Part shown: positions 1 through 64,000 of the stretch, one piece after another
Position numbering within the stretch: the stretch's first letter is position 1
Layout of the letters: each line of letters begins with the position of its first letter
Source: an uncultured Ectothiorhodospiraceae bacterium
Lineage (GTDB): Bacteria; Pseudomonadota; Gammaproteobacteria; JAABTG01
Assembly (NCBI GenBank): GCA_937867305.1
Contig: CALMKJ010000156.1
Coordinates: 12,011 to 76,010, forward strand
Direction of reading: 5' to 3'
Length of the DNA: 64,000 bases
Notes under the pieces: generated by a model
What the model was told of the DNA's origin: nothing
Seen by the model: only the letters and a program-made list of their open reading frames with translations
Database searches by the model: none
Made by a program: the position numbers and the translations under genes

Positions 1-1041
1 CTGCAACGGCACGACAAGGCTGGGCTGGTCACCGGAAGCAGACCGTTGCGCGACCGGTGTGTTCAACGCGCCCACCGTGGTCGCCGTCGACTTCCACATG
101 TAGATGCCCGGGTTGCGGTACAGGGCGCTGCCGTCGCTGGCCGCGACCACCGAGACCGTGACGGTGACGGTGCGCGGCGAGGTGAGCTTCCACCACATCC
201 CGAGCGTCGAGTTGGCGCCTTCGCCTGTCTCCCCGGTCTTCAAGTGGTTGTCGTAGTCGCGGCTCGTCCACGGCGCCCCGGACGGGGCCAGGTTGATCGG
301 GTGAGCGCACGCGATCATGTCGTTGTCGCATTCGATGGTGAACGTGGCCGGTGCCGACTTCGGTCCTTCGGTCCCGTCCACCGTCGCTGACACGGTCACC
401 GTGTGGTCGCCTGGAGGCACCGACGTGAGCTCGACGTTGCGAGACGCCCCGGTGGCGACCGGGATGGTCGAACCGTCCAGGTAGAGCGCGTAGTTGGTCG
501 CGCCGACCACCTCGTCCCACGTGATGATCGCGTCCACGTCACCCGGAATGACCGTTGCGGTCACGTTCGTCGGGGTCGTCGACGGGTCCGCCGGCCCCGC
601 CTCCACACCGGTCCCGTCGCAGTCGGACACGTGGTTCCCGCGACCCGAGTCCACGATCGCACCCGAGTCGGAGTCGTAGATGGCGTACGCCTTCACGATC
701 ACCCCGGCGCTGGACAGCACACAGATCCGGAACCCGTCCTCGTCGGCGTAGTAGCCGGCGATCCGCGACCCGACCGTCAGGTTGACGCCGCGGACACCGG
801 CCCCGTTGGACGCGACCGTCTCCGGGTAGGCGTCCTCATGGATCCGGTGCGCCTCGATCCCGACAGAGATCTGCTTCGCGTCCGAGACAGCCCTGGTGAC
901 GTAGGTCCGCTCACGGAACATCCCCATCGACTGGACCGCGATGACGGCCAGCAACGCGAAGATCGCCATACCGAGCAGCACGTCGAACATGGCGAGCCCA
1001 CGGTGGTCGCGGGCGGTGCCGCGGCGTCGAGGCGGAGTCAT
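1..1041 (-). CDS. prepilin-like secreted protein with fibronectin-III-like domain (N-terminus complete; C-terminus runs off window start; paralog of 62495..63469 product)
   Basis: Manual reverse-complement translation from ATG at about 1041 gives MTPPRRRGTARDHRGLAMFDVLLGMAIFALLAVIAVQSMGMFRERTYVTRAVSDAKQ... and stays open to position 1. Absent from ORF track because no stop lies in the window. The N-terminal 60 aa are closely similar to 62495..63469 (basic leader, Gly, then hydrophobic helix with Asp at +5). A class-3 motif TTTGCGCATGGTG lies about 45 nt upstream. Confidence 0.5.
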   Translation of the reverse strand, partial: MTPPRRRGTARDHRGLAMFDVLLGMAIFALLAVIAVQSMGMFRERTYVTRAVSDAKQISVGIEAHRIHEDAYPETVASNGAGVRGVNLTVGSRIAGYYADEDGFRICVLSSAGVIVKAYAIYDSDSGAIVDSGRGNHVSDCDGTGVEAGPADPSTTPTNVTATVIPGDVDAIITWDEVVGATNYALYLDGSTIPVATGASRNVELTSVPPGDHTVTVSATVDGTEGPKSAPATFTIECDNDMIACAHPINLAPSGAPWTSRDYDNHLKTGETGEGANSTLGMWWKLTSPRTVTVTVSVVAASDGSALYRNPGIYMWKSTATTVGALNTPVAQRSASGDQPSLVVPLQ

Positions 1042-1316
1042 AACGGGGTTTCCGGTCAGGTGGAGGATGGGCTTGTTTCCTTCCACCATGCGCAAAGAAG
1101 GGCCGGTTCAGGCTCCCCTCAGCCTGCTAGACCGGTTCGTCACGCCTGCGAGAAGGTCTGGGCGGACCGGTCGACCGGTGGCATGATCGTCGGCACCATG
1201 CCTGCCGCGAACCCGATTCCGAAGCCGGTGACCATCCTGGACGTGCGTTCAATCCCGGTGGACACACCGGACGAGGACGAACCGGAGGTCCCGTTGCGTC
1301 GGGCGGCGTAACGCCC

Positions 1317-1562
1317 TCAGTACGGCAGGTCGAGACCGGCGACCCACAGCACCATCAAGGTGACGAACGCGGTCGCCCCGACACCGACCAAGGCCCACCC
1401 GATGATGCGTTGACGGGCCGGGAAGTCGGTCAACGGCTCACCGGTCACCGAATGGGTTCGGCCGGCACGCACCGCCATGCCGCGGCGGGTGTTTGCACCC
1501 AGCATCGCGTTGCCCCAGGCGAGCACGAAGATGGAGCCCGCGAACGACCAGAGCCAGTTCAT
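1317..1562 (-). CDS. small membrane protein (81 aa, two predicted TM helices)
   Basis: Internal Met (MNWLWSFAGSIFVLAWGNAML...) of track ORF 1317..1829; the upstream part of that ORF is Arg-rich junk. Confidence 0.35.
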   Translation of the reverse strand: MNWLWSFAGSIFVLAWGNAMLGANTRRGMAVRAGRTHSVTGEPLTDFPARQRIIGWALVGVGATAFVTLMVLWVAGLDLPY

Positions 1563-1683
1563 GCAGCGGCCCCCGTCCAGGTGAGGCTGGTGTGGTCGGT
1601 GTGAGTCATGGTTGGTTCCCTGCGGTCGTGGATGTGCGGACGCTTCTCCTGTGCCACCACGCCGGCGCCGAGGATCCCCGGCT

Positions 1684-2157
1684 TCACGACCAGTGCTCCG
1701 GCACCGTGTCCGGCACCCGCGGCGGGACGTGACCGACCAAGGCGGCGCGCAGCTCGTCGCCGACCATCTCGGCGGCCGCGACATACAGGTCGTCGTGCCG
1801 TTCCAGGTCCGGGTCGTCGACCAGGGCACGGCACTCGGTAACCGTCAACCGCATCAGGTTCTCGACACCCTGGACGCGCGGGAACCCGAGCGCTTCCAGC
1901 CGCCGGCAACGCCACGACCAGTCGGTCGAGGCGTCCATGACAGCCAGCACCCGGTTCAGGTCCACGCCTTCGGCCCGCAGCTCGAGGACCGCGCCACGCA
2001 CCGTCATTGACGCGACAAGGTCGGCAAGGTCGTCCAACGGGGCACCGATCGTCGCAGCCACATCAGGGTCCTGGGCAGCGTCGACGGCGTGGACCGCGCG
2101 TGTCATCAACGCGACGTGCTCCGCCGTCCTGTCCAACCATGCCGGGTCGGTGCTCAC
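1684..2157 (-). CDS. hypothetical protein (157 aa), GTG start
   Basis: Track ORF with normal composition; its start is a GTGA overlap with the stop of the 2154..2297 ORF. Confidence 0.45.
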   Translation of the reverse strand: MSTDPAWLDRTAEHVALMTRAVHAVDAAQDPDVAATIGAPLDDLADLVASMTVRGAVLELRAEGVDLNRVLAVMDASTDWSWRCRRLEALGFPRVQGVENLMRLTVTECRALVDDPDLERHDDLYVAAAEMVGDELRAALVGHVPPRVPDTVPEHWS

Positions 2158-2297
2158 GACGCCCGCCTTCGGAGGGCCCGGCGCACACGCAGGTCGTACG
2201 CGTACGAGGTGGCCGCACCGAGTGCGACCCCGGTCGCGAACGTGACGAACGCGGACCCCACCGACCAGACCAGGTAGCCGAACAGGTCGTGGCTCAC
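2154..2297 (-). CDS. small hydrophobic protein (47 aa)
   Basis: GTG start overlaps the stop of 2294..4711 (GTGA), and its own stop overlaps the GTG of 1684..2157; single TM helix VSHDLFGYLVWSVGSAFVTFATGVALGAA. Confidence 0.3.
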   Translation of the reverse strand: MSHDLFGYLVWSVGSAFVTFATGVALGAATSYAYDLRVRRALRRRAS

Positions 2298-4711
2298 CGG
2301 AACGTCACCACCCTGGACTCGGCTTCCACCATGTGCCGCATCGACACCCAGCCGACGAACTTGCCCACCTTCGGCAGATGCGAAGTCCGGAACGTGGAGC
2401 CACCCGGAAGAGGCAGGTCGACCTGTTGACGGTTCGCCGACCACGGGGTCAGCACCTGTTCCAACGGCGACCAGTGCACCGGGTCACCTGACGCGAGCCG
2501 GTCCGGGGCCAACCGGTCGAACAACGCCAGATCCGCTTCCAGGTCCCGTACGCCCGCCTGGGTCAGGTACGACGTGCGAGCCACCCGGGCCGCGGAGACC
2601 CGCGACAGGACCGTCTCGACATCCTCACCGACCCGGTCAGCAACCCCGACGGCCAGTTCACGGTCACGGTCCCCGATGTACGGCAGATGCCATCCACCCA
2701 CCCCGACCAGGGTCGGGGTGGACGCCTCGTACGCGTCCCGCATCCGTTCCGCGACCATCCGGATCTCCGGTTGTGCGTCAGGGTGGCACCGTTGCGCGAA
2801 GTAGTTCTCCACCGGCCCGGTCCACACCGAGACGTGCATCATGTGCGGTTCCAGCAGCCGGTTCGTGATCGACTTGTGCACGCCCAGCTCCCGCAGCTCC
2901 GACCCGAGCTGGATCGTTGCCTCCCGGTGCAGGTCCCACTTGCGGCGAGCTACCGCTTCGGCTTCCGCGGCAACCGGGTCACCACCCTGCATGCCGGAAC
3001 GTTCACTGGCCCACACGACCGGGACAGCCGGGTGCGCACGAACATCGTCGATGACCTTCACGACAGGTCGGGCACGACTCGACGCCGAGTTCTTGGAGTT
3101 GTGCACGACGATGCCGTCGGCCACGAAGTTGTGCCACGGACCTTCTACTTCGATGTCGTAGGTCATCTGCACTCCCGCGTAACGAATCGCCTTGATCGCT
3201 ACCCACTTCCGGGCGATTCGCCGTGACCTGGCCTTCGGCTTCCAGTCAGGGTGTGGTTCCTTGTCCGCCGACGAGAAGACCGAAAGGTCGTCTCCGTTGT
3301 GCAGGGCGTCGGCGAAGCGGTCTTCGAGGTTGTTCGCATGAAGGTATCGGTGATGTGTGGCGCAGAGCGTGATGAGGTTGTCGAAGTTCTTGGCGAGACC
3401 GACGTCTTTCACCACCGGGACGATGTGATGGGCCACGAGGTCGCTGCCGCACCCTCCGATCTGGCACTTGAATCCGAACTTCTGATGTACGCGGTACGCC
3501 TCGTTCTGTGTCCAGCGTCCGATGTCGGCTCGTTCACTGGTGATGCCACCCTTCCACCAGTGGTGCTCAGCCCCACGCGCATGGCGTTGGTTTGTGCGCC
3601 GACCACGCGTCTTGGGGTTCTGGTAACGCAGACCCGTGTTCCACGGCTTGCGTCCTTTCAGGATCAGCGAGATGTCGTAGGGGATCTTGTGTCGCTGGAA
3701 CGACCGCTTGACCTGGTTGACGGTTACCCCAAGATCAGCAGCGATGGACGTCGCAGACGATCCCTCTTGCCGGCGGGCGAGTAGCCATGCCGGGTCGTCG
3801 AGGCAGGCGGGCTTCTCCGGGGCAACGCGCTTCCAGCCAAACTCGGCGTACGCGCGCTCTACGCGGTGGCGGGGGACGTCGAGACGGTCGGCGATCTGAC
3901 GGATCGTCATGCCTTCCGCCCTCAATGAGCCCACGGTCTCGCGATCAAGGAGCACCTGCCCGTTCGCTGCGAACATCGGGGAGTCTCCTTGGTAGAAGAC
4001 GAGGTCCTCACTGTTGCGGCGGAGGCCGGTGGCCTCTTCCAGCGTGAGCCAGCCCCGGTCTGTGAAGAAGAGGTGGGCCTTCGATGTTGTGATGACGTAC
4101 CCGTCGTCGAACTCAACCGTGTAGGTCTCTTTCTCACCAGACTCCCACACGTCTTTGACGTGTGTGTGGACGATCTCTCCGGTTTCCTCGTTGAGACACC
4201 TGAGCCACATCCTCGAGAGGTTGGTCCGAGTGTTGTATTCGACTTCGGGAGGGTTGGAGTACCAGCGCTTGAAGTCCGCGCCATTGATGACACGGCGGCC
4301 GTTCTCGTTGGACCGAGCAGGCAGGCCGTAGAGGCGAACGGCCTTATCGAAGCCGGTGTAGTGGGCACCGAGAAGCTTAGCCAACTCCGCGGGCCGGTAG
4401 TCGCGATCGTCGACCAGCAAGGATGTGTCGAACTTCCCGCGCTTCCGACGAGAGTGGCGTGTGCCTGAATGCCACTTCCGGAAGAGCTCGTCGATCCGCA
4501 TCTTTCCGCCGGCCGCACGACCGGCCTCAACCCCGTTAGGCCGGTCGAACCACAGCTCGACATCTCCAGCGAGGCACATGACAGCATGCGTGTTCTCCTC
4601 GGCGAGCACCCAACGGTGGTGGCGCTTCTCGAACGTGGTGATCCTGTCGCCGTCGGGACTGATCGAGTCGGCGATCACCTTCGCGTACACGAAGTCGTCT
4701 GACCTGTTCAT
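2294..4711 (-). CDS. thyX: FAD-dependent thymidylate synthase (ThyX)-like protein interrupted by an intein with an HNH homing-endonuclease domain
   Basis: Short N-extein ending ...KRHHRWVLAEENTHAVM, then an intein starting CLAGDVELWF and ending ...VVHN, with Ser at +1. The intein contains an HNH block (HHIVPV...CATHHRYLH). The C-extein has ThyX-like C-terminal blocks (HVSVWTGPVENYFAQRCHPDAQPEIRMVAERM, compared with ThyX ...VVTGNYRAWRHFIAMR...EIRRLA). Start placed at ATG of MNRSDDF, with an AGGAGG RBS and an ATGA overlap with the upstream stop. Confidence 0.55.
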   Translation of the reverse strand: MNRSDDFVYAKVIADSISPDGDRITTFEKRHHRWVLAEENTHAVMCLAGDVELWFDRPNGVEAGRAAGGKMRIDELFRKWHSGTRHSRRKRGKFDTSLLVDDRDYRPAELAKLLGAHYTGFDKAVRLYGLPARSNENGRRVINGADFKRWYSNPPEVEYNTRTNLSRMWLRCLNEETGEIVHTHVKDVWESGEKETYTVEFDDGYVITTSKAHLFFTDRGWLTLEEATGLRRNSEDLVFYQGDSPMFAANGQVLLDRETVGSLRAEGMTIRQIADRLDVPRHRVERAYAEFGWKRVAPEKPACLDDPAWLLARRQEGSSATSIAADLGVTVNQVKRSFQRHKIPYDISLILKGRKPWNTGLRYQNPKTRGRRTNQRHARGAEHHWWKGGITSERADIGRWTQNEAYRVHQKFGFKCQIGGCGSDLVAHHIVPVVKDVGLAKNFDNLITLCATHHRYLHANNLEDRFADALHNGDDLSVFSSADKEPHPDWKPKARSRRIARKWVAIKAIRYAGVQMTYDIEVEGPWHNFVADGIVVHNSKNSASSRARPVVKVIDDVRAHPAVPVVWASERSGMQGGDPVAAEAEAVARRKWDLHREATIQLGSELRELGVHKSITNRLLEPHMMHVSVWTGPVENYFAQRCHPDAQPEIRMVAERMRDAYEASTPTLVGVGGWHLPYIGDRDRELAVGVADRVGEDVETVLSRVSAARVARTSYLTQAGVRDLEADLALFDRLAPDRLASGDPVHWSPLEQVLTPWSANRQQVDLPLPGGSTFRTSHLPKVGKFVGWVSMRHMVEAESRVVTFR

Positions 4712-5154
4712 TCGGTCACCTCCTGCTGGTCGGGGCACACCCGGGCCACAGCCGGCAGGTCGCCGGTCAACACGTGACCGAACACGTCGCGGGCGTACCC
4801 GTGGGGTCGGTCGGTGAAGTGGAGCCGGTTCGGCGCCTCACCGTCACGCACGTACGAAGCCGGGTCGCCGAACTCCACGCCGGGCCGGTGGTGGTACACG
4901 CGGCGTTGCGCGTCAACGAACAGGTAGGTCTCCACCCGGTCGGTGCCGTTGTTGTACACGCGGGTCTCGTCGGTGGAGAACAGCCGCTTCACTTCGTACA
5001 GGCCCACCAGGACCGGTTCACCGGACTTGTCGAACTCGTAGCGCGACGACACGAGACGGAACGCCCACACGATCACCGGGTCTTCCGACCTGGTCAGCCG
5101 CAGCCCCACCGGGACCGGGGGTACCGGTACGTCGGCGGCGTGCTTGCCGGTCAC
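4708..5154 (-). CDS. hypothetical protein (about 148 aa)
   Basis: Track ORF 4708..5196; start moved to the internal GTG that forms a GTGA overlap with the stop of 5151..5390. Confidence 0.45.
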   Translation of the reverse strand: MTGKHAADVPVPPVPVGLRLTRSEDPVIVWAFRLVSSRYEFDKSGEPVLVGLYEVKRLFSTDETRVYNNGTDRVETYLFVDAQRRVYHHRPGVEFGDPASYVRDGEAPNRLHFTDRPHGYARDVFGHVLTGDLPAVARVCPDQQEVTE

Positions 5155-5390
5155 GAGTCCGACTCCGACGAACCGGCCGCGAACTGACGTGACCAAGCCT
5201 GGAACTCGGTGTACGTGCCGAACGGCCCGAACCTCTCCGGGTTCTCGACCCGGCCGCAGTCGACGTACTTGCCGCCCGGGAACCGCACCTGCATGCGGGG
5301 AGGCGTGTCACCGGGCACCGCCCTGAACAGCGTCACGACCGTGCCGCTCGGTAGAGAGTGGGAAGACGACCACACGTTAGGGGAGCTCAT
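5151..5390 (-). CDS. hypothetical protein (79 aa) sharing a C-terminal PERFGPFGTYTEFQAWSRQFAAG motif with the downstream dNTP hydrolase-like protein
   Basis: Internal ATG of track ORF 5151..5426. The motif is paralogous to PERYGPVGRTSAEFKAWGRRFSAG at the C-terminus of 5377..6216. Confidence 0.4.
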   Translation of the reverse strand: MSSPNVWSSSHSLPSGTVVTLFRAVPGDTPPRMQVRFPGGKYVDCGRVENPERFGPFGTYTEFQAWSRQFAAGSSESDS

Positions 5391-6216
5391 AGTCGTCCTG
5401 TGTGCGGGAAACGTCGTCGGATGCACCCGGCGCGTTCTCCGGCGTGACCGCCTCCGGCCAACCTGCGGAGAACCGTCGGCCCCAAGCCTTGAACTCGGCG
5501 GACGTGCGGCCGACAGGACCGTACCGCTCCGGTCCTTTGCCGGGCCGGTCGTCGAACTCGGGCCGGTTCTCCACGAACCAAGCCAGGTTGAGTGCGTGCC
5601 AGGCGACCGCGATCATGTGCTTGACCGCCATCTCAGGGTCGTAGTCCTCCCCCATCCAGAACAAGCTCCCGTGCCGCAGCATCGCCGAGTACGAGCTAGA
5701 CCACGGGTACCCGCGCTTCCAGTTGGGTGCGCCCGCCACATCGTCCGGGTACTTCATCTGGCCCCGTCCGTACAGGACGGCCAACTCCCACAACGGGCCC
5801 GCCGGGATCAGGTCGATCCGTGCCTCCTTCATCGACTTCGACCCACCCGAAGCGCTCGTGACCAGGCGTTCGCCGCGCTCCCGAGGAGTCGCCGGTGCAG
5901 GTGCCGGTGCGACCGGGGCGGGAACCGGGCGCAGGTCGGTGCGGTCAGTCGGTGCCGGGGTCGAAGTGACGAACACGTCCACGTCGAGCAGTTCACCGGT
6001 GAGAGCGTCCAGGACCGGAAGCCCGATACCCAACGCCAACACGACCTCGCCGCGGGCGCCACGGGAGTCCTCCCAACGAGGCAGGACCGCGACCGCGTCC
6101 GCATCCGTCGTGATGTGTGCGGCGTACCGGGAAAACTCGCCCCGTAGGTCGAACCCGATGGTGTCCGGGTGCTCCTTGCCGGTGCAGCCGGCACGGGAGA
6201 TCTGGCGCCCCGTCAC
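5377..6216 (-). CDS. dATP/dGTP diphosphohydrolase-domain (MazG-like nucleotide pyrophosphohydrolase) protein; start uncertain (alternative ATG at 5832 gives a 152-aa domain-only protein)
   Basis: Block KEARIDLIPAGPLWELAVLYGRGQMKYPDDVAGAPNWKRGYPWSSSYSAMLRHGSLFWMGEDYDPEMAVKHMIAVAWHALNLAWF matches the phage/plasmid dATP/dGTP diphosphohydrolase N-domain pattern. A long GTG start gives a GTGA overlap; the alternative ATG has a GGTGGG RBS. Confidence 0.5.
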   Translation of the reverse strand: MTGRQISRAGCTGKEHPDTIGFDLRGEFSRYAAHITTDADAVAVLPRWEDSRGARGEVVLALGIGLPVLDALTGELLDVDVFVTSTPAPTDRTDLRPVPAPVAPAPAPATPRERGERLVTSASGGSKSMKEARIDLIPAGPLWELAVLYGRGQMKYPDDVAGAPNWKRGYPWSSSYSAMLRHGSLFWMGEDYDPEMAVKHMIAVAWHALNLAWFVENRPEFDDRPGKGPERYGPVGRTSAEFKAWGRRFSAGWPEAVTPENAPGASDDVSRTQDDYELP

Positions 6217-6295
6217 CCGGTCATCGGACCCGACAGGTACACCGTGTCGATGCCGTGGTGCCGGGCCGGAAGCGGAGCGGCGGCGGGATTCGTCG

Positions 6296-6658
6296 TCATG
6301 CTGTTCCTGTGCCAGAAGCACCCAGCCAGCCGGCCAACCGGTTGTCCGGATGGTCGGCGAACTCGTTCAGGTACACGGTGTGCAGCAGCCACCCGATCGC
6401 GACCGTCGAGGCGAGCACCGTGAACGGGTACGCGGTCTGTGTCGCCACGAACAGCACCGCGAGCCACCGCCACCACCGGTAGGTGCGTGCAGGTGGCACC
6501 AGGAACCACGTCACGACGGCCGGGAGCAGGAACACGGCCAGCATGAGCGCCAACCCGCCTTGCATCAGCGCGAACGTCATGGCCCACGTGACCAACCCAC
6601 CGACGCCAACGCACGCGGCCCAGCCGGCGAGCACCGCGAACGGGTTGCGGGTCGTCAT
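6296..6658 (-). CDS. integral membrane protein (120 aa, 3-4 TM)
   Basis: Track ORF; hydrophobic throughout; ATGA overlap with upstream 6655..6852. Confidence 0.5.
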   Translation of the reverse strand: MTTRNPFAVLAGWAACVGVGGLVTWAMTFALMQGGLALMLAVFLLPAVVTWFLVPPARTYRWWRWLAVLFVATQTAYPFTVLASTVAIGWLLHTVYLNEFADHPDNRLAGWLGASGTGTA

Positions 6659-6852
6659 CGGGTCACACGCTCAGCAGTGACCACTGCCCGGTCCAACCCG
6701 AGAGCCGTGAACACGTCACGTGCCTCCGGTCCGGTGAGCTGCCGGTCCCGGACGGCCCGGGCCAGACGCAACGCGGCGTCCAACTGCATGTCCGCGGGGA
6801 CGTCGGGAACCGACCTGATCTGCTGCCAGTCCCGACCGACCTTCTGTGCCAT
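6655..6852 (-). CDS. hypothetical small protein (65 aa)
   Basis: Track ORF with second Met start; GAGG RBS 6-7 nt upstream. Confidence 0.4.
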   Translation of the reverse strand: MAQKVGRDWQQIRSVPDVPADMQLDAALRLARAVRDRQLTGPEARDVFTALGLDRAVVTAERVTR

Positions 6853-6941
6853 CACGACCTCGTCTCGCTCACGCGCGTTCGGATGCGGGTGACCCCGCTG
6901 TGGTCACGTTGTGTGCGGAGAGCTCCCGGCCGTGCACCCGT

Positions 6942-8225
6942 TCAGGCCGTCTCGACCAGCTCCGGTGCAGACGCGTCACGCATCCGGTTGAAGTCACCCG
7001 AAACCAGGTGCTCCACGGCCAGCTCCATCAGCCGTTCCTGCACCTGCTCGGTCGTCGAACCGAGAGGGGCTCCCGGGTACGCGGCAGCCTGGTTCAAGTA
7101 GGTGTGCCACCGTGACCGGGACACGACGTGGCCGCGGCGGGCCGCGGCCTGCTCTGCCTCGGAGGCGACCGTGAAGTCGCTCACCGGCTCGCATTCGGTC
7201 GCCACCCACGACTCGACGAGGACGGCAGCCAGGTTCCGCCACCGCAAGTCCAGGCGACGTTGCCCGCGCGCGTCGGTGACCTTCGACGACGCGCCGGCCG
7301 CAGCGGTCCGCATCCGTTGGATCGACTTCTTCGAGGGCCGGTCGAACGGGGCAACCGCGAACTCGGCGAGCGCCGCAGCGAACCTCGGGTCGGCGTCCAG
7401 GAGCCGTTCCACCTGGTCGGCGTCGTAGGAGTCCCACAAGGCCAGCACCCGCTCGTCGACATCCCGGGTCAGTGCGTCAGGGTGTTCGCTGTACCCGAGC
7501 ACAACGGCTGCGAACGTCTCCAGCGACCGGTACGCCAACCACGGGTCGGCCTTCAACAGCTTCAGCACCTCGGCCCGGTCCCGGTAGTCCTCTGGTCGGA
7601 CCGCGGCGGGGACACCGAGGATCTCCGCCGCCTTCTCCATGCCGAGCCGCATCCGGGGCCGGCCGCGCAGACCGTGGCATTGGGCCTCGAACTCGTCGAC
7701 CTTGTCGGCGTACTCGTGTCGTGCCGCCGTGTCGTCTCCGGGCTCCGGGTCGTAGGTGACTGTGTCGAGGACGAACCCGGACGGGTCGGTCGCGGTCCCG
7801 GTGCGGCGTTCGGCGCGGCGGACGTCGCGGATGCCTTGGACGATGTGGTTGGGGACGTGCTTGCGCAGCCACCCGCACGCTGAGGAGGTTCGGGCGATGG
7901 CGAAGTCGAAGTCGCGGCTGCCGGGGGTGAGGAGCTTGGCGGCGATCTTGGCGCGGACGTGGTCGGCGACCTCGTCGAGGATTCGGTACTCGACCTGGCT
8001 TCGGCCCAGGCTCGTGCCGATCACGTTGGTCGTCATCAAGGCGGTGGCGATGATGCTGCGTGCCGTCTGCTCGTCGAAGACGCCTTCGTCGTACGCGGCG
8101 ATGACTTCTTTCACCGCTCGGTCGATGGTGTCGGTGTCATCGAACTGGGACAGTTCGGCGGCGATGACGGCCGGGTCGCGGGTCGGGTTGAAGCAGGCGA
8201 AATGGGTCGCGGCAGGTGGGGTCAC
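6942..8225 (-). CDS. hypothetical protein (427 aa)
   Basis: Long ORF without Arg bias; GTG start lies 9 nt downstream of class-1 motif CCCCGCACACC. Confidence 0.55.
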   Translation of the reverse strand: MTPPAATHFACFNPTRDPAVIAAELSQFDDTDTIDRAVKEVIAAYDEGVFDEQTARSIIATALMTTNVIGTSLGRSQVEYRILDEVADHVRAKIAAKLLTPGSRDFDFAIARTSSACGWLRKHVPNHIVQGIRDVRRAERRTGTATDPSGFVLDTVTYDPEPGDDTAARHEYADKVDEFEAQCHGLRGRPRMRLGMEKAAEILGVPAAVRPEDYRDRAEVLKLLKADPWLAYRSLETFAAVVLGYSEHPDALTRDVDERVLALWDSYDADQVERLLDADPRFAAALAEFAVAPFDRPSKKSIQRMRTAAAGASSKVTDARGQRRLDLRWRNLAAVLVESWVATECEPVSDFTVASEAEQAAARRGHVVSRSRWHTYLNQAAAYPGAPLGSTTEQVQERLMELAVEHLVSGDFNRMRDASAPELVETA

Positions 8226-8312
8226 GGACCGCTGGTGTGCGGGGAGGCCCGTTCAGTGCTCCCTGGAACCCGTTCCAAGGCCCATTATGTGATGAGGATC
8301 ACTCTCTTGGTC

Positions 8313-10832
8313 TCAGAACACCCGGTCGAGCACCTGCGCGTCCTCGTTCACCTGGCCGGCAGCAGCCAACGCCGCCGCCGCGGCCTCACGCCTCTTGATG
8401 TCCTCGGGGTTCGTCGACGACATCGCCAAGAACTCAGGCGACAAGTCAACCCGGACCGGAACAGCACGACCCGACAAGTCGACGTAGATGCACACCGACC
8501 CTCGCAACACCTCGCCGGTCACCGGGTCACGCAACGCCTTCATCGACATCGGGTTCGGCGAGACCGCCTGAGCCGAGTTACCGCCGATCGTGGCCTTCGC
8601 CATGATCCGCTGCAAACGGGCCGGTGTCGGATCCAACTTCCACAACTCGCACGCCGCCCGCGCCTCCTTCTCGTCCTCGATCGACAAGACCAGACCACGG
8701 GAGATGTACCCGGCCAACCCGGCACTCACCGCGTCGGAGACCCGCTGAGTGAACAGCATCGGGAGCACACCCTGGCTCCGGGCCAGACGCCCCAGCCGCT
8801 CCACCTCGGCACGACCAGCCCCCAAGAACACCCACGCCTCGTCGAGCATGACCACGCCCTGACGGCCGGTCAACGCCATCGCAGACCCGAACACCATCAT
8901 CCGGACCACCGCCAACGCGACCCGTTGCGGCAACGTCTGGTTCAGCGCACCCGGCTCCGGCAGATCCAGGTAGGCGTCCCCCACCTTGATCAGGGTGATC
9001 CCGCTCGACGTACGCAGACCCTCCGTGCTCGGGTTCACCCCGACGATCGCCCGGAACATCGGCGACGACGACGCCAACGCCTCCACCCGCGACACCATCT
9101 CCGGCGGCATCGGGATCTGGTCCCGCACCGCGATCGCCAACGCCTGACCGATACACGTCGCGCCCTTGTCGACCCCGTAGGACAGGGCGTGCGTCAACGG
9201 CACCTCCATGTCGGCGACCGCGGTACCCCACGGGTTGATCGCCATGAGCATCGACGCGGCCAGCTCGGCGCCCACCTCCTTCTTCGCAGAGAACCGGATC
9301 GGGTCGAAGATGCCGTCCGCGGTCACCAGCGTGTCCAACGACGCGACCTGGCCACCGGCCGCCAACACCACAGAGGAATGGTCGGAACCCATCTTCGGGT
9401 CCACGATCACGACAGGGCGACCCATCCGGGCGTACTGGTCGGCCAACGACAACAGCACCTGGGTCTTGCCGGACCCGGTCGCACCCGCACACAACGCGAT
9501 CGGCAGCCCGTCGCTCGTCGACGCGGCCGTCGGGGACAGGTACGCCGGCTGCCGGTCCCGTTCAGTGAACCCGAGCAACGCACCGTCCGGGTCGCCCACG
9601 AACGACAACGACGGGATACCCGAACACGCGACCGTCTGAGCCGGCAGGTCATGCAGATGCGGGTTCGCGCGCAGGTGACTGCACAACCACGTCTCCGCCA
9701 TCGCACCGTGCTGCCGGAAGTCCATCATCGCCAACCGGGCCGGTGCGTCCGCGGACAACACCTGGTGCACGTCACGGAACTGACCGTCGAACCCGGCCAC
9801 GATCGACGCCGACGCCAACGTCGGAGGAGGGTTCCCGCCGGTGGCGTACAACCCTTCGACGCCTTCAAGAAGCGCCATCATCTCGACCTGCTCCGCGCGC
9901 TCCATCTTGCCCTGCTTGGTGCGCTCGTTGATGTCGTCGATGAACCGCTTCCGCTGCCGGCGCAGCTCCTCACGGGTGATCGCACCCGGTTCGATGACAC
10001 CGCGGATCGACACGGCCAACGCCCCCGCACCGACCAGGTCGGCCACCCAATGCGACGTCGGGTCGGTCGCCTTCACGAAGGACAGGTCCAGGTCCTGGAC
10101 GGACGCGAACGTGACCGCGTGCGTGCCCGGGACGGTCGTGTGCGTCCACGACGCACACTGGTCCACCCCCGCCTCGTCGGCCATCCGCACCGACTCGACC
10201 GACTCGAACACGTGCACGTGGTCCGGGTGGACCAGCATCGGGGTGTCGGCGTAGTACCCGTGGTTCCACCACGCGTTCGCCAACCGGACGTCGTCAGCGG
10301 ACACCTTCACCAGACCAGACCGGTCCATCGCGGCGTTCATCCGCTCCGTGTCCTCGTCGAAGTCCGACAACGGCACGTTCCCAGCCACCACCGTCTCCAC
10401 GACCGAGTTGACCGCGTCCAAGAGACCACCACCGCCGAGCTTGTCGCGCAACCGCACCCCGACGAGCAGCAGCCGGCGGTCGATCGCGGTGTTCGGGTAC
10501 CGCTGCCGCAGCACCTCGGACAAGGCGTGGCCACGTCCCGGCGCGAACCGCTGAGGCACGTTCACCAGCAACACATGCACCTCGCGGTACGAACCACGAG
10601 ACGTCGCCCGACGCCGCATCCCGACGTTCACCTGGCCGGCCAGCTCCTCGAAGAACGACAGCAGCGGCTCAGCCGCCGTCAACGACTCGGCCGGGTTGCG
10701 GGCATCGACGACTGGGCCCAACGGCACCGCCCGGTACATCCACAACGCCCCGTTGACGCCTTGGAGTCGCCCGTCGGCGAGCCGGGACCGCAACGTCGTC
10801 GGCCAGGCCGGCTGCTCGGAAACCTCGATCAC
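8313..10832 (-). CDS. VirB4/TrbE/CagE-like conjugative ATPase (839 aa)
   Basis: Walker A CAGATGSGKTQ followed by VVIVDPKMG; Walker B VVMLDEAWVFLG (the DEAW hallmark of VirB4-type ATPases); size and domain order fit the family. Confidence 0.6.
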   Translation of the reverse strand: MIEVSEQPAWPTTLRSRLADGRLQGVNGALWMYRAVPLGPVVDARNPAESLTAAEPLLSFFEELAGQVNVGMRRRATSRGSYREVHVLLVNVPQRFAPGRGHALSEVLRQRYPNTAIDRRLLLVGVRLRDKLGGGGLLDAVNSVVETVVAGNVPLSDFDEDTERMNAAMDRSGLVKVSADDVRLANAWWNHGYYADTPMLVHPDHVHVFESVESVRMADEAGVDQCASWTHTTVPGTHAVTFASVQDLDLSFVKATDPTSHWVADLVGAGALAVSIRGVIEPGAITREELRRQRKRFIDDINERTKQGKMERAEQVEMMALLEGVEGLYATGGNPPPTLASASIVAGFDGQFRDVHQVLSADAPARLAMMDFRQHGAMAETWLCSHLRANPHLHDLPAQTVACSGIPSLSFVGDPDGALLGFTERDRQPAYLSPTAASTSDGLPIALCAGATGSGKTQVLLSLADQYARMGRPVVIVDPKMGSDHSSVVLAAGGQVASLDTLVTADGIFDPIRFSAKKEVGAELAASMLMAINPWGTAVADMEVPLTHALSYGVDKGATCIGQALAIAVRDQIPMPPEMVSRVEALASSSPMFRAIVGVNPSTEGLRTSSGITLIKVGDAYLDLPEPGALNQTLPQRVALAVVRMMVFGSAMALTGRQGVVMLDEAWVFLGAGRAEVERLGRLARSQGVLPMLFTQRVSDAVSAGLAGYISRGLVLSIEDEKEARAACELWKLDPTPARLQRIMAKATIGGNSAQAVSPNPMSMKALRDPVTGEVLRGSVCIYVDLSGRAVPVRVDLSPEFLAMSSTNPEDIKRREAAAAALAAAGQVNEDAQVLDRVF

Positions 10833-12061
10833 CGGTTCGACTCCTTCTCAGCTTGCTTGCGGGCCTTCCGCTTCTCCTTCTTCTCTGCCTTCGACAACCC
10901 GGTGTCGGTCTCGGCCTCCGGGTCCGGCTCAGGTGCGGTCTCCGTGCCAGTCCCCTCGTCCGGGTCGGTCACGTCATCAGGCGGGGACAACGTCTCCTCG
11001 CCTGATGGGTCGGACTGCTCCGAAGGGTCGCCGTCCTCGAACGTCGCGTCGCCGGTCACCGCCGCCACCGTCCGTGACGTGATCGCGTTCCCGTGACGCT
11101 TCAGGTGGGCGCCTTCACCGGGGCCACCCCACGCCACCACTCGAGGAGCGGCAGTGTTCGCCGACTCGACGAGCACGTCGAACGTCACCTCCGGAGCCTC
11201 GTTGGCGTCCTCGATCGGTGCGACCGCCCAGTCGATGCGGGCGCTCACCCGCACGATCACCGAATCCGGAACCCGGTCGGTGCCCTCCTCAGCCGGGACC
11301 AAACTCACCACCCACGCCTCATCCGCGACCGGGTCACGCAACCGAGCACCCGACAAGGGCAAGTACGAATGCGACGCGTCCGTGTCGCCGACCGTCTGGT
11401 GCAGCAAGCTCGGGTCACCGGACGCGTACGCGTCCACCCACGCCGACACCGCGGTCACCACGTCTTCGGTCGGGGTCGTCTCATCCAGGTCCGGGTACGG
11501 GTTCGGGGCCCACGACGAGTCCGCCGGCAACACCGGCGCCAGCGACGGCGACGACGCCACGACCGCGCCGTGCGCCTCATCGAACAGGACCAGCACCGAC
11601 GCGACGAACATCGCACCGCCAGGAGCCGACAACGTGACCCGGTGAGTCTCCTGACGGAACTTGCCCTGGGTGACCAGGTCCGGGTCCGTGCCCTCAGCCG
11701 GCTTCCACGTCGACGACGTCGCCGAATCCCACCCGACCACTTCACCGCCCGGCACCGGGGACGGGTCGCCGGCCAGCCATTCACGCACCGCGACCAACGC
11801 GACCGAACGGGTCTCAGAGAACTTGTCCGGGCCAGCTTCCGCGGTCACCGCCGAACCGGAACCGGACGCGCCGGCCGTCACGACGACCCCCACGAGGGCC
11901 AACGGCAGCAGCACCAGCGACGCCCACACGTACACGCGCCACCACCGGGCCCGTTTGCGCTGCTTGTCCGCCGACGGGAGGCCAGCCCGAGGAACCTCTT
12001 CGGCCTGCTCCCACCAGTTGTTCGCCGACGACCGGGCCTTCTTCGTCTTCACCCCGAGCAC
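10829..12061 (-). CDS. membrane-anchored protein (410 aa; one N-terminal TM, acidic and Pro-rich C-terminal tail), possible transfer-apparatus component
   Basis: Track ORF. The bitopic topology of a single N-terminal TM helix with an extracytoplasmic domain resembles VirB8- or TcpC-like proteins encoded next to VirB4 genes. This is an inference only. Confidence 0.45.
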   Translation of the reverse strand: MLGVKTKKARSSANNWWEQAEEVPRAGLPSADKQRKRARWWRVYVWASLVLLPLALVGVVVTAGASGSGSAVTAEAGPDKFSETRSVALVAVREWLAGDPSPVPGGEVVGWDSATSSTWKPAEGTDPDLVTQGKFRQETHRVTLSAPGGAMFVASVLVLFDEAHGAVVASSPSLAPVLPADSSWAPNPYPDLDETTPTEDVVTAVSAWVDAYASGDPSLLHQTVGDTDASHSYLPLSGARLRDPVADEAWVVSLVPAEEGTDRVPDSVIVRVSARIDWAVAPIEDANEAPEVTFDVLVESANTAAPRVVAWGGPGEGAHLKRHGNAITSRTVAAVTGDATFEDGDPSEQSDPSGEETLSPPDDVTDPDEGTGTETAPEPDPEAETDTGLSKAEKKEKRKARKQAEKESNR

Positions 12062-12064
12062 GAG

Positions 12065-12628
12065 TCACGCCTTCTTCAGCAAGGTGACGACATCTTCGAG
12101 GTCTTTGCGCAGGTCGGCCATGTTGAGCCCGTGCACCGTCTTCGCGACCACGATCGACGCCTTCGCCGACGACGCCGGCAGGTCCGAGGACGGGGCCAAG
12201 CCCATCGACGCGAGCAGCGACCAGATCCGCTTCATCCGCTGCGGCCCGAGCTCGCCGGCCACCACCGAAGCCTCGAACACGTCCGAGGTGCTGATCTTGT
12301 CCAGGTCGCCGAGAACCTGGGTCGAAGACCGGTCCGCCGTCATGATCGCCGCGGTGAGGTCGGCCAGGTCGTTGTCGCACCCCAGTAGGTGGGACGCCAC
12401 GTCACGAGTCGACTGCTCCGCGGCCACCACGTCTGCTGCCTTCGCCGCGACCCTGCGGACCAGCCGGTTCGTGTGCGCCCGGTTCGACCGCGACGGCCGG
12501 CCGGTCGCACCGGGGTGGCTTTCGTCGCCGGTCTCCGGCGTCTCGTCGACGACGGGGTCAGCGTCGTGCAGCTCGATGTCGAGCTCCTCGACGTCCAGCG
12601 GAAACCCGGGTGAGGCGATCTCGGTCAC
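12065..12628 (-). CDS. hypothetical protein (187 aa), GTG start
   Basis: AGGAG RBS 6 nt upstream of GTG; class-3 motif about 45 nt upstream. Confidence 0.5.
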   Translation of the reverse strand: MTEIASPGFPLDVEELDIELHDADPVVDETPETGDESHPGATGRPSRSNRAHTNRLVRRVAAKAADVVAAEQSTRDVASHLLGCDNDLADLTAAIMTADRSSTQVLGDLDKISTSDVFEASVVAGELGPQRMKRIWSLLASMGLAPSSDLPASSAKASIVVAKTVHGLNMADLRKDLEDVVTLLKKA

Positions 12629-12639
12629 GAAGACTCCTG

Positions 12640-12870
12640 GAACTCAATGTGGTGGGCGGGTCGGGCACTGGTCACCATGCGCAAACCACGGCACGGGCGA
12701 CCGGTGTTACGCCCTCCCCTGTGCCAGGTGGGCCGCGTCGGGTCGCCGACAACAAGAACGCACCCGGTCCGTCTGGGCGCTGACCGGGTGCGGCGAACAC
12801 GAACCCGACGAGGGCCCTTGCTACGCCGCCAGAGGGGCGACGCCGTCTAGCCCGTGTTCGCCTTTCCCTG
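12640..12870 (-). promoter_or_regulatory. 230-bp intergenic leader carrying a class-3 motif (TTTGCGCATGGTG, about 45 nt before the 12628 GTG) and two TGGCACAGGG(G) class-2-like copies with no ORF behind them
   Basis: Seen directly; possible regulatory hub or small-RNA promoter. Confidence 0.3.
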
Positions 12871-12925
12871 TGCCACCAGCCAGCACGCGGGCCTTCAACG
12901 CGCCGCCGAGAACCGGCGCGAAGCC

Positions 12926-13378
12926 TCAGTTGTTGGGGACCCCACGGTCCTCGGTGTGCCGGACGACCCGCATCTTCTTGGTTACGTTGCCGGTCGTGAA
13001 CTCCTCGACCTCGACCCACACCAGGACACGGTGACCGATCAGCGACTTCACCTTGCGGGCCATCGCCAGCCCCTCCGGGTTGTCGGTCCGCTCGGTCCGC
13101 ACCTGCTCGCACCCGGCCGGCACACCATCGGTGGCCCGGTCGGTGCCCGTGTGCAGCGTGATCACCCCACGGGTGCTCGACTGCTCCTTCTTCACGTCAC
13201 GCACGATGCCGGAGAAGACCTTGCACTTGCTGATCTGCTCGGCAGCCTTCGCCTGCGCGACCACGAAGCCGGTCATGCTGGTGGCGAAGTACGCGTCGAG
13301 CGCGGCGGGCAGCGCAGCGGCGACAGCGGCGGCGATCTGGTCGCCCTGGGCGACGTCGGCGGGGGTCTGGGTGCTCAT
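12926..13378 (-). CDS. hypothetical protein (150 aa)
   Basis: Internal ATG (MSTQTPADVAQGDQIAAAVAAAL...) of track ORF 12926..13648, preceded by a GAAGGAAG RBS; the upstream part of the ORF is Arg/Gly-rich. Confidence 0.45.
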   Translation of the reverse strand: MSTQTPADVAQGDQIAAAVAAALPAALDAYFATSMTGFVVAQAKAAEQISKCKVFSGIVRDVKKEQSSTRGVITLHTGTDRATDGVPAGCEQVRTERTDNPEGLAMARKVKSLIGHRVLVWVEVEEFTTGNVTKKMRVVRHTEDRGVPNN

Positions 13379-13413
13379 CTGGTTCTTCCTTCGGTGGTTG
13401 GGTTGGGTGGTGC

Positions 13414-15825
13414 TCAGCCGGTGACGGCCTGCGGGCGGGACGGGGCAGCGAGAACAGCCCACGGGGGCGTGGTCGGGGCGTCGGCCTCGTACAGCCGGTG
13501 CGCCGCCAACGCCAGCGTGCGGATGTGCTTGGTTCCCAGCGCCACCCACGCGTCCCACGCGGCGGCGTCCTGACCGAACGGCAGCGGGTGCGTCTCGATG
13601 AACGACCGCAGCAGGCCACGGAGCCGCATGTTCAGCCCGTTCATCCACGACGACGAACCGGACAGCTCGTGCTGGGTCGGGCGCAGCATCACCGCGAACG
13701 TCTGCGACAGACCGTCCAGCGCGTCCTTCGACAGCGCCACGTCGGCCTTCACGATCTCCTCGTAGGCCAGCGAGACCATCCCGAACACGGCGGTCGCCGC
13801 GAAGCTGTTGCCGTTCAAGAGTCCGCGCGACTCAGGCTCCCAAGCCTTGTCCTCGGAAAACACGTGCTCACTCATCATGGCTCCTACTGCGGCCTCGACC
13901 GCGACTGGTGGGGTGGAACTGACCTTGTTGTGTGCGGAACCGTCCGGTTCATGCACCGTGTCGGCCGCCGAACCGAAGTCCTCTTCGACATAAGTCGGCA
14001 CCTCGACCCGCAACGGGCGAGCCACCGGGATCCGGAAACTGCCTTCCGGTGCGGCGTTGCCGGTCCGGTCGGTCAGACCAGCGGCTTTCGCGGCCGGGCA
14101 TGTGTTCACCAACGGGCACCACCCGCACAGCGGACCCGTCTTCGTCGGGAACGACGCCTCGGACTCGAACCGTTTCAAGTCGGCCCACGCCACCTCGAAG
14201 CCGTCCAACGTCTTCGACATGTACGGCCTGCTGATTGCGGCGTCCCGCGACTTCCCGACCGCCGTGTAGTACAGCCGGGCCTTCACGGGGCGAACCCCGG
14301 TGTCGTTGAACAGCGCCTCGTCGTACAACCGCATCTGGTCGCCGTGGTCGTCGCCGTAGAACTTCATCTTGTCCCGGGGCGGCATCTTCCCGGTGTTGTG
14401 CGTCGGAACCATCGTGGGCCCGCACAGGTACAACGAGTCGAGTGCGTCGACCTGGATGCACTGCGTCGGCACCGGCTGAGCCAGGCGCATCGAAGTGATG
14501 GTCCGGTGCACGGGCACAAGAGCCGGTTCGGTTGCCGTACTGACCCCCGGCACTTCAAGCGGGATGACCCCGGTCGGGTAGAACGCCACCAGGTGACGGC
14601 GACCGCACGGTCGAACCATCGACACCCCGAGGCTGGCGACCAGCTCGACCACCAGGGCCATCAACGCTTCGTCGGTGGAGACGAACCCGGCACCACCGAA
14701 CTCCGCGTCCCAATGCCCGCGCGCGTCCATCAACCCTTGCAGCAGCGCGATCCGCTGGGTCCGGGAACCCCGCAGGTACAGGTTCCGGATCTCATCGTCC
14801 CCGCACACGTCCGGGACCACGTCGTCCACGGACGTGCCTGCGGACCCCAACCGGACCCCGGTCACCCGTGGGTCCAACGGCAGGTCGGCGTCCGGCAAGT
14901 CCAACGCGGAAGGGTTCGACACCGTGATGGTGCCGTACTCCCCGTCGTCGTGACGCCGGCACAGCATCTCGAACAGCGTGTCCGCGTCCACCACCGACGT
15001 CACCGGTACAGGCCCGGCGCCCCGGTCCTCGATCTGCCACAGGTGCACGTTGTCGCACACCACGCGGGCACCGTCGGAGAACACGATCTCGTAGCACGGG
15101 CGGTGGTGGACCTGAGACTTCAACACCACCTCGGTCGGGGTGCCGTCCGAGCCGAGCACCTTGTCGCCCACCTGCAGCTCCCCCATCGTCGACCAGCCGG
15201 TCGGCGTCGGGATGGGGGTGTCGAGGGCCAGACCCTTGTAGTCGACGATGGCGACCCCTTCGGACCCGTCCGGCAGCGTCACGTGGTCGAGACGGTCGAT
15301 GTACCCGACGAACGGGATGCCCCGCACCGCCGAGTTCGCGGTGAACCCGACCTCGATCGCCTTCACCTGGACGTGCCGCGGGTCTTCGATGTCCCACAGG
15401 CCAGCCATCCGTTGATGGACCAGCCCGTGCCAGTTGGCTCGTTTCGCCAGCGTGGCCGGGTCGCCGGCAGGCCACAGCCGAAGCTTGTGCGCCTCCAGCA
15501 GCCGCATCGCCTCGTCGAAGCTGCGCTTGAAGTACGGCAGGGCGAACAAGTCCTCGAAGATCTTGTGGACCGCGTCCCCCAACGGGGCGGCCGCCAACGG
15601 GTCCTCGTGCCGCGGCAGCAGCCGGTCGGCGGCCCACCGTGACGGGCACCCGCTCATCGCCTTCGCGGTCGACGGTGACAACGCGGACCGCGCCACGACC
15701 CGGATCGCCTCGTCGTTGAACATGAGACGGTCGCCGTCCCACGACGCGACCAGGCGCAGGTCCGGCTTCTCAGCCGACGACCCACAGGTAGGCGCAGGGG
15801 TAGCCGCATCGGTCGGGGTGTTCAC
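13414..15825 (-). CDS. Cas4/RecB-family PD-(D/E)xK exonuclease (Fe-S, Cys4) interrupted by an intein with a LAGLIDADG homing endonuclease
   Basis: Exteins carry an N-terminal Cys (MSGCPSRW), a VAIVDYKG...TGK nuclease motif split by the insertion, and a C-terminal CGWCPLVNTC (C-x2-C-x5-C). The insert runs from ...LALDTPIPTPTGW... through LYLRGSRTQRIALLQGLMDARGHWD (LAGLIDADG block) to ...LYLCGPTMVPTHN, followed by Thr at +1. It has no Cys or Ser at intein position 1, which is class-3-like. GTG start lies 6 nt after class-2 motif GTGGCACAGG. Confidence 0.6.
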   Translation of the reverse strand: MNTPTDAATPAPTCGSSAEKPDLRLVASWDGDRLMFNDEAIRVVARSALSPSTAKAMSGCPSRWAADRLLPRHEDPLAAAPLGDAVHKIFEDLFALPYFKRSFDEAMRLLEAHKLRLWPAGDPATLAKRANWHGLVHQRMAGLWDIEDPRHVQVKAIEVGFTANSAVRGIPFVGYIDRLDHVTLPDGSEGVAIVDYKGLALDTPIPTPTGWSTMGELQVGDKVLGSDGTPTEVVLKSQVHHRPCYEIVFSDGARVVCDNVHLWQIEDRGAGPVPVTSVVDADTLFEMLCRRHDDGEYGTITVSNPSALDLPDADLPLDPRVTGVRLGSAGTSVDDVVPDVCGDDEIRNLYLRGSRTQRIALLQGLMDARGHWDAEFGGAGFVSTDEALMALVVELVASLGVSMVRPCGRRHLVAFYPTGVIPLEVPGVSTATEPALVPVHRTITSMRLAQPVPTQCIQVDALDSLYLCGPTMVPTHNTGKMPPRDKMKFYGDDHGDQMRLYDEALFNDTGVRPVKARLYYTAVGKSRDAAISRPYMSKTLDGFEVAWADLKRFESEASFPTKTGPLCGWCPLVNTCPAAKAAGLTDRTGNAAPEGSFRIPVARPLRVEVPTYVEEDFGSAADTVHEPDGSAHNKVSSTPPVAVEAAVGAMMSEHVFSEDKAWEPESRGLLNGNSFAATAVFGMVSLAYEEIVKADVALSKDALDGLSQTFAVMLRPTQHELSGSSSWMNGLNMRLRGLLRSFIETHPLPFGQDAAAWDAWVALGTKHIRTLALAAHRLYEADAPTTPPWAVLAAPSRPQAVTG

Positions 15826-16004
15826 GTTCTACCTGTGCCACCCGACCTGCCCCGGCGGCAGAGTCTTAGCAGGCCCCAGCCCTTGCCGGAGCCGGCCCGA
15901 CACAGCGGACCGTGCACGCCAACCCCAGCCGGCTCAGACCGCCGACGGCGAGAGGTAGCGCCGACGACGCGTCGAGCTCCAACCGGTACCCGGTCACCGT
16001 GACC

Positions 16005-16403
16005 TCACCCTTCGACGGGGTTCTTCTTGCGCCGCGACAACCGGGTCCACCACCCGCCGGGTGCCTCCAACACCACGTCCGCGGACTCCGACGGGGTCGG
16101 TACGGCACGGTGCTGCGCGAACCACTCGTCGACCTCCGGTGGCAGCTCCTCGACGAACACCTGACGTTCCGCCGCCGCATGGCACGCGGCCAGCACACCG
16201 GGGACCGAACCCCGGTCGGCTTCGACCAGCACCCCGTTAACCGGGACCAGGGCCTTCGCCTCGAACGCGGCCTCCACCCTCGCCATGATGCTGTCGACAC
16301 ACGTGAACGTGCCTTCAGTGCCGTCCGGGCCCGGCTGGTACATCAACCTGTACCCGTCGATCCGCACGCGCAACGGCGGCGGCGCGCCCCGGTGCCTGCC
16401 CAT
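16005..16403 (-). CDS. hypothetical protein (132 aa)
   Basis: Track ORF; GAGAGGGG RBS; immediately downstream of the sigma-factor gene. Confidence 0.4.
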   Translation of the reverse strand: MGRHRGAPPPLRVRIDGYRLMYQPGPDGTEGTFTCVDSIMARVEAAFEAKALVPVNGVLVEADRGSVPGVLAACHAAAERQVFVEELPPEVDEWFAQHRAVPTPSESADVVLEAPGGWWTRLSRRKKNPVEG

Positions 16404-16414
16404 GTGGGCCCCTC

Positions 16415-17422
16415 TCAGCTATCGACCCCGGTGATCCCGAAGTAGGTCTTCAGCACCTCCTGTGCCACCTGCTTCACCTCGGCGATCTTGCGGCGCACCG
16501 TCGGTGCTGCGATCCCGACGATGTCGGCGATGTCCGCGCTCGTCGGGGGCCGGTCGAACGACGCCGCCATGTCGGTGCCAAAGAACGCCTCGGCGACCTT
16601 CCCGTGCGACTCCGAGACCTGGTAGCAGCGCTCGATCGTCACCTTCACCAACAGGTCCCGCTCCGCCGAATGCAACACCCCGTCCTGGTCGTTCGGGTCC
16701 GGGGTGCACGACACCTGCTCGCCGTAACCGGCAGCCCCGTGCGTGCCGCGTTCGTCGTGCGGGTCCGACCGGGACTCCAAGTCCCGCAACTCCACCGCCG
16801 GCCCCGAGTTCATGACCTGGTAGTCCTCGACCGTGCACAGCATCCCTTGCCGGGCCGCGTCCTTGCGGTGGGCGCGCATCCGGCGGTTCGTCTCCTCCAC
16901 GACCTGCTCAGCGGTCGGGTCGCACACGCCTTCGACGAGCAACTGGTCGCGGGTCTGCCGCATCTGGTTGATCCGGCGCTTCAACGACACCTGGCGTGAC
17001 GCGGTGTTCATCCCGGCCGACGAGTCGACCCACACCCGGACCCGCGACTTGGCCCGGTACGACACCATCCCGGTGAACGAGGTGATCTCGTCGACGGTCA
17101 GCGTCCCGTCGCGGACGTCTTTGACGACCAGCAGGAACGCCTCGTTGACCAGCGACAGCACGTCGCCGCCGTGGGTGGTGCGGTCCAGCCGGTACGACAT
17201 GGCGATCCGGGTCGCGATCTTGCGCAGCTCCGGCTGCTGGGCACGGGCGAAGTCCTCCAAGATCGCGTCGCCTTCAGCCGGGGTGGCGGACGCGATCGCG
17301 GCCAGCCATTCGGTCGGTGCAGACGACCCTGCCAGGTCCGGGGCCGTCATGGGCACGAGCGTCGACTGCCACTCCGCGGGCGCGGGGGCCTCAGTCGCGT
17401 CGAGGCAGTCGTAGTCGGCCAT
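16415..17422 (-). CDS. sigma-70 family RNA polymerase sigma factor (about 335 aa, SigF/FliA-like size)
   Basis: Region-2-like (LSLVNEAFLLVVKDV...) and region-4 HTH (IADIVGIAAPTVRRKIAEVKQVAQEVL). Start placed at the ATG 2 nt after the stop of the mIHF-like gene (TGACCATG). Confidence 0.55.
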   Translation of the reverse strand: MADYDCLDATEAPAPAEWQSTLVPMTAPDLAGSSAPTEWLAAIASATPAEGDAILEDFARAQQPELRKIATRIAMSYRLDRTTHGGDVLSLVNEAFLLVVKDVRDGTLTVDEITSFTGMVSYRAKSRVRVWVDSSAGMNTASRQVSLKRRINQMRQTRDQLLVEGVCDPTAEQVVEETNRRMRAHRKDAARQGMLCTVEDYQVMNSGPAVELRDLESRSDPHDERGTHGAAGYGEQVSCTPDPNDQDGVLHSAERDLLVKVTIERCYQVSESHGKVAEAFFGTDMAASFDRPPTSADIADIVGIAAPTVRRKIAEVKQVAQEVLKTYFGITGVDS

Positions 17423-17424
17423 GG

Positions 17425-17931
17425 TCAACGGCCCTTCTGTGTCGTGGCGGTCGCAGGCCGCGGCGCTGAAGGGAAGCCGGGCCAAGGCACTGTGTGCGGC
17501 TTGGCGGCGTCCATCCAGGCGTACAGCCTTTTGGCCCCAGCCCGCGGGACGGTCAACCAGAGGATGTCCTTGTCACCGAGATCGTTCGGGGCCGAATCAA
17601 GTCTGACAGCCACCGCCGACAAGAACGCATCCGCGCGCACCCGGCCCACGTTCGGCTGGGCCAACACGAGTTGGTTCAGCTTGATGCGACGCAACGGCCC
17701 GCCCTCGGGACCCATCGCGGAGACCACCACGTCGAACGCGGTCACCTGCCCGGTTGCGACCATCAGCAGTGCCTCGGAGCGCGCTCGTTTCGCCTTCACC
17801 GACGCGCTACGAGCCGCAGTCGTGTCCTTCCCGAGCTGGCACACAGACGCGGTCCCCTGGTTCCCCTGACAAACTCCCGTGTCGGGGTGACCTGGCGCGC
17901 GAGCTTCGGTGGTAGTGACGGTGGTGTTCAT
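17425..17931 (-). CDS. mIHF-like (actinobacterial integration host factor) DNA-binding protein
   Basis: C-terminal block RRIKLNQLVLAQPNVGRVRADAFLSAVAVRL matches the mIHF pattern (K-V-S-A-LL-x-LP-x-VG-x-V-K-A); GAGGAGG RBS; class-3 motif 22 nt upstream. Confidence 0.5.
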   Translation of the reverse strand: MNTTVTTTEARAPGHPDTGVCQGNQGTASVCQLGKDTTAARSASVKAKRARSEALLMVATGQVTAFDVVVSAMGPEGGPLRRIKLNQLVLAQPNVGRVRADAFLSAVAVRLDSAPNDLGDKDILWLTVPRAGAKRLYAWMDAAKPHTVPWPGFPSAPRPATATTQKGR

Positions 17932-18078
17932 AGGTGCCGGCCTCCTCGGCCAGCACCATGCGCAAACCTAGTGCTACCCCAATCCGGCATAGTCTGATGC
18001 GCGGAAAGATAGTCATAACGGACTATTGAGCGTGGCGTGCTCTTCCTTTGCGTTTCCGTGTGGCCTGCGTCACACGGG

Positions 18079-19170
18079 TCAGAAACCGCCGGACAGCCAC
18101 CCGTCCGACCCGTCAGAGTCCTCATCGACGAAGTCGGAGTCGAAACCGTCCGACCTCGTCATCGACAGACACCCGCTCATCGGGTCCGGTTGCACCGACA
18201 ACGCCGCCGCCACCCGGTCCGTGGAGACCTTGTCCTTCGGGTACAGGTCCCGGACCGCAGCGACCACCGACTCCACGTCGCGCAAGTCCAGGTCACGGGC
18301 CACATCCCGGATCCTGCGCCCGATCCGCGGGTCACCGACCCGTTGCCGGATCGCCTCCGCCGCGTCGCGGCGAACCGCCCGGTTCACGTACCTCAACGGG
18401 TCAACCCGGCGCATCGACTCAGGCGTCAGAATCTTCTCCACGATCGCGTCCAGCTTCCCGATCCGGCCTTCGACCCCGTACAGGAAGTCGGTGATCACCG
18501 ACTCCAACGCCACCTCGTCCAACAGCAACCGGTCCGGCATCCCCTGGAACGCACACACCTCGTGCGACACCCCGAAGTGGGCGCGGCGCAACATCAACCG
18601 CACCCTCGGTGCCATCAACGACCGCAGCTCCCACCGGGCCATCTCGCCTTCCTCGGCGATGACGGTCAACCGTTGCCGCAGCACCCGCTCCGGCTCGGTC
18701 ACCACCGACGCGAACACCGGGACCCCGAACTCGTCCTTCTCGACCTGGTCCTCGAAGCCGACGTCGTCGAGGACGACCTTGCACACCCCGGACTCGTCGT
18801 GACCCATCGACAACGTCGACCAGACCAGCTCGGTGTTCTCGGTCAGCACCGCCAACGGCTCCGACCATTCCAGCCGGACCGGCATCGAGAGACGCTCACC
18901 GTTGCGCCCGTTGTCCTTACGCCCCACGTTGATCTTCGAGCACATCCACCCGAACGACTCCGGAACGAACAACCCGCCGGACACCGGCAGGTCACCCTCC
19001 TCGACGAGACGGGCCGCCAACCGGCCCACCACGATCCGGTGCAGCAGCTCGGTCAACGTCCACAACGACGCGTGCCTGCCGTTGACCGCCAACGCGGACA
19101 GGTTCTCGTCGTCCTCCTCGAGGACCCCAGGCTCGTCTAGGTCCAGGGCCTCGACAGGTGCGGTGGTCAT
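18079..19170 (-). CDS. hypothetical protein (363 aa)
   Basis: Track ORF with normal composition; ATGA overlap with the stop of the 19167..21236 gene. Confidence 0.5.
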   Translation of the reverse strand: MTTAPVEALDLDEPGVLEEDDENLSALAVNGRHASLWTLTELLHRIVVGRLAARLVEEGDLPVSGGLFVPESFGWMCSKINVGRKDNGRNGERLSMPVRLEWSEPLAVLTENTELVWSTLSMGHDESGVCKVVLDDVGFEDQVEKDEFGVPVFASVVTEPERVLRQRLTVIAEEGEMARWELRSLMAPRVRLMLRRAHFGVSHEVCAFQGMPDRLLLDEVALESVITDFLYGVEGRIGKLDAIVEKILTPESMRRVDPLRYVNRAVRRDAAEAIRQRVGDPRIGRRIRDVARDLDLRDVESVVAAVRDLYPKDKVSTDRVAAALSVQPDPMSGCLSMTRSDGFDSDFVDEDSDGSDGWLSGGF

Positions 19171-21236
19171 CCGCGTCCGCCGAGGCCGAAGAGCCGACGT
19201 CGTCGACGAGACGGCTGGTCCTGTTCCTCCTGGATCTGCTCAGGAACCTGGAGCCCCGGGAACACGTTGCCGAGCACCGCACCCATGAACTTGGCGAACT
19301 GCGGCACCTCGACCGGCAGGCCGCCGGCGTTCTGCCGCTCCGGGATGGCCGTATCGGCGTAGCAGACCCCCAGGAACACCGAGTGCTCGGAGATCGCGGC
19401 AGCCAAGCCGTCCTGGTAGAAGCTCAGGTTGTTCGGCACCCGGTTCAGGAACGAGAGCTGCCGTTCCCGAGGCACACCGTGCGCGGCGAACTTCTTGAGC
19501 CGCGACAGCGTGTTCGTCACCCCGGACGAGGACACGTCAGTTGAACACATGCCCCACGCGCCGGAGGCCAGCAACGGAAGCAAGAACCGGTCGACCATTC
19601 CGGAGGAGTCCTTCGCCTCCACGATCTGGGTGTCGATGACGACCAGGTCGCACATCGCTCGCGCGTCGGCGACCAGTCGCATGTACACCTCCGGGGTCAC
19701 CACGGACTCGTCGGCTAGGTGCGCCGGCGGTGCCGTGATGAGCCCGAACCGGAGCGGCGTCTGCTTCAGGTCACGCGCCTCGGTCAACGTGACCGGCGAG
19801 ATGAGCGTCTGCCGGATGTCGCCGGTGACCGCGTAGTTGTAGACCGACGGCAGCGACGCCATCCCGATGCGCAGGTAGGTGCGGATGTCGCCCTGGCCCA
19901 TGTTCGCGTCGATGAGGATGACCCGCAGGCCACGTTCGGCGGCGTGCTGAGCCAGAGAGCAGGACGCGGACGTCTTGCCGGTGCCACCTTTCGCGGCCCA
20001 ACTGACCACCACCTGGCCTTGGCCCTGGTCGGGCGAACCGGTGACCAGGTGACCGGTCCGGGACACGGGCACCAGCTCGCCGCCTGGGCTCTGCACGTAC
20101 GGGCCGTCTGTCGACACCCCGCTGTCGCGCGCCTCATGGAGCTGCTGCGTCGCGATAGCGGCGAACACGTCCTCGTCGGGCTCCGGCTCGGTCTCATCGA
20201 CCGGCTGGAGCGGCGGCGCGGTGAACACGGGCTCGACCGGAGAGGGTGCGACGGTGGGTGCCGGCTCCGGCTGAACCTCCTCGCCCGTCGGCGCGGTGAA
20301 CACGGGCACCTTGTCGGGCTCCGGCTCGTCCACGGCAGGCGCGACGAACACCGGGGTCTCCGGTACGGGCTCTACCCACGGGTCCTCGCCGACGGGCTCC
20401 GCCTCCACCGGCGGTGCGGTGAACACCGGCTCCGACTCCGGGTCAGGCTCGACCGGGGGCGCAACGAACACCGGGGTCTCCGGTGCTGGCTCGTCACCCC
20501 ACGGGTCTTCGTCGGAGTGGTGTTCCCCGGCGGCCGGAGCTGTGAACACCGGGTCGGCCGCCGGGGAAGTCTCTGAGTCGTCCTCGACCGGCGGTGCGAC
20601 GAACACCGGCTCCGGGTCGGACGGCACCTCGAACACCGGGTCGTCGACCGGCTCCGGGGCAGGCTGCACCGGCGGCGCGACGAACACCGGGTCGACGGCA
20701 GGAGGCTGGTCGCCCCACGGGTCGTCGACGACAGGCTCCGGCTGCGGTGCGGTCACCGGGACGTACGGGTGCTCCTCGACCGGGGTCGGAGGGGCAGGTG
20801 GAGCAGGAGGAGCCGGCTCCGGTTCGGCGTAGTCGCCGACGAACCCGTCGACCGTGCCCCGCTCGTCGACCTTGAACGCCGCGAACGACGGGTGGACCGC
20901 CCGGTTCGCCAGCGCGAGAAGCTCCGCCAGCGTCATCGGGACGAACGCCTCGATGACCGAGTCGTCGGCGAAGTCGACACCGTCACCGGTCACGGTGCGC
21001 ACCACCACGACCGTCGTCTCGTGCGAGAACCGGGTCGCCCAGGCGCGCAGGCCCGGCCACTTCGAGTCGGCGACGAAGATCGGGAACGACCCGAACTCGT
21101 CGGTGGCGGCCCGGATGTTGGTCGCGGTCGCCTTGTAGTCATCGGCGGTGATGACGGTGTACCCGGCCGCCGTCAAGGCGGCGGCCAGCGACGGGAGTCG
21201 CATCACGCCGATCATGTGGGCTGACGTTGTGTTCAC
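19167..21236 (-). CDS. TadZ/CpaE/ParA-family P-loop ATPase with an N-terminal receiver-like domain and a long Pro/Glu/Val-rich linker
   Basis: Deviant Walker A VVVSWAAKGGTGKTSAS... characteristic of the ParA/MinD/CpaE family. The N-terminal about 100 aa have a CheY-like alternating pattern, and about 200 aa of PEPV-type repeats follow. GTG start lies 6 nt after class-2 motif GTGGCACAGG. Confidence 0.55.
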   Translation of the reverse strand: MNTTSAHMIGVMRLPSLAAALTAAGYTVITADDYKATATNIRAATDEFGSFPIFVADSKWPGLRAWATRFSHETTVVVVRTVTGDGVDFADDSVIEAFVPMTLAELLALANRAVHPSFAAFKVDERGTVDGFVGDYAEPEPAPPAPPAPPTPVEEHPYVPVTAPQPEPVVDDPWGDQPPAVDPVFVAPPVQPAPEPVDDPVFEVPSDPEPVFVAPPVEDDSETSPAADPVFTAPAAGEHHSDEDPWGDEPAPETPVFVAPPVEPDPESEPVFTAPPVEAEPVGEDPWVEPVPETPVFVAPAVDEPEPDKVPVFTAPTGEEVQPEPAPTVAPSPVEPVFTAPPLQPVDETEPEPDEDVFAAIATQQLHEARDSGVSTDGPYVQSPGGELVPVSRTGHLVTGSPDQGQGQVVVSWAAKGGTGKTSASCSLAQHAAERGLRVILIDANMGQGDIRTYLRIGMASLPSVYNYAVTGDIRQTLISPVTLTEARDLKQTPLRFGLITAPPAHLADESVVTPEVYMRLVADARAMCDLVVIDTQIVEAKDSSGMVDRFLLPLLASGAWGMCSTDVSSSGVTNTLSRLKKFAAHGVPRERQLSFLNRVPNNLSFYQDGLAAAISEHSVFLGVCYADTAIPERQNAGGLPVEVPQFAKFMGAVLGNVFPGLQVPEQIQEEQDQPSRRRRRLFGLGGRG

Positions 21237-21322
21237 GCCGTCCCTGTGCCACACCCCGTCCACGAGGTGGCCAGAAACGATGGTGCGGAGGTAAAACCGC
21301 AGGTCAGAGCCGGTTCAGGAGG

Positions 21323-22006
21323 TCAGTCGGTGCCGACCCCCGCCCGGGTCAACACGCGCGAACGCCACACCGAGATCTCGGCGTACGACAGCGAACCGGG
21401 GGCGGACTGCCACTCGTCCAGGTCGTGCAGCTCGGGCCGGACCCGCGCCCACTCCTCCTCGGTGAGCCTGCGCCCCAGGTGGTCCTCGAACGAGCCGCGT
21501 CCCTGGTAGGAGACCGCAAGACCCGACTCGTCGGCGAGCTGGAGCAGGTCGGCAACCGCTGACGCGTGCCCGGTCTGCGCCCGGTCTTCGACATGAGACA
21601 GGAACATCCGGCCGGCCGGAGCGTCCAACGAGTCCTGGACCGCGTCCTTGATCCTGGCCTGGAGAGCTTTGCCGTAGAGGTAGACGGCGTCGAACTCGCC
21701 GTTGGCCGTACTCCACTCCTCGGTGTCCGCCATGTCGGTGCGCCAACCACGCCAGAACGTCGCGACCCGGTCGCCGGTGAGGATCTGGGTGGCGATCTCG
21801 CCGTCGTCGGTGAACCCGACCTTGAACGTCGGCTCCGGCAGATGCTCAGGCCACGAGGGAAGGCCGGCAGCCAGGAGAGGGCTCACCGGGCGTCCCGTGA
21901 CCAACGGAGCCGGTTTGACCAACGGCACCCCGGACTCGTCACGGTGCTGCTCGGCGAACCTGCCGTCACCGCCGTGTAGGCGACCGTTCGCGTCAAGGAT
22001 GCTCAT
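21323..22006 (-). CDS. hypothetical protein (227 aa)
   Basis: Track ORF, normal composition. Confidence 0.45.
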   Translation of the reverse strand: MSILDANGRLHGGDGRFAEQHRDESGVPLVKPAPLVTGRPVSPLLAAGLPSWPEHLPEPTFKVGFTDDGEIATQILTGDRVATFWRGWRTDMADTEEWSTANGEFDAVYLYGKALQARIKDAVQDSLDAPAGRMFLSHVEDRAQTGHASAVADLLQLADESGLAVSYQGRGSFEDHLGRRLTEEEWARVRPELHDLDEWQSAPGSLSYAEISVWRSRVLTRAGVGTD

Positions 22007-22067
22007 GCCCCGCCGGTGTGCGGGGGTTCGAGCAGGTGATCCCCGGGTCTCTCAGTTGCCCGGGCGG

Positions 22068-23036
22068 CTACTCGTCGTCGTCATCCTCGAGGTACGCGTC
22101 GCCGGCCAGGTCCCGGTAGGCGTCCGCCGGGATGTGGCTCAACCCGCGCAGGCTCGACTCCGTCGCGATCGGCTTGCCGGTGTTCACCCGGTCCGCCTTG
22201 GACATCCACTCGAACCCGACCGTGTGCGCGAACCCGTCATCGTCGCCACCCAGGTACTGGCGCCGGCGATGCACCAGCCACTGCACCGCCTGGCCCGCGG
22301 TCTTCAACAGCGACTCCCCGACCGTGTCGGTCGTGGCCGAGCTCAGGAAGGCCAGCATCAGGTGGTGGCACACCTCGGACAGCACGAACTGCATGGTCCG
22401 GGCGTCAGCGGACGCGAACCCGACGAGTGCCGCGGACAACGGGGCCAGGTTGACCGTCAACGACGCCATCTCCCGTGACGCGGACGGGTCGACCACATCG
22501 AGCGGCACCAGGTCGAGCGCGTCCGTGCGAGTACCGAACACTCGAGGCTGATGGCCGGGCAGCCCGACGATAGTCGCGCCGGTGTCCTCGGGCAACGGAG
22601 CCGCCCCCGCCCACACGAGCTTGCGGTCCGGGTCGCCGGACGGATGGTCCGAAGCCACCTGGTCCAGGTCGATGGTCGCCGACAAGCACGTCCACGGGTC
22701 GTCGCGAGGCAGGCTGCCGGACAGGTCGGTGAGCAGGCCGGCGAAGTACGCGCACGCCCAGTCACGGTTGCGGTTGATGAACGCCGCCATCGCCTGGTCG
22801 GTCTGCGACCTGTCGGCGGTACGCAGCAGCGGTTCGCTCAACGTCACGACCCAACGAGCCACCTCGACCCTGCGGTCGGCCGGCTGCCCGGGACCGGGGA
22901 CCGCTGAGAGCCGTGGACGTGGCACGTCTTTCACCGGCTCCGTGACGAGCGGCTGGGTCACCATGAGTCCTCCCGTGGATGTGCCCTCACCGGGGGGACG
23001 GTTTCCAGGTTCGTCGTGTTGCTCGTCGTTGCTCAT
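22068..23036 (-). CDS. hypothetical protein (about 322 aa)
   Basis: Internal ATG (MSNDEQHDEPGN...) of track ORF 22068..23345, preceded by GGTGCACG and a 7-bp hairpin (CCCACCC-GAAC-GGGTGGG); the upstream part of the ORF is low-complexity. Confidence 0.45.
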   Translation of the reverse strand: MSNDEQHDEPGNRPPGEGTSTGGLMVTQPLVTEPVKDVPRPRLSAVPGPGQPADRRVEVARWVVTLSEPLLRTADRSQTDQAMAAFINRNRDWACAYFAGLLTDLSGSLPRDDPWTCLSATIDLDQVASDHPSGDPDRKLVWAGAAPLPEDTGATIVGLPGHQPRVFGTRTDALDLVPLDVVDPSASREMASLTVNLAPLSAALVGFASADARTMQFVLSEVCHHLMLAFLSSATTDTVGESLLKTAGQAVQWLVHRRRQYLGGDDDGFAHTVGFEWMSKADRVNTGKPIATESSLRGLSHIPADAYRDLAGDAYLEDDDDE

Positions 23037-23459
23037 CGTGCACCCACCCGAACGGGTGGGTTGGATCCGTGACCGGCCGCCGACGTCCCGGCAACGGGTG
23101 TCGAATGTGGCACCTTCTGTCCCTCCAGTGGCCCTGACGGATGCCTTGCGAGGCAAGCTCATGGCGGGATGGTTGTCTGTCGTTTCGCTGACCGAGTGAC
23201 CTTCGTGGGTCCGAGCCCGGAGGCCACACGGTGCACGGGAGCATACTCCGGTCCGCGGTCCGCGGTCCGCCGGGAGTGGTCCGCTGGTTTGGTGTGGCGC
23301 GTCGCACCCGATCCGGTCGTGAGGTGTAAACAGACGCAAACGCAAGCAAACGCACGCATCTGTACGTAACTGGTCTCAACCACACACAAGACGATGCGAA
23401 CGTGGTCAGCCGGGGTCTACCGGGGTGCTCCTCCGCCAAAGTCAGATGAGGTCTCGACG

Positions 23460-23890
23460 GTGCTCGTGGCCAACTCCGTGCTGCTTTGCCACTTTGCCAC
23501 GATTGGCCCGACCGAAGTGGCGAACAGCTCCAAGCCCCTGACCTGCGGAAACAGTCCCCAGACGGGGTCGTTTTGCCAGTCTTGCCAGTTTGCCACCCGG
23601 TGGGGGATACACATATGAGGGGGAGGTATATACCTGCACCTGTGGGTATACACCTATGAGACCCCATACGTACTACTACCTCTACCTAAAGTGGTAAGAG
23701 ATCTCTACATACCTACTAAAAGGGCCTCTGACCTGCGGAAACGTGTTTGCCACTTTTTTCGGCCGTTCGTGACAAAGTGGCAAGATCCGGGGTGCTGAGC
23801 GTAAAGAACAGCCCAGAAACCGGGGGTTCTTGCCACGAACCGTTCTCGCTCGTGGCAAGACCCGGCCACCCGACTGGTGTGTGGTGGCAC
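23460..23890. repeat. putative replication origin / divergent control region: multiple direct and inverted TTGCCAC repeats, duplicated GACCTGCGGAAAC, and a locally AT-rich segment with GGTATA(T/C)ACC repeats
   Basis: tttgccactttgccacg, ttttgccagtcttgccagtttgccac, gtttgccactttttt/gacaaagtggcaaga (inverted), and cttgccacgaaccgttctcgctcgtggcaag (inverted). A relatively AT-rich segment (about 23600..23740) is unusual for this high-GC window. The region lies between divergent operons, directly upstream of the primase-helicase gene. Confidence 0.4.
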
Positions 23891-23899
23891 AGGGTGAAC

Positions 23900-26800
23900 A
23901 TGACCGACGACACCCAGCGCCCCGACCAGCACACCGACAAGGCTGCGACGGAGCCCACCTCTCCCCCAGCCGTCACCCCTGACGACCACGACGCCACCGC
24001 CAACGCTCTGGCCGAGGAAGTGAAGGAGCGGCTCGCCCGAGTCGAGTCCGACACCCGCAGCCTCGAAGGCGACCTGGACGAGATGCTGAAGTGGCCCCAG
24101 CCGTGGGCCATCGCCGACTACGTCCCGTCCGGGGTGTTCGGCAAAGGAGCCAAGAAGCTCTCCGAGAGCTACGTCGCCCCGCTGGTCGCCGCCGCTCGCG
24201 GGTACCGGGAGTTCGACGAGTCCAACGTGGCCGACATCGGTCCCGCGTTCGGGATGACCGACCGTCGCTCTCAGCAGATGCGACGCGTCTACGACGCGGC
24301 CGGACGCTCCGGCGTGCTCATGATGCCTTGGTTCGCCGTCGACACCGTGGTCGCCGCGGAGACCCGCGCCGGCGCAGCCAAGCACGACTCGGTCCAGTTC
24401 CGCCCCGGCACCCTGCCGCCGGAAGTCGAAGGGGTCAAGCAGCGCAAGTACGAGTTCGTCTCAGGCGACCAGACCCCCATCGCGGTCCACCCGTCCATCC
24501 CCGCATCCTGGATCGAAGCCTCCGGGAAGGTCCTGCTCGCCGAAGGGCTCCTCAAAGGCGACGCGGCCCTGACCGGGTACCTGCTCGACCACGGGTTCAC
24601 CAAGGACGAGCTGTCGTACGACGGTGACGGGGACGCACGCAAGCGTCTCACCGCGATGCTGAACACGATCCCCGACGACGAGCGCTTGACGATCTTCACC
24701 ATGGCGGGCGTGTGGAACTGGAAGCAGAACCACGAATGGAACGCGCTGCGGCTCATAGACCGCGAGGTGTGGCTCGGGGTCGACGGCGACGTCGCCACCA
24801 AGCCGGGCGTCTACAAGGCCACCCACGCCCTGTGGAACTACCTGACCGAGAAGAAGAAGGCGGACGTCAAGCTCCTGTCGCCGGTCATCTCGATCGAGAA
24901 CAGCCACGGTGAGACCGACAAGGTCGGCATCGACGACTACCTGGCCAAGTACGGGACCTGGTCCCAGCTCCTCGGGTGCCTGGCCGACGTGCTGCCCCCG
25001 CAGCCGGCCGACCTGCAAGCCGAGAAGGGCGAGGCCCGGATCGACTCGGACGGCTGCTCGTCGTCGCGGTACGTCATCACCGAGGAAGACTCGGTGACCG
25101 GCAAGGCACTCGACGGCAGGTGGGTGCCGTTCCTGCCGATCGGTGGACGCATCCACGCGATGGTCGCCGACCGGATCCCGACCGACAAAGAGCTCAGCAC
25201 CGGGGCGTTCGGTGCCGACGTGAGCGAAGACTCCATCTCCTGGAACGTCGAGATCGAGATCCGGTTCCGCAACGGGGTCGGTGAGGTCGAGTCGTACATG
25301 GTCTCCGGCCCCCACCACATCTTGAACTTCCTGCCCGAGAAGTGGCACGACAAGGGAGCCCACATCCCCGGCCCGGTCATGGTCCACCCTGAATGGCCTC
25401 CGCGCGGCAAGGACGCCGAGTCGTGGGTGAAGGCGGTCAAGTCGTACGCGCCGGAGCGGATGGTGCGCCGCACCCGGTGGGCGTGCATGGGCTGGGTCCC
25501 GGTGCCCGGCGGGGTCCCCGTCTACGTCGCCGGCAACCACGTCATCGGCGGCTCCGACGCCGAGTCGGACAACGAGGAGGTGCTGCCCGGTGTGACCGAC
25601 GACCTGTTGGAGCGTGCCGCGGCGTTCGGTGCCGGACCCGACTCCGGTCTCACGTTCGACTCCCAGGAGTACCGCGAGGAGGTCCGGGTCGCGATCGAGG
25701 CGGTCATGAAGGCGTACGTGACCAACAACGTGTGGACGAACCGGGCGAACGCCGCCGTGGTCGTGGCCGCCGGACTGCGCCCGGCACTGCCGATCCGGCC
25801 GAAGGCTGTCATGTACTTCGTCGGCCCGAAAGGCACCGGCAAGACGTTCTCCGGCAACGCCGTCATCGCGTTCTGGCAGTCCGCCCCCGGTTCGCTCATC
25901 CCGGTTCCGGGGTCCGCGAAAGACACCTACGCCTCGATGGAGCTGAACACGGCCAGGTCCAACATCTGGGTGGTCGACGACCTGGCGCCTGCGTCGTCGC
26001 GCCGGCAGTCCGAGGACGAGAAGGACAAGATCGGTTCCCTCATCCGCAACACGTTCAACGGTGCCGCCAGGGGCCGGTCGAACGCCAACATGGAGTCGCG
26101 GAAGAAGAACAACCCGCGGGCGCTGCTCGTCATCACCGCTGAGAACGAGCCGACGGTGTCCTCCGAACTGGACCGGCTCGTGCTGTGCGACATCGGGTAC
26201 CGGTCGCTGAACCCCGAGACGTGGCCCACCGACGCGCTTCGCGACATGGTCGAGTCCGGCGGGCGACCCGGTGCCGGTGCACCGGCCCTGGTGTCCCAGG
26301 CGATGGTGAAGTACCTGCGCTGGTGCGCGGCCCAGCCTGGGTCGTCGTGGGCGTCGGTGTACGAGCAGGTGCAGCAGTCACGTGCCACCGTCGAAGGTCA
26401 GGCCAAGCTGGCGTTGGAGACCCTCGGTGGTCGTCCGCGTCACGCGGACCTGTCCGCCGACCTGACGTTGTCCTTCCACTGGCTGCGCAGGATCGCGATC
26501 GAGGTCGGGTGCTCTGATGAGGTACTGCGGTTGCTCAACTCCGTCGACGGTCTGCCGAACGACGTGATCGGCCTGGTCGGTACCACTGCTCGGGAGAACC
26601 AGGAGACCTCGCCGGGTCGCGCCCTGGTCAACGCGATCACGTCGGTGCTGCGACGCGGACGCGCCCACATCGTGTCCGCGGACGACCCGTCGGTGCCGCC
26701 GTGCGACCCCGAGACCGAGCGCAACCAGTTGTCCGCGCTCGGCTGGGTCAGCAACGGAGGCAACAACAAGGACTGGCGGCCTGCGCACGGTTCGGAGCCG

Positions 26801-27112
26801 ATCGGGTGGCTGGTGCGGGAGAAAGGCGAGCCGGTCATCATCTTCGACCCGCACTCGGCGTTCCTGATCGCCCAGCAGCACAGCAGTCTCATCCCGCACG
26901 GTCAGGGCCAGCGCATGTCGTGGGCCTCGGTCACCGGTGAAGGGCTCGGCATCGAAGACATGCTGCGTACCGACAAGTCCGGCAAGCGCATCAACTCAGC
27001 CCGGAAGACGACGAACGGGACGCTCTACATGGGGTACCCGGTGGCGTTGAGCCAGATCCTGGACGGCGGCGCGACCCGTGACATCGACGGCGAAGACGAG
27101 GACGACGACTGA
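23900..27112 (+). CDS. replicative primase-helicase (TOPRIM-type primase domain fused to a P-loop, SF3/D5-like helicase domain)
   Basis: TOPRIM-like VWLGVDGDVATKPGVYKA (DxD); Walker A MYFVGPKGTGKTFSG; Walker B-like IWVVDDLAP. Start is the ATG of MTDDTQ, 6 nt after class-2 motif GTGGTGGCACAGG. Confidence 0.6.
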   Translation: MTDDTQRPDQHTDKAATEPTSPPAVTPDDHDATANALAEEVKERLARVESDTRSLEGDLDEMLKWPQPWAIADYVPSGVFGKGAKKLSESYVAPLVAAARGYREFDESNVADIGPAFGMTDRRSQQMRRVYDAAGRSGVLMMPWFAVDTVVAAETRAGAAKHDSVQFRPGTLPPEVEGVKQRKYEFVSGDQTPIAVHPSIPASWIEASGKVLLAEGLLKGDAALTGYLLDHGFTKDELSYDGDGDARKRLTAMLNTIPDDERLTIFTMAGVWNWKQNHEWNALRLIDREVWLGVDGDVATKPGVYKATHALWNYLTEKKKADVKLLSPVISIENSHGETDKVGIDDYLAKYGTWSQLLGCLADVLPPQPADLQAEKGEARIDSDGCSSSRYVITEEDSVTGKALDGRWVPFLPIGGRIHAMVADRIPTDKELSTGAFGADVSEDSISWNVEIEIRFRNGVGEVESYMVSGPHHILNFLPEKWHDKGAHIPGPVMVHPEWPPRGKDAESWVKAVKSYAPERMVRRTRWACMGWVPVPGGVPVYVAGNHVIGGSDAESDNEEVLPGVTDDLLERAAAFGAGPDSGLTFDSQEYREEVRVAIEAVMKAYVTNNVWTNRANAAVVVAAGLRPALPIRPKAVMYFVGPKGTGKTFSGNAVIAFWQSAPGSLIPVPGSAKDTYASMELNTARSNIWVVDDLAPASSRRQSEDEKDKIGSLIRNTFNGAARGRSNANMESRKKNNPRALLVITAENEPTVSSELDRLVLCDIGYRSLNPETWPTDALRDMVESGGRPGAGAPALVSQAMVKYLRWCAAQPGSSWASVYEQVQQSRATVEGQAKLALETLGGRPRHADLSADLTLSFHWLRRIAIEVGCSDEVLRLLNSVDGLPNDVIGLVGTTARENQETSPGRALVNAITSVLRRGRAHIVSADDPSVPPCDPETERNQLSALGWVSNGGNNKDWRPAHGSEPIGWLVREKGEPVIIFDPHSAFLIAQQHSSLIPHGQGQRMSWASVTGEGLGIEDMLRTDKSGKRINSARKTTNGTLYMGYPVALSQILDGGATRDIDGEDEDDD

Positions 27113-27122
27113 GCGGCCCGAT

Positions 27123-27152
27123 AACCCCACCCTGGGTGAGCAGGGTGGGGTT
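27123..27152 (+). terminator. intrinsic-terminator-like hairpin after the primase-helicase gene
   Basis: Perfect 12-bp stem AACCCCACCCTG-ggtgag-CAGGGTGGGGTT about 10 nt after the stop codon; no U-tract, as is common in actinobacteria. Confidence 0.4.
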
Positions 27153-27356
27153 ACAGCCTTCGTCGACCCCCGTCAGAGGACCAGCTCTGGCTTGACGTCC
27201 CAGCTCTCGGGCACCGCGACGCCATAGGCGGGATTGTAGGGCTCTGTCTATGGATCGGACACCTGCGCCGCCCAGTGATCGCATGCCGCACAGGTGCGCC
27301 GCGGACCAGGCGGCTGCGCATGGTGTGCGGTGAGAAGCCGACTGGAAGGTACGGAC

Positions 27357-27800
27357 GTGACAACGGTGAAGAACGGCACACCACCGGCCGGGTGGTACGC
27401 CACCGCCGAAGGAAGCCACGAACGCTACTGGGACGGTGAAGAGTGGTCGGCACCACGCCGGCGGGTCGTTCACGTGGTCACCCACCCGCAACCGGAACCG
27501 GACGCCGGGTCGGTCGCTATGCCCGGTCACGTGTACCGGGACCTGCCGAAGTACGCCACGGTCCCGCCGTTCGTGATCGCTGCTGAGGTGTTCCATTCGG
27601 CGTTGGGCAAGTCGGGGGTACCTGGCGCCACGCACCGGGCGACGTTCCGCGGAGGACCCCGGTCGGCGTGGCACGGTGCCGGGTTCGCTTGGTTGGCGGC
27701 ACTGTGGCCGGCGCTGTGCACGATGACGTTGCTCGTGTTGGACGCGGCCGGTGTCGCCCAGTTGGGTCCCAGGGTCCTGTGGGCGGCGTACGCCGTGTGA
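27357..27800 (+). CDS. DUF2510-type membrane protein (GWY...RYWDG..W N-terminal motif plus TM segments)
   Basis: GTG start with GGAAGG RBS; PPAGWYATAEGSHERYWDGEEWSAP motif; ends at a TGA that is in frame with the next ORF. Confidence 0.45.
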   Translation: MTTVKNGTPPAGWYATAEGSHERYWDGEEWSAPRRRVVHVVTHPQPEPDAGSVAMPGHVYRDLPKYATVPPFVIAAEVFHSALGKSGVPGATHRATFRGGPRSAWHGAGFAWLAALWPALCTMTLLVLDAAGVAQLGPRVLWAAYAV

Positions 27801-27827
27801 GTCCTGTTCGCGTTCGCCGACATCGCC

Positions 27828-28115
27828 GTGGTTCGCCGGCTGCGTGCCCGCGGCCCGTTGCGTCCCGGGTCGGACCCGCCGCCGAAGCTGTCGTGGGTGT
27901 GGGGCCTGGTGCCACCGGTGGCGATCCTGGCTCGCACGAGGGCCGCTCATTCGACCCGGCTGATCCCGTTCGTGCTGTACTGCGCGATCGCGTACCCGGT
28001 CGTGTGGTTCATGCCGGAAGAGTGGGTGTCTGCAGTCGCCGGGTCGGTGAACGGTCTGTCTTCTGGTGCCGCGGCCGCCATCGAGACGTTCATGCAGGCC
28101 ATCGGCATCAACTGA
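27828..28115 (+). CDS. membrane protein (95 aa), same frame as 27357..27800 and separated only by one TGA
   Basis: Track ORF; hydrophobic; possible separate gene, or the C-terminal part of a disrupted or recoded upstream gene. Confidence 0.3.
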   Translation: MVRRLRARGPLRPGSDPPPKLSWVWGLVPPVAILARTRAAHSTRLIPFVLYCAIAYPVVWFMPEEWVSAVAGSVNGLSSGAAAAIETFMQAIGIN

Positions 28116-28167
28116 CACCCCAGTGGCCCGGGTGCACGTACCTCGTCATCCCGCACACAGGTGCTTC

Positions 28168-28515
28168 ATGGATGACGAGCACCGCAGCCCCGGGCAAGAC
28201 CCGGTGACGACCGAGCGTGTCCTCGTGTTCCGGCTGGTGGCCGGGCCGGACGGACGTACCCCGCCACCGATCTACGTCGACCAGTTGGGGGCGTTGATCA
28301 ACCGCACCCATCCTGGGGTGCCGTTGGAGGTGCTCGGGTTCTCGACCAGGTTCGACAAGCTGACGGCCGACGTCGAGTTCGACGACGTGTGGCGTGACCC
28401 GGAGACCGCGGTCGGCAAGTACGCGGTCCTGCTGTTCCCCGGCATGGTCGTACGCACGTCGATCCATGTGACCGGGGCGGCGTCCGGGTTGACTGCCTAC
28501 CACCCGGCCCGATGA
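28168..28515 (+). CDS. hypothetical protein (115 aa)
   Basis: ATG 9 nt after class-1 motif (GGTGCACG-N12-CCCGCACACAG). Confidence 0.45.
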   Translation: MDDEHRSPGQDPVTTERVLVFRLVAGPDGRTPPPIYVDQLGALINRTHPGVPLEVLGFSTRFDKLTADVEFDDVWRDPETAVGKYAVLLFPGMVVRTSIHVTGAASGLTAYHPAR

Positions 28516-28548
28516 GCACAACGGACCGCAGCCGCACACCGTCACGAC

Positions 28549-29031
28549 ATGACGACCTCCCACACCGAAGCAGCCAGCAAGCAGCCCCGTCATTGCGACG
28601 GCCGGTTCAGTTCGTTCGCCTCACCGGAAGGCGACGCGAAGCTGGATGCCGTCCCGGTGTCGCCGTCGCGTGAGTTGGAGGGTCGGTGGTCGGCCAACCC
28701 GCGTCCCGCCGACGCGGACCCGATCACGGTCCCGTGTGCCCCGACGATCGCCCTGGTCGACGACGAGACGGCTGTGTGCCCGTTGTGCCGCGGCTCGAAA
28801 GTCACCTCGACGGCGTGGGAGCTCGACGGCGGTGAGGTCTGCTACCTGTGCGCGGGTACCGGGGTTGTGCCGGTTGTCATGGCCCGCCGGTTCGTCGCCG
28901 ACGTACACCGCACGTTCGGCCCGTTGGAGAACGGCCCCGACTTCGAGCAGATGTCCGACGACCGGGTCGAGCACCTGTACGGGCACCGGGCCGAGGTCGC
29001 GGAGTGGGCTGGGGACGACAACCCGGTGTGA
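28549..29031 (+). CDS. hypothetical zinc-ribbon protein (160 aa; CPLC...CYLC)
   Basis: Track ORF; class-1 motif CCGCACACC 9 nt upstream. Confidence 0.45.
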   Translation: MTTSHTEAASKQPRHCDGRFSSFASPEGDAKLDAVPVSPSRELEGRWSANPRPADADPITVPCAPTIALVDDETAVCPLCRGSKVTSTAWELDGGEVCYLCAGTGVVPVVMARRFVADVHRTFGPLENGPDFEQMSDDRVEHLYGHRAEVAEWAGDDNPV

Positions 29032-29143
29032 CTGGCGGGTCCGGCTACGCTGAGCATCGAAGCCCTGGGGTAACCCGAGCACCCCGGGGCTTCGCCATGC
29101 CCGGACGGTGCACGGGACGTCCGGCCCCGCACACAGACACGGC

Positions 29144-29482
29144 ATGACCACTTCTTCTGAGACGTACACGATCACCACCGTCAGCGGCCGGACCCGGGTG
29201 ATCCCGGACCGGCTCATCGACCAGGTCGTCGGCCTGGACGATGAGGGCCGCATCGTCGTCGACACGCACGGCTACCTCAACGACACGTCGAACAGCGCGT
29301 TCCTGTTCGGGCTCACCATGTGCTGCGACGCCTTCGACAAGGGCGTCGAAGACGCCGTCGTGTGCCGGGGCTGCTACTCCACCGACGACACCGGCAACTA
29401 CCTGTGGTTCAACGGCCACGAGTTCGACGGCCTCGACCCGATCTCCGCCGACCCGCACCCGACGCCGCAGGAACTGCGGTGA
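29144..29482 (+). CDS. hypothetical protein (112 aa)
   Basis: Internal ATG of track ORF 29108..29482, 9 nt after a full class-1 motif. Confidence 0.45.
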   Translation: MTTSSETYTITTVSGRTRVIPDRLIDQVVGLDDEGRIVVDTHGYLNDTSNSAFLFGLTMCCDAFDKGVEDAVVCRGCYSTDDTGNYLWFNGHEFDGLDPISADPHPTPQELR

Positions 29483-29496
29483 CCGGGCCTCGTCAG

Positions 29497-29597
29497 GTGC
29501 GAACGCAAACCGGCGCAAACAACTCACCGGGCGGAACCACGCCTGCGGGGCCGCGAACCCGCCGCCGAACGCAAACCGGCGCACACAACTCGACGAC
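29497..29597. repeat. two direct repeats GAACGCAAACCGGCGCA(A/C)ACAACTC spaced about 68 bp apart (third partial copy near 29795)
   Basis: Seen directly in sequence; lies between the 29144 and 29904 genes. Confidence 0.35.
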
Positions 29598-29903
29598 GAG
29601 GACCCGGCCCGGCACGACCGGCACGTGTTCACCGCCACCGCCCTGCTGACCAACCTGCGCGCCGACATGGCCGGCCGGCCCGGGATGCCCCTGTTCAGTC
29701 CTGACGCGCAGGCACGGCTGTCGACCGAAGCTCTCGCTCACGCGGTCCTCGCGCTCGACTCGACCCTCACCCGGTTGCTCGACCAGCACCCCGCCGCACG
29801 CAAACCGTCGCAAACTGAACAGTCCAGGACCCGCACCGCATCCGAAGGTAAAGATTGAGCCCCAGCCCGATCAGGGCACCCGTTCCCCGCACACCGACAC
29901 GAC

Positions 29904-30116
29904 ATGACCACCCAACACCCGCCGACCATCACCCGCCCCGCCTGGAACCTCACCACGCCACAACCCGACACCGTCGCCACCCGCCCCGTCCGAACCACCA
30001 ACCCGGTGCACGCCACCCCGCTGCCCGTCCTCGTCGACCGGCACTTCGCGTCACCGCGTCCCCGGCACTGCACCACCCACCAGGAGCTCACCAGGGCACC
30101 CGCCCTCACCCGTTGA
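29904..30116 (+). CDS. hypothetical small Pro/Thr-rich protein (70 aa)
   Basis: Track ORF; ATG 9 nt after class-1 motif CCCCGCACACC; low-complexity, so confidence is low. Confidence 0.3.
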   Translation: MTTQHPPTITRPAWNLTTPQPDTVATRPVRTTNPVHATPLPVLVDRHFASPRPRHCTTHQELTRAPALTR

Positions 30117-30184
30117 GCCGACAGGCTCCCCTCCCACCGGGCGACAGCCCGGACCCGACCCGACAGGGCATCTAAATAAGCTCG

Positions 30185-30365
30185 CTGGCGCTCGCTTGCG
30201 TGGCGGGTTGCGGCGTTGTGCGGCTGGTCGTTTCGTGGCTCGGCGTGTTCGTGGCGTTGCTTCGTGGTGGGGCGGTTCGTCTGGCTTGTTGTTTCTGGGT
30301 TCTTGTCGTTGTCTGTGCGGTGCTTGGTGACTTCTGAGGTTGGTGTGTTCACAGTGACCCCCGTG
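30185..30365 (+). repeat. GT-rich, A-poor noncoding tract with about 6 tandem degenerate repeats ((G)TTCGTGG(C/T)G-like, 13-15 nt period) upstream of an FtsK-like gene; candidate cis-acting transfer or binding locus
   Basis: Strong strand-compositional skew (almost no A; G and T dominate). Repeats cgtttcgtggctcg / gtgttcgtggcgt / gcttcgtggtgg / ggttcgtctggc / gttgtttctggg, flanked by two GAACGTTC palindromes (about 30378 and about 30505). Confidence 0.4.
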
Positions 30366-30544
30366 GGCCCCGTTTCGGTATCCGTTGAACGTTCCGTCAC
30401 CGGTTCGGGCCCTCATCGACCCCTGATCGCCCGGAGGGCGAAGTGTTGCGGGGGCGGGGGCGAGGTGTTGTGCGGGGTTCAGTCCGGGTGAACTGTCCGG
30501 TTATCGAACGTTCCGGGGTGCTGTTCGGCGCGTGTCGGTTGCGC

Positions 30545-33109
30545 ATGGTGTCGGGCATGAGGATCCCTGACCCGACGGTGTACGCGTTGACTCGTGTGAC
30601 GGGTCCGAACACGTTGCCGGCGACGATCGACCAGCGTGCGAACGCGTTCGCGACGACGACTGAGGACTGTGCGTGGGCGTCGTTGTGGATGACTCGTGAC
30701 GAGTCGGGGGTGCGCACGTACCTGGTGTTGGACGGCCCGGAAGGGAGCGTGTCGTCGGCGTCGGTGTCGTTGGCTCACGCGGTGGGTGCTCGTGCGGAGG
30801 TGGTGGAGTCGTTCCCGTCGCATCTGGCGCAGACTCCGGGGTTGGCCCGGATGGTGGTTCATGAGACTCGTTCGGTTGCGCGGCAGCCGATGGTGGGGAC
30901 GGATCCGGCGGAGATCGCACGCATCATGGCGGTGCATCTGCGGGTGGGCGACTGGGTGGGTGTGAGTGTTCGCCGTCCGACGGACAAGGAGTCGGTGCGC
31001 AACCAGGACTGGATCCAGCACCGGTTGACGGTGCAGGTGGGTGCGCACCAGTCGCAGTCGCGTGACGCACGCACCGTGTCGTTCTGGGCGGGGTCGTCGA
31101 GTAACCGTGCGGCCCGGTCGTTGTTGGCGCGAGCTGCGTCGGCGATGCAGGGGTTCGACTTGCAGGTGAAGGCGGAGTCGGTGACGCCGTGGGCGGGTGC
31201 GCGGGGTTGGTTGGTTGCGTCGTTGGCGGGTGTCGCGGTGTCGGTGGGGGCGGTGTTCGTGCCGAACGTTCCGTCGTCGGTGGCGTGGGGGTCGGTTGCC
31301 GCGGCGGCGGCCTTGGCCTTGGTCGGGGTGTTGCGTCTGGTGGGGGTGTTGTCGTGCCCGTCGTCGGTGGCACGGGACTTGGTGTCGGTCGGGGTGTTGC
31401 CGGTTCCGCCGAAGCGTCGTGGCCGGCCTGCTCCTCCTCGGGAGGCGGAGACGAGGCGGGACGGGAAGAAGGTTGCGGAGCGCCCTGGCGACTACCCGTT
31501 GCATCGCGCGGCGTTTCTGGTGCAACCGTCGATCTTCGTCGGGTTGGCGTCTCCGCATGCGGGGACGGATGCGGGTGCGGCGTCGGCTCAGCGTCGTTCG
31601 GTGCCGATCCCGATGACGGGCCGGATCGGTCCGTTGGTCGGGTTCGACGGGGACACACCCGCGTACTTGTCGAACACGGCGTCGTACGCGGGAGTGGCGG
31701 TGGTGGGTCGTCCGGGGTCGGGCAAGTCGGTGTTGGTGCGGTCGTTGTTCGGGTGGGCGTGCATGGAGCGGGTGCACCCGTCGGGGTTGCCGTCGGCACC
31801 GGGGGCGAACAACACGCTGATCGCGTTCGAGTCGAAGGACCATCACGCGGTGGAGGCGTACCGGGCGTGGTCCGCCGCGGCCGGTGACAAGCTGCTGGTG
31901 GTCGAGCTGGGAGACCCGGCGGCGTACGGGATCGACTTGTTCGCGACGCCTGGTTCGGTTGCGCAGCGGGCTGAGGCGTTCGTGAACGCGATGGTGTACG
32001 CGTTCGGTGACGGTGACATCCAGAACCGTTCGTTCGACGTGTTGAAGCGGATCTACACGGGTGCGTTGGCGTTGGACGAGCACCGGGACGTGTTGGACGG
32101 GGTGCCGTGGATCGACGGCGCGTCAGCGAGCGTGAACCATTTCGCGGATGTGCTGATCGGCAACCACGGCGACCCGCGGGCGGTCCAGTTGGCCCAGGAG
32201 GTGATGACCCGGTCTCGGGTTCCGGAGACGTGGTCTCCGAGTTTGGCGTTGGCTGCGGAGGCGCTGGCGTACTTGTTCGAGTCGCGGACCGAGGCGCAGC
32301 GCCGGTCGTTGGTGGAGGCGGCGCAGAACAAGGTGTCCCAGTTCGCGGCGTTGGAGCACTGGTGGGCTCCGACGAAACGGAAGGTGACGTGGGACCAGGT
32401 CTTGTCGACGACGCCGGGGCAGCGGGCTGTGGTGATCAACACGGGTGCGTCGGCGTCGGGCCCGCCGGTCGAGGACCGGTTGACCGAGCTGATGAGTGCC
32501 TTGGTCATGTTCACGTTGCAGCAGGCGATCCGCCGGTTGTGTGCCGGGTGGGAGGACGAGGGCCGGTCGGTGTCGATCTTCTCTGACGAGCTGAGCTTGT
32601 TGGCGGGCACGTCGGAGAAGGTGATCGCGTGGTTGAAGGAGCAGGGTCGGGCGTTCGGGGTGCGCCCGGTGTTGGCGACTCAGCGTCCCGCCCAGTTGCC
32701 GCCGAAGGTGCGGACGGTGATCTTGAACTTCGGCACCCTGATCTGCTTCAACCAGGATTCGGTCACGACGGCCGAGGAGGTGTCGCGTGAGATGTTCGGG
32801 GCCGACGGCCCGATCGAGGCAGCCGAGATCATGCACTTGCCGGACTACCACGCGATGGTGCGTGCGTATGTGGGGAAGGAACGGCAGCCGGCGTTCACGA
32901 TGAAGGCGGGCAACTTCGAGGCGGATCGTGCCGCGGCTGTGGAGTCGCAGGGGTACTCGGTACCGAACACGGTTCCTGGCGTGTCGCCGTTGCCTGTTCC
33001 GGCACCACCGGCACCGGTCGCGGACCCTGTTCCGGTGGTGCCGTTGGACCCGGCTGATGCTGAGGTGGACGCGAACTGTTACGGCGACCTGGACGGCGAC
33101 GGCCGGTGA
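30545..33109 (+). CDS. FtsK/SpoIIIE-family ATPase with two TM helices (coupling-protein/TraB-like), 855 aa
   Basis: Walker A VAVVGRPGSGKSVLVRSL; Walker B-like VSIFSDELSLLAG; a TM pair (WLVASLAGVAVSVGAVFV / AAALALVGVLRLVGVL) precedes the ATPase. The start ATG lies inside a class-3 motif TTGCGCATGGTGTCGGGCATG. Confidence 0.6.
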   Translation: MVSGMRIPDPTVYALTRVTGPNTLPATIDQRANAFATTTEDCAWASLWMTRDESGVRTYLVLDGPEGSVSSASVSLAHAVGARAEVVESFPSHLAQTPGLARMVVHETRSVARQPMVGTDPAEIARIMAVHLRVGDWVGVSVRRPTDKESVRNQDWIQHRLTVQVGAHQSQSRDARTVSFWAGSSSNRAARSLLARAASAMQGFDLQVKAESVTPWAGARGWLVASLAGVAVSVGAVFVPNVPSSVAWGSVAAAAALALVGVLRLVGVLSCPSSVARDLVSVGVLPVPPKRRGRPAPPREAETRRDGKKVAERPGDYPLHRAAFLVQPSIFVGLASPHAGTDAGAASAQRRSVPIPMTGRIGPLVGFDGDTPAYLSNTASYAGVAVVGRPGSGKSVLVRSLFGWACMERVHPSGLPSAPGANNTLIAFESKDHHAVEAYRAWSAAAGDKLLVVELGDPAAYGIDLFATPGSVAQRAEAFVNAMVYAFGDGDIQNRSFDVLKRIYTGALALDEHRDVLDGVPWIDGASASVNHFADVLIGNHGDPRAVQLAQEVMTRSRVPETWSPSLALAAEALAYLFESRTEAQRRSLVEAAQNKVSQFAALEHWWAPTKRKVTWDQVLSTTPGQRAVVINTGASASGPPVEDRLTELMSALVMFTLQQAIRRLCAGWEDEGRSVSIFSDELSLLAGTSEKVIAWLKEQGRAFGVRPVLATQRPAQLPPKVRTVILNFGTLICFNQDSVTTAEEVSREMFGADGPIEAAEIMHLPDYHAMVRAYVGKERQPAFTMKAGNFEADRAAAVESQGYSVPNTVPGVSPLPVPAPPAPVADPVPVVPLDPADAEVDANCYGDLDGDGR

Positions 33110-34671
33110 ACGGTCAGCCGCAGGTGGTGCGCCGGCGCCCGTCGACCCCGGCCCCTGAACCGGTCCTGGCCCCCGCCCCGCCGGCACCGGTGCCTCCTCC
33201 CCCACCTGTTCCTGCCGCGGCTGCGGTCCGGGCACCAGTGGCGACGTCGAAACGGCCGGGCGTGTTCGAGCGGGTCACCCCGCCGGAGCGTCTGGTTCCG
33301 CCGGTTGACGCGTGGCGTCTGGCGGAGTTGCGGTCGGCGTGCGGGGATGAGGCGTTGGCGGCTCCGGCCCGGTTCGACCCGTACTGGGGCGGCATGTGGT
33401 CGGGTGGGTCGTCGGCGACGTGGGTCTCACACGGGTTGGCACGGTTGCAGCACGCGTCCGGGTTGGGGGCGTTCCCGGACGAGATGGTCGCGGACCGGGG
33501 CGAGGCGTTGGACCGGTTCATGCACCAGGCGTCGAAGTCGACGTACACGTTGAACGACCGGTTGTCGTTCCTGGGTGTGGTGCACGGGTGGCGCACGTGT
33601 AACGCCCAGCAGGTGGCGGCGATGATCGGGAACGCGTCGTTGGCGAAACCGACGAGCAAGGTGGCGACGGCGGCGTTCGCGTCCGGTCTGGTGGATCTGG
33701 CGGCCCCGTCGTTGTTGCGCCGCGGTCCGGTGTTCGGTCCGGAGTCGTTGTACCGACCGGGTCGGGTGGAGGCGTTCGAGTCGTTGAACGAACGGTTGAC
33801 GTGGGCGGAGTGGTTGTCGGTGACGGGTGGCCAGGCGTGGACGTCGGGCGGTCAGTTCGACCGGCACAACCTGTTGGCGACCGAGCTGGGTCTGCGGTTG
33901 GCCGAGTACACGGAGGTGGGCACCGTGTTGGGGGAACGGTTCTCCACGGTGGACTTGCTGACGGGGTCGGGGGTGGGCCGCGCCGAGGTCCGTGGCGACC
34001 GGCGTACCGCGGACATGGTGGTGGTGCGCGGCGACGGGATGCGGGTTGCGGTCGAGGTGACGGCGACGGTGTCCCCGTACTTCGACTCGAAGGTGGAACG
34101 GTGGGCCCGGTTGTTGGCGGAGTCCCCGTTCCCGGCGACCGGGTTGACGGTGGTGTTCCTGGTGGCTCAACCGGTCGATGACGTGGACGCGACCCGGTTG
34201 CGGTCGAAGACGTACCAGGCGGTGATGCGGGCGGTGCGCAAGCACCCTGGCGTGTCGGTGGACCCGACGGCGTTGCGGATCGGGGTGGCGACGTGGCGGG
34301 AATGGTTCCCGTCGGCGCACACCGCGTCGGAGGCGTTCTTGACGTTGCGGGCTCACCGCCCGGTCGACGGGTGGTCGGACGCGGACTTCCTGGACCCTGG
34401 GTCGGTTCCGTTCGCTGCCGCCGACCCGGCGTTGATGAGGGCCGTGTTCGACAACGCGTCGATGCTGGGTCAGACACCGTATTGGTTGCGTGAGCCGTCT
34501 CGGGCCCCGTCGTTGGCGCCGGAGCTGTTGGCTGCGAACGGGTTGGCTGCGGTGCCGGCGTTCCATGCGGGCCCGGACCCGGCGACTGGTCCGGTGGTGG
34601 ACACGACGGCGAGCCGCGGCGTGACGCCTGCACCGCGGTTGCCGAAACGGCTGCTCGGGTTGTCCGGGTGA
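33106..34671 (+). CDS. hypothetical protein with Pro-rich N-terminus (521 aa)
   Basis: GTGA overlap with the upstream stop; track ORF with normal composition after a Pro-rich leader. Confidence 0.45.
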   Translation: MNGQPQVVRRRPSTPAPEPVLAPAPPAPVPPPPPVPAAAAVRAPVATSKRPGVFERVTPPERLVPPVDAWRLAELRSACGDEALAAPARFDPYWGGMWSGGSSATWVSHGLARLQHASGLGAFPDEMVADRGEALDRFMHQASKSTYTLNDRLSFLGVVHGWRTCNAQQVAAMIGNASLAKPTSKVATAAFASGLVDLAAPSLLRRGPVFGPESLYRPGRVEAFESLNERLTWAEWLSVTGGQAWTSGGQFDRHNLLATELGLRLAEYTEVGTVLGERFSTVDLLTGSGVGRAEVRGDRRTADMVVVRGDGMRVAVEVTATVSPYFDSKVERWARLLAESPFPATGLTVVFLVAQPVDDVDATRLRSKTYQAVMRAVRKHPGVSVDPTALRIGVATWREWFPSAHTASEAFLTLRAHRPVDGWSDADFLDPGSVPFAAADPALMRAVFDNASMLGQTPYWLREPSRAPSLAPELLAANGLAAVPAFHAGPDPATGPVVDTTASRGVTPAPRLPKRLLGLSG

Positions 34672-35177
34672 ACGTCCGTCAGGCCCGGCCGGGCGAGTTC
34701 CCTGCCGGGGTGCAGGTGGCGGTGGCGGCGAAACGTGCGACGGGTGTGCCGTTCGACGTCGACGAGGCCACGTTGCGGGTCGCGTTGCCGGCCCGGCAGG
34801 CGGCTGCGAACCGGGTGTGGTTGGCGTTCGACGACGGTGTGGTCATCGGGCACGCGCTGGTCGCGGTGATGACCGACGATGACCCGACGTGGGGTCCGGT
34901 GACCGACCCGGCGGTGGTGTCGGCCCGCCGAAGCGGCCGGTTGTTGGAGTTGGGCGCGTTGTCGGTGCACCCGGACCATCACCGTCGCGGGGTGGCGCGC
35001 GAACTGCAACGGGTGCGCCTGTTGTGGGCCGACCGGCACGGGCTCGTCCCGGTCGCCGCGGCGTGGGACGACTCGCCTGGTTCGACTGAGCTCTGCCGGC
35101 AGGCCGGCAGACCGGTCGGTGTTCACCCGCGGTACCCGATCACGTTGTTCGTGCTGGACCGGCGTACGGCTGCCTGA
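34668..35177 (+). CDS. GNAT-family N-acetyltransferase
   Basis: LLELGALSVHPDHHRRGVARELQ (acetyl-CoA-binding motif A, R/Q-x-x-G-x-A); GTGA coupling. Confidence 0.45.
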   Translation: MNVRQARPGEFPAGVQVAVAAKRATGVPFDVDEATLRVALPARQAAANRVWLAFDDGVVIGHALVAVMTDDDPTWGPVTDPAVVSARRSGRLLELGALSVHPDHHRRGVARELQRVRLLWADRHGLVPVAAAWDDSPGSTELCRQAGRPVGVHPRYPITLFVLDRRTAA

Positions 35178-35207
35178 CACCGGCTCCCCTGCACCCGGTG
35201 TTTGCGC

Positions 35208-35387
35208 ATGGTGCCGGGCATGGAGAACAACAGCCCCGCCGGGTTCCGGTCACGCCTGCTCTCGGACATCACGCGCGAAGAGGAAGACCTGCAGGACTGG
35301 TTCCGTAGCCCGCAGGGCCAGATCGTGTTGGGTCTGGCTGGCATCGTGTTCATCCTGGTCGCGTTGTGGCGGGGGTTCTTCGGATGA
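35208..35387 (+). CDS. small membrane protein (about 59 aa)
   Basis: Start inside class-3 motif (TTTGCGCATGGTGCCGGGCATG); single TM helix IVLGLAGIVFILVALW. Confidence 0.35.
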   Translation: MVPGMENNSPAGFRSRLLSDITREEEDLQDWFRSPQGQIVLGLAGIVFILVALWRGFFG

Positions 35388-36019
35388 GGACCCGGTCCGA
35401 GACCGGTCGGGTGTTGGGCACCCCTGGTGGTTCGTTGTCGAACCCGGACTGGTTGGGTGCGTCCGCTCGAGGGGCGGCCCGGGTGGGCCAGGCCGGTGAG
35501 GTGCGGACCGCGGCTGTCTTGGACGAGTTCGCCCGTGGTGGGTCGGTCACGGTGCTGCACGACCTGATGACCCCGTCGAAGAAGTACAAGGCGAACATCG
35601 ACCACGTCGTCGTGTCCGGTTCGACCGTCTACCCGATCGACTCGAAGGTGTGGAAGCCGGGCCGGTACTGGACGTGGGGTGGCCGGACCCGTCGAGGGTG
35701 GGAGCGGTTCACGCCGGCGGAGAAGAAGACGATGGTGGTGATCACCCAGGCGTTGGAGGCGTACCTGGCTGCCCGGGGCGTGAACGCGGTGGTCGCCGAA
35801 CCGTTGCTGTTCGTGTGGCCGTCGTCGAAACATTCGTCGTTGCGGACTGGGTTGTTGACGGTGCCGGGTGCCCGGGTGGTGCCGGGCCCGAGAGTCCAGG
35901 GAACGGTCTCGAAGCTGTTCGGGAACCGTCTGCGGGGCGGCGGTCAGGCCGCTGACGAACGGGTCGTGGACGCGTTGGTCCCGTTGCTGAACCGTCCTGG
36001 GCCGTCCGTTTTCGGTTGA
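35384..36019 (+). CDS. NERD (nuclease-related domain) protein
   Basis: VLHDLMTPSKKYKANIDHVVVSGSTVYPIDSKVWKPGRYW matches the NERD core (DIDHvvi...GvfvIEtK); ATGA overlap with the upstream stop. Confidence 0.5.
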   Translation: MRTRSETGRVLGTPGGSLSNPDWLGASARGAARVGQAGEVRTAAVLDEFARGGSVTVLHDLMTPSKKYKANIDHVVVSGSTVYPIDSKVWKPGRYWTWGGRTRRGWERFTPAEKKTMVVITQALEAYLAARGVNAVVAEPLLFVWPSSKHSSLRTGLLTVPGARVVPGPRVQGTVSKLFGNRLRGGGQAADERVVDALVPLLNRPGPSVFG

Positions 36020-36035
36020 CCGGCACAGGGAAGGC

Positions 36036-39000
36036 ATGTCGACCGCCCGCGCCCGCCCGCGTTCTCGTTCGCGTTCTGCCGCCCAGCAGCCGCAGGGCAC
36101 CGAGGCGTTCGTGGTCCTGCTGGTGGTCACCGGCCTTGTCGCCGGCCTTGCTGGCGTGTGGTTCGGGGTGCCTGGGTTCGTGTTCACCTGGTTCGCGTGG
36201 GTGGTTGCGGCGTGGGCGTTGACGCCGCCTGAGCTGACCGGCACCGACATGAACCGCAACCCGGTTCCGCAGGGTCCGCGCGAGGAGCGTGCGATGCGCC
36301 GGTTCAACTTCGCCAGGTCGGCGAAGTGGGGTCTGGTGTTCCCGTTCCACGCGTTCTGGCCGGGTTGGCCGGTGAAGGCGGCGTGGCTGGCCGGCCTGGT
36401 GGCCGGGTTGGCGGCGTTCCTGGTCCCGCACCGGGCGGTACCGGGTCGGCCGCCGTTCGCGTTGAACGTGGTGGACGGGTTGTTCGTGCTCGTTCTGGTC
36501 ACCCAGGCGGCTGCGGCTCGCCGCGACTCGGTGGTGCTCGGCGACCGGTCGCCGGGGGTGGCGGTCGACGGGCTGCGGGGCTTGTTCGCCGACGCGTCGG
36601 CGAAGCTGCCGCGTGAAGCCGCCTTCGGTCTGGTCACAGCGGCCGGTCTGTTCGGTGGGGCGGTCGGCTGGTGGTACGTGGCCCCGTTGCTGGGTGCCCC
36701 GGCACCGTTGGGTTCGTTCGCGGGCCCGTTGTGGGGTGTCGTCGGCTTGTTCACGGGTCTGGGTGCCGCGGCCGGGCCGGCGTGGGTGTCGGCGTCGTTG
36801 ACGCATTGGCGCACCGTGGTCGCGGCCCGCCGGGAGTGGGCCCCGTGCTGGACCATGTTGAAGCACGTGAACCCGCCGCAGCTCCTGGACCGGCGTACGG
36901 TCGGCCCGGCGATCGTGGACACGTTCCGAGCGGACGGGTCGATGGGGTCACAGTCGTACCTGCGGCTGGGCGAGAAGATCTTGCAGGCCAGGGGCACATC
37001 GCACCGGATCGCGGTGCACACGGTCCCGGCCCGTGACCCGCAAGGTCAACCGATCCCGGGTTCGGCGGACCCGCTCGGGTTCCTGATCGTGTCGTGGCCC
37101 AACGACGTCGCACCGGACCTGACGGACCCTTCCGAAGACCCGGCGGTCCTGCGGCTGTACGTCGAGTCGGTGTTCGCGTGGCTTGGTGAAGGGTGGGGCG
37201 CGGGCCCGGTCTTGGACGAGATGACTCTGCTGACGACTCCGGACGCCGCGGCGGCGTGGATGTTGACGCTGTTCTCTGCCGGGTCGTTGCAGTGGGACGG
37301 GTTGCGCCGCGAAGGCATCAAAGGGATGTCCGGGTACCTGGGGTGCCAGGTGTTGGTCGACCACCGGGACCCGCAGGCGAACAAGCCGACCGGGCAGGCG
37401 GTGTACGCCGGCAACCTGACACACGACCCGGAGCTGTCCGGTGAGTCCCCTGTTTCGGCCGACGACTTGGAGTACCTGCACTACGAAGACGAATGGAACG
37501 GCCGGTGGGCGGCTGCGCTGAAACGGGACTCGAACCCTCCGACCCCGTACCGGTCGACCCGGTCGACGGAGAAGCTGCCGAACGGGCAGGAGATCCACCG
37601 GATGGCGTTCGTGACCCGCCAAGGCGTCGACCCGCGCGAGTTCTTCAACCTGGAAGCGAAAGTGGCGGCGACCTTGTCCGGTGCCCCGTTCCTCACGATC
37701 ACGGGGTGGCAGTTGAACAACCGGGCCGGCGAACGGCACGCGCAGGCGTTCACTGTGTTCTGGTCGTCGGCCGCGGTGCCGGGGAACCCGGACCGGTTGC
37801 CGCCGGCACCGCCTCCTGGTCGCCCCGAACGCGGCCGTAGGGGGCGTGTCGCCCCGCCGAGCACGGATGCTCAACGATGGGTGTTGGGCGGCATCGTCAA
37901 CGACGCGTTCAAGGCTGCCCGGTTGGCTCGACCGGAGGTGCACAAGGTCCGGTGTCTGACCGACCCGGGGTCTCGCGGCCACATCTGGGCGTTGAGCATC
38001 CGGCTGTTCGACGGCGTGACGTTGGCGGACGTGCGAGGCGCTTCGCAACGGTTGCGTCAGCAGATGGGCAGCGAATGGCTGCGGGTCGAGTCCGCGGCCG
38101 ACGGCGTCACGATCGTTGCAGGGGTGTCCCCGTCGAGGGCCACCGTCGCGACCAAGCACGACTCGGACTGGCTGGTCTCGTTGGACTGGGAGCAGGCGTG
38201 GCTGGACTCGAAGGTGTCCGGTGTCGGCGGGTTCACTCCGCGTCTGGTCGAGGTGGGCAACCTGCCGGCGAACCAGCAGGTCCAGGTGCTCGACTTTTCG
38301 TTGCCGTCGGGTCTGGCTGTCGGGGACGTGAAGGCGGCGACCAGCAAGTTGGAGACGGCGACCGGGAACGCGTTCGTGGATGTGCGGATGCACCCGAACG
38401 GGAAGCCGGACATGATGCGGGTTCTGGTGTGCGAGGTGAGCCCGTTGCCCGAGCGAGTCAACTTCGACTTCGAGGCGGCTGACGCCGCTGACGGGGTGGT
38501 GTTTGCGACCGGGGTCGAAGGCGAGCCGATTGTGTTCGACTCGTCGTCGTCGCCGCACGCGCTCCTGGCTGGCACCACCGGCTCAGGAAAAAGCGTGCTG
38601 GCCCAGTGCTTCTTGTACGGGTTCTTGACGGCACCGGGTGGTGCGGACGTCTACGTGATCGACCCGATCAAGGGCGCCGCGGACTTCAAGTTCGCGGAAC
38701 CGTACGCGAAGGCGTTCGCTGTCGACACGTTCCAGGCGGCCGGGGTGTTGAAGACCGTGTACGCGGAAGTGGTGCGCCGCAAGAACGAGAACGCGAAGCA
38801 TGGTGCTTCTTCGTACCGGGAGCTGCCGGACCCGCCATTGCCGATCGTGGTCATGATCGACGAGTTCACGTCGCTCATGGGTCAGTCGCCGGTCCCGAAA
38901 CCGTCGGACGACCCAGAGATGGAACGTGAACGAGCCCTGCTGATCGCGGACAACGCGGCCCGGGTGGAGGTCGGTGTGCTGACCGGGAAACTGGCCCGCG

Positions 39001-39989
39001 AAGCGCGTTCGGCCGGCGTGACTCTGCTGCTGGCGACCCAGAAACTGACCGCCAAAATGTTGGAGGTGGTGCCGGGGTCGAGCGATCTGAAGCAGAACCT
39101 GGCCCACATTCTGCTCGGCAACGCCTCTTCATGGGACCGGCAGTCGGCGTTGACCAGGCCCGAGAATGCTCCGCCGCTGGTCGGCCACGTCCCGAAGGGC
39201 CGCGGCTTGTGGGAGTCGTTGACGTCCAACGCCGTCGTCATCCAGACGTGGTTCGCACCGCAGAACGTGATGGCTCACGAGCTGTCGTCGCGTGGGCGGG
39301 TGCTGGAGGAGTCGGAGAAGGTCGACCTGTCTCGTTTCACGGCGCCGGCTTTGGAGGTCGACGGGGAGGTCATCGGCCCGGCGAACCCGGTGTTCACGGG
39401 TCCGGCGGAGGTCGATGAGGTGATCGAGCTCGACGACCTCGAGTTCAGCTTGGACGACTTGGAGCTCGACCTCGACGACGTACCGCCTCCGGGCGAGGGC
39501 GAGTCACAGGGGCCTGATTCTCCGGTCGCTCCGGCACCTTCTCTGCCGACGGCCGAGTCGGCTGACCCGGATGTGGTGAGTGTCGGTTCGGAGGTCGTGT
39601 GGGACGAAGTAGACCCGTCGCCGTGGACCCCGGAGGTGTCCGACTACGGGTGGGACGAGGTGGACGCGTTCGAGGCGTTCTTGGCCGAGTTCGGTCATGT
39701 CGGCCAGGTGACGTGGATGGACCCGAGGTTGTTGACGCCGGGCCCGGACGGGTCGCTCCTGGTGGACACGGTCCAGGAGATCGCGGATGCGGCCGGTGTC
39801 GTGTTCACGGGTCCGGACCTCCCTGTTCCCACCCCACCGTCTCCCGCTCCGGCGGCGGCGAACCTGGTCGACTTCGACTTCGAGGAGCGTCCGTCGGTTC
39901 CCCCGCACACCTTGCCGGCAACACCGGGGGACGACTTTGACGCGCCTGCGCCGCCTCCGGTTCGCGACGAGGAGGACCCGTTCGCATGA
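36036..39989 (+). CDS. large membrane-bound FtsK/SpoIIIE-family ATPase (1317 aa)
   Basis: N-terminal TM helices (AFVVLLVVTGLVAGLAGVWFGVPGFVFTWFAWVVAAWAL); a single P-loop LLAGTTGSGKSVLAQ followed by VYVIDPIKG; Walker B VVMIDEFTSLMG; acidic repeat-rich C-terminal tail. Variant class-2 motif CGGCACAGGGAAGGC directly precedes the ATG. Confidence 0.6.
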   Translation: MSTARARPRSRSRSAAQQPQGTEAFVVLLVVTGLVAGLAGVWFGVPGFVFTWFAWVVAAWALTPPELTGTDMNRNPVPQGPREERAMRRFNFARSAKWGLVFPFHAFWPGWPVKAAWLAGLVAGLAAFLVPHRAVPGRPPFALNVVDGLFVLVLVTQAAAARRDSVVLGDRSPGVAVDGLRGLFADASAKLPREAAFGLVTAAGLFGGAVGWWYVAPLLGAPAPLGSFAGPLWGVVGLFTGLGAAAGPAWVSASLTHWRTVVAARREWAPCWTMLKHVNPPQLLDRRTVGPAIVDTFRADGSMGSQSYLRLGEKILQARGTSHRIAVHTVPARDPQGQPIPGSADPLGFLIVSWPNDVAPDLTDPSEDPAVLRLYVESVFAWLGEGWGAGPVLDEMTLLTTPDAAAAWMLTLFSAGSLQWDGLRREGIKGMSGYLGCQVLVDHRDPQANKPTGQAVYAGNLTHDPELSGESPVSADDLEYLHYEDEWNGRWAAALKRDSNPPTPYRSTRSTEKLPNGQEIHRMAFVTRQGVDPREFFNLEAKVAATLSGAPFLTITGWQLNNRAGERHAQAFTVFWSSAAVPGNPDRLPPAPPPGRPERGRRGRVAPPSTDAQRWVLGGIVNDAFKAARLARPEVHKVRCLTDPGSRGHIWALSIRLFDGVTLADVRGASQRLRQQMGSEWLRVESAADGVTIVAGVSPSRATVATKHDSDWLVSLDWEQAWLDSKVSGVGGFTPRLVEVGNLPANQQVQVLDFSLPSGLAVGDVKAATSKLETATGNAFVDVRMHPNGKPDMMRVLVCEVSPLPERVNFDFEAADAADGVVFATGVEGEPIVFDSSSSPHALLAGTTGSGKSVLAQCFLYGFLTAPGGADVYVIDPIKGAADFKFAEPYAKAFAVDTFQAAGVLKTVYAEVVRRKNENAKHGASSYRELPDPPLPIVVMIDEFTSLMGQSPVPKPSDDPEMERERALLIADNAARVEVGVLTGKLAREARSAGVTLLLATQKLTAKMLEVVPGSSDLKQNLAHILLGNASSWDRQSALTRPENAPPLVGHVPKGRGLWESLTSNAVVIQTWFAPQNVMAHELSSRGRVLEESEKVDLSRFTAPALEVDGEVIGPANPVFTGPAEVDEVIELDDLEFSLDDLELDLDDVPPPGEGESQGPDSPVAPAPSLPTAESADPDVVSVGSEVVWDEVDPSPWTPEVSDYGWDEVDAFEAFLAEFGHVGQVTWMDPRLLTPGPDGSLLVDTVQEIADAAGVVFTGPDLPVPTPPSPAPAAANLVDFDFEERPSVPPHTLPATPGDDFDAPAPPPVRDEEDPFA

Positions 39990-40540
39990 CGATTCCGAAC
40001 GACGACACCCCGGTGGTCGCTGACGTGTGTACGGGTGACGTGGTCGCCGAATGGTGGGGGTTGTACCGCGGTGACGTGCGGGCCCGCTTGGGTGACATGA
40101 CTCGCGACCACGGGTTGGCGGACGACTTGACCGTGGAGACGTTCGTGCGGCTGATCCGGCATCTGCGCTTGGGGCGTCCGACCCCGGACAACCCGAAGGC
40201 GTGGCTGCGGGTCACGTCCCGGCGGCTGCTGATCGACCATCTGCGCAGGTCGGCGGTGCGCGCTGAGGAGCCGCGGGCCGACATGCCGGTCATGGTGTCG
40301 TTCTCCGACTTCGACGCCGTGGCTCGTTCGGAGGAGGCGCGTGCGTGGCTCGATACACTCGACCCGAGACAGCGCACGATCATGGAGCTGCGCGACTTCC
40401 ACGACCTTTCGACCGCCGAAGTGGCCGGCATCTTGGGGATGACGGAGCAGGCGGTTCGGTCGGCCCGCCACAAGGCGGTGGTCCATCTGCGTGGGCGAGG
40501 TGCCCCGCACCGTGACGTTGCCGAGGAGGCGAGCGCGTGA
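39986..40540 (+). CDS. ECF-type sigma-70 family sigma factor
   Basis: Region 2 (DLTVETFVRLIRHLRLGRPTPDNPKAWLRVTSRRLLIDHLRR) and region 4 (LDPRQRTIMELRDFHDLSTAEVAGILGMTEQAVRSARHKA); ATGA overlap with the upstream gene. Confidence 0.6.
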   Translation: MTIPNDDTPVVADVCTGDVVAEWWGLYRGDVRARLGDMTRDHGLADDLTVETFVRLIRHLRLGRPTPDNPKAWLRVTSRRLLIDHLRRSAVRAEEPRADMPVMVSFSDFDAVARSEEARAWLDTLDPRQRTIMELRDFHDLSTAEVAGILGMTEQAVRSARHKAVVHLRGRGAPHRDVAEEASA

Positions 40541-40908
40541 ACACGTTGCCGGTGGTGGTCTCTGTCCCGTTGGCTTTGTTGATGGCGGCGTCGGTGACCT
40601 GGGTGATGGCGGAGTCGTTGCGCCGCACCCACGCCCGCGGTACCCGTGGCCGGTTCGTGTGGGCTTCGGTGGAACGCCCCACCAGGTACCCGGCGATCGC
40701 GTACCTGCTCGTGTCGGCGGTGTTGAACGCCCGCGTGTATGAGGACTGGGTGATGTTCCTCCTCAACTGCATGGGGGTGGGTCTTCAGGTGGCGTTGTTG
40801 CAGGAGAAGAGGCGTGATGGTGAGGATGATGACTTCTGGACGGGGTTCAGTGACAAGCTGGCTGCACTGTTCGGCCACCAGGTGGCGCAGGGTCGGGTGA
40901 AGTCATGA
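40537..40908 (+). CDS. membrane protein translationally coupled to the ECF sigma gene; candidate anti-sigma factor
   Basis: GTGA overlap with the sigma stop; two TM helices. The anti-sigma role is inferred from the standard ECF sigma / anti-sigma gene arrangement. Confidence 0.4.
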   Translation: MNTLPVVVSVPLALLMAASVTWVMAESLRRTHARGTRGRFVWASVERPTRYPAIAYLLVSAVLNARVYEDWVMFLLNCMGVGLQVALLQEKRRDGEDDDFWTGFSDKLAALFGHQVAQGRVKS

Positions 40909-41339
40909 GCCTGGTACCGCTCGCACAGAGCCCGGAGCTGATCATCGCGAACGTGGCACCGCGGTCGCGTGGCGGAAGCCGTCGCGCGGACGGTCCGGCC
41001 GTGTTGAAGGAGCCGCGTCGGGCACCTGTCCCGTCACGGTGCGCGGACCATTTCGACGGGATGGTCGTCGACGTGTTCGACGCTGCCTTGTTCATCGGTT
41101 CCCATTGCCGGATCTGGCAGTCGGAGCAGGTGTTGGCGCACATCGAGATCGTCCAGATGGCGGTGGTGGAGGCGTCGGCGTACCTGCACGGCGAGATCGC
41201 GGAGCTGGGGTGGCGCGGGTATGTGACCGTGGACGGCCGGCGGCGGTTGCGCCGGTTGAACGGTGAGTTGGCGGAGCTTGGCCGGTGTGCCCGGATCTTG
41301 TTCGACGCGCACACCGGCGGACTCATCGCGGTGTGCTGA
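40905..41339 (+). CDS. hypothetical protein (144 aa)
   Basis: ATGA coupling; track ORF. Confidence 0.4.
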   Translation: MSLVPLAQSPELIIANVAPRSRGGSRRADGPAVLKEPRRAPVPSRCADHFDGMVVDVFDAALFIGSHCRIWQSEQVLAHIEIVQMAVVEASAYLHGEIAELGWRGYVTVDGRRRLRRLNGELAELGRCARILFDAHTGGLIAVC

Positions 41340-41359
41340 GTCCGCCGGTGTGCCGGCGC

Positions 41360-41602
41360 CTAGATCATGGTGATCTGGTCGACGTACACGGTGGCCGAGT
41401 GCGGTCCGCGCCGCGGCGTACCGTTCTTCTCCCATTCGGCGCTGCACGTCTCACAGGTGATGCCGGTGACGACCCGCTCCTGCAGGTAGGCCGGACCTTC
41501 GTACTCGGTCTCGACGTACAGTTCGCCGCCGCAGTACGCGCACGCCAGGGGCCGTGTGCCGGGGAAGTGACCGTGGTCGTCGGTGGTCTGTTCGGTGTCC
41601 AT
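41360..41602 (-). CDS. small zinc-ribbon protein (80 aa; CAYC...CETC)
   Basis: Internal ATG of track ORF 41360..42121, 8 nt after a full class-1 motif; two Cys pairs. Confidence 0.45.
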   Translation of the reverse strand: MDTEQTTDDHGHFPGTRPLACAYCGGELYVETEYEGPAYLQERVVTGITCETCSAEWEKNGTPRRGPHSATVYVDQITMI

Positions 41603-41649
41603 ACCTGTTCTGTGTGCGGGGCCGGCTGTTGCGTGCACCTTGCTCTGGT

Positions 41650-42447
41650 TCAGACCTCCGCGGTGATGCGGTGCGGGTAGGTGCGCCGGTATTCGCGGAC
41701 GGCGTAGGCGACGGCGTGGCACGACATGAGGAAGTGGTGGCTGTACCCGCCGAGGTCCCATTCCCACGTGTCGGCGAACTGGAAGTTCCTGTCTGACGGC
41801 AGCCGGACCTCGAAGTCGTCGAGCAGTTCGCGGGCTTCGCGTTCGTCGGTCGGGGGCAGGTCGATGAGCCGGTTGTGGACGGCGTCCCGGATGAGAGCCT
41901 GGTTGGATTCGCTGTACCAACCGGAGGCGTCGTCGAGGTGGTTGCGGATGTGCTCTTCGTACACCTCGAAGTCGAAGTCGTCTTTGGTTTGTCCACAGAC
42001 GACTTTCTCGCCCCAGTAGCCGGGGTTGATGCCGGTCCCGTTGAAGAAGTCCATCATGTCGTGGAGCCTGCGGAATGTGTACGGGGCGAAGTCTCCGCCG
42101 ACGTGCAGGTGTCCGGGCCACGTGACGATGTCGAAGTAGTAGAACCGGCTCTTCGGGGCGGCGAACCGCAGGTGCCGGTACGGGGACCCGGCGGGGCCGG
42201 ACACGTCGTGCAGCACCGTCATGGTGTGGTCGGCGGTGACGGACTCGAAGTATGCCTGGGCGCGGACCAGCGAGGTCCAGTAGGTGGTGGCGGGCCGTTC
42301 CGTCCCGTCGACGATGACGGTGGAGGGTCGTTGGGGAGCAGGCCAGATACCGGATGCGGACCGCTTGGGGTCAGGCTCGGGGTGTTCGGTGCCGAGCACC
42401 TCGTCGACGACGGGACCGGTGACGGTCTCGGTGCGGGGTTTGGTCAT
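41650..42447 (-). CDS. hypothetical protein (about 265 aa)
   Basis: Internal ATG (MTKPRTETVTG...) of track ORF 41650..42483, directly after a class-1 motif; the upstream codons of the ORF are simply the motif translated. Confidence 0.5.
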   Translation of the reverse strand: MTKPRTETVTGPVVDEVLGTEHPEPDPKRSASGIWPAPQRPSTVIVDGTERPATTYWTSLVRAQAYFESVTADHTMTVLHDVSGPAGSPYRHLRFAAPKSRFYYFDIVTWPGHLHVGGDFAPYTFRRLHDMMDFFNGTGINPGYWGEKVVCGQTKDDFDFEVYEEHIRNHLDDASGWYSESNQALIRDAVHNRLIDLPPTDEREARELLDDFEVRLPSDRNFQFADTWEWDLGGYSHHFLMSCHAVAYAVREYRRTYPHRITAEV

Positions 42448-42455
42448 GCCCGGGT

Positions 42456-42528
42456 TGTGTGCGGGTCCGGCGGGTTGGTGCACCCGGCCGGGTGTCGATC
42501 GGTTCGGCTTCGTCCCCGCACACCATGC
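42456..42528. promoter_or_regulatory. divergent control region: minus-oriented class-1 motif for 41650..42447 and plus-oriented CCCCGCACACC for 42533..43543, sharing a central GGTGCACC palindrome
   Basis: Seen directly in the 85-bp intergenic space between the two divergent start codons. Confidence 0.4.
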
Positions 42529-42532
42529 AGGT

Positions 42533-43543
42533 ATGAGCGCATCTGTCAGTAGGGGAGCCGAGTCGGCTCGTGAAGCCGCCCGTCAGCGGAACGGCAAGTT
42601 CGGGGCCCAGCACCTCCCGGAAGGCGACGGCGTCGACTTGGTTGTCGGGTCCGACGAGTTCGCTGCGGTCGCGTCTACGGACCGGCGGGTACGTGACCTG
42701 TTGGGCGACGTGGACGACTACCTGTTGGGCACCGTCACCCGCCCCGAATGGGTGGACCGGTTGTCCGAGCGGCTGCCCGCGATCGGGGACGCGGTGGGTC
42801 ATGACCGGTCGTTCGACGAGGAGTTCCTGCGCCCGCTGGTGTTGGCCGCGGAGGCTGGCGACGTGGACGAGGCGCGCCGGATCGCACGCAAGCTCGTCGA
42901 CCTGGATGTGGCGGAGCAGGCGTACCTGGACCAGGACTGGCGTCCGCCTGGGGTGCTGGTCGAGCGCGAAGACCTCATGTACGGCAACGTGTTCACCGGC
43001 GAGCGGTACGACTCGCGGCGCCGGCTGTCGGAGACGGCGAAGCTGATGCGCGCCGACATCAAGGACGCTCAGGCTGCCGGGTACATCCCGCCCGAGTTCA
43101 CCTACCGGGTGGTGACCGACTCGGGTGGCGGCGCGGTCCGCATCGAGGTGGAAGGGATGCCGGACGAGGACGCGTTCTGGCGTGACTACCACTCGCCGTA
43201 CCGGAACGGCCGCGAGTTCGGCACCCGTCCGTCGTGGGCGCGGTACCGGTTGACCGACCGGTTGAGAGGCATCGGCCGGGCGTACGCACGGCAGCAGAAC
43301 AACAGCCAGGTCGACTACTTCAACAACTCCCACGACGTGGCCGTGACCATCCGGCAGGAGTCGGAGACGATGTACTGGCGGCACGTGAAGGAGAGGTCGA
43401 ACCTGGCCGCGGAGATCCGTCGAACCCCCGCCAGTGACCCGAACCGGACCGAGCTGTTGGCGCAAGCCGAGGCGTTGCACACCGAGCAGAAGAAGGAGCT
43501 CGCCGCGAAACAGGAAGCCGACCGGGCCTCCTGGGGTTGGTGA
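42533..43543 (+). CDS. hypothetical protein (336 aa) with N-terminal SAREAARxxNGKFG motif shared with the ArdC-like protein
   Basis: Internal ATG of track ORF 42284..43543, preceded by CCCCGCACACC. N-terminus MSASVSRGAESAREAARQRNGKFGAQH, compared with MSTIQISPGAASAREAARKPNGKFGEQ at 51333. Confidence 0.5.
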   Translation: MSASVSRGAESAREAARQRNGKFGAQHLPEGDGVDLVVGSDEFAAVASTDRRVRDLLGDVDDYLLGTVTRPEWVDRLSERLPAIGDAVGHDRSFDEEFLRPLVLAAEAGDVDEARRIARKLVDLDVAEQAYLDQDWRPPGVLVEREDLMYGNVFTGERYDSRRRLSETAKLMRADIKDAQAAGYIPPEFTYRVVTDSGGGAVRIEVEGMPDEDAFWRDYHSPYRNGREFGTRPSWARYRLTDRLRGIGRAYARQQNNSQVDYFNNSHDVAVTIRQESETMYWRHVKERSNLAAEIRRTPASDPNRTELLAQAEALHTEQKKELAAKQEADRASWGW

Positions 43544-43597
43544 CCCGGTCGGCTTGGTTATGGGGTTGGTCCCGAACGTCCCCGAGCCATAACTAAC

Positions 43598-44234
43598 TCA
43601 TCGGAGGAGTGGGTCGAGCCGGCCGGCGAGGGCTTTCGTCATGGACGACCTGACCCCGCCGGGGCCTTTCACTTCGTCGCGCCACCCGGTCCACGTCCAG
43701 GTACGGAACTCGTCGAACGTGTCGGCTCGTCCGGCGTTGACCTGCCGGTGGGCCGTCTCCCGGTTCCGGGTGTCGAGTTCGGCGGTGAGCCGTTCCCAGG
43801 CGACGGTCCGGTTCTGGTGCTGGGACCGTTCTTCGGTGGCGGTGACGACGATGCCGGTCGGCAGGTGGGTCAGCCGGACCGCGGAGTCGGTCTTGTTGCG
43901 GTGTTGCCCGCCGGCGCCGGACGCCCGGTACGTGTCGATTCGGACCTCTCGTTTGTCCAGGTGCACGGGGACCGGGGTGCGGTCGTCGTCGAAGAAGACG
44001 ACGGTGACCAGGGAGGAGTGGCGACGTCCGCGTTTCTCGGTGTCGGGTACCCGTTGGACACGGTGCGACCCGGCGAGCGCACGGTAGGCGGGGTCAAAGA
44101 CGGTGGAGGTGGAACGCGCCACCCTCGAACCGGGGCGTGGCCCGGGCGTGCTTGCCGATCGCGTCGGCCAGTTCTTGTGCGAACGCGGCAGCGTCCGCTC
44201 CACCCTCACCGGGGTGGATCTCCATGCGGGGCAT
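43598..44234 (-). CDS. peptide-chain release factor homologue (GGQ domain; lacks RF domain 1, PrfH/RF2-like) encoded in two frames joined at a CTT TGA C +1 frameshift site
   Basis: Frame A (44234 down to about 44094): [46 protein letters not shown], then stop. Frame B continues as [16 protein letters not shown]...RRHSSLVTV...[41 protein letters not shown]... to 43598. The junction heptamer CTTTGAC equals the prfB shift site. GAAGGGAGGG RBS and class-2 motif upstream. Confidence 0.5.
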
Positions 44235-44296
44235 GATGCCCTCCCTTCGTTGTCGTCTCCTGCCTGTGCCACCACCGTGTGACCGGGTGGCTGAGG

Positions 44297-44602
44297 TCAG
44301 CCTTCGCCGGGTTCCGCGACGAGTTTCATCGCGGCGTACAGGTCCAGCCAGGAGGCGAGATCCCCGTCCGTCTCGTCGGCGAGTCGCCGCCGGCATTCGT
44401 CGACTTCGGCGAGGAAGTGGTCTTCGGCGCGTCCGGCTGCGTAGCGCCACTGTTCGCCGTGGACCTGGTCGCCGGCGGCTTCGGCGCGTTCGGCTCGCGA
44501 CAGGAACCGCGCGGCCACCGACGCGTGCCGGGTCACCTCGGTCGCGAGCTTGTAGTTGTCGAGGTTCTTGGTCCTGTCGGTGATGGCTCGTTGTGTGCTC
44601 AT
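44297..44602 (-). CDS. hypothetical protein (101 aa)
   Basis: Internal ATG of track ORF 44297..44773, just after a class-1 motif. Confidence 0.45.
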   Translation of the reverse strand: MSTQRAITDRTKNLDNYKLATEVTRHASVAARFLSRAERAEAAGDQVHGEQWRYAAGRAEDHFLAEVDECRRRLADETDGDLASWLDLYAAMKLVAEPGEG

Positions 44603-44689
44603 GATGTTCCTGTGTGCGGGGAGACCCGGGCCGTGCACCCGTGGTCGGCTACGTTGAAGCGAGCACCCGTCAACGTGAAGGAGTTCCTT

Positions 44690-44929
44690 GTGGCTCAGGT
44701 CGAACATGTCGTCCTCGAATGCGACCTGTGCGGGGTTGAGGGTCCGCAGGACGGGCCGGGAGTGCATGAGCATTCACTCGCGTTCGATGGCCGGGCCGCC
44801 CGCATCGTCGACGCGTGCGAGGAGTGCTGGGTGCCGTACCGGGGCATGTTGGAACGGCTTTCCGACGCGGGGCGCAGCGCGAAACGGTCCGGCAGCAGAC
44901 GCAACCGGGTCGTGAGGGTGTCGTCGTGA
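44690..44929 (+). CDS. small zinc-ribbon protein (79 aa; CDLC...CEEC)
   Basis: GTG start with GAAGGAG RBS; internal to Arg-rich track ORF 44279..44929. Confidence 0.4.
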   Translation: MAQVEHVVLECDLCGVEGPQDGPGVHEHSLAFDGRAARIVDACEECWVPYRGMLERLSDAGRSAKRSGSRRNRVVRVSS

Positions 44930-45177
44930 GCTCCTCGACGTCGGACACGACAGCCGTTCGGAGCGACGGGTGGTCGAGCCCGTACACCCGGATGCGGTTC
45001 CTCGCGTTCGGCATCGGGTTTGGGGGTCTCGTCCTGGGCGGGATCCTGTTCACGCTCGGGGTGGTGAAGGTCGGTGCCTGGTCGTTGACGTTCAACGTGG
45101 GTCTGATGCTGCTGATGTTCGGGTACGCCGGGCTCCGGATCGCCTCGTTGGCCAAGGAGTCCCGCCGGCCAGTCTGA
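44926..45177 (+). CDS. small membrane protein (83 aa, 2 TM)
   Basis: GTGA overlap with the upstream stop; tail of track ORF 44815..45177. Confidence 0.4.
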   Translation: MSSSTSDTTAVRSDGWSSPYTRMRFLAFGIGFGGLVLGGILFTLGVVKVGAWSLTFNVGLMLLMFGYAGLRIASLAKESRRPV

Positions 45178-45783
45178 TCAAGTGCCGGCTTCGGTGTCGG
45201 CGATGAGCCGTGCCACCTCGTGCACGTTGACGGGGGTGAAGTCCCACACGTCCACGCCGACGTTCACTCCGCGCTGGCGAACCGTGTACAGGTTGTGTAC
45301 GTGGCCATGGATCAGCCATCGGCCTTCGTCGCGGACCCGGAACTGGTTGTACCGGGCGTTGTCCATGTGGTCGGCCGTGTACGGGAAGTGGCTGAGCAGG
45401 ACCCGCCGCGGCGTGGCGGACGCCTTGACGGCGGGCAGGGTCAAGGTGGCGACGTCGACGACCGCGGTGAACCCGGCGTCAAGGTAGGACCGTTGGTGGG
45501 CCCATCCGTTGGTTTCGGTGACGGACGCCCGGTCGTGGTTGCCGAGCACGAGGACGTGTTCGCCGTTCAGGGACGTGACCGTCTCTGCCATGCGCCCGTT
45601 GTCGCGGGGCCCGAACCAGAAGTCGCCGAGGTGGAACGTCAGGTCGCCGGGTCCGACGACCTTGTTGTGTCGCCGGACGATCTCGGCGGTGGCGTGCTCG
45701 GAGGTCTCGAACGGCCGGTCGCAGAGCCGGTTGATGTTGTGGTGACCGTGGTGTTCGTCGGCGGTCAGGAACACGTTCGGCAT
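45178..45783 (-). CDS. calcineurin-like metallophosphoesterase
   Basis: Motifs DEHHGHHN, GDFWFG..R, GNHD, HGHVH in canonical order; internal ATG of track ORF 45178..46053; TGATG overlap with the upstream gene. Confidence 0.6.
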   Translation of the reverse strand: MPNVFLTADEHHGHHNINRLCDRPFETSEHATAEIVRRHNKVVGPGDLTFHLGDFWFGPRDNGRMAETVTSLNGEHVLVLGNHDRASVTETNGWAHQRSYLDAGFTAVVDVATLTLPAVKASATPRRVLLSHFPYTADHMDNARYNQFRVRDEGRWLIHGHVHNLYTVRQRGVNVGVDVWDFTPVNVHEVARLIADTEAGT

Positions 45784-46277
45784 CACTGTCCTGCTTCGGT
45801 GTCGGGGTCGTCGACGTGGTCGAAGGTCGCGATCTGGATGGCGGCGAGGCGTGCACGTTGCGCGGGGTCGAGGTAGCCGCTGCCTTTCGCGACCATGACG
45901 GCTTCGCGGACGGCGAGCCAGTCGTCGTGCCGCATCACCACGATGTCGGCGGTCGCGATGTGGCTGATGTGACCTGCCGCGGGTACGGGCACGGTGTCGT
46001 CGCCGACCCGGATGGTGGACACTTCGGCGGTCGTCCCCGTTTCTTCGGCCCACACGTCCTTCGCGGATCGGGTGCCGAACCGGGTGGCGACTCGTTCGCT
46101 GTTCTGCATGACGCGACGACCGTCGGCGTATTCGACGTCGAACCAGCCGTCGTCGCTGGCCCGGTACCGGTCGAGCCGGATCTTGCCGACCCGCATCTCG
46201 TTGGTGATGACGAGGAGGTTGTCGACGATCGGGACACCGTCGGCGGTGAGTCCAAGGTCAGGGTTTGGCGTGTTCAT
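45783..46277 (-). CDS. hypothetical protein (164 aa)
   Basis: Internal ATG (MNTPNPDLGL...) of track ORF 45783..46439, 8 nt after a full class-1 motif. Confidence 0.5.
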   Translation of the reverse strand: MNTPNPDLGLTADGVPIVDNLLVITNEMRVGKIRLDRYRASDDGWFDVEYADGRRVMQNSERVATRFGTRSAKDVWAEETGTTAEVSTIRVGDDTVPVPAAGHISHIATADIVVMRHDDWLAVREAVMVAKGSGYLDPAQRARLAAIQIATFDHVDDPDTEAGQ

Positions 46278-46280
46278 GCC

Positions 46281-46312
46281 TTGTCTGTGTGCGGGGCCGG
46301 CCGGTTCGTGCA
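46281..46312 (-). promoter_or_regulatory. class-1 bipartite motif (sense: GGTGCACGAACCGGCCGGCCCCGCACACAG) 8 nt upstream of the 45783..46277 start; an identical 30-mer recurs at about 46551..46582
   Basis: Exact 30-nt duplicate within 300 bp; same architecture as at least 16 other copies in the window. Confidence 0.45.
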
Positions 46313-46333
46313 CCGGTTCGGCGGGCTGAACCG

Positions 46334-46410
46334 GGTTCGCTCCGTGACCGCGGCCGGACTTGAACCGGCGACCCTCCGTCCTCGGGACGGTGTGCACCAC
46401 CAACAGGCGA
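46334..46410 (-). tRNA. degenerate tRNA-like sequence (intact acceptor stem and T-arm, aberrant D and anticodon arms); probable pseudo-tRNA or tRNA-derived remnant
   Basis: Reverse complement reads GGCCGCG CA GGTCGCCTGTTGGTGGTGCACACCGTCCCGAGGACGGAGGGTC GCCGG TTCAAGT CCGGC CGCGGTC A. It has a 7-bp acceptor stem with one G-U pair and a canonical T-loop, but no canonical 7-nt anticodon loop. Coordinates are +/-2. Confidence 0.3.
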
Positions 46411-46942
46411 CCTGCGCGGCCACGGAGCGAGTTCCCCACGAGGGGTCGGCGTGGGTGCCGTCGAGCTGTGCGGACTCGGCGCGCGTACGTCGCGCCTCAT
46501 CCTTGCAGGCTCGCTCTGCAAGTTCTGGTTAGTCGGATCGCGGTGCGTTCACGTTCAACCTGTGTGCGGGGCCGGCCGGTTCGTGCACCGGTCCGGCACA
46601 CGCAGGCTTGTCACCCAAGCGCGACTGGCTCCGGCGGACGCCGTTCCCATCCGGGTCGCCGCGGCGCGTTGAGCCGCTTCCCTGCCTCGAGGAGGACCCC
46701 GCCCCACACACCCCATTCCTGCCGTTGGAGCCCGAGTTGCAGGCATACGAGCCGGGCGGGGCAGGCGACGCAGTACGACTTCGCGTTGGCAAGCTCGATG
46801 ACGTTGTCGGGGTCGAAGATGCGCGGGTCTGCCCCCACACACGCCCATTCGAGGGAACGGTCGTGTGGCGTCGGGTGTTGTGACGCGATCTGGTGCGCTT
46901 TCGTGGCCATGCTGACGTTCACCTCCTTCGGGTTTGCGGGTT

Positions 46943-47015
46943 GTACGCCATCGGGGACTCGAACCCCGAGCCCTCGGATTAAAAGTCCGCTGCTCTACCC
47001 ATTGAGCTAATGGCG
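46943..47015 (-). tRNA. tRNA-Lys: tRNA-Lys (anticodon UUU)
   Basis: Reverse complement reads GCGCCAT TA GCTC AATGGGTA GAGC A GCGGA CTTTTAA TCCGA GGGCT CGGGG TTCGAGT CCCCG ATGGCGT A. It has a canonical cloverleaf with U33, anticodon UUU, A37, a TPsiC loop and discriminator A. A class-1 motif lies 20 nt upstream of the 5' end, with a class-2 motif further upstream. Coordinates are +/-1. Confidence 0.75.
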
Positions 47016-47028
47016 CGTGTTGACACCT

Positions 47029-47066
47029 TGATGGTGTGCGGGGTGCCCCGTCGCGTGCACCCGAAC
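47029..47066 (-). promoter_or_regulatory. class-1 motif (GGTGCACG-N12-CCCCGCACACC) 20 nt upstream of the tRNA-Lys 5' end
   Basis: Shows that the motif also precedes non-coding genes, so it behaves as a promoter rather than a translation signal. Confidence 0.45.
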
Positions 47067-47457
47067 CAGACCTGTGCCACCACCGGGTGGCCACGTGGAA
47101 GAAGGGGCGTGGTGGCTGTTCCCGCAACCGGGTGCAGTCCCTTTCGAGGCCCGCTCCGGCACGGCCGCTAAGCCGTACCGGTCAGCCCACCACTGGCGCA
47201 CATCCTTCGCCTTGCCGAGTTGTTCGTCCTCGCTTCACCCGCCGGTGAAGTCTGGTCCGCTCGGTCGCGACGCCATCTGTGCGCCGCACCCCGGATCGGG
47301 TCCGGGTACTGGTTCCGGCTGCGTACCGGGCCTCCACCAGCAGGCGCTCCGACGAGTCGGACCGGGATGTTGAGTCCCGGCGTGCTTTCTCCCGCGCACG
47401 GCTACGGCCTCCGCCTAGTTCCCCGGTTGCGAACCGGTTCTGCATGAGGTGACGCAG

Positions 47458-47530
47458 TGGGGCTGGGGAGTCTTGAACTCCCGACCTCCTGCGCTTGCCG
47501 CAGGCGCTCTACCAACTGAGCTACAGCCTC
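47458..47530 (-). tRNA. tRNA-like sequence with noncanonical anticodon loop (GGCAAGC, G at position 33) and an A-C mismatch in the acceptor stem; possible pseudo-tRNA
   Basis: Reverse complement reads GAGGCTG TA GCTC AGTTGGTA GAGC G CCTGC GGCAAGC GCAGG AGGTC GGGAG TTCAAGA CTCCC CAGCCCC A. The D-arm and T-arm are canonical. A class-1 motif lies about 48 nt upstream. Confidence 0.35.
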
Positions 47531-47632
47531 TTCAACAGGTACTGCGTGCGGCGGCTCGGGGACCACCTTTGCTGCCGTACAACCTACCTGTGTGCGGGAA
47601 CTCCCGGTTCGTGCACCGTTACGCTGCCGGTC

Positions 47633-47902
47633 ATGGCGTTGATGCCCAACGAGCTGAGGACCTTGGACCGGCACGCGCGCGGCGTCGGTCGGCGCATCGG
47701 GCACTCGATGCGTGTCTTCGTGCCGTCGAACGAGGAGTACCTGGCGTTGACGGTGCTGCACGACGGCGTCGAATGGTCGTTGGTGGGCCCGTCCCGGGTG
47801 GACAACGACTTGGTAGCCCACGACATCGACGCGACGTTGTGGTTGCTGTCGGTTGGGGCGTGCCGGATCGAGTCGACTGACGATGGGCCCCGGATCGCCT
47901 GA
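47633..47902 (+). CDS. hypothetical protein (89 aa)
   Basis: Internal ATG of track ORF 47495..47902; normal composition (VFVPSNEEYLALTVLHDGVEWSLVG); no recognisable RBS or motif. Confidence 0.3.
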   Translation: MALMPNELRTLDRHARGVGRRIGHSMRVFVPSNEEYLALTVLHDGVEWSLVGPSRVDNDLVAHDIDATLWLLSVGACRIESTDDGPRIA

Positions 47903-47935
47903 GCGTCACCCGCCTTCCCCGCACACCTCGGGGGC

Positions 47936-48871
47936 ATGAGCTTCAATCACGCGAACACGGTGTGGCAGTCACCGGACGGCACCTGGAACCGGGGCTTCCA
48001 CCCGGTCGACTACTACGAGTGCGGCATGTCGGACGACTGCGACGACGAGACCCATGAGTGGTGCGCGGTGTTCGACGACGACTCGTTCGAGTGGGTCTCG
48101 GGCGGGCACCGGACCGTCGACGAGGCGTACGCCTCGTGGGACGGCGCCAACCCGGGCAGCGCGGAGCAACGGGCCCCGTACGCGAAGCAGGACGAGGCGG
48201 GTCGTCGTGACATCGAGCGGTTGGAGGACATGGCCGCGAGGCTGTGCGAGAGGAACCCTCAGTGGTCGTATCGGGGTCCGCGGAGGCAGCGGACGTTGGC
48301 TGCGGTCGCGGCCCAGCGCAACGAGGTCGAGAGCGCCCAGTTCGGGTACCGGTTGGGCGGCTACGCCAACGACGTGACCGAGGAGTTGAAGGCCCTGAAC
48401 GATCGTGTTGTTGAGCGGTTGACGAGTGCCACCGACGATGAGAAGCGCGCCTACTTGGATCTGCAACGCGACCGCCGGGACGGTCTGCAGAAGATGTTGG
48501 ACGAGCATCTGGACCGGCGCCGGAAGCAGATCGTCCGGGACCGTCGGTACACCTTCTCGTCGTACCCCAGCCCGGAGTCGGCGGGCCGGCTGGCCGCTGT
48601 GTCGAAGGCTGAGGACGACGTAGCGAAGCGCATCGCGGCGATCGACCGAACACGGGCGCGGCAGCGTCAGGAGTTCTTCGAGCAGCCGACACCCAAGCCG
48701 GCTACCGCACCGGCCAAGAAGACGGCCGTCAAGAAGGCACCAGCGACGACACCGGCGCCGGCGAACCGGGGGAAGACGACCGCGGCGTCGACACCAGGGT
48801 CGTTCGCACCGAAAGCACTGGGCGAGGGCGACGTGGTGCTCATCGACGACCTGTGGGACGCCCCGAACTGA
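47936..48871 (+). CDS. hypothetical protein (311 aa) with Lys/Ala/Pro-rich tail ending RGKTTAASTPGSFAPK...
   Basis: Track ORF; class-1 motif CCCCGCACACC 9 nt upstream; C-terminal tail shared with the next gene. Confidence 0.5.
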   Translation: MSFNHANTVWQSPDGTWNRGFHPVDYYECGMSDDCDDETHEWCAVFDDDSFEWVSGGHRTVDEAYASWDGANPGSAEQRAPYAKQDEAGRRDIERLEDMAARLCERNPQWSYRGPRRQRTLAAVAAQRNEVESAQFGYRLGGYANDVTEELKALNDRVVERLTSATDDEKRAYLDLQRDRRDGLQKMLDEHLDRRRKQIVRDRRYTFSSYPSPESAGRLAAVSKAEDDVAKRIAAIDRTRARQRQEFFEQPTPKPATAPAKKTAVKKAPATTPAPANRGKTTAASTPGSFAPKALGEGDVVLIDDLWDAPN

Positions 48872-48889
48872 CAACGAAGGGACACAGAC

Positions 48890-49741
48890 ATGAGCAACTA
48901 CGAGTGGGAGCGCGGCACTTTCAAGCTGCCGTCGGCGGAGTTCGCCGGGTTCCGGCAGGCGGTTCAGGAATACGACCGGGCACGCAAAGAGAAGGTGTTC
49001 GCGTTGACCCAGCGGTTCTGGAAAGGACTGACCCGTAGAGAGCAGACGGATGTGGCGGCGTACCGGGATGCGCTGAGCAGATACGTGTACGGCCACTACT
49101 CCAACGGGTCCGCGTCCTCGGTTCCTGACCCGTTGACCGAAGACGTGTACGCCAAACTGCTCGTGTTCGACACGAAGCCCCGACGGGTGCTCGCCTCCGA
49201 CATGGACTACCCGACGAACCGGTCGACCGTGTTCCGTGACGGTGAAGCGACGGTGTCGTTCGACAAGGACGCGAAGACGGTCACCTGGGACGTTGATGAG
49301 AACAACCATGCCGTGGACTCGGCTCACGAAACCGAGTTGTGGCGGGTGTTCAGCGACCGCATGGGTAAGGTGCGGTGGACTCACGGCACCGGCGGGTCGA
49401 TGGCGTACCACTCGGAGTACGACGACGACTACGAGGTGGGTGGTGGCGCCAACACGTGCTCTGGTGCGTACGGCTACCTGGGGATCGCGGAGAACCCGCA
49501 TCATGTACGCCCGTTCGTCAACGCGAAAGGCCAGAACATCGGGGTGGACGTGAAGTTCTCCCGCTACGGCACTGTGGTCGGCAAGCCTGTCGTGATGGAC
49601 CGGTTCGGGCGGCCGATCCGGAAGCCGGCGTCTCGTCCGGCCGGTGGTGGCGCCCCGGGTCGAGGCAAAACGACCGCGAAGTCGACGCCCGGGTCGTTCG
49701 CCCCGACACAGCGAGGCGAAGGCTCCGACGTCCGCCTCTGA
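48890..49741 (+). CDS. hypothetical protein (283 aa) with C-terminal RGKTTAKSTPGSFAPTQRGEG tail
   Basis: Track ORF; tail paralogous to the 47936..48871 tail. Confidence 0.5.
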   Translation: MSNYEWERGTFKLPSAEFAGFRQAVQEYDRARKEKVFALTQRFWKGLTRREQTDVAAYRDALSRYVYGHYSNGSASSVPDPLTEDVYAKLLVFDTKPRRVLASDMDYPTNRSTVFRDGEATVSFDKDAKTVTWDVDENNHAVDSAHETELWRVFSDRMGKVRWTHGTGGSMAYHSEYDDDYEVGGGANTCSGAYGYLGIAENPHHVRPFVNAKGQNIGVDVKFSRYGTVVGKPVVMDRFGRPIRKPASRPAGGGAPGRGKTTAKSTPGSFAPTQRGEGSDVRL

Positions 49742-49770
49742 CCGGGGTGACGAGGAGAAGGAGCGTGGCC

Positions 49771-50334
49771 ATGAGTGTGCGGCGAGGGGATCTCGGGCAA
49801 CCAGGCAACAAGGGCTGGTTCGCCTCGTACGCCGCACCCGAACCGACCGGTGTCGACCTGGTCGACGACTCCTCCCTGTTCGCTGACCCGGAGTCGTTGA
49901 CCCCGGACGAGGCGTTCGACATGGTCTGCGACCCGGACCTGATCGACCGGTACACGCTCGGCGACTGTGCGGTCCTGGCTGACGCGGTCGCACGCCGCAA
50001 CGGATGGGGCGTCGTGGTCGTGGGCCGGCTCGAGGAGAGCGAATGGGGCGGTGACGTCGAGTACGAGGTCGAGACGCTGATCCACGCCTGGGCACGGCGC
50101 CCTGACGGTGCCCTCGTCGACATTCGGGGCGTGCACCCGCCGGATGTCGCGGAACGCCGTGCCGCCGACTGGGGTGTGGATGTGCACACGTACACCACGG
50201 CAGACGACCACGCCGCCCAATGGGACCCCGACCAGTGGGTCGACGACGACGAGGACACGGAGGTGGCTCGACTGGTCGCCGGGCTCGTGTCCCGGTTCGG
50301 GGCCGTGTACGAGGCCGGGCACGTCGAAGAATGA
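49771..50334 (+). CDS. hypothetical protein (187 aa)
   Basis: Internal ATG of track ORF 49375..50334 with a strong GAGGAGAAGGAG RBS. Confidence 0.5.
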   Translation: MSVRRGDLGQPGNKGWFASYAAPEPTGVDLVDDSSLFADPESLTPDEAFDMVCDPDLIDRYTLGDCAVLADAVARRNGWGVVVVGRLEESEWGGDVEYEVETLIHAWARRPDGALVDIRGVHPPDVAERRAADWGVDVHTYTTADDHAAQWDPDQWVDDDEDTEVARLVAGLVSRFGAVYEAGHVEE

Positions 50335-50369
50335 CCCGGTGTTCCCGGTGTGGTGGCACAGGAACAGAC

Positions 50370-51293
50370 ATGAAGCGTTTCCTGCCTGCCCTCCTGGCCG
50401 TCTACGCCCTCACCTTGACCGGGTGCGGGGACGACGAGCCGGGGACGACGACCGTGACGTTGCCGTCTGTGACCGTGGCGCCGACCGTCGAGCCGAGCCT
50501 GCTGGACTTGGACGGCTCCGCGTCTGCGTCGCCGACCGACCCGGCCGAGACGGAGACTGAAGCTTCCGGGTCGACCGACCTGGACGCCCAGGTGCTCGTG
50601 GACGCACTCGTTGACACCCGCACCGACACCGACGGCGACCGGGTGTGGCTGGGTGCCCGGCACGGGGAGAAGGCCGCCCGTGCACTCGGGGTCTCGTTGA
50701 GCCCCGGCAACAGCGCCCTGCTGGTGGCTGACGTGGACGGGCTGCGCTTCGTGTGCGTGGAGGCCGGCGAGCAGGCCGGGTACACGTTCGTGACCGCGAC
50801 CGAGGACGCGGAGGCGTTCCGCACCGGCGAAGGCGGTTGCCCCGAGGCTGACATCGAGGCGGTTCGTTCACTGGCCGACTTGTCGTCGAGGGTCGCCGAG
50901 GCGAAGACGGACGCGAAGGAAGCCCGGCAGGCGCAGAAGGCGGCCGAAGCCCGGCAGACCCGCAAGGCGGAGCGCCGAAAGGTGGTCGAAGAGCTGGAAG
51001 CCGCGGAGGCGTTGGAGGTCGCGGTGTCCTCGGACGCCCGTATGGTCGGCGCCCTGTTGGCGTTGGACCTGCGCGACGCGAACCAGGTGCCGACTGTGGG
51101 GTCCAACCTGGCCGGCCGGGTCACCAACATGCTCTCCATGTACGGGCTCAGCCTGGCCGGCGACAACAGCCTCGGGTACGCGAAGGCGGTGCGCGCCGGT
51201 TTCGCTGTGTGTGTGGAAGCCGGGGACGAGGGGCCGTCGGCGAGCTTCACCACTGGGAACAGCCGGCTGGTGGCCAGCGAAGCGGCCTGCTGA
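50370..51293 (+). CDS. lipoprotein (lipobox LTLTGC), Ala/Lys/Glu-rich C-terminal region
   Basis: MKRFLPALLAVYALTLTGCGDDEP signal peptide plus lipobox; ATG 6 nt after class-2 motif GTGGTGGCACAGG. Confidence 0.55.
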   Translation: MKRFLPALLAVYALTLTGCGDDEPGTTTVTLPSVTVAPTVEPSLLDLDGSASASPTDPAETETEASGSTDLDAQVLVDALVDTRTDTDGDRVWLGARHGEKAARALGVSLSPGNSALLVADVDGLRFVCVEAGEQAGYTFVTATEDAEAFRTGEGGCPEADIEAVRSLADLSSRVAEAKTDAKEARQAQKAAEARQTRKAERRKVVEELEAAEALEVAVSSDARMVGALLALDLRDANQVPTVGSNLAGRVTNMLSMYGLSLAGDNSLGYAKAVRAGFAVCVEAGDEGPSASFTTGNSRLVASEAAC

Positions 51294-51332
51294 CCCGGAG
51301 CGGGCGGCGCATCTCCCGCACACCGCACCGGC

Positions 51333-52391
51333 ATGAGCACCATACAGATCAGTCCGGGCGCGGCGTCGGCCCGTGAAGCGGCCCGGAAGCCGAACGGCAA
51401 GTTCGGTGAGCAGGAGCACGACGAGTCCGGGGTCCCGTTGGACGTGCCGGGTCGGGCGTTCAGCCCGTCCGAGACGTTCACCCGCCGGTACGAGTCGGTG
51501 GACGAGAAGGTCGCGGCGTTCAAGGTCGAGATCGACCGTGCGGTGGAGTCGCTCGCCGATGACGAGAACTGGCTCGACTACCTGGACATGGCGTCGAAGT
51601 TCTACCGCTACTCCCCCACGAACCAGTTGTTGATCGCGATCCAGACCGGTGGTCGGGCAACCCAGGTCGCGGGGTTCCGGAAGTGGAAGGACGAGTTCGG
51701 CCGCACGGTCAAGAAAGGTGAGAAGGCGATCGGCATCTTGGCGCCGCGGGTCGTCAACGTGACCGAGAAGGACGCCGGTGGGGCACCGGTGAAAGGACCG
51801 GACGGCAAACCGGTGAAGCGCCGGCAGGTGGTCGGGTTCACGACGGCGTCGGTGTTCGACGTGTCCCAGACCGAAGGCGACCCGTTGCCGGAGCTCGAAC
51901 GCGAGCTGTCCGACGACCCGCCTGAAGGGTTCCTCGACGACTTGGAGGCTGCCGCGAAGGCAGCCGGGTACACGGTCGAGTACCGCGAGATGAACTCGCA
52001 CTCGAACCGTACCGCGCAGGGCTGGACGGACCCGAAGAGCAAGGTCATCGTGGTTGACTCCGCGCTGAGCCGCGGCTCCGTCGCGGCGACCCTCGCGCAC
52101 GAGATCGGGCACGTGTACGCCGGGCATTGCGACCCTGAGAACGACGGGAAGTACCACGTCGGCGAAGGCGGGTGCCGGGGCCGGTTCGAGGTGGAAGCCG
52201 ACTCGGTCGCGTACGTGGTCCAGCGCGCCAACGGGGTGTACCCGGGCCAGGCGACGAAGCTGACAGCCCAGTACGTGGCCGGGTGGTCGCGGCACGACAA
52301 GGACGCGTTGCGTGAGTCCGCCGACGCGGTCTCGAAAGCGTCGAAGGCGATCCTGTCCGCAGTCCCGTTCCGGTCCGTTCAGGACGCCTGA
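51333..52391 (+). CDS. ardC: ArdC-like antirestriction protein (N-terminal ssDNA-binding ArdC domain plus C-terminal HExxH zincin-like metallopeptidase)
   Basis: FYRYSPTNQLLIAIQTGGRATQVAGFRKWKDEFGRTVKKGEKAIGILAP matches the ArdC N-domain pattern; TLAHEIGHVYAGHCD is an HExxH motif; class-1 motif CCCGCACACC 9 nt upstream. Confidence 0.6.
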   Translation: MSTIQISPGAASAREAARKPNGKFGEQEHDESGVPLDVPGRAFSPSETFTRRYESVDEKVAAFKVEIDRAVESLADDENWLDYLDMASKFYRYSPTNQLLIAIQTGGRATQVAGFRKWKDEFGRTVKKGEKAIGILAPRVVNVTEKDAGGAPVKGPDGKPVKRRQVVGFTTASVFDVSQTEGDPLPELERELSDDPPEGFLDDLEAAAKAAGYTVEYREMNSHSNRTAQGWTDPKSKVIVVDSALSRGSVAATLAHEIGHVYAGHCDPENDGKYHVGEGGCRGRFEVEADSVAYVVQRANGVYPGQATKLTAQYVAGWSRHDKDALRESADAVSKASKAILSAVPFRSVQDA

Positions 52392-53071
52392 TGGGTTTGA
52401 CGAAGACCGCCCGCCAGGTGAACTGGTTCGCACCGTCTGCGTGCGCCCGAGAAGACGTGAGCCTCGACGGTGCGCGTCACCGGAACCGTGCCCACCTGAA
52501 CACGGTGGTCGCCTCCCCTGGTGCCGGCTCATCGTGGGGTGTGTTGGCTGCCGACTACGACGACCAGGCGACCGGGTGGCCGGAGTGGTCCGGTTCTCAG
52601 GCCGGGTACACCGACACGGTGAGGGGCGCTCTCGGGTACCTGGACTGGTTCGGGGCGCTGCCCGCGGACCCGCTGGTCCTCGAGGTGGGTGCCGGGTCCG
52701 GTGAGGCGTCGGCGGTGTTGGCTGGGCGGTTCGGCCGGCTCGTCGTCAGCGACGTGTCCGCGAAGATGCTGAACCAGGTCACGACCCCCGGTGTGCCGCG
52801 TGTGGTCGCCGACGTACGCCGGCTCCCGTTCGACTCGCAGTCGGTCGACCTGGTGGTCGGGCTGAACGCGGTCCCGCACGCTGCGGAGATCGGCCGGGTG
52901 TTGAAACCGAACGGTTGTGTCGCCTGGTGCGCGTCGTTCTGGCGCCATACCCCGCTGTACGTCGACCCGGAAGCTCTTGCCGGCGAGCTTGGCCCGCGGT
53001 GGCGTGGTGTCGCCCGCCGGGTGGGGCCTGGGTCGTGGTCCGTGTTCCACCGCCAACCGAGGAGTGTGTGA
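52391..53071 (+). CDS. class I SAM-dependent methyltransferase
   Basis: Motif I LVLEVGAGSGEAS and post-I acidic residue (VVSDVS); motif IV-like DLVVGLNAV; TGATG overlap with the ardC-like stop. Confidence 0.5.
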   Translation: MGLTKTARQVNWFAPSACAREDVSLDGARHRNRAHLNTVVASPGAGSSWGVLAADYDDQATGWPEWSGSQAGYTDTVRGALGYLDWFGALPADPLVLEVGAGSGEASAVLAGRFGRLVVSDVSAKMLNQVTTPGVPRVVADVRRLPFDSQSVDLVVGLNAVPHAAEIGRVLKPNGCVAWCASFWRHTPLYVDPEALAGELGPRWRGVARRVGPGSWSVFHRQPRSV

Positions 53072-53229
53072 TGGTCGAGGTCTACGACGAGGTCACCGAT
53101 GTGGTACTCGTGTTCGATTCGCTGGCCCGTGCCGAGACGTTCGCGTTGACCGGGCAACCGACCTGGTCGGGTACGAGGGCGCCGCACCCGGCGGACCGGT
53201 TCGTGGTCACCTTGTCGAGCGTGTACTGA
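53071..53229 (+). CDS. small hypothetical protein (52 aa)
   Basis: GAGGAG RBS, TGATG coupling; tail of track ORF 52915..53229. Confidence 0.3.
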   Translation: MVEVYDEVTDVVLVFDSLARAETFALTGQPTWSGTRAPHPADRFVVTLSSVY

Positions 53230-53273
53230 CCGGCCGGGAGCATCAACGGCCCTGACCCGCACACCAGGATGGT

Positions 53274-53654
53274 ATGAGCACCCTGATGTCCCCGGTGGCC
53301 ACGGCCGCCCGCCACTTGAACACCCGGTTCTCCGGCGCAAGCCCCGAGGACTGCGACCTGCCGATGGCTCACCGGTCGGTGTCGGTGCCCGCGTCGACGA
53401 AGCCGACGGCGGCACCGTTCCGGACCGCGAACTCGTTGGAGGCGTTGGAGCACCGGTTCCTGACGATGTCCCCGACTGACGAGTCCGGGTCGGAGTACCG
53501 GTTCCTGCGTGCCTCGTACCTGGTTCGCCGGGACGAGATCGACCCGCTGGGCGAACGCGCCTGGTGCCGGTCGTGCCGGGGCGAGACCCACGGCGTCGAC
53601 GGGGTGCCGTCCCCGCACTTGGACGCGCGCGGCCGCCGGTGCCAGAACCGTTGA
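53274..53654 (+). CDS. hypothetical protein (126 aa) with C-terminal CRSCRG...C zinc-ribbon-like motif
   Basis: Track ORF; class-1 motif CCCGCACACC 9 nt upstream. Confidence 0.45.
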   Translation: MSTLMSPVATAARHLNTRFSGASPEDCDLPMAHRSVSVPASTKPTAAPFRTANSLEALEHRFLTMSPTDESGSEYRFLRASYLVRRDEIDPLGERAWCRSCRGETHGVDGVPSPHLDARGRRCQNR

Positions 53655-53681
53655 CGCTCCGGCGTTGGCGCATGGTGTCGG

Positions 53682-55571
53682 GTGTCCACTGACCGACCTT
53701 CGAGAGGCTGCGCGTTGTCCAGCATCGAACGCATCCGCATCAACCTTCCGGACGGCTTCGACCCGGCCCGCCACCAACGGGCGTTGGAGGCGCTGATCGC
53801 GAAGAAGCACGGCGACGGTTTCGAGGTCGAGTCGATCGACCCGAAGACCAGGACCGCGATCGCGTCACGACAGGTGACGATCACGGAGGTGACCCAGGCT
53901 GAGCAGTCCGACTCGTTCGAGGTGCGTCTGGCCCGCGGCACGAAGCCCACGGACGGGGACCGGGTGGAGGCGAAGCTGATGGACTCCTACCCCGGCTACT
54001 TCATGACCCGGTTCGAGCCGTTCCTCGGCAAAGCCACGCTGACCCGGTTGACCGACGACGAGGCACGGTGCCGGGGTGCTGCGGCGGTCGCGTTGGGGGT
54101 GAAACCGTGGGACGTGCAGGTGCGGTCCCGCGTCGACGGTGGCTACGACCTGGACTTGCCGAAGTCCTACGCACCGTCGAAGAGCGAGAAGCTCGACGAG
54201 GTGGCGACCGTGGTGGTGGGCCGGCCCGGTTGGTACACCCGGATCGACGCACAGAAGCTGACCGCATCCTTGATCCCGGCGGACCCGCCGACGTTCCCGG
54301 CCATCATCCCGTTCCCGGTGAACCGGCTCGGCAAGGGCGACGTGATGAGCACCCCGTTCGGGTTCCGTCTCGCCGCTCCTGGTGAGGCGGACGGCCAACC
54401 GATCACGATCGACTGGCGTGCGTCCGGGTCGCTGCTCGTCAGTGGCCTCGCGAACGGAGGGAAATCGGTGACCATCACCGCGATCCTGGCGGACCGGGTG
54501 TCGAACGGGGCCGCACTGGCGATTGTGGACACGGCCGACAAAGCGGTCGACTTCAAGCCGTTCAAAGACTTGTGCGCGGTCGAGTCGGTCAACGGCAAGG
54601 TCATCCCGACGTGGGGGTGCGACTCGTTGGGCGCGTCGGTCGCCGTGTTGGCGATGCTGTGCGAGGAAGGGCAGGCCCGCGCGAAAGTGTTGGCCCGGCT
54701 CGGGGTGAACAACTGGCTGGACCTGCCGGACGGGCAGAAGTTCCGGCCCATCTTCATCGTCGCTGACGAGTACGAGGCTCTGGTGTCTCGGGTGCCGGAG
54801 CCGAAGGCGTTGCCGAAAGACCACCCGATCCGGGTGGAGGCGATCCGGGAGAACATGGCGCACGACCTGATCGCGCACTACATGAACCGGATCGTCAAAG
54901 AGTTCCGGTTCGTCGGGTTGAACCCGCTGATCTCGACTCAGGTGTCGAACGCGAGCACCGGGTTGCCGCCGTCGCTGAAAGGCAAGATGGGGCACTTCGT
55001 GTTGTGCGGCTCAGCCCCTTCGGACCCGGCCCGCCGGCAGGCGTTCCCTGACGAACGGTCGGTGCCGAGGGTGCCGGAGCATGTGGCGTCGGCGGGCCCG
55101 GTGGCCCGGGGTACCGGGTCGGCGAAGATCGAAGGTGGCGGCGCGTACGTGTTCAAGTCGTACTTCGCGCAGATCAACGACTACCAGGCGGCGTTGCACG
55201 GGCTGGGGGTGCAGCGGTTCACCGAACGTCAGGTGACGCCAACCCAGTCGCAGATCGACACGTACCTGCCGACGTTAGACGAAGACGACGGCGACAGCTC
55301 GCCGTCGGGTCGTGCGCGTGGCGGGGAACGTGCCCCGTCCGGTCGGTCCGCCGCTGAGGTGGCCGCGGAGATGGGCGACGAAGTGGGCGTGGCGATGCAC
55401 GACGGGTCGTACGGGTCCGGGTTCGAGAAAGCGAACGCGATGCGGAACCTGGCCGCCGGTGGCGGGGTGACCCGCAAGCAGAAAGCCGAGGCCGCGGAGG
55501 AGGCCGAGTACGCGGCCCGGTCCGGTGCCGTGACGGTGACGCATCGGGAACCGGACGCCGACGGCTGGTGA
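53682..55571 (+). CDS. FtsK/HerA-superfamily ATPase (629 aa) with atypical P-loop LANGGKS
   Basis: Walker A-like LLVSGLANGGKSVTITAIL; Walker B IFIVADEYEALV; acidic Gly-rich tail; class-3 motif just upstream. Confidence 0.5.
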   Translation: MSTDRPSRGCALSSIERIRINLPDGFDPARHQRALEALIAKKHGDGFEVESIDPKTRTAIASRQVTITEVTQAEQSDSFEVRLARGTKPTDGDRVEAKLMDSYPGYFMTRFEPFLGKATLTRLTDDEARCRGAAAVALGVKPWDVQVRSRVDGGYDLDLPKSYAPSKSEKLDEVATVVVGRPGWYTRIDAQKLTASLIPADPPTFPAIIPFPVNRLGKGDVMSTPFGFRLAAPGEADGQPITIDWRASGSLLVSGLANGGKSVTITAILADRVSNGAALAIVDTADKAVDFKPFKDLCAVESVNGKVIPTWGCDSLGASVAVLAMLCEEGQARAKVLARLGVNNWLDLPDGQKFRPIFIVADEYEALVSRVPEPKALPKDHPIRVEAIRENMAHDLIAHYMNRIVKEFRFVGLNPLISTQVSNASTGLPPSLKGKMGHFVLCGSAPSDPARRQAFPDERSVPRVPEHVASAGPVARGTGSAKIEGGGAYVFKSYFAQINDYQAALHGLGVQRFTERQVTPTQSQIDTYLPTLDEDDGDSSPSGRARGGERAPSGRSAAEVAAEMGDEVGVAMHDGSYGSGFEKANAMRNLAAGGGVTRKQKAEAAEEAEYAARSGAVTVTHREPDADGW

Positions 55572-55581
55572 GTCCAAGGCG

Positions 55582-56589
55582 GTGCCTTTGCGCATGGTGT
55601 GGGGCGTCCCCCCTGAACTGCGTGAAAGGCGCCTGTCTGCGATGGCTGTCCACCTGCACGACACCGGTTCGCTGGTGCCTGCGGTCGTCCGTGCGCTTGC
55701 CGGCGTCGGGGTGGGCCATGGTCCGTTGCACGCGGTCACCATCCCGCCGTCGTGCAACACGTTCATCACCGACGGTGAGGCCGTGTTCGTGAAGGTGACG
55801 ACCGGTCCGACCGACCACGAGTACCTGGTGGCCAAGCACCTGGTCTCCGACCGGTTCCCGACACCGGAGCCGTTGACTCCTCCGACGACCGTGTCGCTCG
55901 GCCCGGGCCGGGAGGTGTGCCTGCTGCCGTACCGCTTCCACCGTGCTCACGCGACCGCGGTGTCGGCAGCAGAGACCGGTCACCTGGCTGGTCTGTTGTG
56001 GGGCGCCCGGCCACCGGTGTCTGCCCGCGGCACCCACTGGCATGCGTTGTTGTCCGCCTCGACGCGCAACGTCGACGGGGTCACGTGTGAGGAAACGGCT
56101 GGGCTGCTGCGGGGTCTGTTGGCTTCGACGGCGGACGCGTTGACCGAGTACACCCGGGTCCGGACCCCCAAGTCGGTGTTCGCTCACGGCGACTTGCACC
56201 GCCGGAACACGATGCGTGCCGAGTCGGGCGGTGCGATGCTGCTCGACTGGGAACGGGCCGGGGTGTGGTGGCCGGAGATGGAATGTGCCAAGTTCGTGCA
56301 GACATCTCTCACTGAACGGGAACATGCCGCACCGGACGGGTCGGTGTTCACTGAGAGGTCCAGTGACGTCGAGGCGTTCCTGGTGGCTTCCGAGGAGGCG
56401 TTGGGCCGGCCGTTGGACCTGGACCTCTTGGACTTGTGTGTGCGGTTCCGGGCCGCGGGTGCTGCCGCGTACCAGGCCCGGTGGGGCGTTCGGGAGGACA
56501 GACCAGACTGGTTCGACGCGGGTGTCGCGTTGGCTCGTGACGGCGTGGCCGCTGCCGGCTCGGAGCCCGGGCAGCAGGTGCTCGCATGA
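55582..56589 (+). CDS. APH/choline-kinase-family phosphotransferase
   Basis: Catalytic loop VFAHGDLHRRN and MLLDWERAG (the HGDLHxxN ... DWE signature); start inside class-3 motif. Confidence 0.5.
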   Translation: MPLRMVWGVPPELRERRLSAMAVHLHDTGSLVPAVVRALAGVGVGHGPLHAVTIPPSCNTFITDGEAVFVKVTTGPTDHEYLVAKHLVSDRFPTPEPLTPPTTVSLGPGREVCLLPYRFHRAHATAVSAAETGHLAGLLWGARPPVSARGTHWHALLSASTRNVDGVTCEETAGLLRGLLASTADALTEYTRVRTPKSVFAHGDLHRRNTMRAESGGAMLLDWERAGVWWPEMECAKFVQTSLTEREHAAPDGSVFTERSSDVEAFLVASEEALGRPLDLDLLDLCVRFRAAGAAAYQARWGVREDRPDWFDAGVALARDGVAAAGSEPGQQVLA

Positions 56590-57059
56590 GGACCGCGCCC
56601 GCCGTTGCCGTGCACCCGACCCAGCAGTTCCCGGTTCGCGCGTTGCATGTCTTGGCTCTCGACGTGATCGTGGACCAGCCCGCGTACGCTCCCGCAGTCG
56701 TCGACGGCACCCAGACGGTCCAGCAGTGGTTGTGGACTCGGATCGCGTCGTGGCACCGGGCGCTGATGGTCTCCGAGGAGGACATGGCCGGTTACATCGG
56801 GGTGCGCACCGACGCCCCGGACGGACCGGAGTTGTCCCGTCTCCTGGTCCACCCGTCCCACCGTGACGACGGGACGGCACGGGTCCTCGTCGACTCGTCC
56901 ATCGACCGGTTCGGCCCGGACCTGCGCGCCGTGGTGGTGCCGGGGTACCCCAGCCACACGTTGCTACACTCGCTCGGCTGGGTGGAGACAGGCCCGGTGT
57001 CCGCCACGCCCGCAGTCGAGCCGATCGTGCTCGTGCACCCGTCTGCGGTGAACCACTGA
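56586..57059 (+). CDS. GNAT-family acetyltransferase (probable)
   Basis: LLVHPSHRDDGTARVLVD resembles GNAT motif A; ATGA coupling to the kinase gene. Confidence 0.4.
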   Translation: MRTAPAVAVHPTQQFPVRALHVLALDVIVDQPAYAPAVVDGTQTVQQWLWTRIASWHRALMVSEEDMAGYIGVRTDAPDGPELSRLLVHPSHRDDGTARVLVDSSIDRFGPDLRAVVVPGYPSHTLLHSLGWVETGPVSATPAVEPIVLVHPSAVNH

Positions 57060-57352
57060 TGGACGCTGTCGCAGTCCTCGGCGTCGTCGCCACGCTTGGC
57101 GGCGTCCTGCTGGGCTTGTCCCCTGTGATGCAGATGCGCGTGGTCGTGGCCCGCCGCTCGGCCGAAGGCGTGTCTTTGGGGTACTGGCTGGTCCTGGTCG
57201 TGGCGATGGGCTTGTGGTTGGCGTACGGCCTGGTTTCCCGCAACGCCGCCATCATCGTTGCGAACACCGTGTCCTGCACCGTCGGGGCGGCGATGATCGT
57301 CGTCCTCCTCCGGTACCGGAACGGTGTTTTCGAGCCGGAGGAACCGTCGTGA
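57059..57352 (+). CDS. small 3-TM membrane protein (97 aa)
   Basis: Track ORF; hydrophobic; TGATG coupling. Confidence 0.4.
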   Translation: MDAVAVLGVVATLGGVLLGLSPVMQMRVVVARRSAEGVSLGYWLVLVVAMGLWLAYGLVSRNAAIIVANTVSCTVGAAMIVVLLRYRNGVFEPEEPS

Positions 57353-58182
57353 CGACGATGTCGTTGCACGGCCTGCACACGCAGCCGCGGCAACGGTCCA
57401 CGTTGACCCCGCACGGGGTGTGTACCGCTCACTTCGGTGAGCTGCACGAACCGTTGCTGCGGTTCATCACCGCCTCGGAGGTCGTCGTCGGGTGCGTCGC
57501 CTGGGTCACGTCGTCGAAGATCCTCGACGCTCTCGCACAACGACCGGTCGCGTTGGTCGTGCAGAAGGAGAACTGGTGGAAGAAGCGTGACGCCAGGGGC
57601 ACCGCGTTGGCTCGCCGGTACGCCGCGTTGACCGGTGGGCTGCCCGCGTCCGCGTTCCCTGACCCGCTGGGTACGAAGTCGTTCCGCGGCAAACCAGTCC
57701 CCAACGACGCTGTGATGGCACCGATCGCGTGCGTCGGGTACGGGTCCGGCAGCCAGTTCCAGCCGTTGATGCACCACAAGTTCATCGTCCGGTGCGTCGT
57801 CGGCCCGGACGGGCGCCTCGGCCCGACCGCGGTGTGGACCGGGTCGTTCAACTTCAGTGCGAACGCGAACGACTCGTTCGAGAACGCGGTCGAGATCCAT
57901 GACCCGGTGGTTGCGGCCGGCTACCTGGCCGAGTTCGCGTTGGCCGCGTCGTTGTCGGAACCGATGAACTGGCGCCTGACCCGACCGAACCCGAAAGGTG
58001 CCGCGTCAGGGGCCGTCCCGTTCGCTCCGTTGCCGGCGAAACCGAAAGCGACCACGGCCCGGGTCGTAAAAGGTACGGCGAAGAAACGTGCGCGCAGCGC
58101 CACCGCTACACCACGGGCGGCACAGAGGAAGAGACCCGTGAAGATGACGACCGCCCGCACCCCGCGACGCAAGGCCGCGTAG
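57349..58182 (+). CDS. phospholipase D-family (Nuc-like) nuclease
   Basis: HKD motif PLMHHKFIVRCVVGPDG...TGSFNFSANANDSFEN (HxK-x4-D-x6-GSxN); GTGA overlap with the upstream stop; Lys/Ala-rich C-terminal tail. Confidence 0.55.
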   Translation: MTTMSLHGLHTQPRQRSTLTPHGVCTAHFGELHEPLLRFITASEVVVGCVAWVTSSKILDALAQRPVALVVQKENWWKKRDARGTALARRYAALTGGLPASAFPDPLGTKSFRGKPVPNDAVMAPIACVGYGSGSQFQPLMHHKFIVRCVVGPDGRLGPTAVWTGSFNFSANANDSFENAVEIHDPVVAAGYLAEFALAASLSEPMNWRLTRPNPKGAASGAVPFAPLPAKPKATTARVVKGTAKKRARSATATPRAAQRKRPVKMTTARTPRRKAA

Positions 58183-58199
58183 GAACAAGGAGCCGACCC

Positions 58200-58760
58200 A
58201 TGATCGACCAGAGCCACATGCTTCCCGAAGATGTGCGTGAACGTGTCCGCCGTGAGGTGACCGGCCAGATCGGCGCGGAGAACCACCGCCTCATCCGGGC
58301 GGTGGCGGTCCGGGTCCTCCTCACGTTGGCGTTGGTCAGCTACGTCCTGATCACGTTGGACACGGTGGAGGATGAGCCTGAGTTCTTCGCGCTCATGTTC
58401 GCGTCCGTGACCGCGTTGGCGGGCCTGGTCGCGGCTGATGCGTCGTTGCGGATCCCGCAACTGTTCGCCGGCGCGGTGGCGAGGCGTCAGCCGTTCGCGA
58501 TCCCGGCGGACCCGAGCCGTTGGTTGAAGTGGGCGACTGTCGGTGCGTCCGCGACGTTGTGGGTGCTGCCGTTGAGCGCGGGCACGGGGACTTTCCTTTC
58601 CGGTGTTGCGTTGGCGGTTGCGTTGCTGCCTGTCTTGTTCTTCGTTTCCAACGTGGTGTTGCGTGCGTCGTTGGCTCAGTGGGTCGGGTTGCCGGCCCGG
58701 GTCACGATGGACCTCGTGTCGGGTCGAGACGGCGACGCTGATCCGCGCACTGGTGCATGA
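58200..58760 (+). CDS. integral membrane protein (186 aa)
   Basis: Track ORF; GGAACAAGGAG RBS; 4-5 predicted TM helices. Confidence 0.45.
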   Translation: MIDQSHMLPEDVRERVRREVTGQIGAENHRLIRAVAVRVLLTLALVSYVLITLDTVEDEPEFFALMFASVTALAGLVAADASLRIPQLFAGAVARRQPFAIPADPSRWLKWATVGASATLWVLPLSAGTGTFLSGVALAVALLPVLFFVSNVVLRASLAQWVGLPARVTMDLVSGRDGDADPRTGA

Positions 58761-58788
58761 GGCGGGTCTTCCCGCACACAACCCAGCC

Positions 58789-61764
58789 ATGAATGACGGC
58801 ACCCCTGGCGACCGGATCGCCGCGCTGCGCGCCGAGATCGAACATGTCCAACGCGACGTCGCCGACCTGACCGGGCCGGACGCGGCGTCCAAGGAGGTTG
58901 TCTCGCTCGGTTCCGGTGGTGTCCCGGCGGAGGTGACGCGCGCCCAGTTGGCGCAGGTCCGGGGACGAGCGTTGAAGCAGGCTCAGCGTCTGGAGTCGTT
59001 GCGCAAGCAGCTTGTCGCCGAGTACGAGGCGCAGGCGCGCGCCGTGAGGAAAGAGCTGGACGCCCTGATCGTCCCGTTGCGTGAGCAGATGGCCCGCATG
59101 GAGGAGGGCCTGTGGACGGTGAACCTGTACCTGGGCCGCGACGAGGAGATCGTGCAGCTTCTCGACGGGGAGCCGGCACCGGTCGAATCCCCGATCTCGT
59201 TGCGCCAGCAGGTGCTGTCCATGGACGAGGAGACGGCCGCGTTCGCGGAGACCGGCGGCATCGACGCCCGCAACATCGACGTGTTCGACGAATGGGTGAA
59301 GAACCCGGCGCATCTGGCGCAGGTGTTCCCTGAGCCGAAAGGTGTCGTCGTGCTGGTGCCGCGACACCGGGGCCGCGACTATGAGGACCCGTGGGTCAAC
59401 CGGGCGATGCGGGAAGAGAACGCCTGGTCGTACTTCCTCATCCGCAACGGTGAACGGTTGTACCGGATGCGCACCGACTTCGTGGTCGGGAAGCACCTGA
59501 TTCCGACGACGACCGAGTTCACTGGCCTGTTCTCGGGGCGCCGTTTCAACCCGGAGACCCGGACCGATGAGGTGTACGAACTGACCCCGGGCACTCGGGA
59601 ATGGGACGCCGCCGCGAAGTCCCAGGACGCCCGGCAACGGCACTTCATGCGGATGGCGTTGGTCCTGCAAGGTCTGGTCGACCGGACGACCGTGTGGCAC
59701 CCGCTCCCGCCCCACGGAGTGAACCTGTTGAGCAACGACACGTACGCGCACGGCACCGCGGTCCTGGTACGGGACGCCGAACACGTGTTGACGGACGGAC
59801 GGGACGACTTCTTCACGTGGCTCTCGAAGCTGACCGACCAGATGCGCCCCGGCATGAGAATCCTCGGTGCGTTCAACACCGACGAGTTCCGTCATGCCGG
59901 CGGCTGGCGCGCCCCGTCCAGCGACGACGGGTGGCGTGGGCGTACGAGCGACCGGGTCAGCCCGAACGGGTCCGAGTTCCCCGCCACTGGTGTGATTCAC
60001 CGGTTGGAGGGCCGCAAGACGCTGCACGACGTGCAGGGGTTCACGTTCAAGTTCGAGCGGGTGCGGAAGTCGTACATCGACGACGAGTACCGGGCCCCGA
60101 AGACCCGTGGGACGTGCACGGTCCTGCCCGGCGACAAGTTCGTGTTGCCGTACGACCTGGTCACCGTCGAAGAGATGCGGTACTACCTCGGTTCGCGGCG
60201 GCAGCGAGGCGCCTACGAGTACATGTTCCCGCTCCTGCACGCCGCTATCGCAGCCAAGGAGGCGGAAGCGGCCGAGGAGGCGCCGTTCCGGGGGCTGCTG
60301 GCCGGTGAACTGGCGAAGACGGACCCGTCGTTGACGTTCGACGAGGCGACTGTCGTGGCCGACGAACTGGTGCACTGGTGGAAGTTCACGAACCGGTACC
60401 ACCGTGCCCTGAACGGCGACCCGACCCATGAGGCGCAGGCGGTTCGCGACATCGTGGCTGAGCACCGGGCTCGCAGGTCGGCGGCGTCGGTCCAGTCTGG
60501 TGATGAGCCCGCGGAGCAGGCGATGGTGGAGCGGCTGCTTGCCGAAGACCCGTCGATCATGGTGGTGGCCCGTAAGCGTGACGGCCGGTACTTGGCGTTC
60601 GCCCCGCAACCCCGGGTCTACCCGGCCGGGAAGGTGGGGCACCCGGCCACGAACGTGGCGCAGCCGCGTCCGTTGACGCCGCAGGAGGTCGAAGCGTTCA
60701 AGGCGAAGCAGCATTGGATGTTCCGTGACCGTGACCCGGAGGCGGGCCGGCTGGTGTTCGCGGCGGTCGCCGACAACGTGTGGGCCGTCGAGTACGTCGT
60801 GTCGAAGACGGGTCGTTCGACGAAGCGCCGCGAATGGGTGCAGCCCGGCAACAGGTTGGATCGGACCCGCGTCCTGTACTCCTCGCAGATGTGGGACGAG
60901 TTCGACATGCACGCCAGCGCGAACGCCCACCTGACCGACGTCGAGATCGACGACGTGATCAGCCAGGTCGTGCCCGAAGTGGAGGCGTACGCGATGGCAG
61001 GGTGGCCCACGTGGCGCAGTCGAGCCGAACCGGTTGTCCCGCTGATCCTCGGGGTGTGCCTGCGTGTCGACGGCGACACTCCCCGGTTCGAGGTTCACCT
61101 GATCTCGGACGAACTGCCTGGTCCGGTGACGGCGGAGCTCTCACCCGAGCCGTGGCGCGCAGAGATGACCGCCGGGGTGGTCATGGTCCCGTTCACGAAG
61201 ACCGTCCGCACCGGGGTCGTGCTGCACCGCGACGACGGTGACGGTGCGGCACCGTGGGGTTTGCGGTTCCGTAAGCCGAGGTACTCGACGGCGACGTTGG
61301 ACCGGCCGTGGCACTACTACTGGGACGGCCGGGCACAGGACGCGATCGCGTTGGTCACGTTCCCCGGCAACCAGGCTGTCGCCGTCGCACAGGCCGAGGC
61401 GATCAAAGCACACAACGCACGGGTCGACGACCTGTATGAGCGGGCCCGCCGACCGGTCGCCGTGGTCAAGAAGGCGTGGGAGGCCCGGGCCGAGAAGGAG
61501 GCGTATGTGCGGTTCCTCGAGGAGTACGCGGACCCCGAGCTGTGGGAGTCGCACAAGGAGACGTTGCGCGGTCTGGAAGCGAACATCCACCCGGCAGGCC
61601 GGGGCATCCCGAAGGTGCTCGACGAGGCGTTGCGCCGGTTCGTTCTCGACGGCCGGTCGTTCGAGGGGCACACGGTCCGGTCGGTGGTCGAGTCGTGCGG
61701 CCTGTTCGTGGACGGTGTCGCCGAAGACCTGCTGGACCTGCCTGTGTGGGAGGCGGGCGAATGA
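58789..61764 (+). CDS. large hypothetical protein (about 991 aa), no P-loop detected
   Basis: Internal ATG (MNDGTPGDR...) of track ORF 58603..61764, 8 nt after a class-1 motif (GGTGCATG-N12-CCCGCACAC); coiled-coil-like N-terminus. Confidence 0.5.
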   Translation: MNDGTPGDRIAALRAEIEHVQRDVADLTGPDAASKEVVSLGSGGVPAEVTRAQLAQVRGRALKQAQRLESLRKQLVAEYEAQARAVRKELDALIVPLREQMARMEEGLWTVNLYLGRDEEIVQLLDGEPAPVESPISLRQQVLSMDEETAAFAETGGIDARNIDVFDEWVKNPAHLAQVFPEPKGVVVLVPRHRGRDYEDPWVNRAMREENAWSYFLIRNGERLYRMRTDFVVGKHLIPTTTEFTGLFSGRRFNPETRTDEVYELTPGTREWDAAAKSQDARQRHFMRMALVLQGLVDRTTVWHPLPPHGVNLLSNDTYAHGTAVLVRDAEHVLTDGRDDFFTWLSKLTDQMRPGMRILGAFNTDEFRHAGGWRAPSSDDGWRGRTSDRVSPNGSEFPATGVIHRLEGRKTLHDVQGFTFKFERVRKSYIDDEYRAPKTRGTCTVLPGDKFVLPYDLVTVEEMRYYLGSRRQRGAYEYMFPLLHAAIAAKEAEAAEEAPFRGLLAGELAKTDPSLTFDEATVVADELVHWWKFTNRYHRALNGDPTHEAQAVRDIVAEHRARRSAASVQSGDEPAEQAMVERLLAEDPSIMVVARKRDGRYLAFAPQPRVYPAGKVGHPATNVAQPRPLTPQEVEAFKAKQHWMFRDRDPEAGRLVFAAVADNVWAVEYVVSKTGRSTKRREWVQPGNRLDRTRVLYSSQMWDEFDMHASANAHLTDVEIDDVISQVVPEVEAYAMAGWPTWRSRAEPVVPLILGVCLRVDGDTPRFEVHLISDELPGPVTAELSPEPWRAEMTAGVVMVPFTKTVRTGVVLHRDDGDGAAPWGLRFRKPRYSTATLDRPWHYYWDGRAQDAIALVTFPGNQAVAVAQAEAIKAHNARVDDLYERARRPVAVVKKAWEARAEKEAYVRFLEEYADPELWESHKETLRGLEANIHPAGRGIPKVLDEALRRFVLDGRSFEGHTVRSVVESCGLFVDGVAEDLLDLPVWEAGE

Positions 61765-62174
61765 CGCACGAGGCCGAGGTGCACGCCACCGGTCTCTCCG
61801 CACACAACCCGGACGTGACCAGCTTCCAGGTGTTCCGCCGCGTCGGAACCAAGAACGAGACCTGCCTGTACGGCGGCCGGCACACGGTCGTGTACGTCGA
61901 TTCGGTCTGGGTGACCCCGACGGGCGAGACCCGGCCTTACGACAACGGCTACGAGACGGGCGAGAACAAGCTGTTCGTCGACCAGGACGGCGAGGTGTAC
62001 GAGCGCGTCCAAGGCTTCGACTACTGCAGTGTCCCGCGGTGGGTCCGTGACAGCGACCGGAAGCGGTTCGAGCGCAGGTGGACCGACCCGGCCCGCGAAC
62101 TGACCGGCAACGGCTTGAACGGGTGCCCTTCCGGCGCCCCGTGGTGGGCTGTCGAAGACGAGCGCCGCCATTGA
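61761..62174 (+). CDS. hypothetical protein (137 aa)
   Basis: ATGA overlap with the upstream stop; tail of track ORF 61476..62174. Confidence 0.45.
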   Translation: MTHEAEVHATGLSAHNPDVTSFQVFRRVGTKNETCLYGGRHTVVYVDSVWVTPTGETRPYDNGYETGENKLFVDQDGEVYERVQGFDYCSVPRWVRDSDRKRFERRWTDPARELTGNGLNGCPSGAPWWAVEDERRH

Positions 62175-62416
62175 ACCGGGAGCCGAATCCGGCGGTCGGT
62201 CAGCGGTGGGTCCGCCGGGGCGACGGAACACTGTGGCGCGTCATTGGCCGGCGGCGCTCCGGATGGGTGCTGTCCAGTGGACCGGGACGTGTCCTGGTCG
62301 TCGGTCTGCACGAGTTGATCACCGACTTCGACCATGCGGGGTGCGACCACGACTACGCCTGCTGTTTCGAGCACGGGACGCACACGAACCCGCACCGAGG
62401 CTGCATGCTGCGCTGA
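62171..62416 (+). CDS. small Cys/His-rich protein (81 aa), TTG start
   Basis: Overlapping ATTGA junction; C-terminal CDHDYACCFEHGTHTNPHRGC cluster suggests metal binding. Confidence 0.3.
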   Translation: MNREPNPAVGQRWVRRGDGTLWRVIGRRRSGWVLSSGPGRVLVVGLHELITDFDHAGCDHDYACCFEHGTHTNPHRGCMLR

Positions 62417-62494
62417 GCGGTCGTCGGGGTGCGTGGAATGGCCCTCGTTTGCGCATGACCCTATGTAGAGGTTGTTGAAAGAAAAGGTCCCGTC

Positions 62495-63469
62495 ATGCGT
62501 CGACGCGTCTCGTTGTTCGTGCGTCCCAGCGCGCGCCGTCACGGGGAGTCCGGTCTTGCTCTGATGGACGTGCTCCTCGGTATGGCGATCTTCGCCCTGG
62601 TCGCTGTCATCGCCGTTCAGGCGTTCGGCATCTTCAAGCAGCGTGCCTATGTCACGCAGGCAGTCTCCGACGCCCACCAGGTGGGCATGGCGATCGCCGC
62701 AGCCATGACGGACCCCAACTTCATCCCCGGGCCTGGCATGGCGGACTCGCCGACGATCCCGACCGGGACGATCACCGACGACCAGTTGGGCGCGCTGGGT
62801 GCCAACCGGACCGCCGAGAACCGGATCGTGATCCAGGTGGACCCCGGTGTCGGGTACAACGTGTGCGTCGACAACCAGTACGCCTACGCCTGGTACGAGC
62901 AGGAGCCCGGCACCGTCACCCGGTCCGGGAAGCTGTCGGAATCCGAGCCCGGCTGCGAAGACTTCGTCAGCGGGGACCCCGTGTGCATCGACCCGAGCGA
63001 GACCCCGATCTGGATCGACCCGGAACCGGCCTACATGGAGGACTACAACCCGACCGTCAGCTACGACAGCTCCGACTTCGCTCTGCCGTGGGACGCCGGC
63101 ATCACTCAGGACTACTGGGCCGCCAACGGTCACAGCTGGTGGCAGGGCGACGGGCACACGTACACGCTCGACCCGTACAGCTCGTCCGGCGCGTGGGTGC
63201 TGCGCGACGGCGTCCAGTTCGGCAACGACTGGAACGGCGACCCGGTTCAGGTCGGGCGACTCGACAATCACTGGGTGTTCCCGTGGGACGAGTACGACGA
63301 GGCCGAGTACCAGGCATTGGTGGGCGACCGGTTCTACTGGAACGACGACGGCGCCACCTACACGGCCGACTTCGAGGGTTACGTGTACCGCAACGGCGAC
63401 CTGTTGACCCTGCAGGTGGAGGTACCGGCCGAAGACGGTCACTGGTACTGCGACTCCGGCGTCGGCTGA
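62495..63469 (+). CDS. prepilin-like secreted protein (Trp/Asp-rich globular domain); paralog of the 1..1041 product
   Basis: N-terminus MRRRVSLFVRPSARRHGESG|LALMDVLLGMAIFALVAVIAVQAFG is a class-III-signal-like leader (basic, Gly, hydrophobic helix, Asp at +5). GAAAGAAAAGG RBS; class-3 motif about 45 nt upstream. Confidence 0.5.
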   Translation: MRRRVSLFVRPSARRHGESGLALMDVLLGMAIFALVAVIAVQAFGIFKQRAYVTQAVSDAHQVGMAIAAAMTDPNFIPGPGMADSPTIPTGTITDDQLGALGANRTAENRIVIQVDPGVGYNVCVDNQYAYAWYEQEPGTVTRSGKLSESEPGCEDFVSGDPVCIDPSETPIWIDPEPAYMEDYNPTVSYDSSDFALPWDAGITQDYWAANGHSWWQGDGHTYTLDPYSSSGAWVLRDGVQFGNDWNGDPVQVGRLDNHWVFPWDEYDEAEYQALVGDRFYWNDDGATYTADFEGYVYRNGDLLTLQVEVPAEDGHWYCDSGVG

Positions 63470-63477
63470 CATCGGAC

Positions 63478-63516
63478 TGTGTGCGGGGAGCACGTTTGGC
63501 GTCTTCCCGCACACAG
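63478..63516. promoter_or_regulatory. perfect inverted repeat CTGTGTGCGGGGA-N14-TCCCCGCACACAG (two class-1 cores facing each other) between the pilin-like gene and the cvpA-like gene
   Basis: Seen directly; the right arm is the class-1 element 8 nt upstream of the cvpA-like ATG. Confidence 0.4.
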
Positions 63517-63523
63517 AACCGGC

Positions 63524-64000
63524 ATGAGCCCTTTCGACTTCGCCATCATCGCCATCATCGCCGGTTACGCGTTGGCCGGTTTCTGGAACGGTTTGCTGCC
63601 GAGCGTCGCCTCGATGCTGGGCATGCTCGGTGGCCTGGCGCTCGGGGCCGTGGTCGCCCCGCTCCTGCTGTTCGGTGCCGACCCGGGCCCCTGGGTGAGC
63701 GTCTTCACCGTCGTCCTGGTCGTTGGCATCGGTGCCACCGTGCAGGGCCTGGTCACCCATGCTGCCAACCGGACCCGGGACCGGGTCTCCTCGGACGGTC
63801 TGCGGCTCGCTGACGCCGGCGGCGGGGCCGTGGTCAACGGTCTCGGTGCGGGTGCGCTGGTCGTGTTGCTGGCCGGTGCGATGGTGAACATCCCGCACGA
63901 GGGCATCTCCGGGGTCATCCGCGAATCTTCGGTCGTGTCCGCTGCGGAGAAGTGGACGCCTTCCGGTCTCGACACGGTTGCGTCGAAGTTCGCCGACGTG
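63524..64000 (+). CDS. cvpA: CvpA-family membrane protein (N-terminal 159 aa; continues beyond window end)
   Basis: Manual translation MSPFDFAIIAIIAGYALAGFWNGLLPSVASMLGMLGGLALGAVVAPLLLF... The N-terminal FDxxIxxII...GxxxG pattern and multi-TM topology are typical of the colicin V production protein family. Absent from track because no stop lies in the window. Confidence 0.5.
   Translation, partial: MSPFDFAIIAIIAGYALAGFWNGLLPSVASMLGMLGGLALGAVVAPLLLFGADPGPWVSVFTVVLVVGIGATVQGLVTHAANRTRDRVSSDGLRLADAGGGAVVNGLGAGALVVLLAGAMVNIPHEGISGVIRESSVVSAAEKWTPSGLDTVASKFADV

Follow-up and report, generated by a model that had tools for sequence, protein, structure and literature searches.

A small tRNA island on a conjugative-looking element and its probable match to the codon bias of that element

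A short stretch on the minus strand of the window (the whole 64,000 nucleotides of DNA analysed here) raises the question of why a tRNA-Lys(UUU) and two tRNA-like sequences with unusual anticodon loops are carried there, and whether they serve the genes around them or are remains of something larger. The carrier looks like a conjugative-type actinobacterial element, presumably of a high-GC soil actinobacterium, with VirB4-like AAA_10, TrwB-like, FtsK, ParA and ArdC-like proteins and a WhiB protein closest to those of Nocardioides. Read along the minus strand, the island consists of a tRNA with the anticodon CAA, the tRNA-Lys(UUU), a whiB-like gene and a tRNA-derived structured sequence (TLS). 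These two tRNA genes and one relic lie within 1.2 kb, and neither ARAGORN nor Rfam finds a tRNA elsewhere in the window. As an example of cargo tRNAs on an element the island is clear and for the most part unremarkable, but for the very odd anticodon loop of one of them. The original prediction had put all three sequences on the minus strand, each with a copy of the element's promoter motif upstream, and both statements hold; taken as a whole, its observation is partly confirmed and its interpretation partly supported.

The island and its promoter-like cassettes

The features needed for the argument are:

47590..47616, minus strand: promoter-like motif of the CAA tRNA, GTGCAC-N14-CGCACAC (families D1/D2)
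47458..47530, minus strand: class-I tRNA with the anticodon CAA in canonical register (ARAGORN 'Leu(caa)'; Rfam tRNA, 52 bits)
47034..47060, minus strand: promoter-like motif of the tRNA-Lys (D1, 72% to the reference over 47 nt)
46944..47016, minus strand: tRNA-Lys with the anticodon UUU (ARAGORN; Rfam RF00005, 69.6 bits)
46611..46910, minus strand: whiB-like gene between the tRNA-Lys and the TLS (Pfam PF02467, E 2e-10)
46562..46588, minus strand: promoter-like motif of the TLS (repeat comparison, motif scan)
46337..46430, minus strand: TLS, with its cloverleaf core at 46344-46421 (fold, inverted repeat I9, single-sequence covariance model)
46287..46313, minus strand: promoter-like motif of the next gene (45783-46277), whose ATG follows exactly 9 nt after the motif
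39986..40540, plus strand: ECF-type sigma factor gene of the element (Pfam Sigma70_r2, Sigma70_r4_2, Sigma70_ECF)

Since the motif GTGCAY-N14-CGCACAC sits exactly 9 nt before the ATG or GTG start codon at about 14 genes on both strands, it is probably, judged from the sequence, a promoter for leaderless mRNAs; none of the shuffled sequences matched it. The ECF sigma factor of the element is a candidate for its reader. Within the island a promoter cassette of about 47 nt, with a -35-like GTGCAC and a -10-region CGCACAC, is present in four tandem copies within 1.3 kb, which were duplicated (families D1/D2). The segment 46560-46597 is 97% identical to 46285-46322 over 38 nt, and the motif copy in front of the next gene appears to be the source or the sister of the duplicated cassettes. 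In the cassettes of the tRNA-Lys and the TLS, a remainder of ~10 nt from the start of a leaderless gene can also still be recognised. In the copy of the tRNA-Lys the spacer has diverged and both hexamer regions are intact. Transcription is predicted to start at ~47580 for the CAA tRNA, which gives a 50-nt leader, at ~47024 for the tRNA-Lys with a leader of 8 nt, and for the TLS at 46552, the GTG opening a remnant ORF of 7 codons, with a leader of ~122 nt.

The whiB-like gene begins 33 nt behind the 3' end of the tRNA-Lys and differs from the element's leaderless genes in having a Shine-Dalgarno sequence (GGAGG, 46922-46926) in front of it; tRNA-Lys and whiB apparently belong to one transcript. 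In order, the cassettes would drive the CAA tRNA, then the tRNA-Lys(UUU) together with whiB, then the TLS and finally the protein gene that follows. From the CAA tRNA to the promoter of the tRNA-Lys there is a spacer of 396 nt (47061..47456, minus strand), whose fold has a z-score of -2.54 and which contains neither a GC3-supported ORF nor an Rfam match. With megablast the island matched no phage or plasmid, and distant blastn gave generic tRNA similarity and nothing more.

Two tRNAs and one tRNA-derived sequence

The tRNA-Lys(UUU) is a class-I tRNA that ARAGORN places at 46943-47016(-) and Rfam RF00005 at 46944-47016 with an E-value of 3.9e-13 and a score far above the gathering score of 29. 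Its anticodon loop CUUUUAA has 7 nt, with U33 and a purine, A37, at position 37, and CCA is not encoded. Its predicted identity is therefore borne out by ARAGORN and Rfam, whereas the canonical fold ascribed to it is not perfect, as the Rfam alignment shows a wobble pair, G1·U72, and a mismatch, G27·A43.

The sequence at 47458-47530 had been described as degenerate and tRNA-like, with G33 in the anticodon loop and an A-C mismatch in the acceptor stem. Position, G33 and A2·C71 are all as described, but the label does not fit: ARAGORN at its default threshold calls a tRNA-Leu(CAA) at 47457/8-47530(-), and RF00005 scores 52 bits against the gathering score of 29 (E 8.6e-10 when 2 kb were searched, 2.8e-8 for the window as a whole). 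Apart from A2·C71, which weakens the acceptor stem, the class-I body is flawless and comprises U8, A14, G18G19, the pair G15-C48, T54T55C56A58C61, A73 and a variable loop of 5 nt, AGGUC (A44 G45 G46 U47 C48). Since this sequence scores as a tRNA and its anticodon is the cognate of UUG, the codon most over-used by the element, the suggested "decaying cargo" is not the best reading of it. What is odd is the anticodon loop GGCAAGC (G32 G33 C34 A35 A36 G37 C38), in which G32 can pair with C38 to give a 6-bp stem and a 5-nt loop, in place of the U33 and the unpaired positions 32 and 38 in a 7-nt loop that a functional elongator has. U33 is nearly universal, and G33 together with a shrunken loop should badly impair decoding, which relies on the U-turn; this tRNA may nevertheless decode at present. 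Because scans of IMG/VR (no hit) and the JGI metagenomes (one non-tRNA chance match) gave no other tRNA with the GGCAAGC loop in this body context, conservation of the loop is unsupported. Class-I CAA tRNAs with U33 and the same body were likewise sought in IMG/VR, where all eight matches were chance matches (0/8 tRNA).

The best full-length match of the CAA tRNA is a Streptomyces phage tRNA-Ala(tgc) with 79%; an origin from tRNA-Ala is insecure, as G3·U70 is absent. Three synthetases take no account of the anticodon, namely LeuRS, SerRS and AlaRS. Since both the G3·U70 pair for AlaRS and the long arm for SerRS are missing, the CAA tRNA, if charged at all, would be charged with leucine by LeuRS. 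A precedent is the type-I tRNALeu(CAA) of Streptomyces coelicolor, which has a 5-nt variable loop, is leucylated by LeuRS and needs U8-A14, the 5-nt variable loop and C74 for this (PMC6614811). By the features described there, both tRNAs are class-I and have CAA, a 5-nt variable loop, U8-A14 and A73, so that the CAA tRNA of the window carries the set of CAA, 5-nt variable loop and U8-A14 that marks the type-I tRNALeu(CAA). They differ in the variable loop, AGGUC in the window and ACAGC in S. coelicolor, and in G32/G33 and A2·C71, which are peculiar to the window; moreover, the S. coelicolor tRNA is an essential chromosomal reader of UUG, whereas the one in the window is borne by an element (PMC6614811).

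The TLS had correctly been recognised as tRNA-like and lacking a valid anticodon loop, but the interval then given, 46334-46410, misses the 5' acceptor strand and is about 10 nt off. Covariance-model searches had been named as a possible refutation for all three sequences; with RF00005 the tRNA-Lys and the CAA tRNA are recovered, while the TLS gives no match, whether 2 kb (E<=10) or the whole window (E<=0.5) is searched. ARAGORN lists the TLS only at a lowered threshold (-ps80), which is uninformative as it also returns 222 junk calls. However, when a covariance model built from the TLS alone was run on 727 kb, almost all of its 129 matches (E<=1) fell on tRNAs already called by ARAGORN, the best with 41.6 bits and E 1.4e-7, and because this model recovers real tRNAs the TLS is clearly tRNA-derived. 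Its closing stem has 16 bp with one G·U, namely the 7-bp acceptor stem and 9 further pairs of the flanks, and its T arm is canonical (GCCGG-UUCAAGU-CCGGC). At the position of the anticodon arm there is a 6-bp hairpin with a 3-nt loop, CCGUCC-CGA-GGACGG; the loop of the D-like hairpin has 4 nt and the variable region 6 nt. None of the four stems contains a mismatch, and the fold of -66.4 kcal/mol (z -3.07) was reached by 0/200 shuffles. The cloverleaf persists when the whole predicted transcript of 238 nt is folded, although the z-score of the full transcript, -1.73, is not exceptional. T arm and acceptor resemble an array tRNA-Glu(CTC) and the anticodon stem a tRNA-Thr(CGT), with neither origin secure. 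Distant blastn with the TLS transcript, a scan of IMG/VR with its T arm and acceptor pattern, and comparison of either half with 1.3 Mb of Nocardioidaceae and related loci all gave no match.

The topology of YrlA has a 5'/3' helix in place of the anticodon stem and differs from that of the TLS. What the TLS shares with the tRNA mimics (the tRNA-like domain of tmRNA, YrlA/Y-RNA and mascRNA) is an acceptor-like stem and a T arm combined with the lack of a decoding anticodon loop. Rfam rejects an identity with tmRNA, YrlA or mascRNA, the best match to such a mimic being mascRNA-menRNA with 16.2 bits (E 6.7), far below its gathering score of 42.5, and ARAGORN at its default threshold finds no tmRNA either. 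Elsewhere in the window, GGTTCRANTCC also occurs at 10834, 14161 and 37526, in each case with neither a T stem nor a cloverleaf.

Codon usage of the element

TTG makes up 33.5% of the Leu codons in 43 genes of the window, 8.5-fold more than the 3.8% found for the Nocardioides loci L001-L014 (274 genes), and exceeds 15% of the Leu codons in 33 of the 43 genes. For AAA the values are 17.0% of the Lys codons in the window and 2.3% in the Nocardioides loci, about 7-fold; this baseline was chosen by WhiB similarity of 52-55% alone and may differ from the host's. A second, Nocardioidaceae baseline gave the same ranking, with factors of 10.0 and 9.1. Among all codons UUG and AAA rank first and second by fold change, and they are the cognates of the anticodons CAA and UUU. 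By a rough estimate, the chance of such a coincidence for both tRNAs together is possibly a few per thousand. A tRNA-Lys(UUU) had been called notable in a GC-rich background. It is so, but not merely as an oddity: since AAA is about 7-fold commoner in the genes of the element than in host-like DNA, the tRNA fits the demand of the element. A recoding of UUG was rejected; in alignments with homologues, Leu stands opposite TTG no less often than opposite CTN (49.6% vs 44.8%), and therefore UUG means Leu. A single GC-to-AT transition separates each over-used codon from a major codon; the bias is therefore mutational, and the match of codons and anticodons may be a coincidence. Related elements (L088, L090 and L091), whose proteins are about 44% identical, including the neighbouring protein of 311 aa, have host-like codon usage and contain neither tRNAs nor the GTGCAY-N14-CGCACAC motif.

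Explanations for the island and the closest known systems

We consider it probable, though well short of certain, that the island is a set of cargo tRNAs matched to the codon bias of the element itself, plus one relic, which are wired into the element's own transcription programme. The genes of the element would have drifted towards UUG, now a third of Leu, and AAA, now a sixth of Lys, both very rare in Nocardioides, and the two tRNAs would supply, or would once have supplied, the decoders for them. The TLS would be a former tRNA, now with closed D and anticodon loops and unable to decode; it may survive as a relic, or else because it forms a stable RNA structure within the operon. If so, this would be an unusually clean case of codon compensation outside phages, as the two tRNAs match the top two codons that depart from the host and related elements without the codon bias are also without tRNAs. 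More tentatively, and in our view rather unlikely, the G32/G33 tRNA could be a working, leucine-charged decoder of UUG, an elongator without U33 whose loop was perhaps selected for nuclease resistance, with the adjacent closed-loop RNA kept as a structured processing or decoy element rather than as junk; a conjugative element with 68% GC could then run with one third of its Leu codons being UUG. Decoding by the G33 tRNA would imply a wider tolerance of the U-turn than is known, and Actinobacteria would then have a second natural class-I tRNALeu(CAA). Should it be unable to decode, the island would be one working tRNA next to two stages of tRNA decay.

The island could also be the decaying remnant of a larger tRNA array, in which only the tRNA-Lys(UUU) works, the CAA tRNA was recently killed by mutations in its anticodon loop and the TLS is an older pseudogene. 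Genes of the same whiB subfamily do occur inside arrays of 7 to 28 tRNAs in Nocardioidaceae genomes and metagenomes, with a tRNA-Lys upstream and more tRNAs downstream, one such array (L082) lies in an element of the integrase/FtsK type, and the tRNA-Lys of the window aligns best with the tRNA-Lys(CTT) genes of these arrays. G32/G33 and the 3-nt loop of the TLS are disabling features, and the searches of blastn, IMG/VR, JGI and the Nocardioidaceae loci found conserved relatives of neither odd sequence. On the other hand, the defects of the CAA tRNA are confined to the loop and position 2, its promoter keeps the consensus and its anticodon matches the most over-used codon, and neutral decay does not predict that the stems of the TLS stay free of mismatches and gain nine extra closing pairs. 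Moreover, WhiB of the window is a singleton, with homologues in Nocardioides of 45-55% identity and a next best homologue of 55%; it falls outside the array clade in a quick neighbour-joining tree, and nothing beyond whiB is syntenic between the window and the loci found by WhiB. Because of this tree position and the absent synteny, descent from a whiB-containing array is unsupported, and we regard the array remnant as doubtful. It is hardly credible that the TLS is an att remnant of a tRNA-targeting integrase, as had also been suggested. Such sites usually duplicate the 3' half of a tRNA, and the T arm and 3' acceptor strand of the TLS are just this part. However, both acceptor strands are present and paired, the TLS lies in the interior of the element between duplicated cassettes with motif-bearing, UUG-rich genes on both sides, neither of its halves has a counterpart in the Nocardioidaceae and related loci, and no integrase domain was found among the ~40 proteins of the window that were scanned, including those encoded nearest to the island. 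Processing signals had likewise been suggested for the two degenerate sequences; very unlikely as an alternative, too, is that the tRNA-like sequences are processing or stability signals, at which cleavage of the RNase P/Z type, or of the RNase III type at the 16-bp stem, would free and stabilise whiB and the downstream mRNA. This would suit the place of the tRNA-Lys directly between its predicted transcription start and the Shine-Dalgarno-led whiB, the lack of any minus-strand terminator-like site within the island, the cloverleaf kept in the folded transcript and the recurrence of whiB among tRNAs in other elements. The extended stem of the TLS is expected to hinder RNase P, the fold of the full transcript is unexceptional, and processing is compatible with codon-matched cargo tRNAs rather than an alternative to them.

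A further reading, which we hold to be improbable, is a role in conflict or anti-defence: the element would supply tRNAs that evade anticodon-loop nucleases, whether from the host or from competitors, or act as decoys for them, with the tRNA-Lys(UUU) replacing a classic target and the other two being uncleavable substitutes or decoys. PrrC targets tRNA-Lys(UUU), and changes in the anticodon loops of phage tRNAs have been proposed to block nucleases of the VapC/MazF/PrrC type (PMC10264068). It is mainly the closed anticodon loop that sets both odd sequences apart from normal tRNAs; their acceptor and T arms are perfect, A2·C71 of the CAA tRNA apart. A gene for a GGQ/RF-1-domain protein is located at 43598-44209, at a distance of 2.7 kb, and RF-1-domain genes belong to the core of one group of tRNA arrays in Mycobacterium (PMC5966550). 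However, the surroundings of the island yielded no nuclease, toxin or repair ligase, the published escape mutations, on our reading of the paper, seem to keep U33 and a 7-nt loop (PMC10264068), the TLS without a free G18G19 would be a poor tRNA mimic, and the codon match is explained without this idea. With the phage tRNAs proposed to evade nucleases the island shares the concentration of differences in the anticodon loop, and departs from them in the missing nuclease context and in the change of U33 itself (PMC10264068).

As cargo matched to codon bias, the island has its closest counterpart in the codon-compensating tRNAs of phages and mobile elements, a hypothesis attributed in PMC10264068 to Bailly-Bechet et al. 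2007. What is common to them, as described there, is that tRNAs borne by the element correspond to codons which the element uses often and the presumed host seldom, whereas the carrier in the window is conjugative-looking and has only two tRNAs, one of them with G32/G33 (PMC10264068). Like the whiB-containing arrays of Nocardioidaceae (L015-L030, L082), the island has a whiB flanked by tRNAs, with tRNA-Lys upstream. The actinobacterial tRNA array units of Mycobacterium chromosomes, plasmids and phages likewise combine tRNAs on a mobile element with a nearby RF-1-domain gene (PMC5966550). Such units comprise about 20-30 tRNA genes, whereas the island has 2-3 and falls short of their number and density (~20 or more in one block), and they are associated with an HNH endonuclease or GOLLD RNA, neither of which was detected in the window (no HNH domain among the ~40 proteins scanned, no Rfam hit to GOLLD or to a family other than tRNA) (PMC5966550). 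Furthermore, array units are packed tightly head to tail (PMC5966550), whereas each gene of the island has its own promoter cassette, and the island illustrates that such a cluster can arise when a short cassette with a probable leaderless promoter is duplicated again and again.

Two tRNA genes and the codon usage of the element

In the window of 64 kb, ARAGORN called the following two tRNA genes:

46943-47016, minus strand: tRNA-Lys(UUU), called by ARAGORN, 69.6 bits with the Rfam tRNA model
47457-47530, minus strand: 'tRNA-Leu(CAA)', called by ARAGORN, 52 bits with the Rfam tRNA model (E 2.8e-8 over the whole window)

The second gene, here termed CAA tRNA, was missed with the Rfam speed filters on the whole window and recovered in permissive runs, and its label 'Leu' is based on the anticodon alone. 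The original prediction of three tRNA-like sequences, two of them degenerate, holds as far as all three are real, but 47458-47530 scores as tRNA with both programs (the Rfam gathering score is 29 bits), and thus two of the three do so. The tRNA-Lys has a normal anticodon loop (CUUUUAA) and is good, but not flawless, as G1·U72 is a wobble pair and G27·A43 a mismatch. The CAA tRNA contains all class-I conserved tertiary nucleotides (U8, A14, G15-C48, G18G19, A21, G53T54T55C56A58C61) and a variable loop of 5 nt, with no long variable arm on the body. Its anticodon loop reads G32 G33 C34 A35 A36 G37 C38, in which G32-C38 pairing is possible and would leave a loop of only 5 nt, and A2 lies opposite C71 in the acceptor, so that the G33 and the acceptor mismatch noted before are both borne out by the sequence.

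The island anticodons CAA and UUU are cognate to the two codons that are most over-used in the window. When the same GC3-based gene calling is applied to the window and to 14 chromosomal loci of Nocardioides (L001-L014), TTG ranks first (33.5% versus 3.8% of Leu, 8.5-fold) and AAA second (17.0% versus 2.3% of Lys, 6.8-fold), followed by CAA (4.3-fold) and GAA (3.8-fold). Against a second Nocardioidaceae baseline TTG and AAA lead again (10.0-fold and 9.1-fold), and TTG exceeds 15% of the Leu codons in 33 of the 43 window genes. Related elements, recognised by homologues of the neighbouring 311-aa protein at ~44% identity, have host-like codons (TTG 4.5%, AAA 0.4%), no tRNAs and no GTGCAY-N14-CGCACAC motif, and act as a natural control for the codon match. 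A recoding of UUG was rejected: in homologue alignments Leu is found at 49.6% of the TTG-coded versus 44.8% of the CTN-coded positions, and therefore UUG means leucine. Every over-used codon is one GC-to-AT transition off the major codon, and the plus strand of 30000-48000 is strongly skewed (G over C, T over A, with a GC skew of as much as +0.20 and an AT skew reaching -0.32); the codon bias is therefore mutational. The genes of the element have drifted towards UUG and AAA, and the tRNAs plausibly compensate for this bias. The gene 30518-33109 is extreme, as TTG makes up 51 of its 67 Leu codons, and the minus-strand genes 41650-44773 adjoining the island contain no TTG. The skew and this distribution of TTG suggest a strand-specific C-to-T pressure, e.g., on single-stranded DNA exposed in transfer or replication.

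To our knowledge, only LeuRS, SerRS, and AlaRS ignore the anticodon according to the established identity rules. AlaRS requires G3·U70 and SerRS a long variable arm; the CAA tRNA has G3-C70 and no such arm, which rules out both and would leave LeuRS as the only candidate to charge it. Bacterial tRNALeu is normally class II. However, a class-I tRNALeu(CAA) whose variable loop has 5 nt exists in Streptomyces coelicolor and is charged by the LeuRS of this species; the charging requires C74, U8-A14 and 5 nt or more in the variable loop, but not A73 (PMC6614811). Similarly, the CAA tRNA of the window has U8, A14, A73, and a 5-nt loop, and C74 would need to be added post-transcriptionally. U33, which forms the U-turn, is almost universal, so G33 counts against function, as do the A2·C71 mismatch and the uniqueness of the loop: GGCAAGC in the same body context was not found in IMG/VR, and the JGI metagenomes gave only one chance, non-tRNA match. 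It is likely that the CAA tRNA has been selected as a UUG decoder.

The tRNA-derived third sequence

The third island member, a tRNA-derived structured sequence (TLS; 46337-46430, minus strand), had been placed at 46334-46410, which leaves out the 5' strand of the acceptor; its cloverleaf-like core covers 46344-46421. This core consists of an acceptor (GGCCGCG/CGCGGUC, with a single G·U), a D-like hairpin closed by a loop of 4 nt, a variable region of 6 nt (AGGGUC) and a canonical T arm (GCCGG-UUCAAGU-CCGGC). As predicted, it has no valid anticodon loop; the hairpin CCGUCC-CGA-GGACGG with its 3-nt loop occupies the place of the anticodon arm. The flanks contribute nine more Watson-Crick pairs, extending the closing stem to 16 bp (inverted repeat, 46337-46352 with 46415-46430). 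The fold has -66.4 kcal/mol (z = -3.07; 0 of 200 shuffles equally stable) and is retained when the entire predicted 238-nt transcript is folded.

The TLS is not matched by the Rfam tRNA model even at E<=10, and ARAGORN reports it only at a threshold that also yields 222 spurious calls. It is tRNA-derived all the same: when 727 kb were searched with a covariance model of the TLS alone, almost all of the 129 matches at E<=1 fell on tRNAs called by ARAGORN, the best being tRNA-Glu(CTC) genes of tRNA arrays (41.6 bits, E 1.4e-7), which have the T stem in common with it. Its anticodon stem is closer to that of a tRNA-Thr(CGT) with two deletions, which leaves tRNA-Glu and tRNA-Thr as candidate isotypes of origin.

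A putative promoter motif and duplicated cassettes

The motif GTGCAY-N14-CGCACAC is present at about 18 window sites on both strands, for example:

5400-5426, 41612-41638, 42457-42483, 44612-44638, minus strand: motif sites
28132-28158, 29108-29134, 53238-53264, 58753-58779, 61779-61805, 63488-63514, plus strand: motif sites

A stricter form has 8 copies in the window versus 0 in 100 shuffles, and none of the 91 related loci searched contains the motif. The start codon (ATG or GTG) of ~14 predicted genes, which lie on both strands, follows exactly 9 nt past the motif, without an intervening Shine-Dalgarno sequence. Counted from such a leaderless start, GTGCAC would occupy about -36 to -31 and CGCACAC positions -16 to -10; the motif differs from the sigma-70 consensus, and the island contains no sigma-70-like site. 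The motif has the appearance of a promoter that is specific to the element and serves leaderless mRNAs, and we infer both this function and its reader, an ECF-type sigma factor (39986-40540, plus strand, domain match). A copy upstream of each of the three sequences had been predicted and was found, together with a fourth:

47590-47616, minus strand: motif copy 5' of the CAA tRNA, leader 50 nt
47034-47060, minus strand: motif copy 5' of the tRNA-Lys, leader 8 nt
46562-46588, minus strand: motif copy 5' of the TLS, leader ~122 nt
46287-46313, minus strand: motif copy 5' of the next gene, 45783-46277

The four copies form one direct-repeat family of ~47 nt, which in the tRNA-Lys and TLS copies runs beyond the motif into what is recognisably left of the initial ~10 nt of gene 45783-46277; two cassette copies are 97% identical over 38 nt. 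The island was therefore built by duplication of a promoter cassette. The TLS transcript would begin, at its predicted leaderless start, with a 7-codon remnant ORF (46529-46552, minus strand; GTG AAC GCA CCG CGA TCC GAC TAA), which is copied, with some divergence, from the 5' end of gene 45783-46277 (ATG AAC ACG CC...). The 396-nt spacer between the CAA tRNA and the tRNA-Lys promoter (47061-47456, minus strand) folds modestly more stably than shuffles (z -2.54) and has no GC3-supported ORF and no Rfam match. A divergent junction bounds the island (genes 47633-47902 and 47936-48871, plus strand), where 16 nt separate the start of a plus-strand gene from the -35-like element of the minus-strand promoter; at gene 47936 the motif half CGCACAC-N9-ATG is present, but the upstream half deviates.

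Origin of the island and relation to tRNA arrays

We favour, though with reserve, the reading that the island is a cargo tRNA pair matched to the codon bias of the element and driven by duplicated element promoters, accompanied by a tRNA-derived relic. The main rival, in which only the tRNA-Lys is alive and CAA tRNA and TLS represent two stages of decay, has G33, the A2·C71 mismatch and the unique loop on its side and the match of the anticodon CAA to the most over-used codon against it, and we regard it as rather doubtful. An anti-nuclease role, att remnants, and processing signals, the last being compatible with the other readings, are less likely. Element-borne cargo tRNAs are of a known kind, and the sole potential surprise is a tRNA that may work with G33.

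The window (68% GC) has no close match among phages or plasmids. Domain matches include VirB4-like AAA_10, TrwB-like, FtsK/SpoIIIE, and ParA-like ATPases, and further a PD-(D/E)XK nuclease, an ArdC-like anti-restriction protein and a methyltransferase:

51333-52391, plus strand: ArdC-N + metallopeptidase
8313-10832, minus strand: VirB4-like AAA_10
30518-33109, plus strand: TrwB-like
36111-39989, plus strand: FtsK/SpoIIIE
19167-21263, minus strand: ParA-like
43598-44209, minus strand: 203-aa protein at a distance of 2.7 kb from the island, with an RF-1/GGQ domain and the end of a PCRF domain

Because of these domain matches the element looks conjugative rather than viral, and none of ten large proteins scanned against PHROGs gave a phage structural match. 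The protein 43598-44209 aligns to RF1 residues ~174-290, below the cut-off for RF1, RF2, PrfH, and ArfB. A further protein (5377-6216, minus strand) combines a dATP/dGTP diphosphohydrolase N-terminal domain (PF18909, E 3.6e-24) with a DUF4406 segment; such enzymes accompany DNA base-replacement pathways in phages. A GGAGG-led whiB gene lies 33 nt downstream of the tRNA-Lys; the identical WhiB protein is known from a single contig, and its closest relatives are Nocardioides proteins (52-55% identity).

In genomes and metagenomes of Nocardioidaceae, WhiB homologues with 43-50% identity are embedded in densely packed tRNA gene arrays with up to 28 members, in many of which whiB is preceded by tRNA-Lys(CTT) and in nearly all of which it is followed by Arg(ACG)-His(GTG):

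L082 3688-7724; also L016, L017, L021, L023, L030, L083, L084: whiB-embedding arrays of 15 to 28 tRNA genes

The L082 array is mobile-element cargo, since it adjoins a tRNA-Thr gene and genes for an HTH_17 excisionase-like protein, an integrase, an HNH endonuclease, and an FtsK/SpoIIIE protein. Mycobacterium has similar arrays, often with HNH and RF-1-domain genes (PMC5966550; PMC9569102), an RF-1-domain gene being reported as a core gene of one array group (PMC5966550); the window also encodes an RF-1/GGQ-domain protein. Window and whiB-containing array loci have nothing in common except whiB, and a quick NJ tree puts the WhiB of the window not into the array clade but next to the chromosomal clade without tRNAs, as its deep sister, so that common descent of the island from these arrays is not supported by this tree. 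Many array tRNAs have no encoded CCA. Additional sequences with a perfect T arm (GGTTCGAGTCC) lie in or beside the arrays, uncalled by ARAGORN and some near-unchanged across loci, and might represent non-canonical tRNAs or tRNA-like RNAs:

L016 13002-13248 and 10656-10765; L021 5865-6110; L025 3130-3239; L023 3477-3586: extra T-arm sequences
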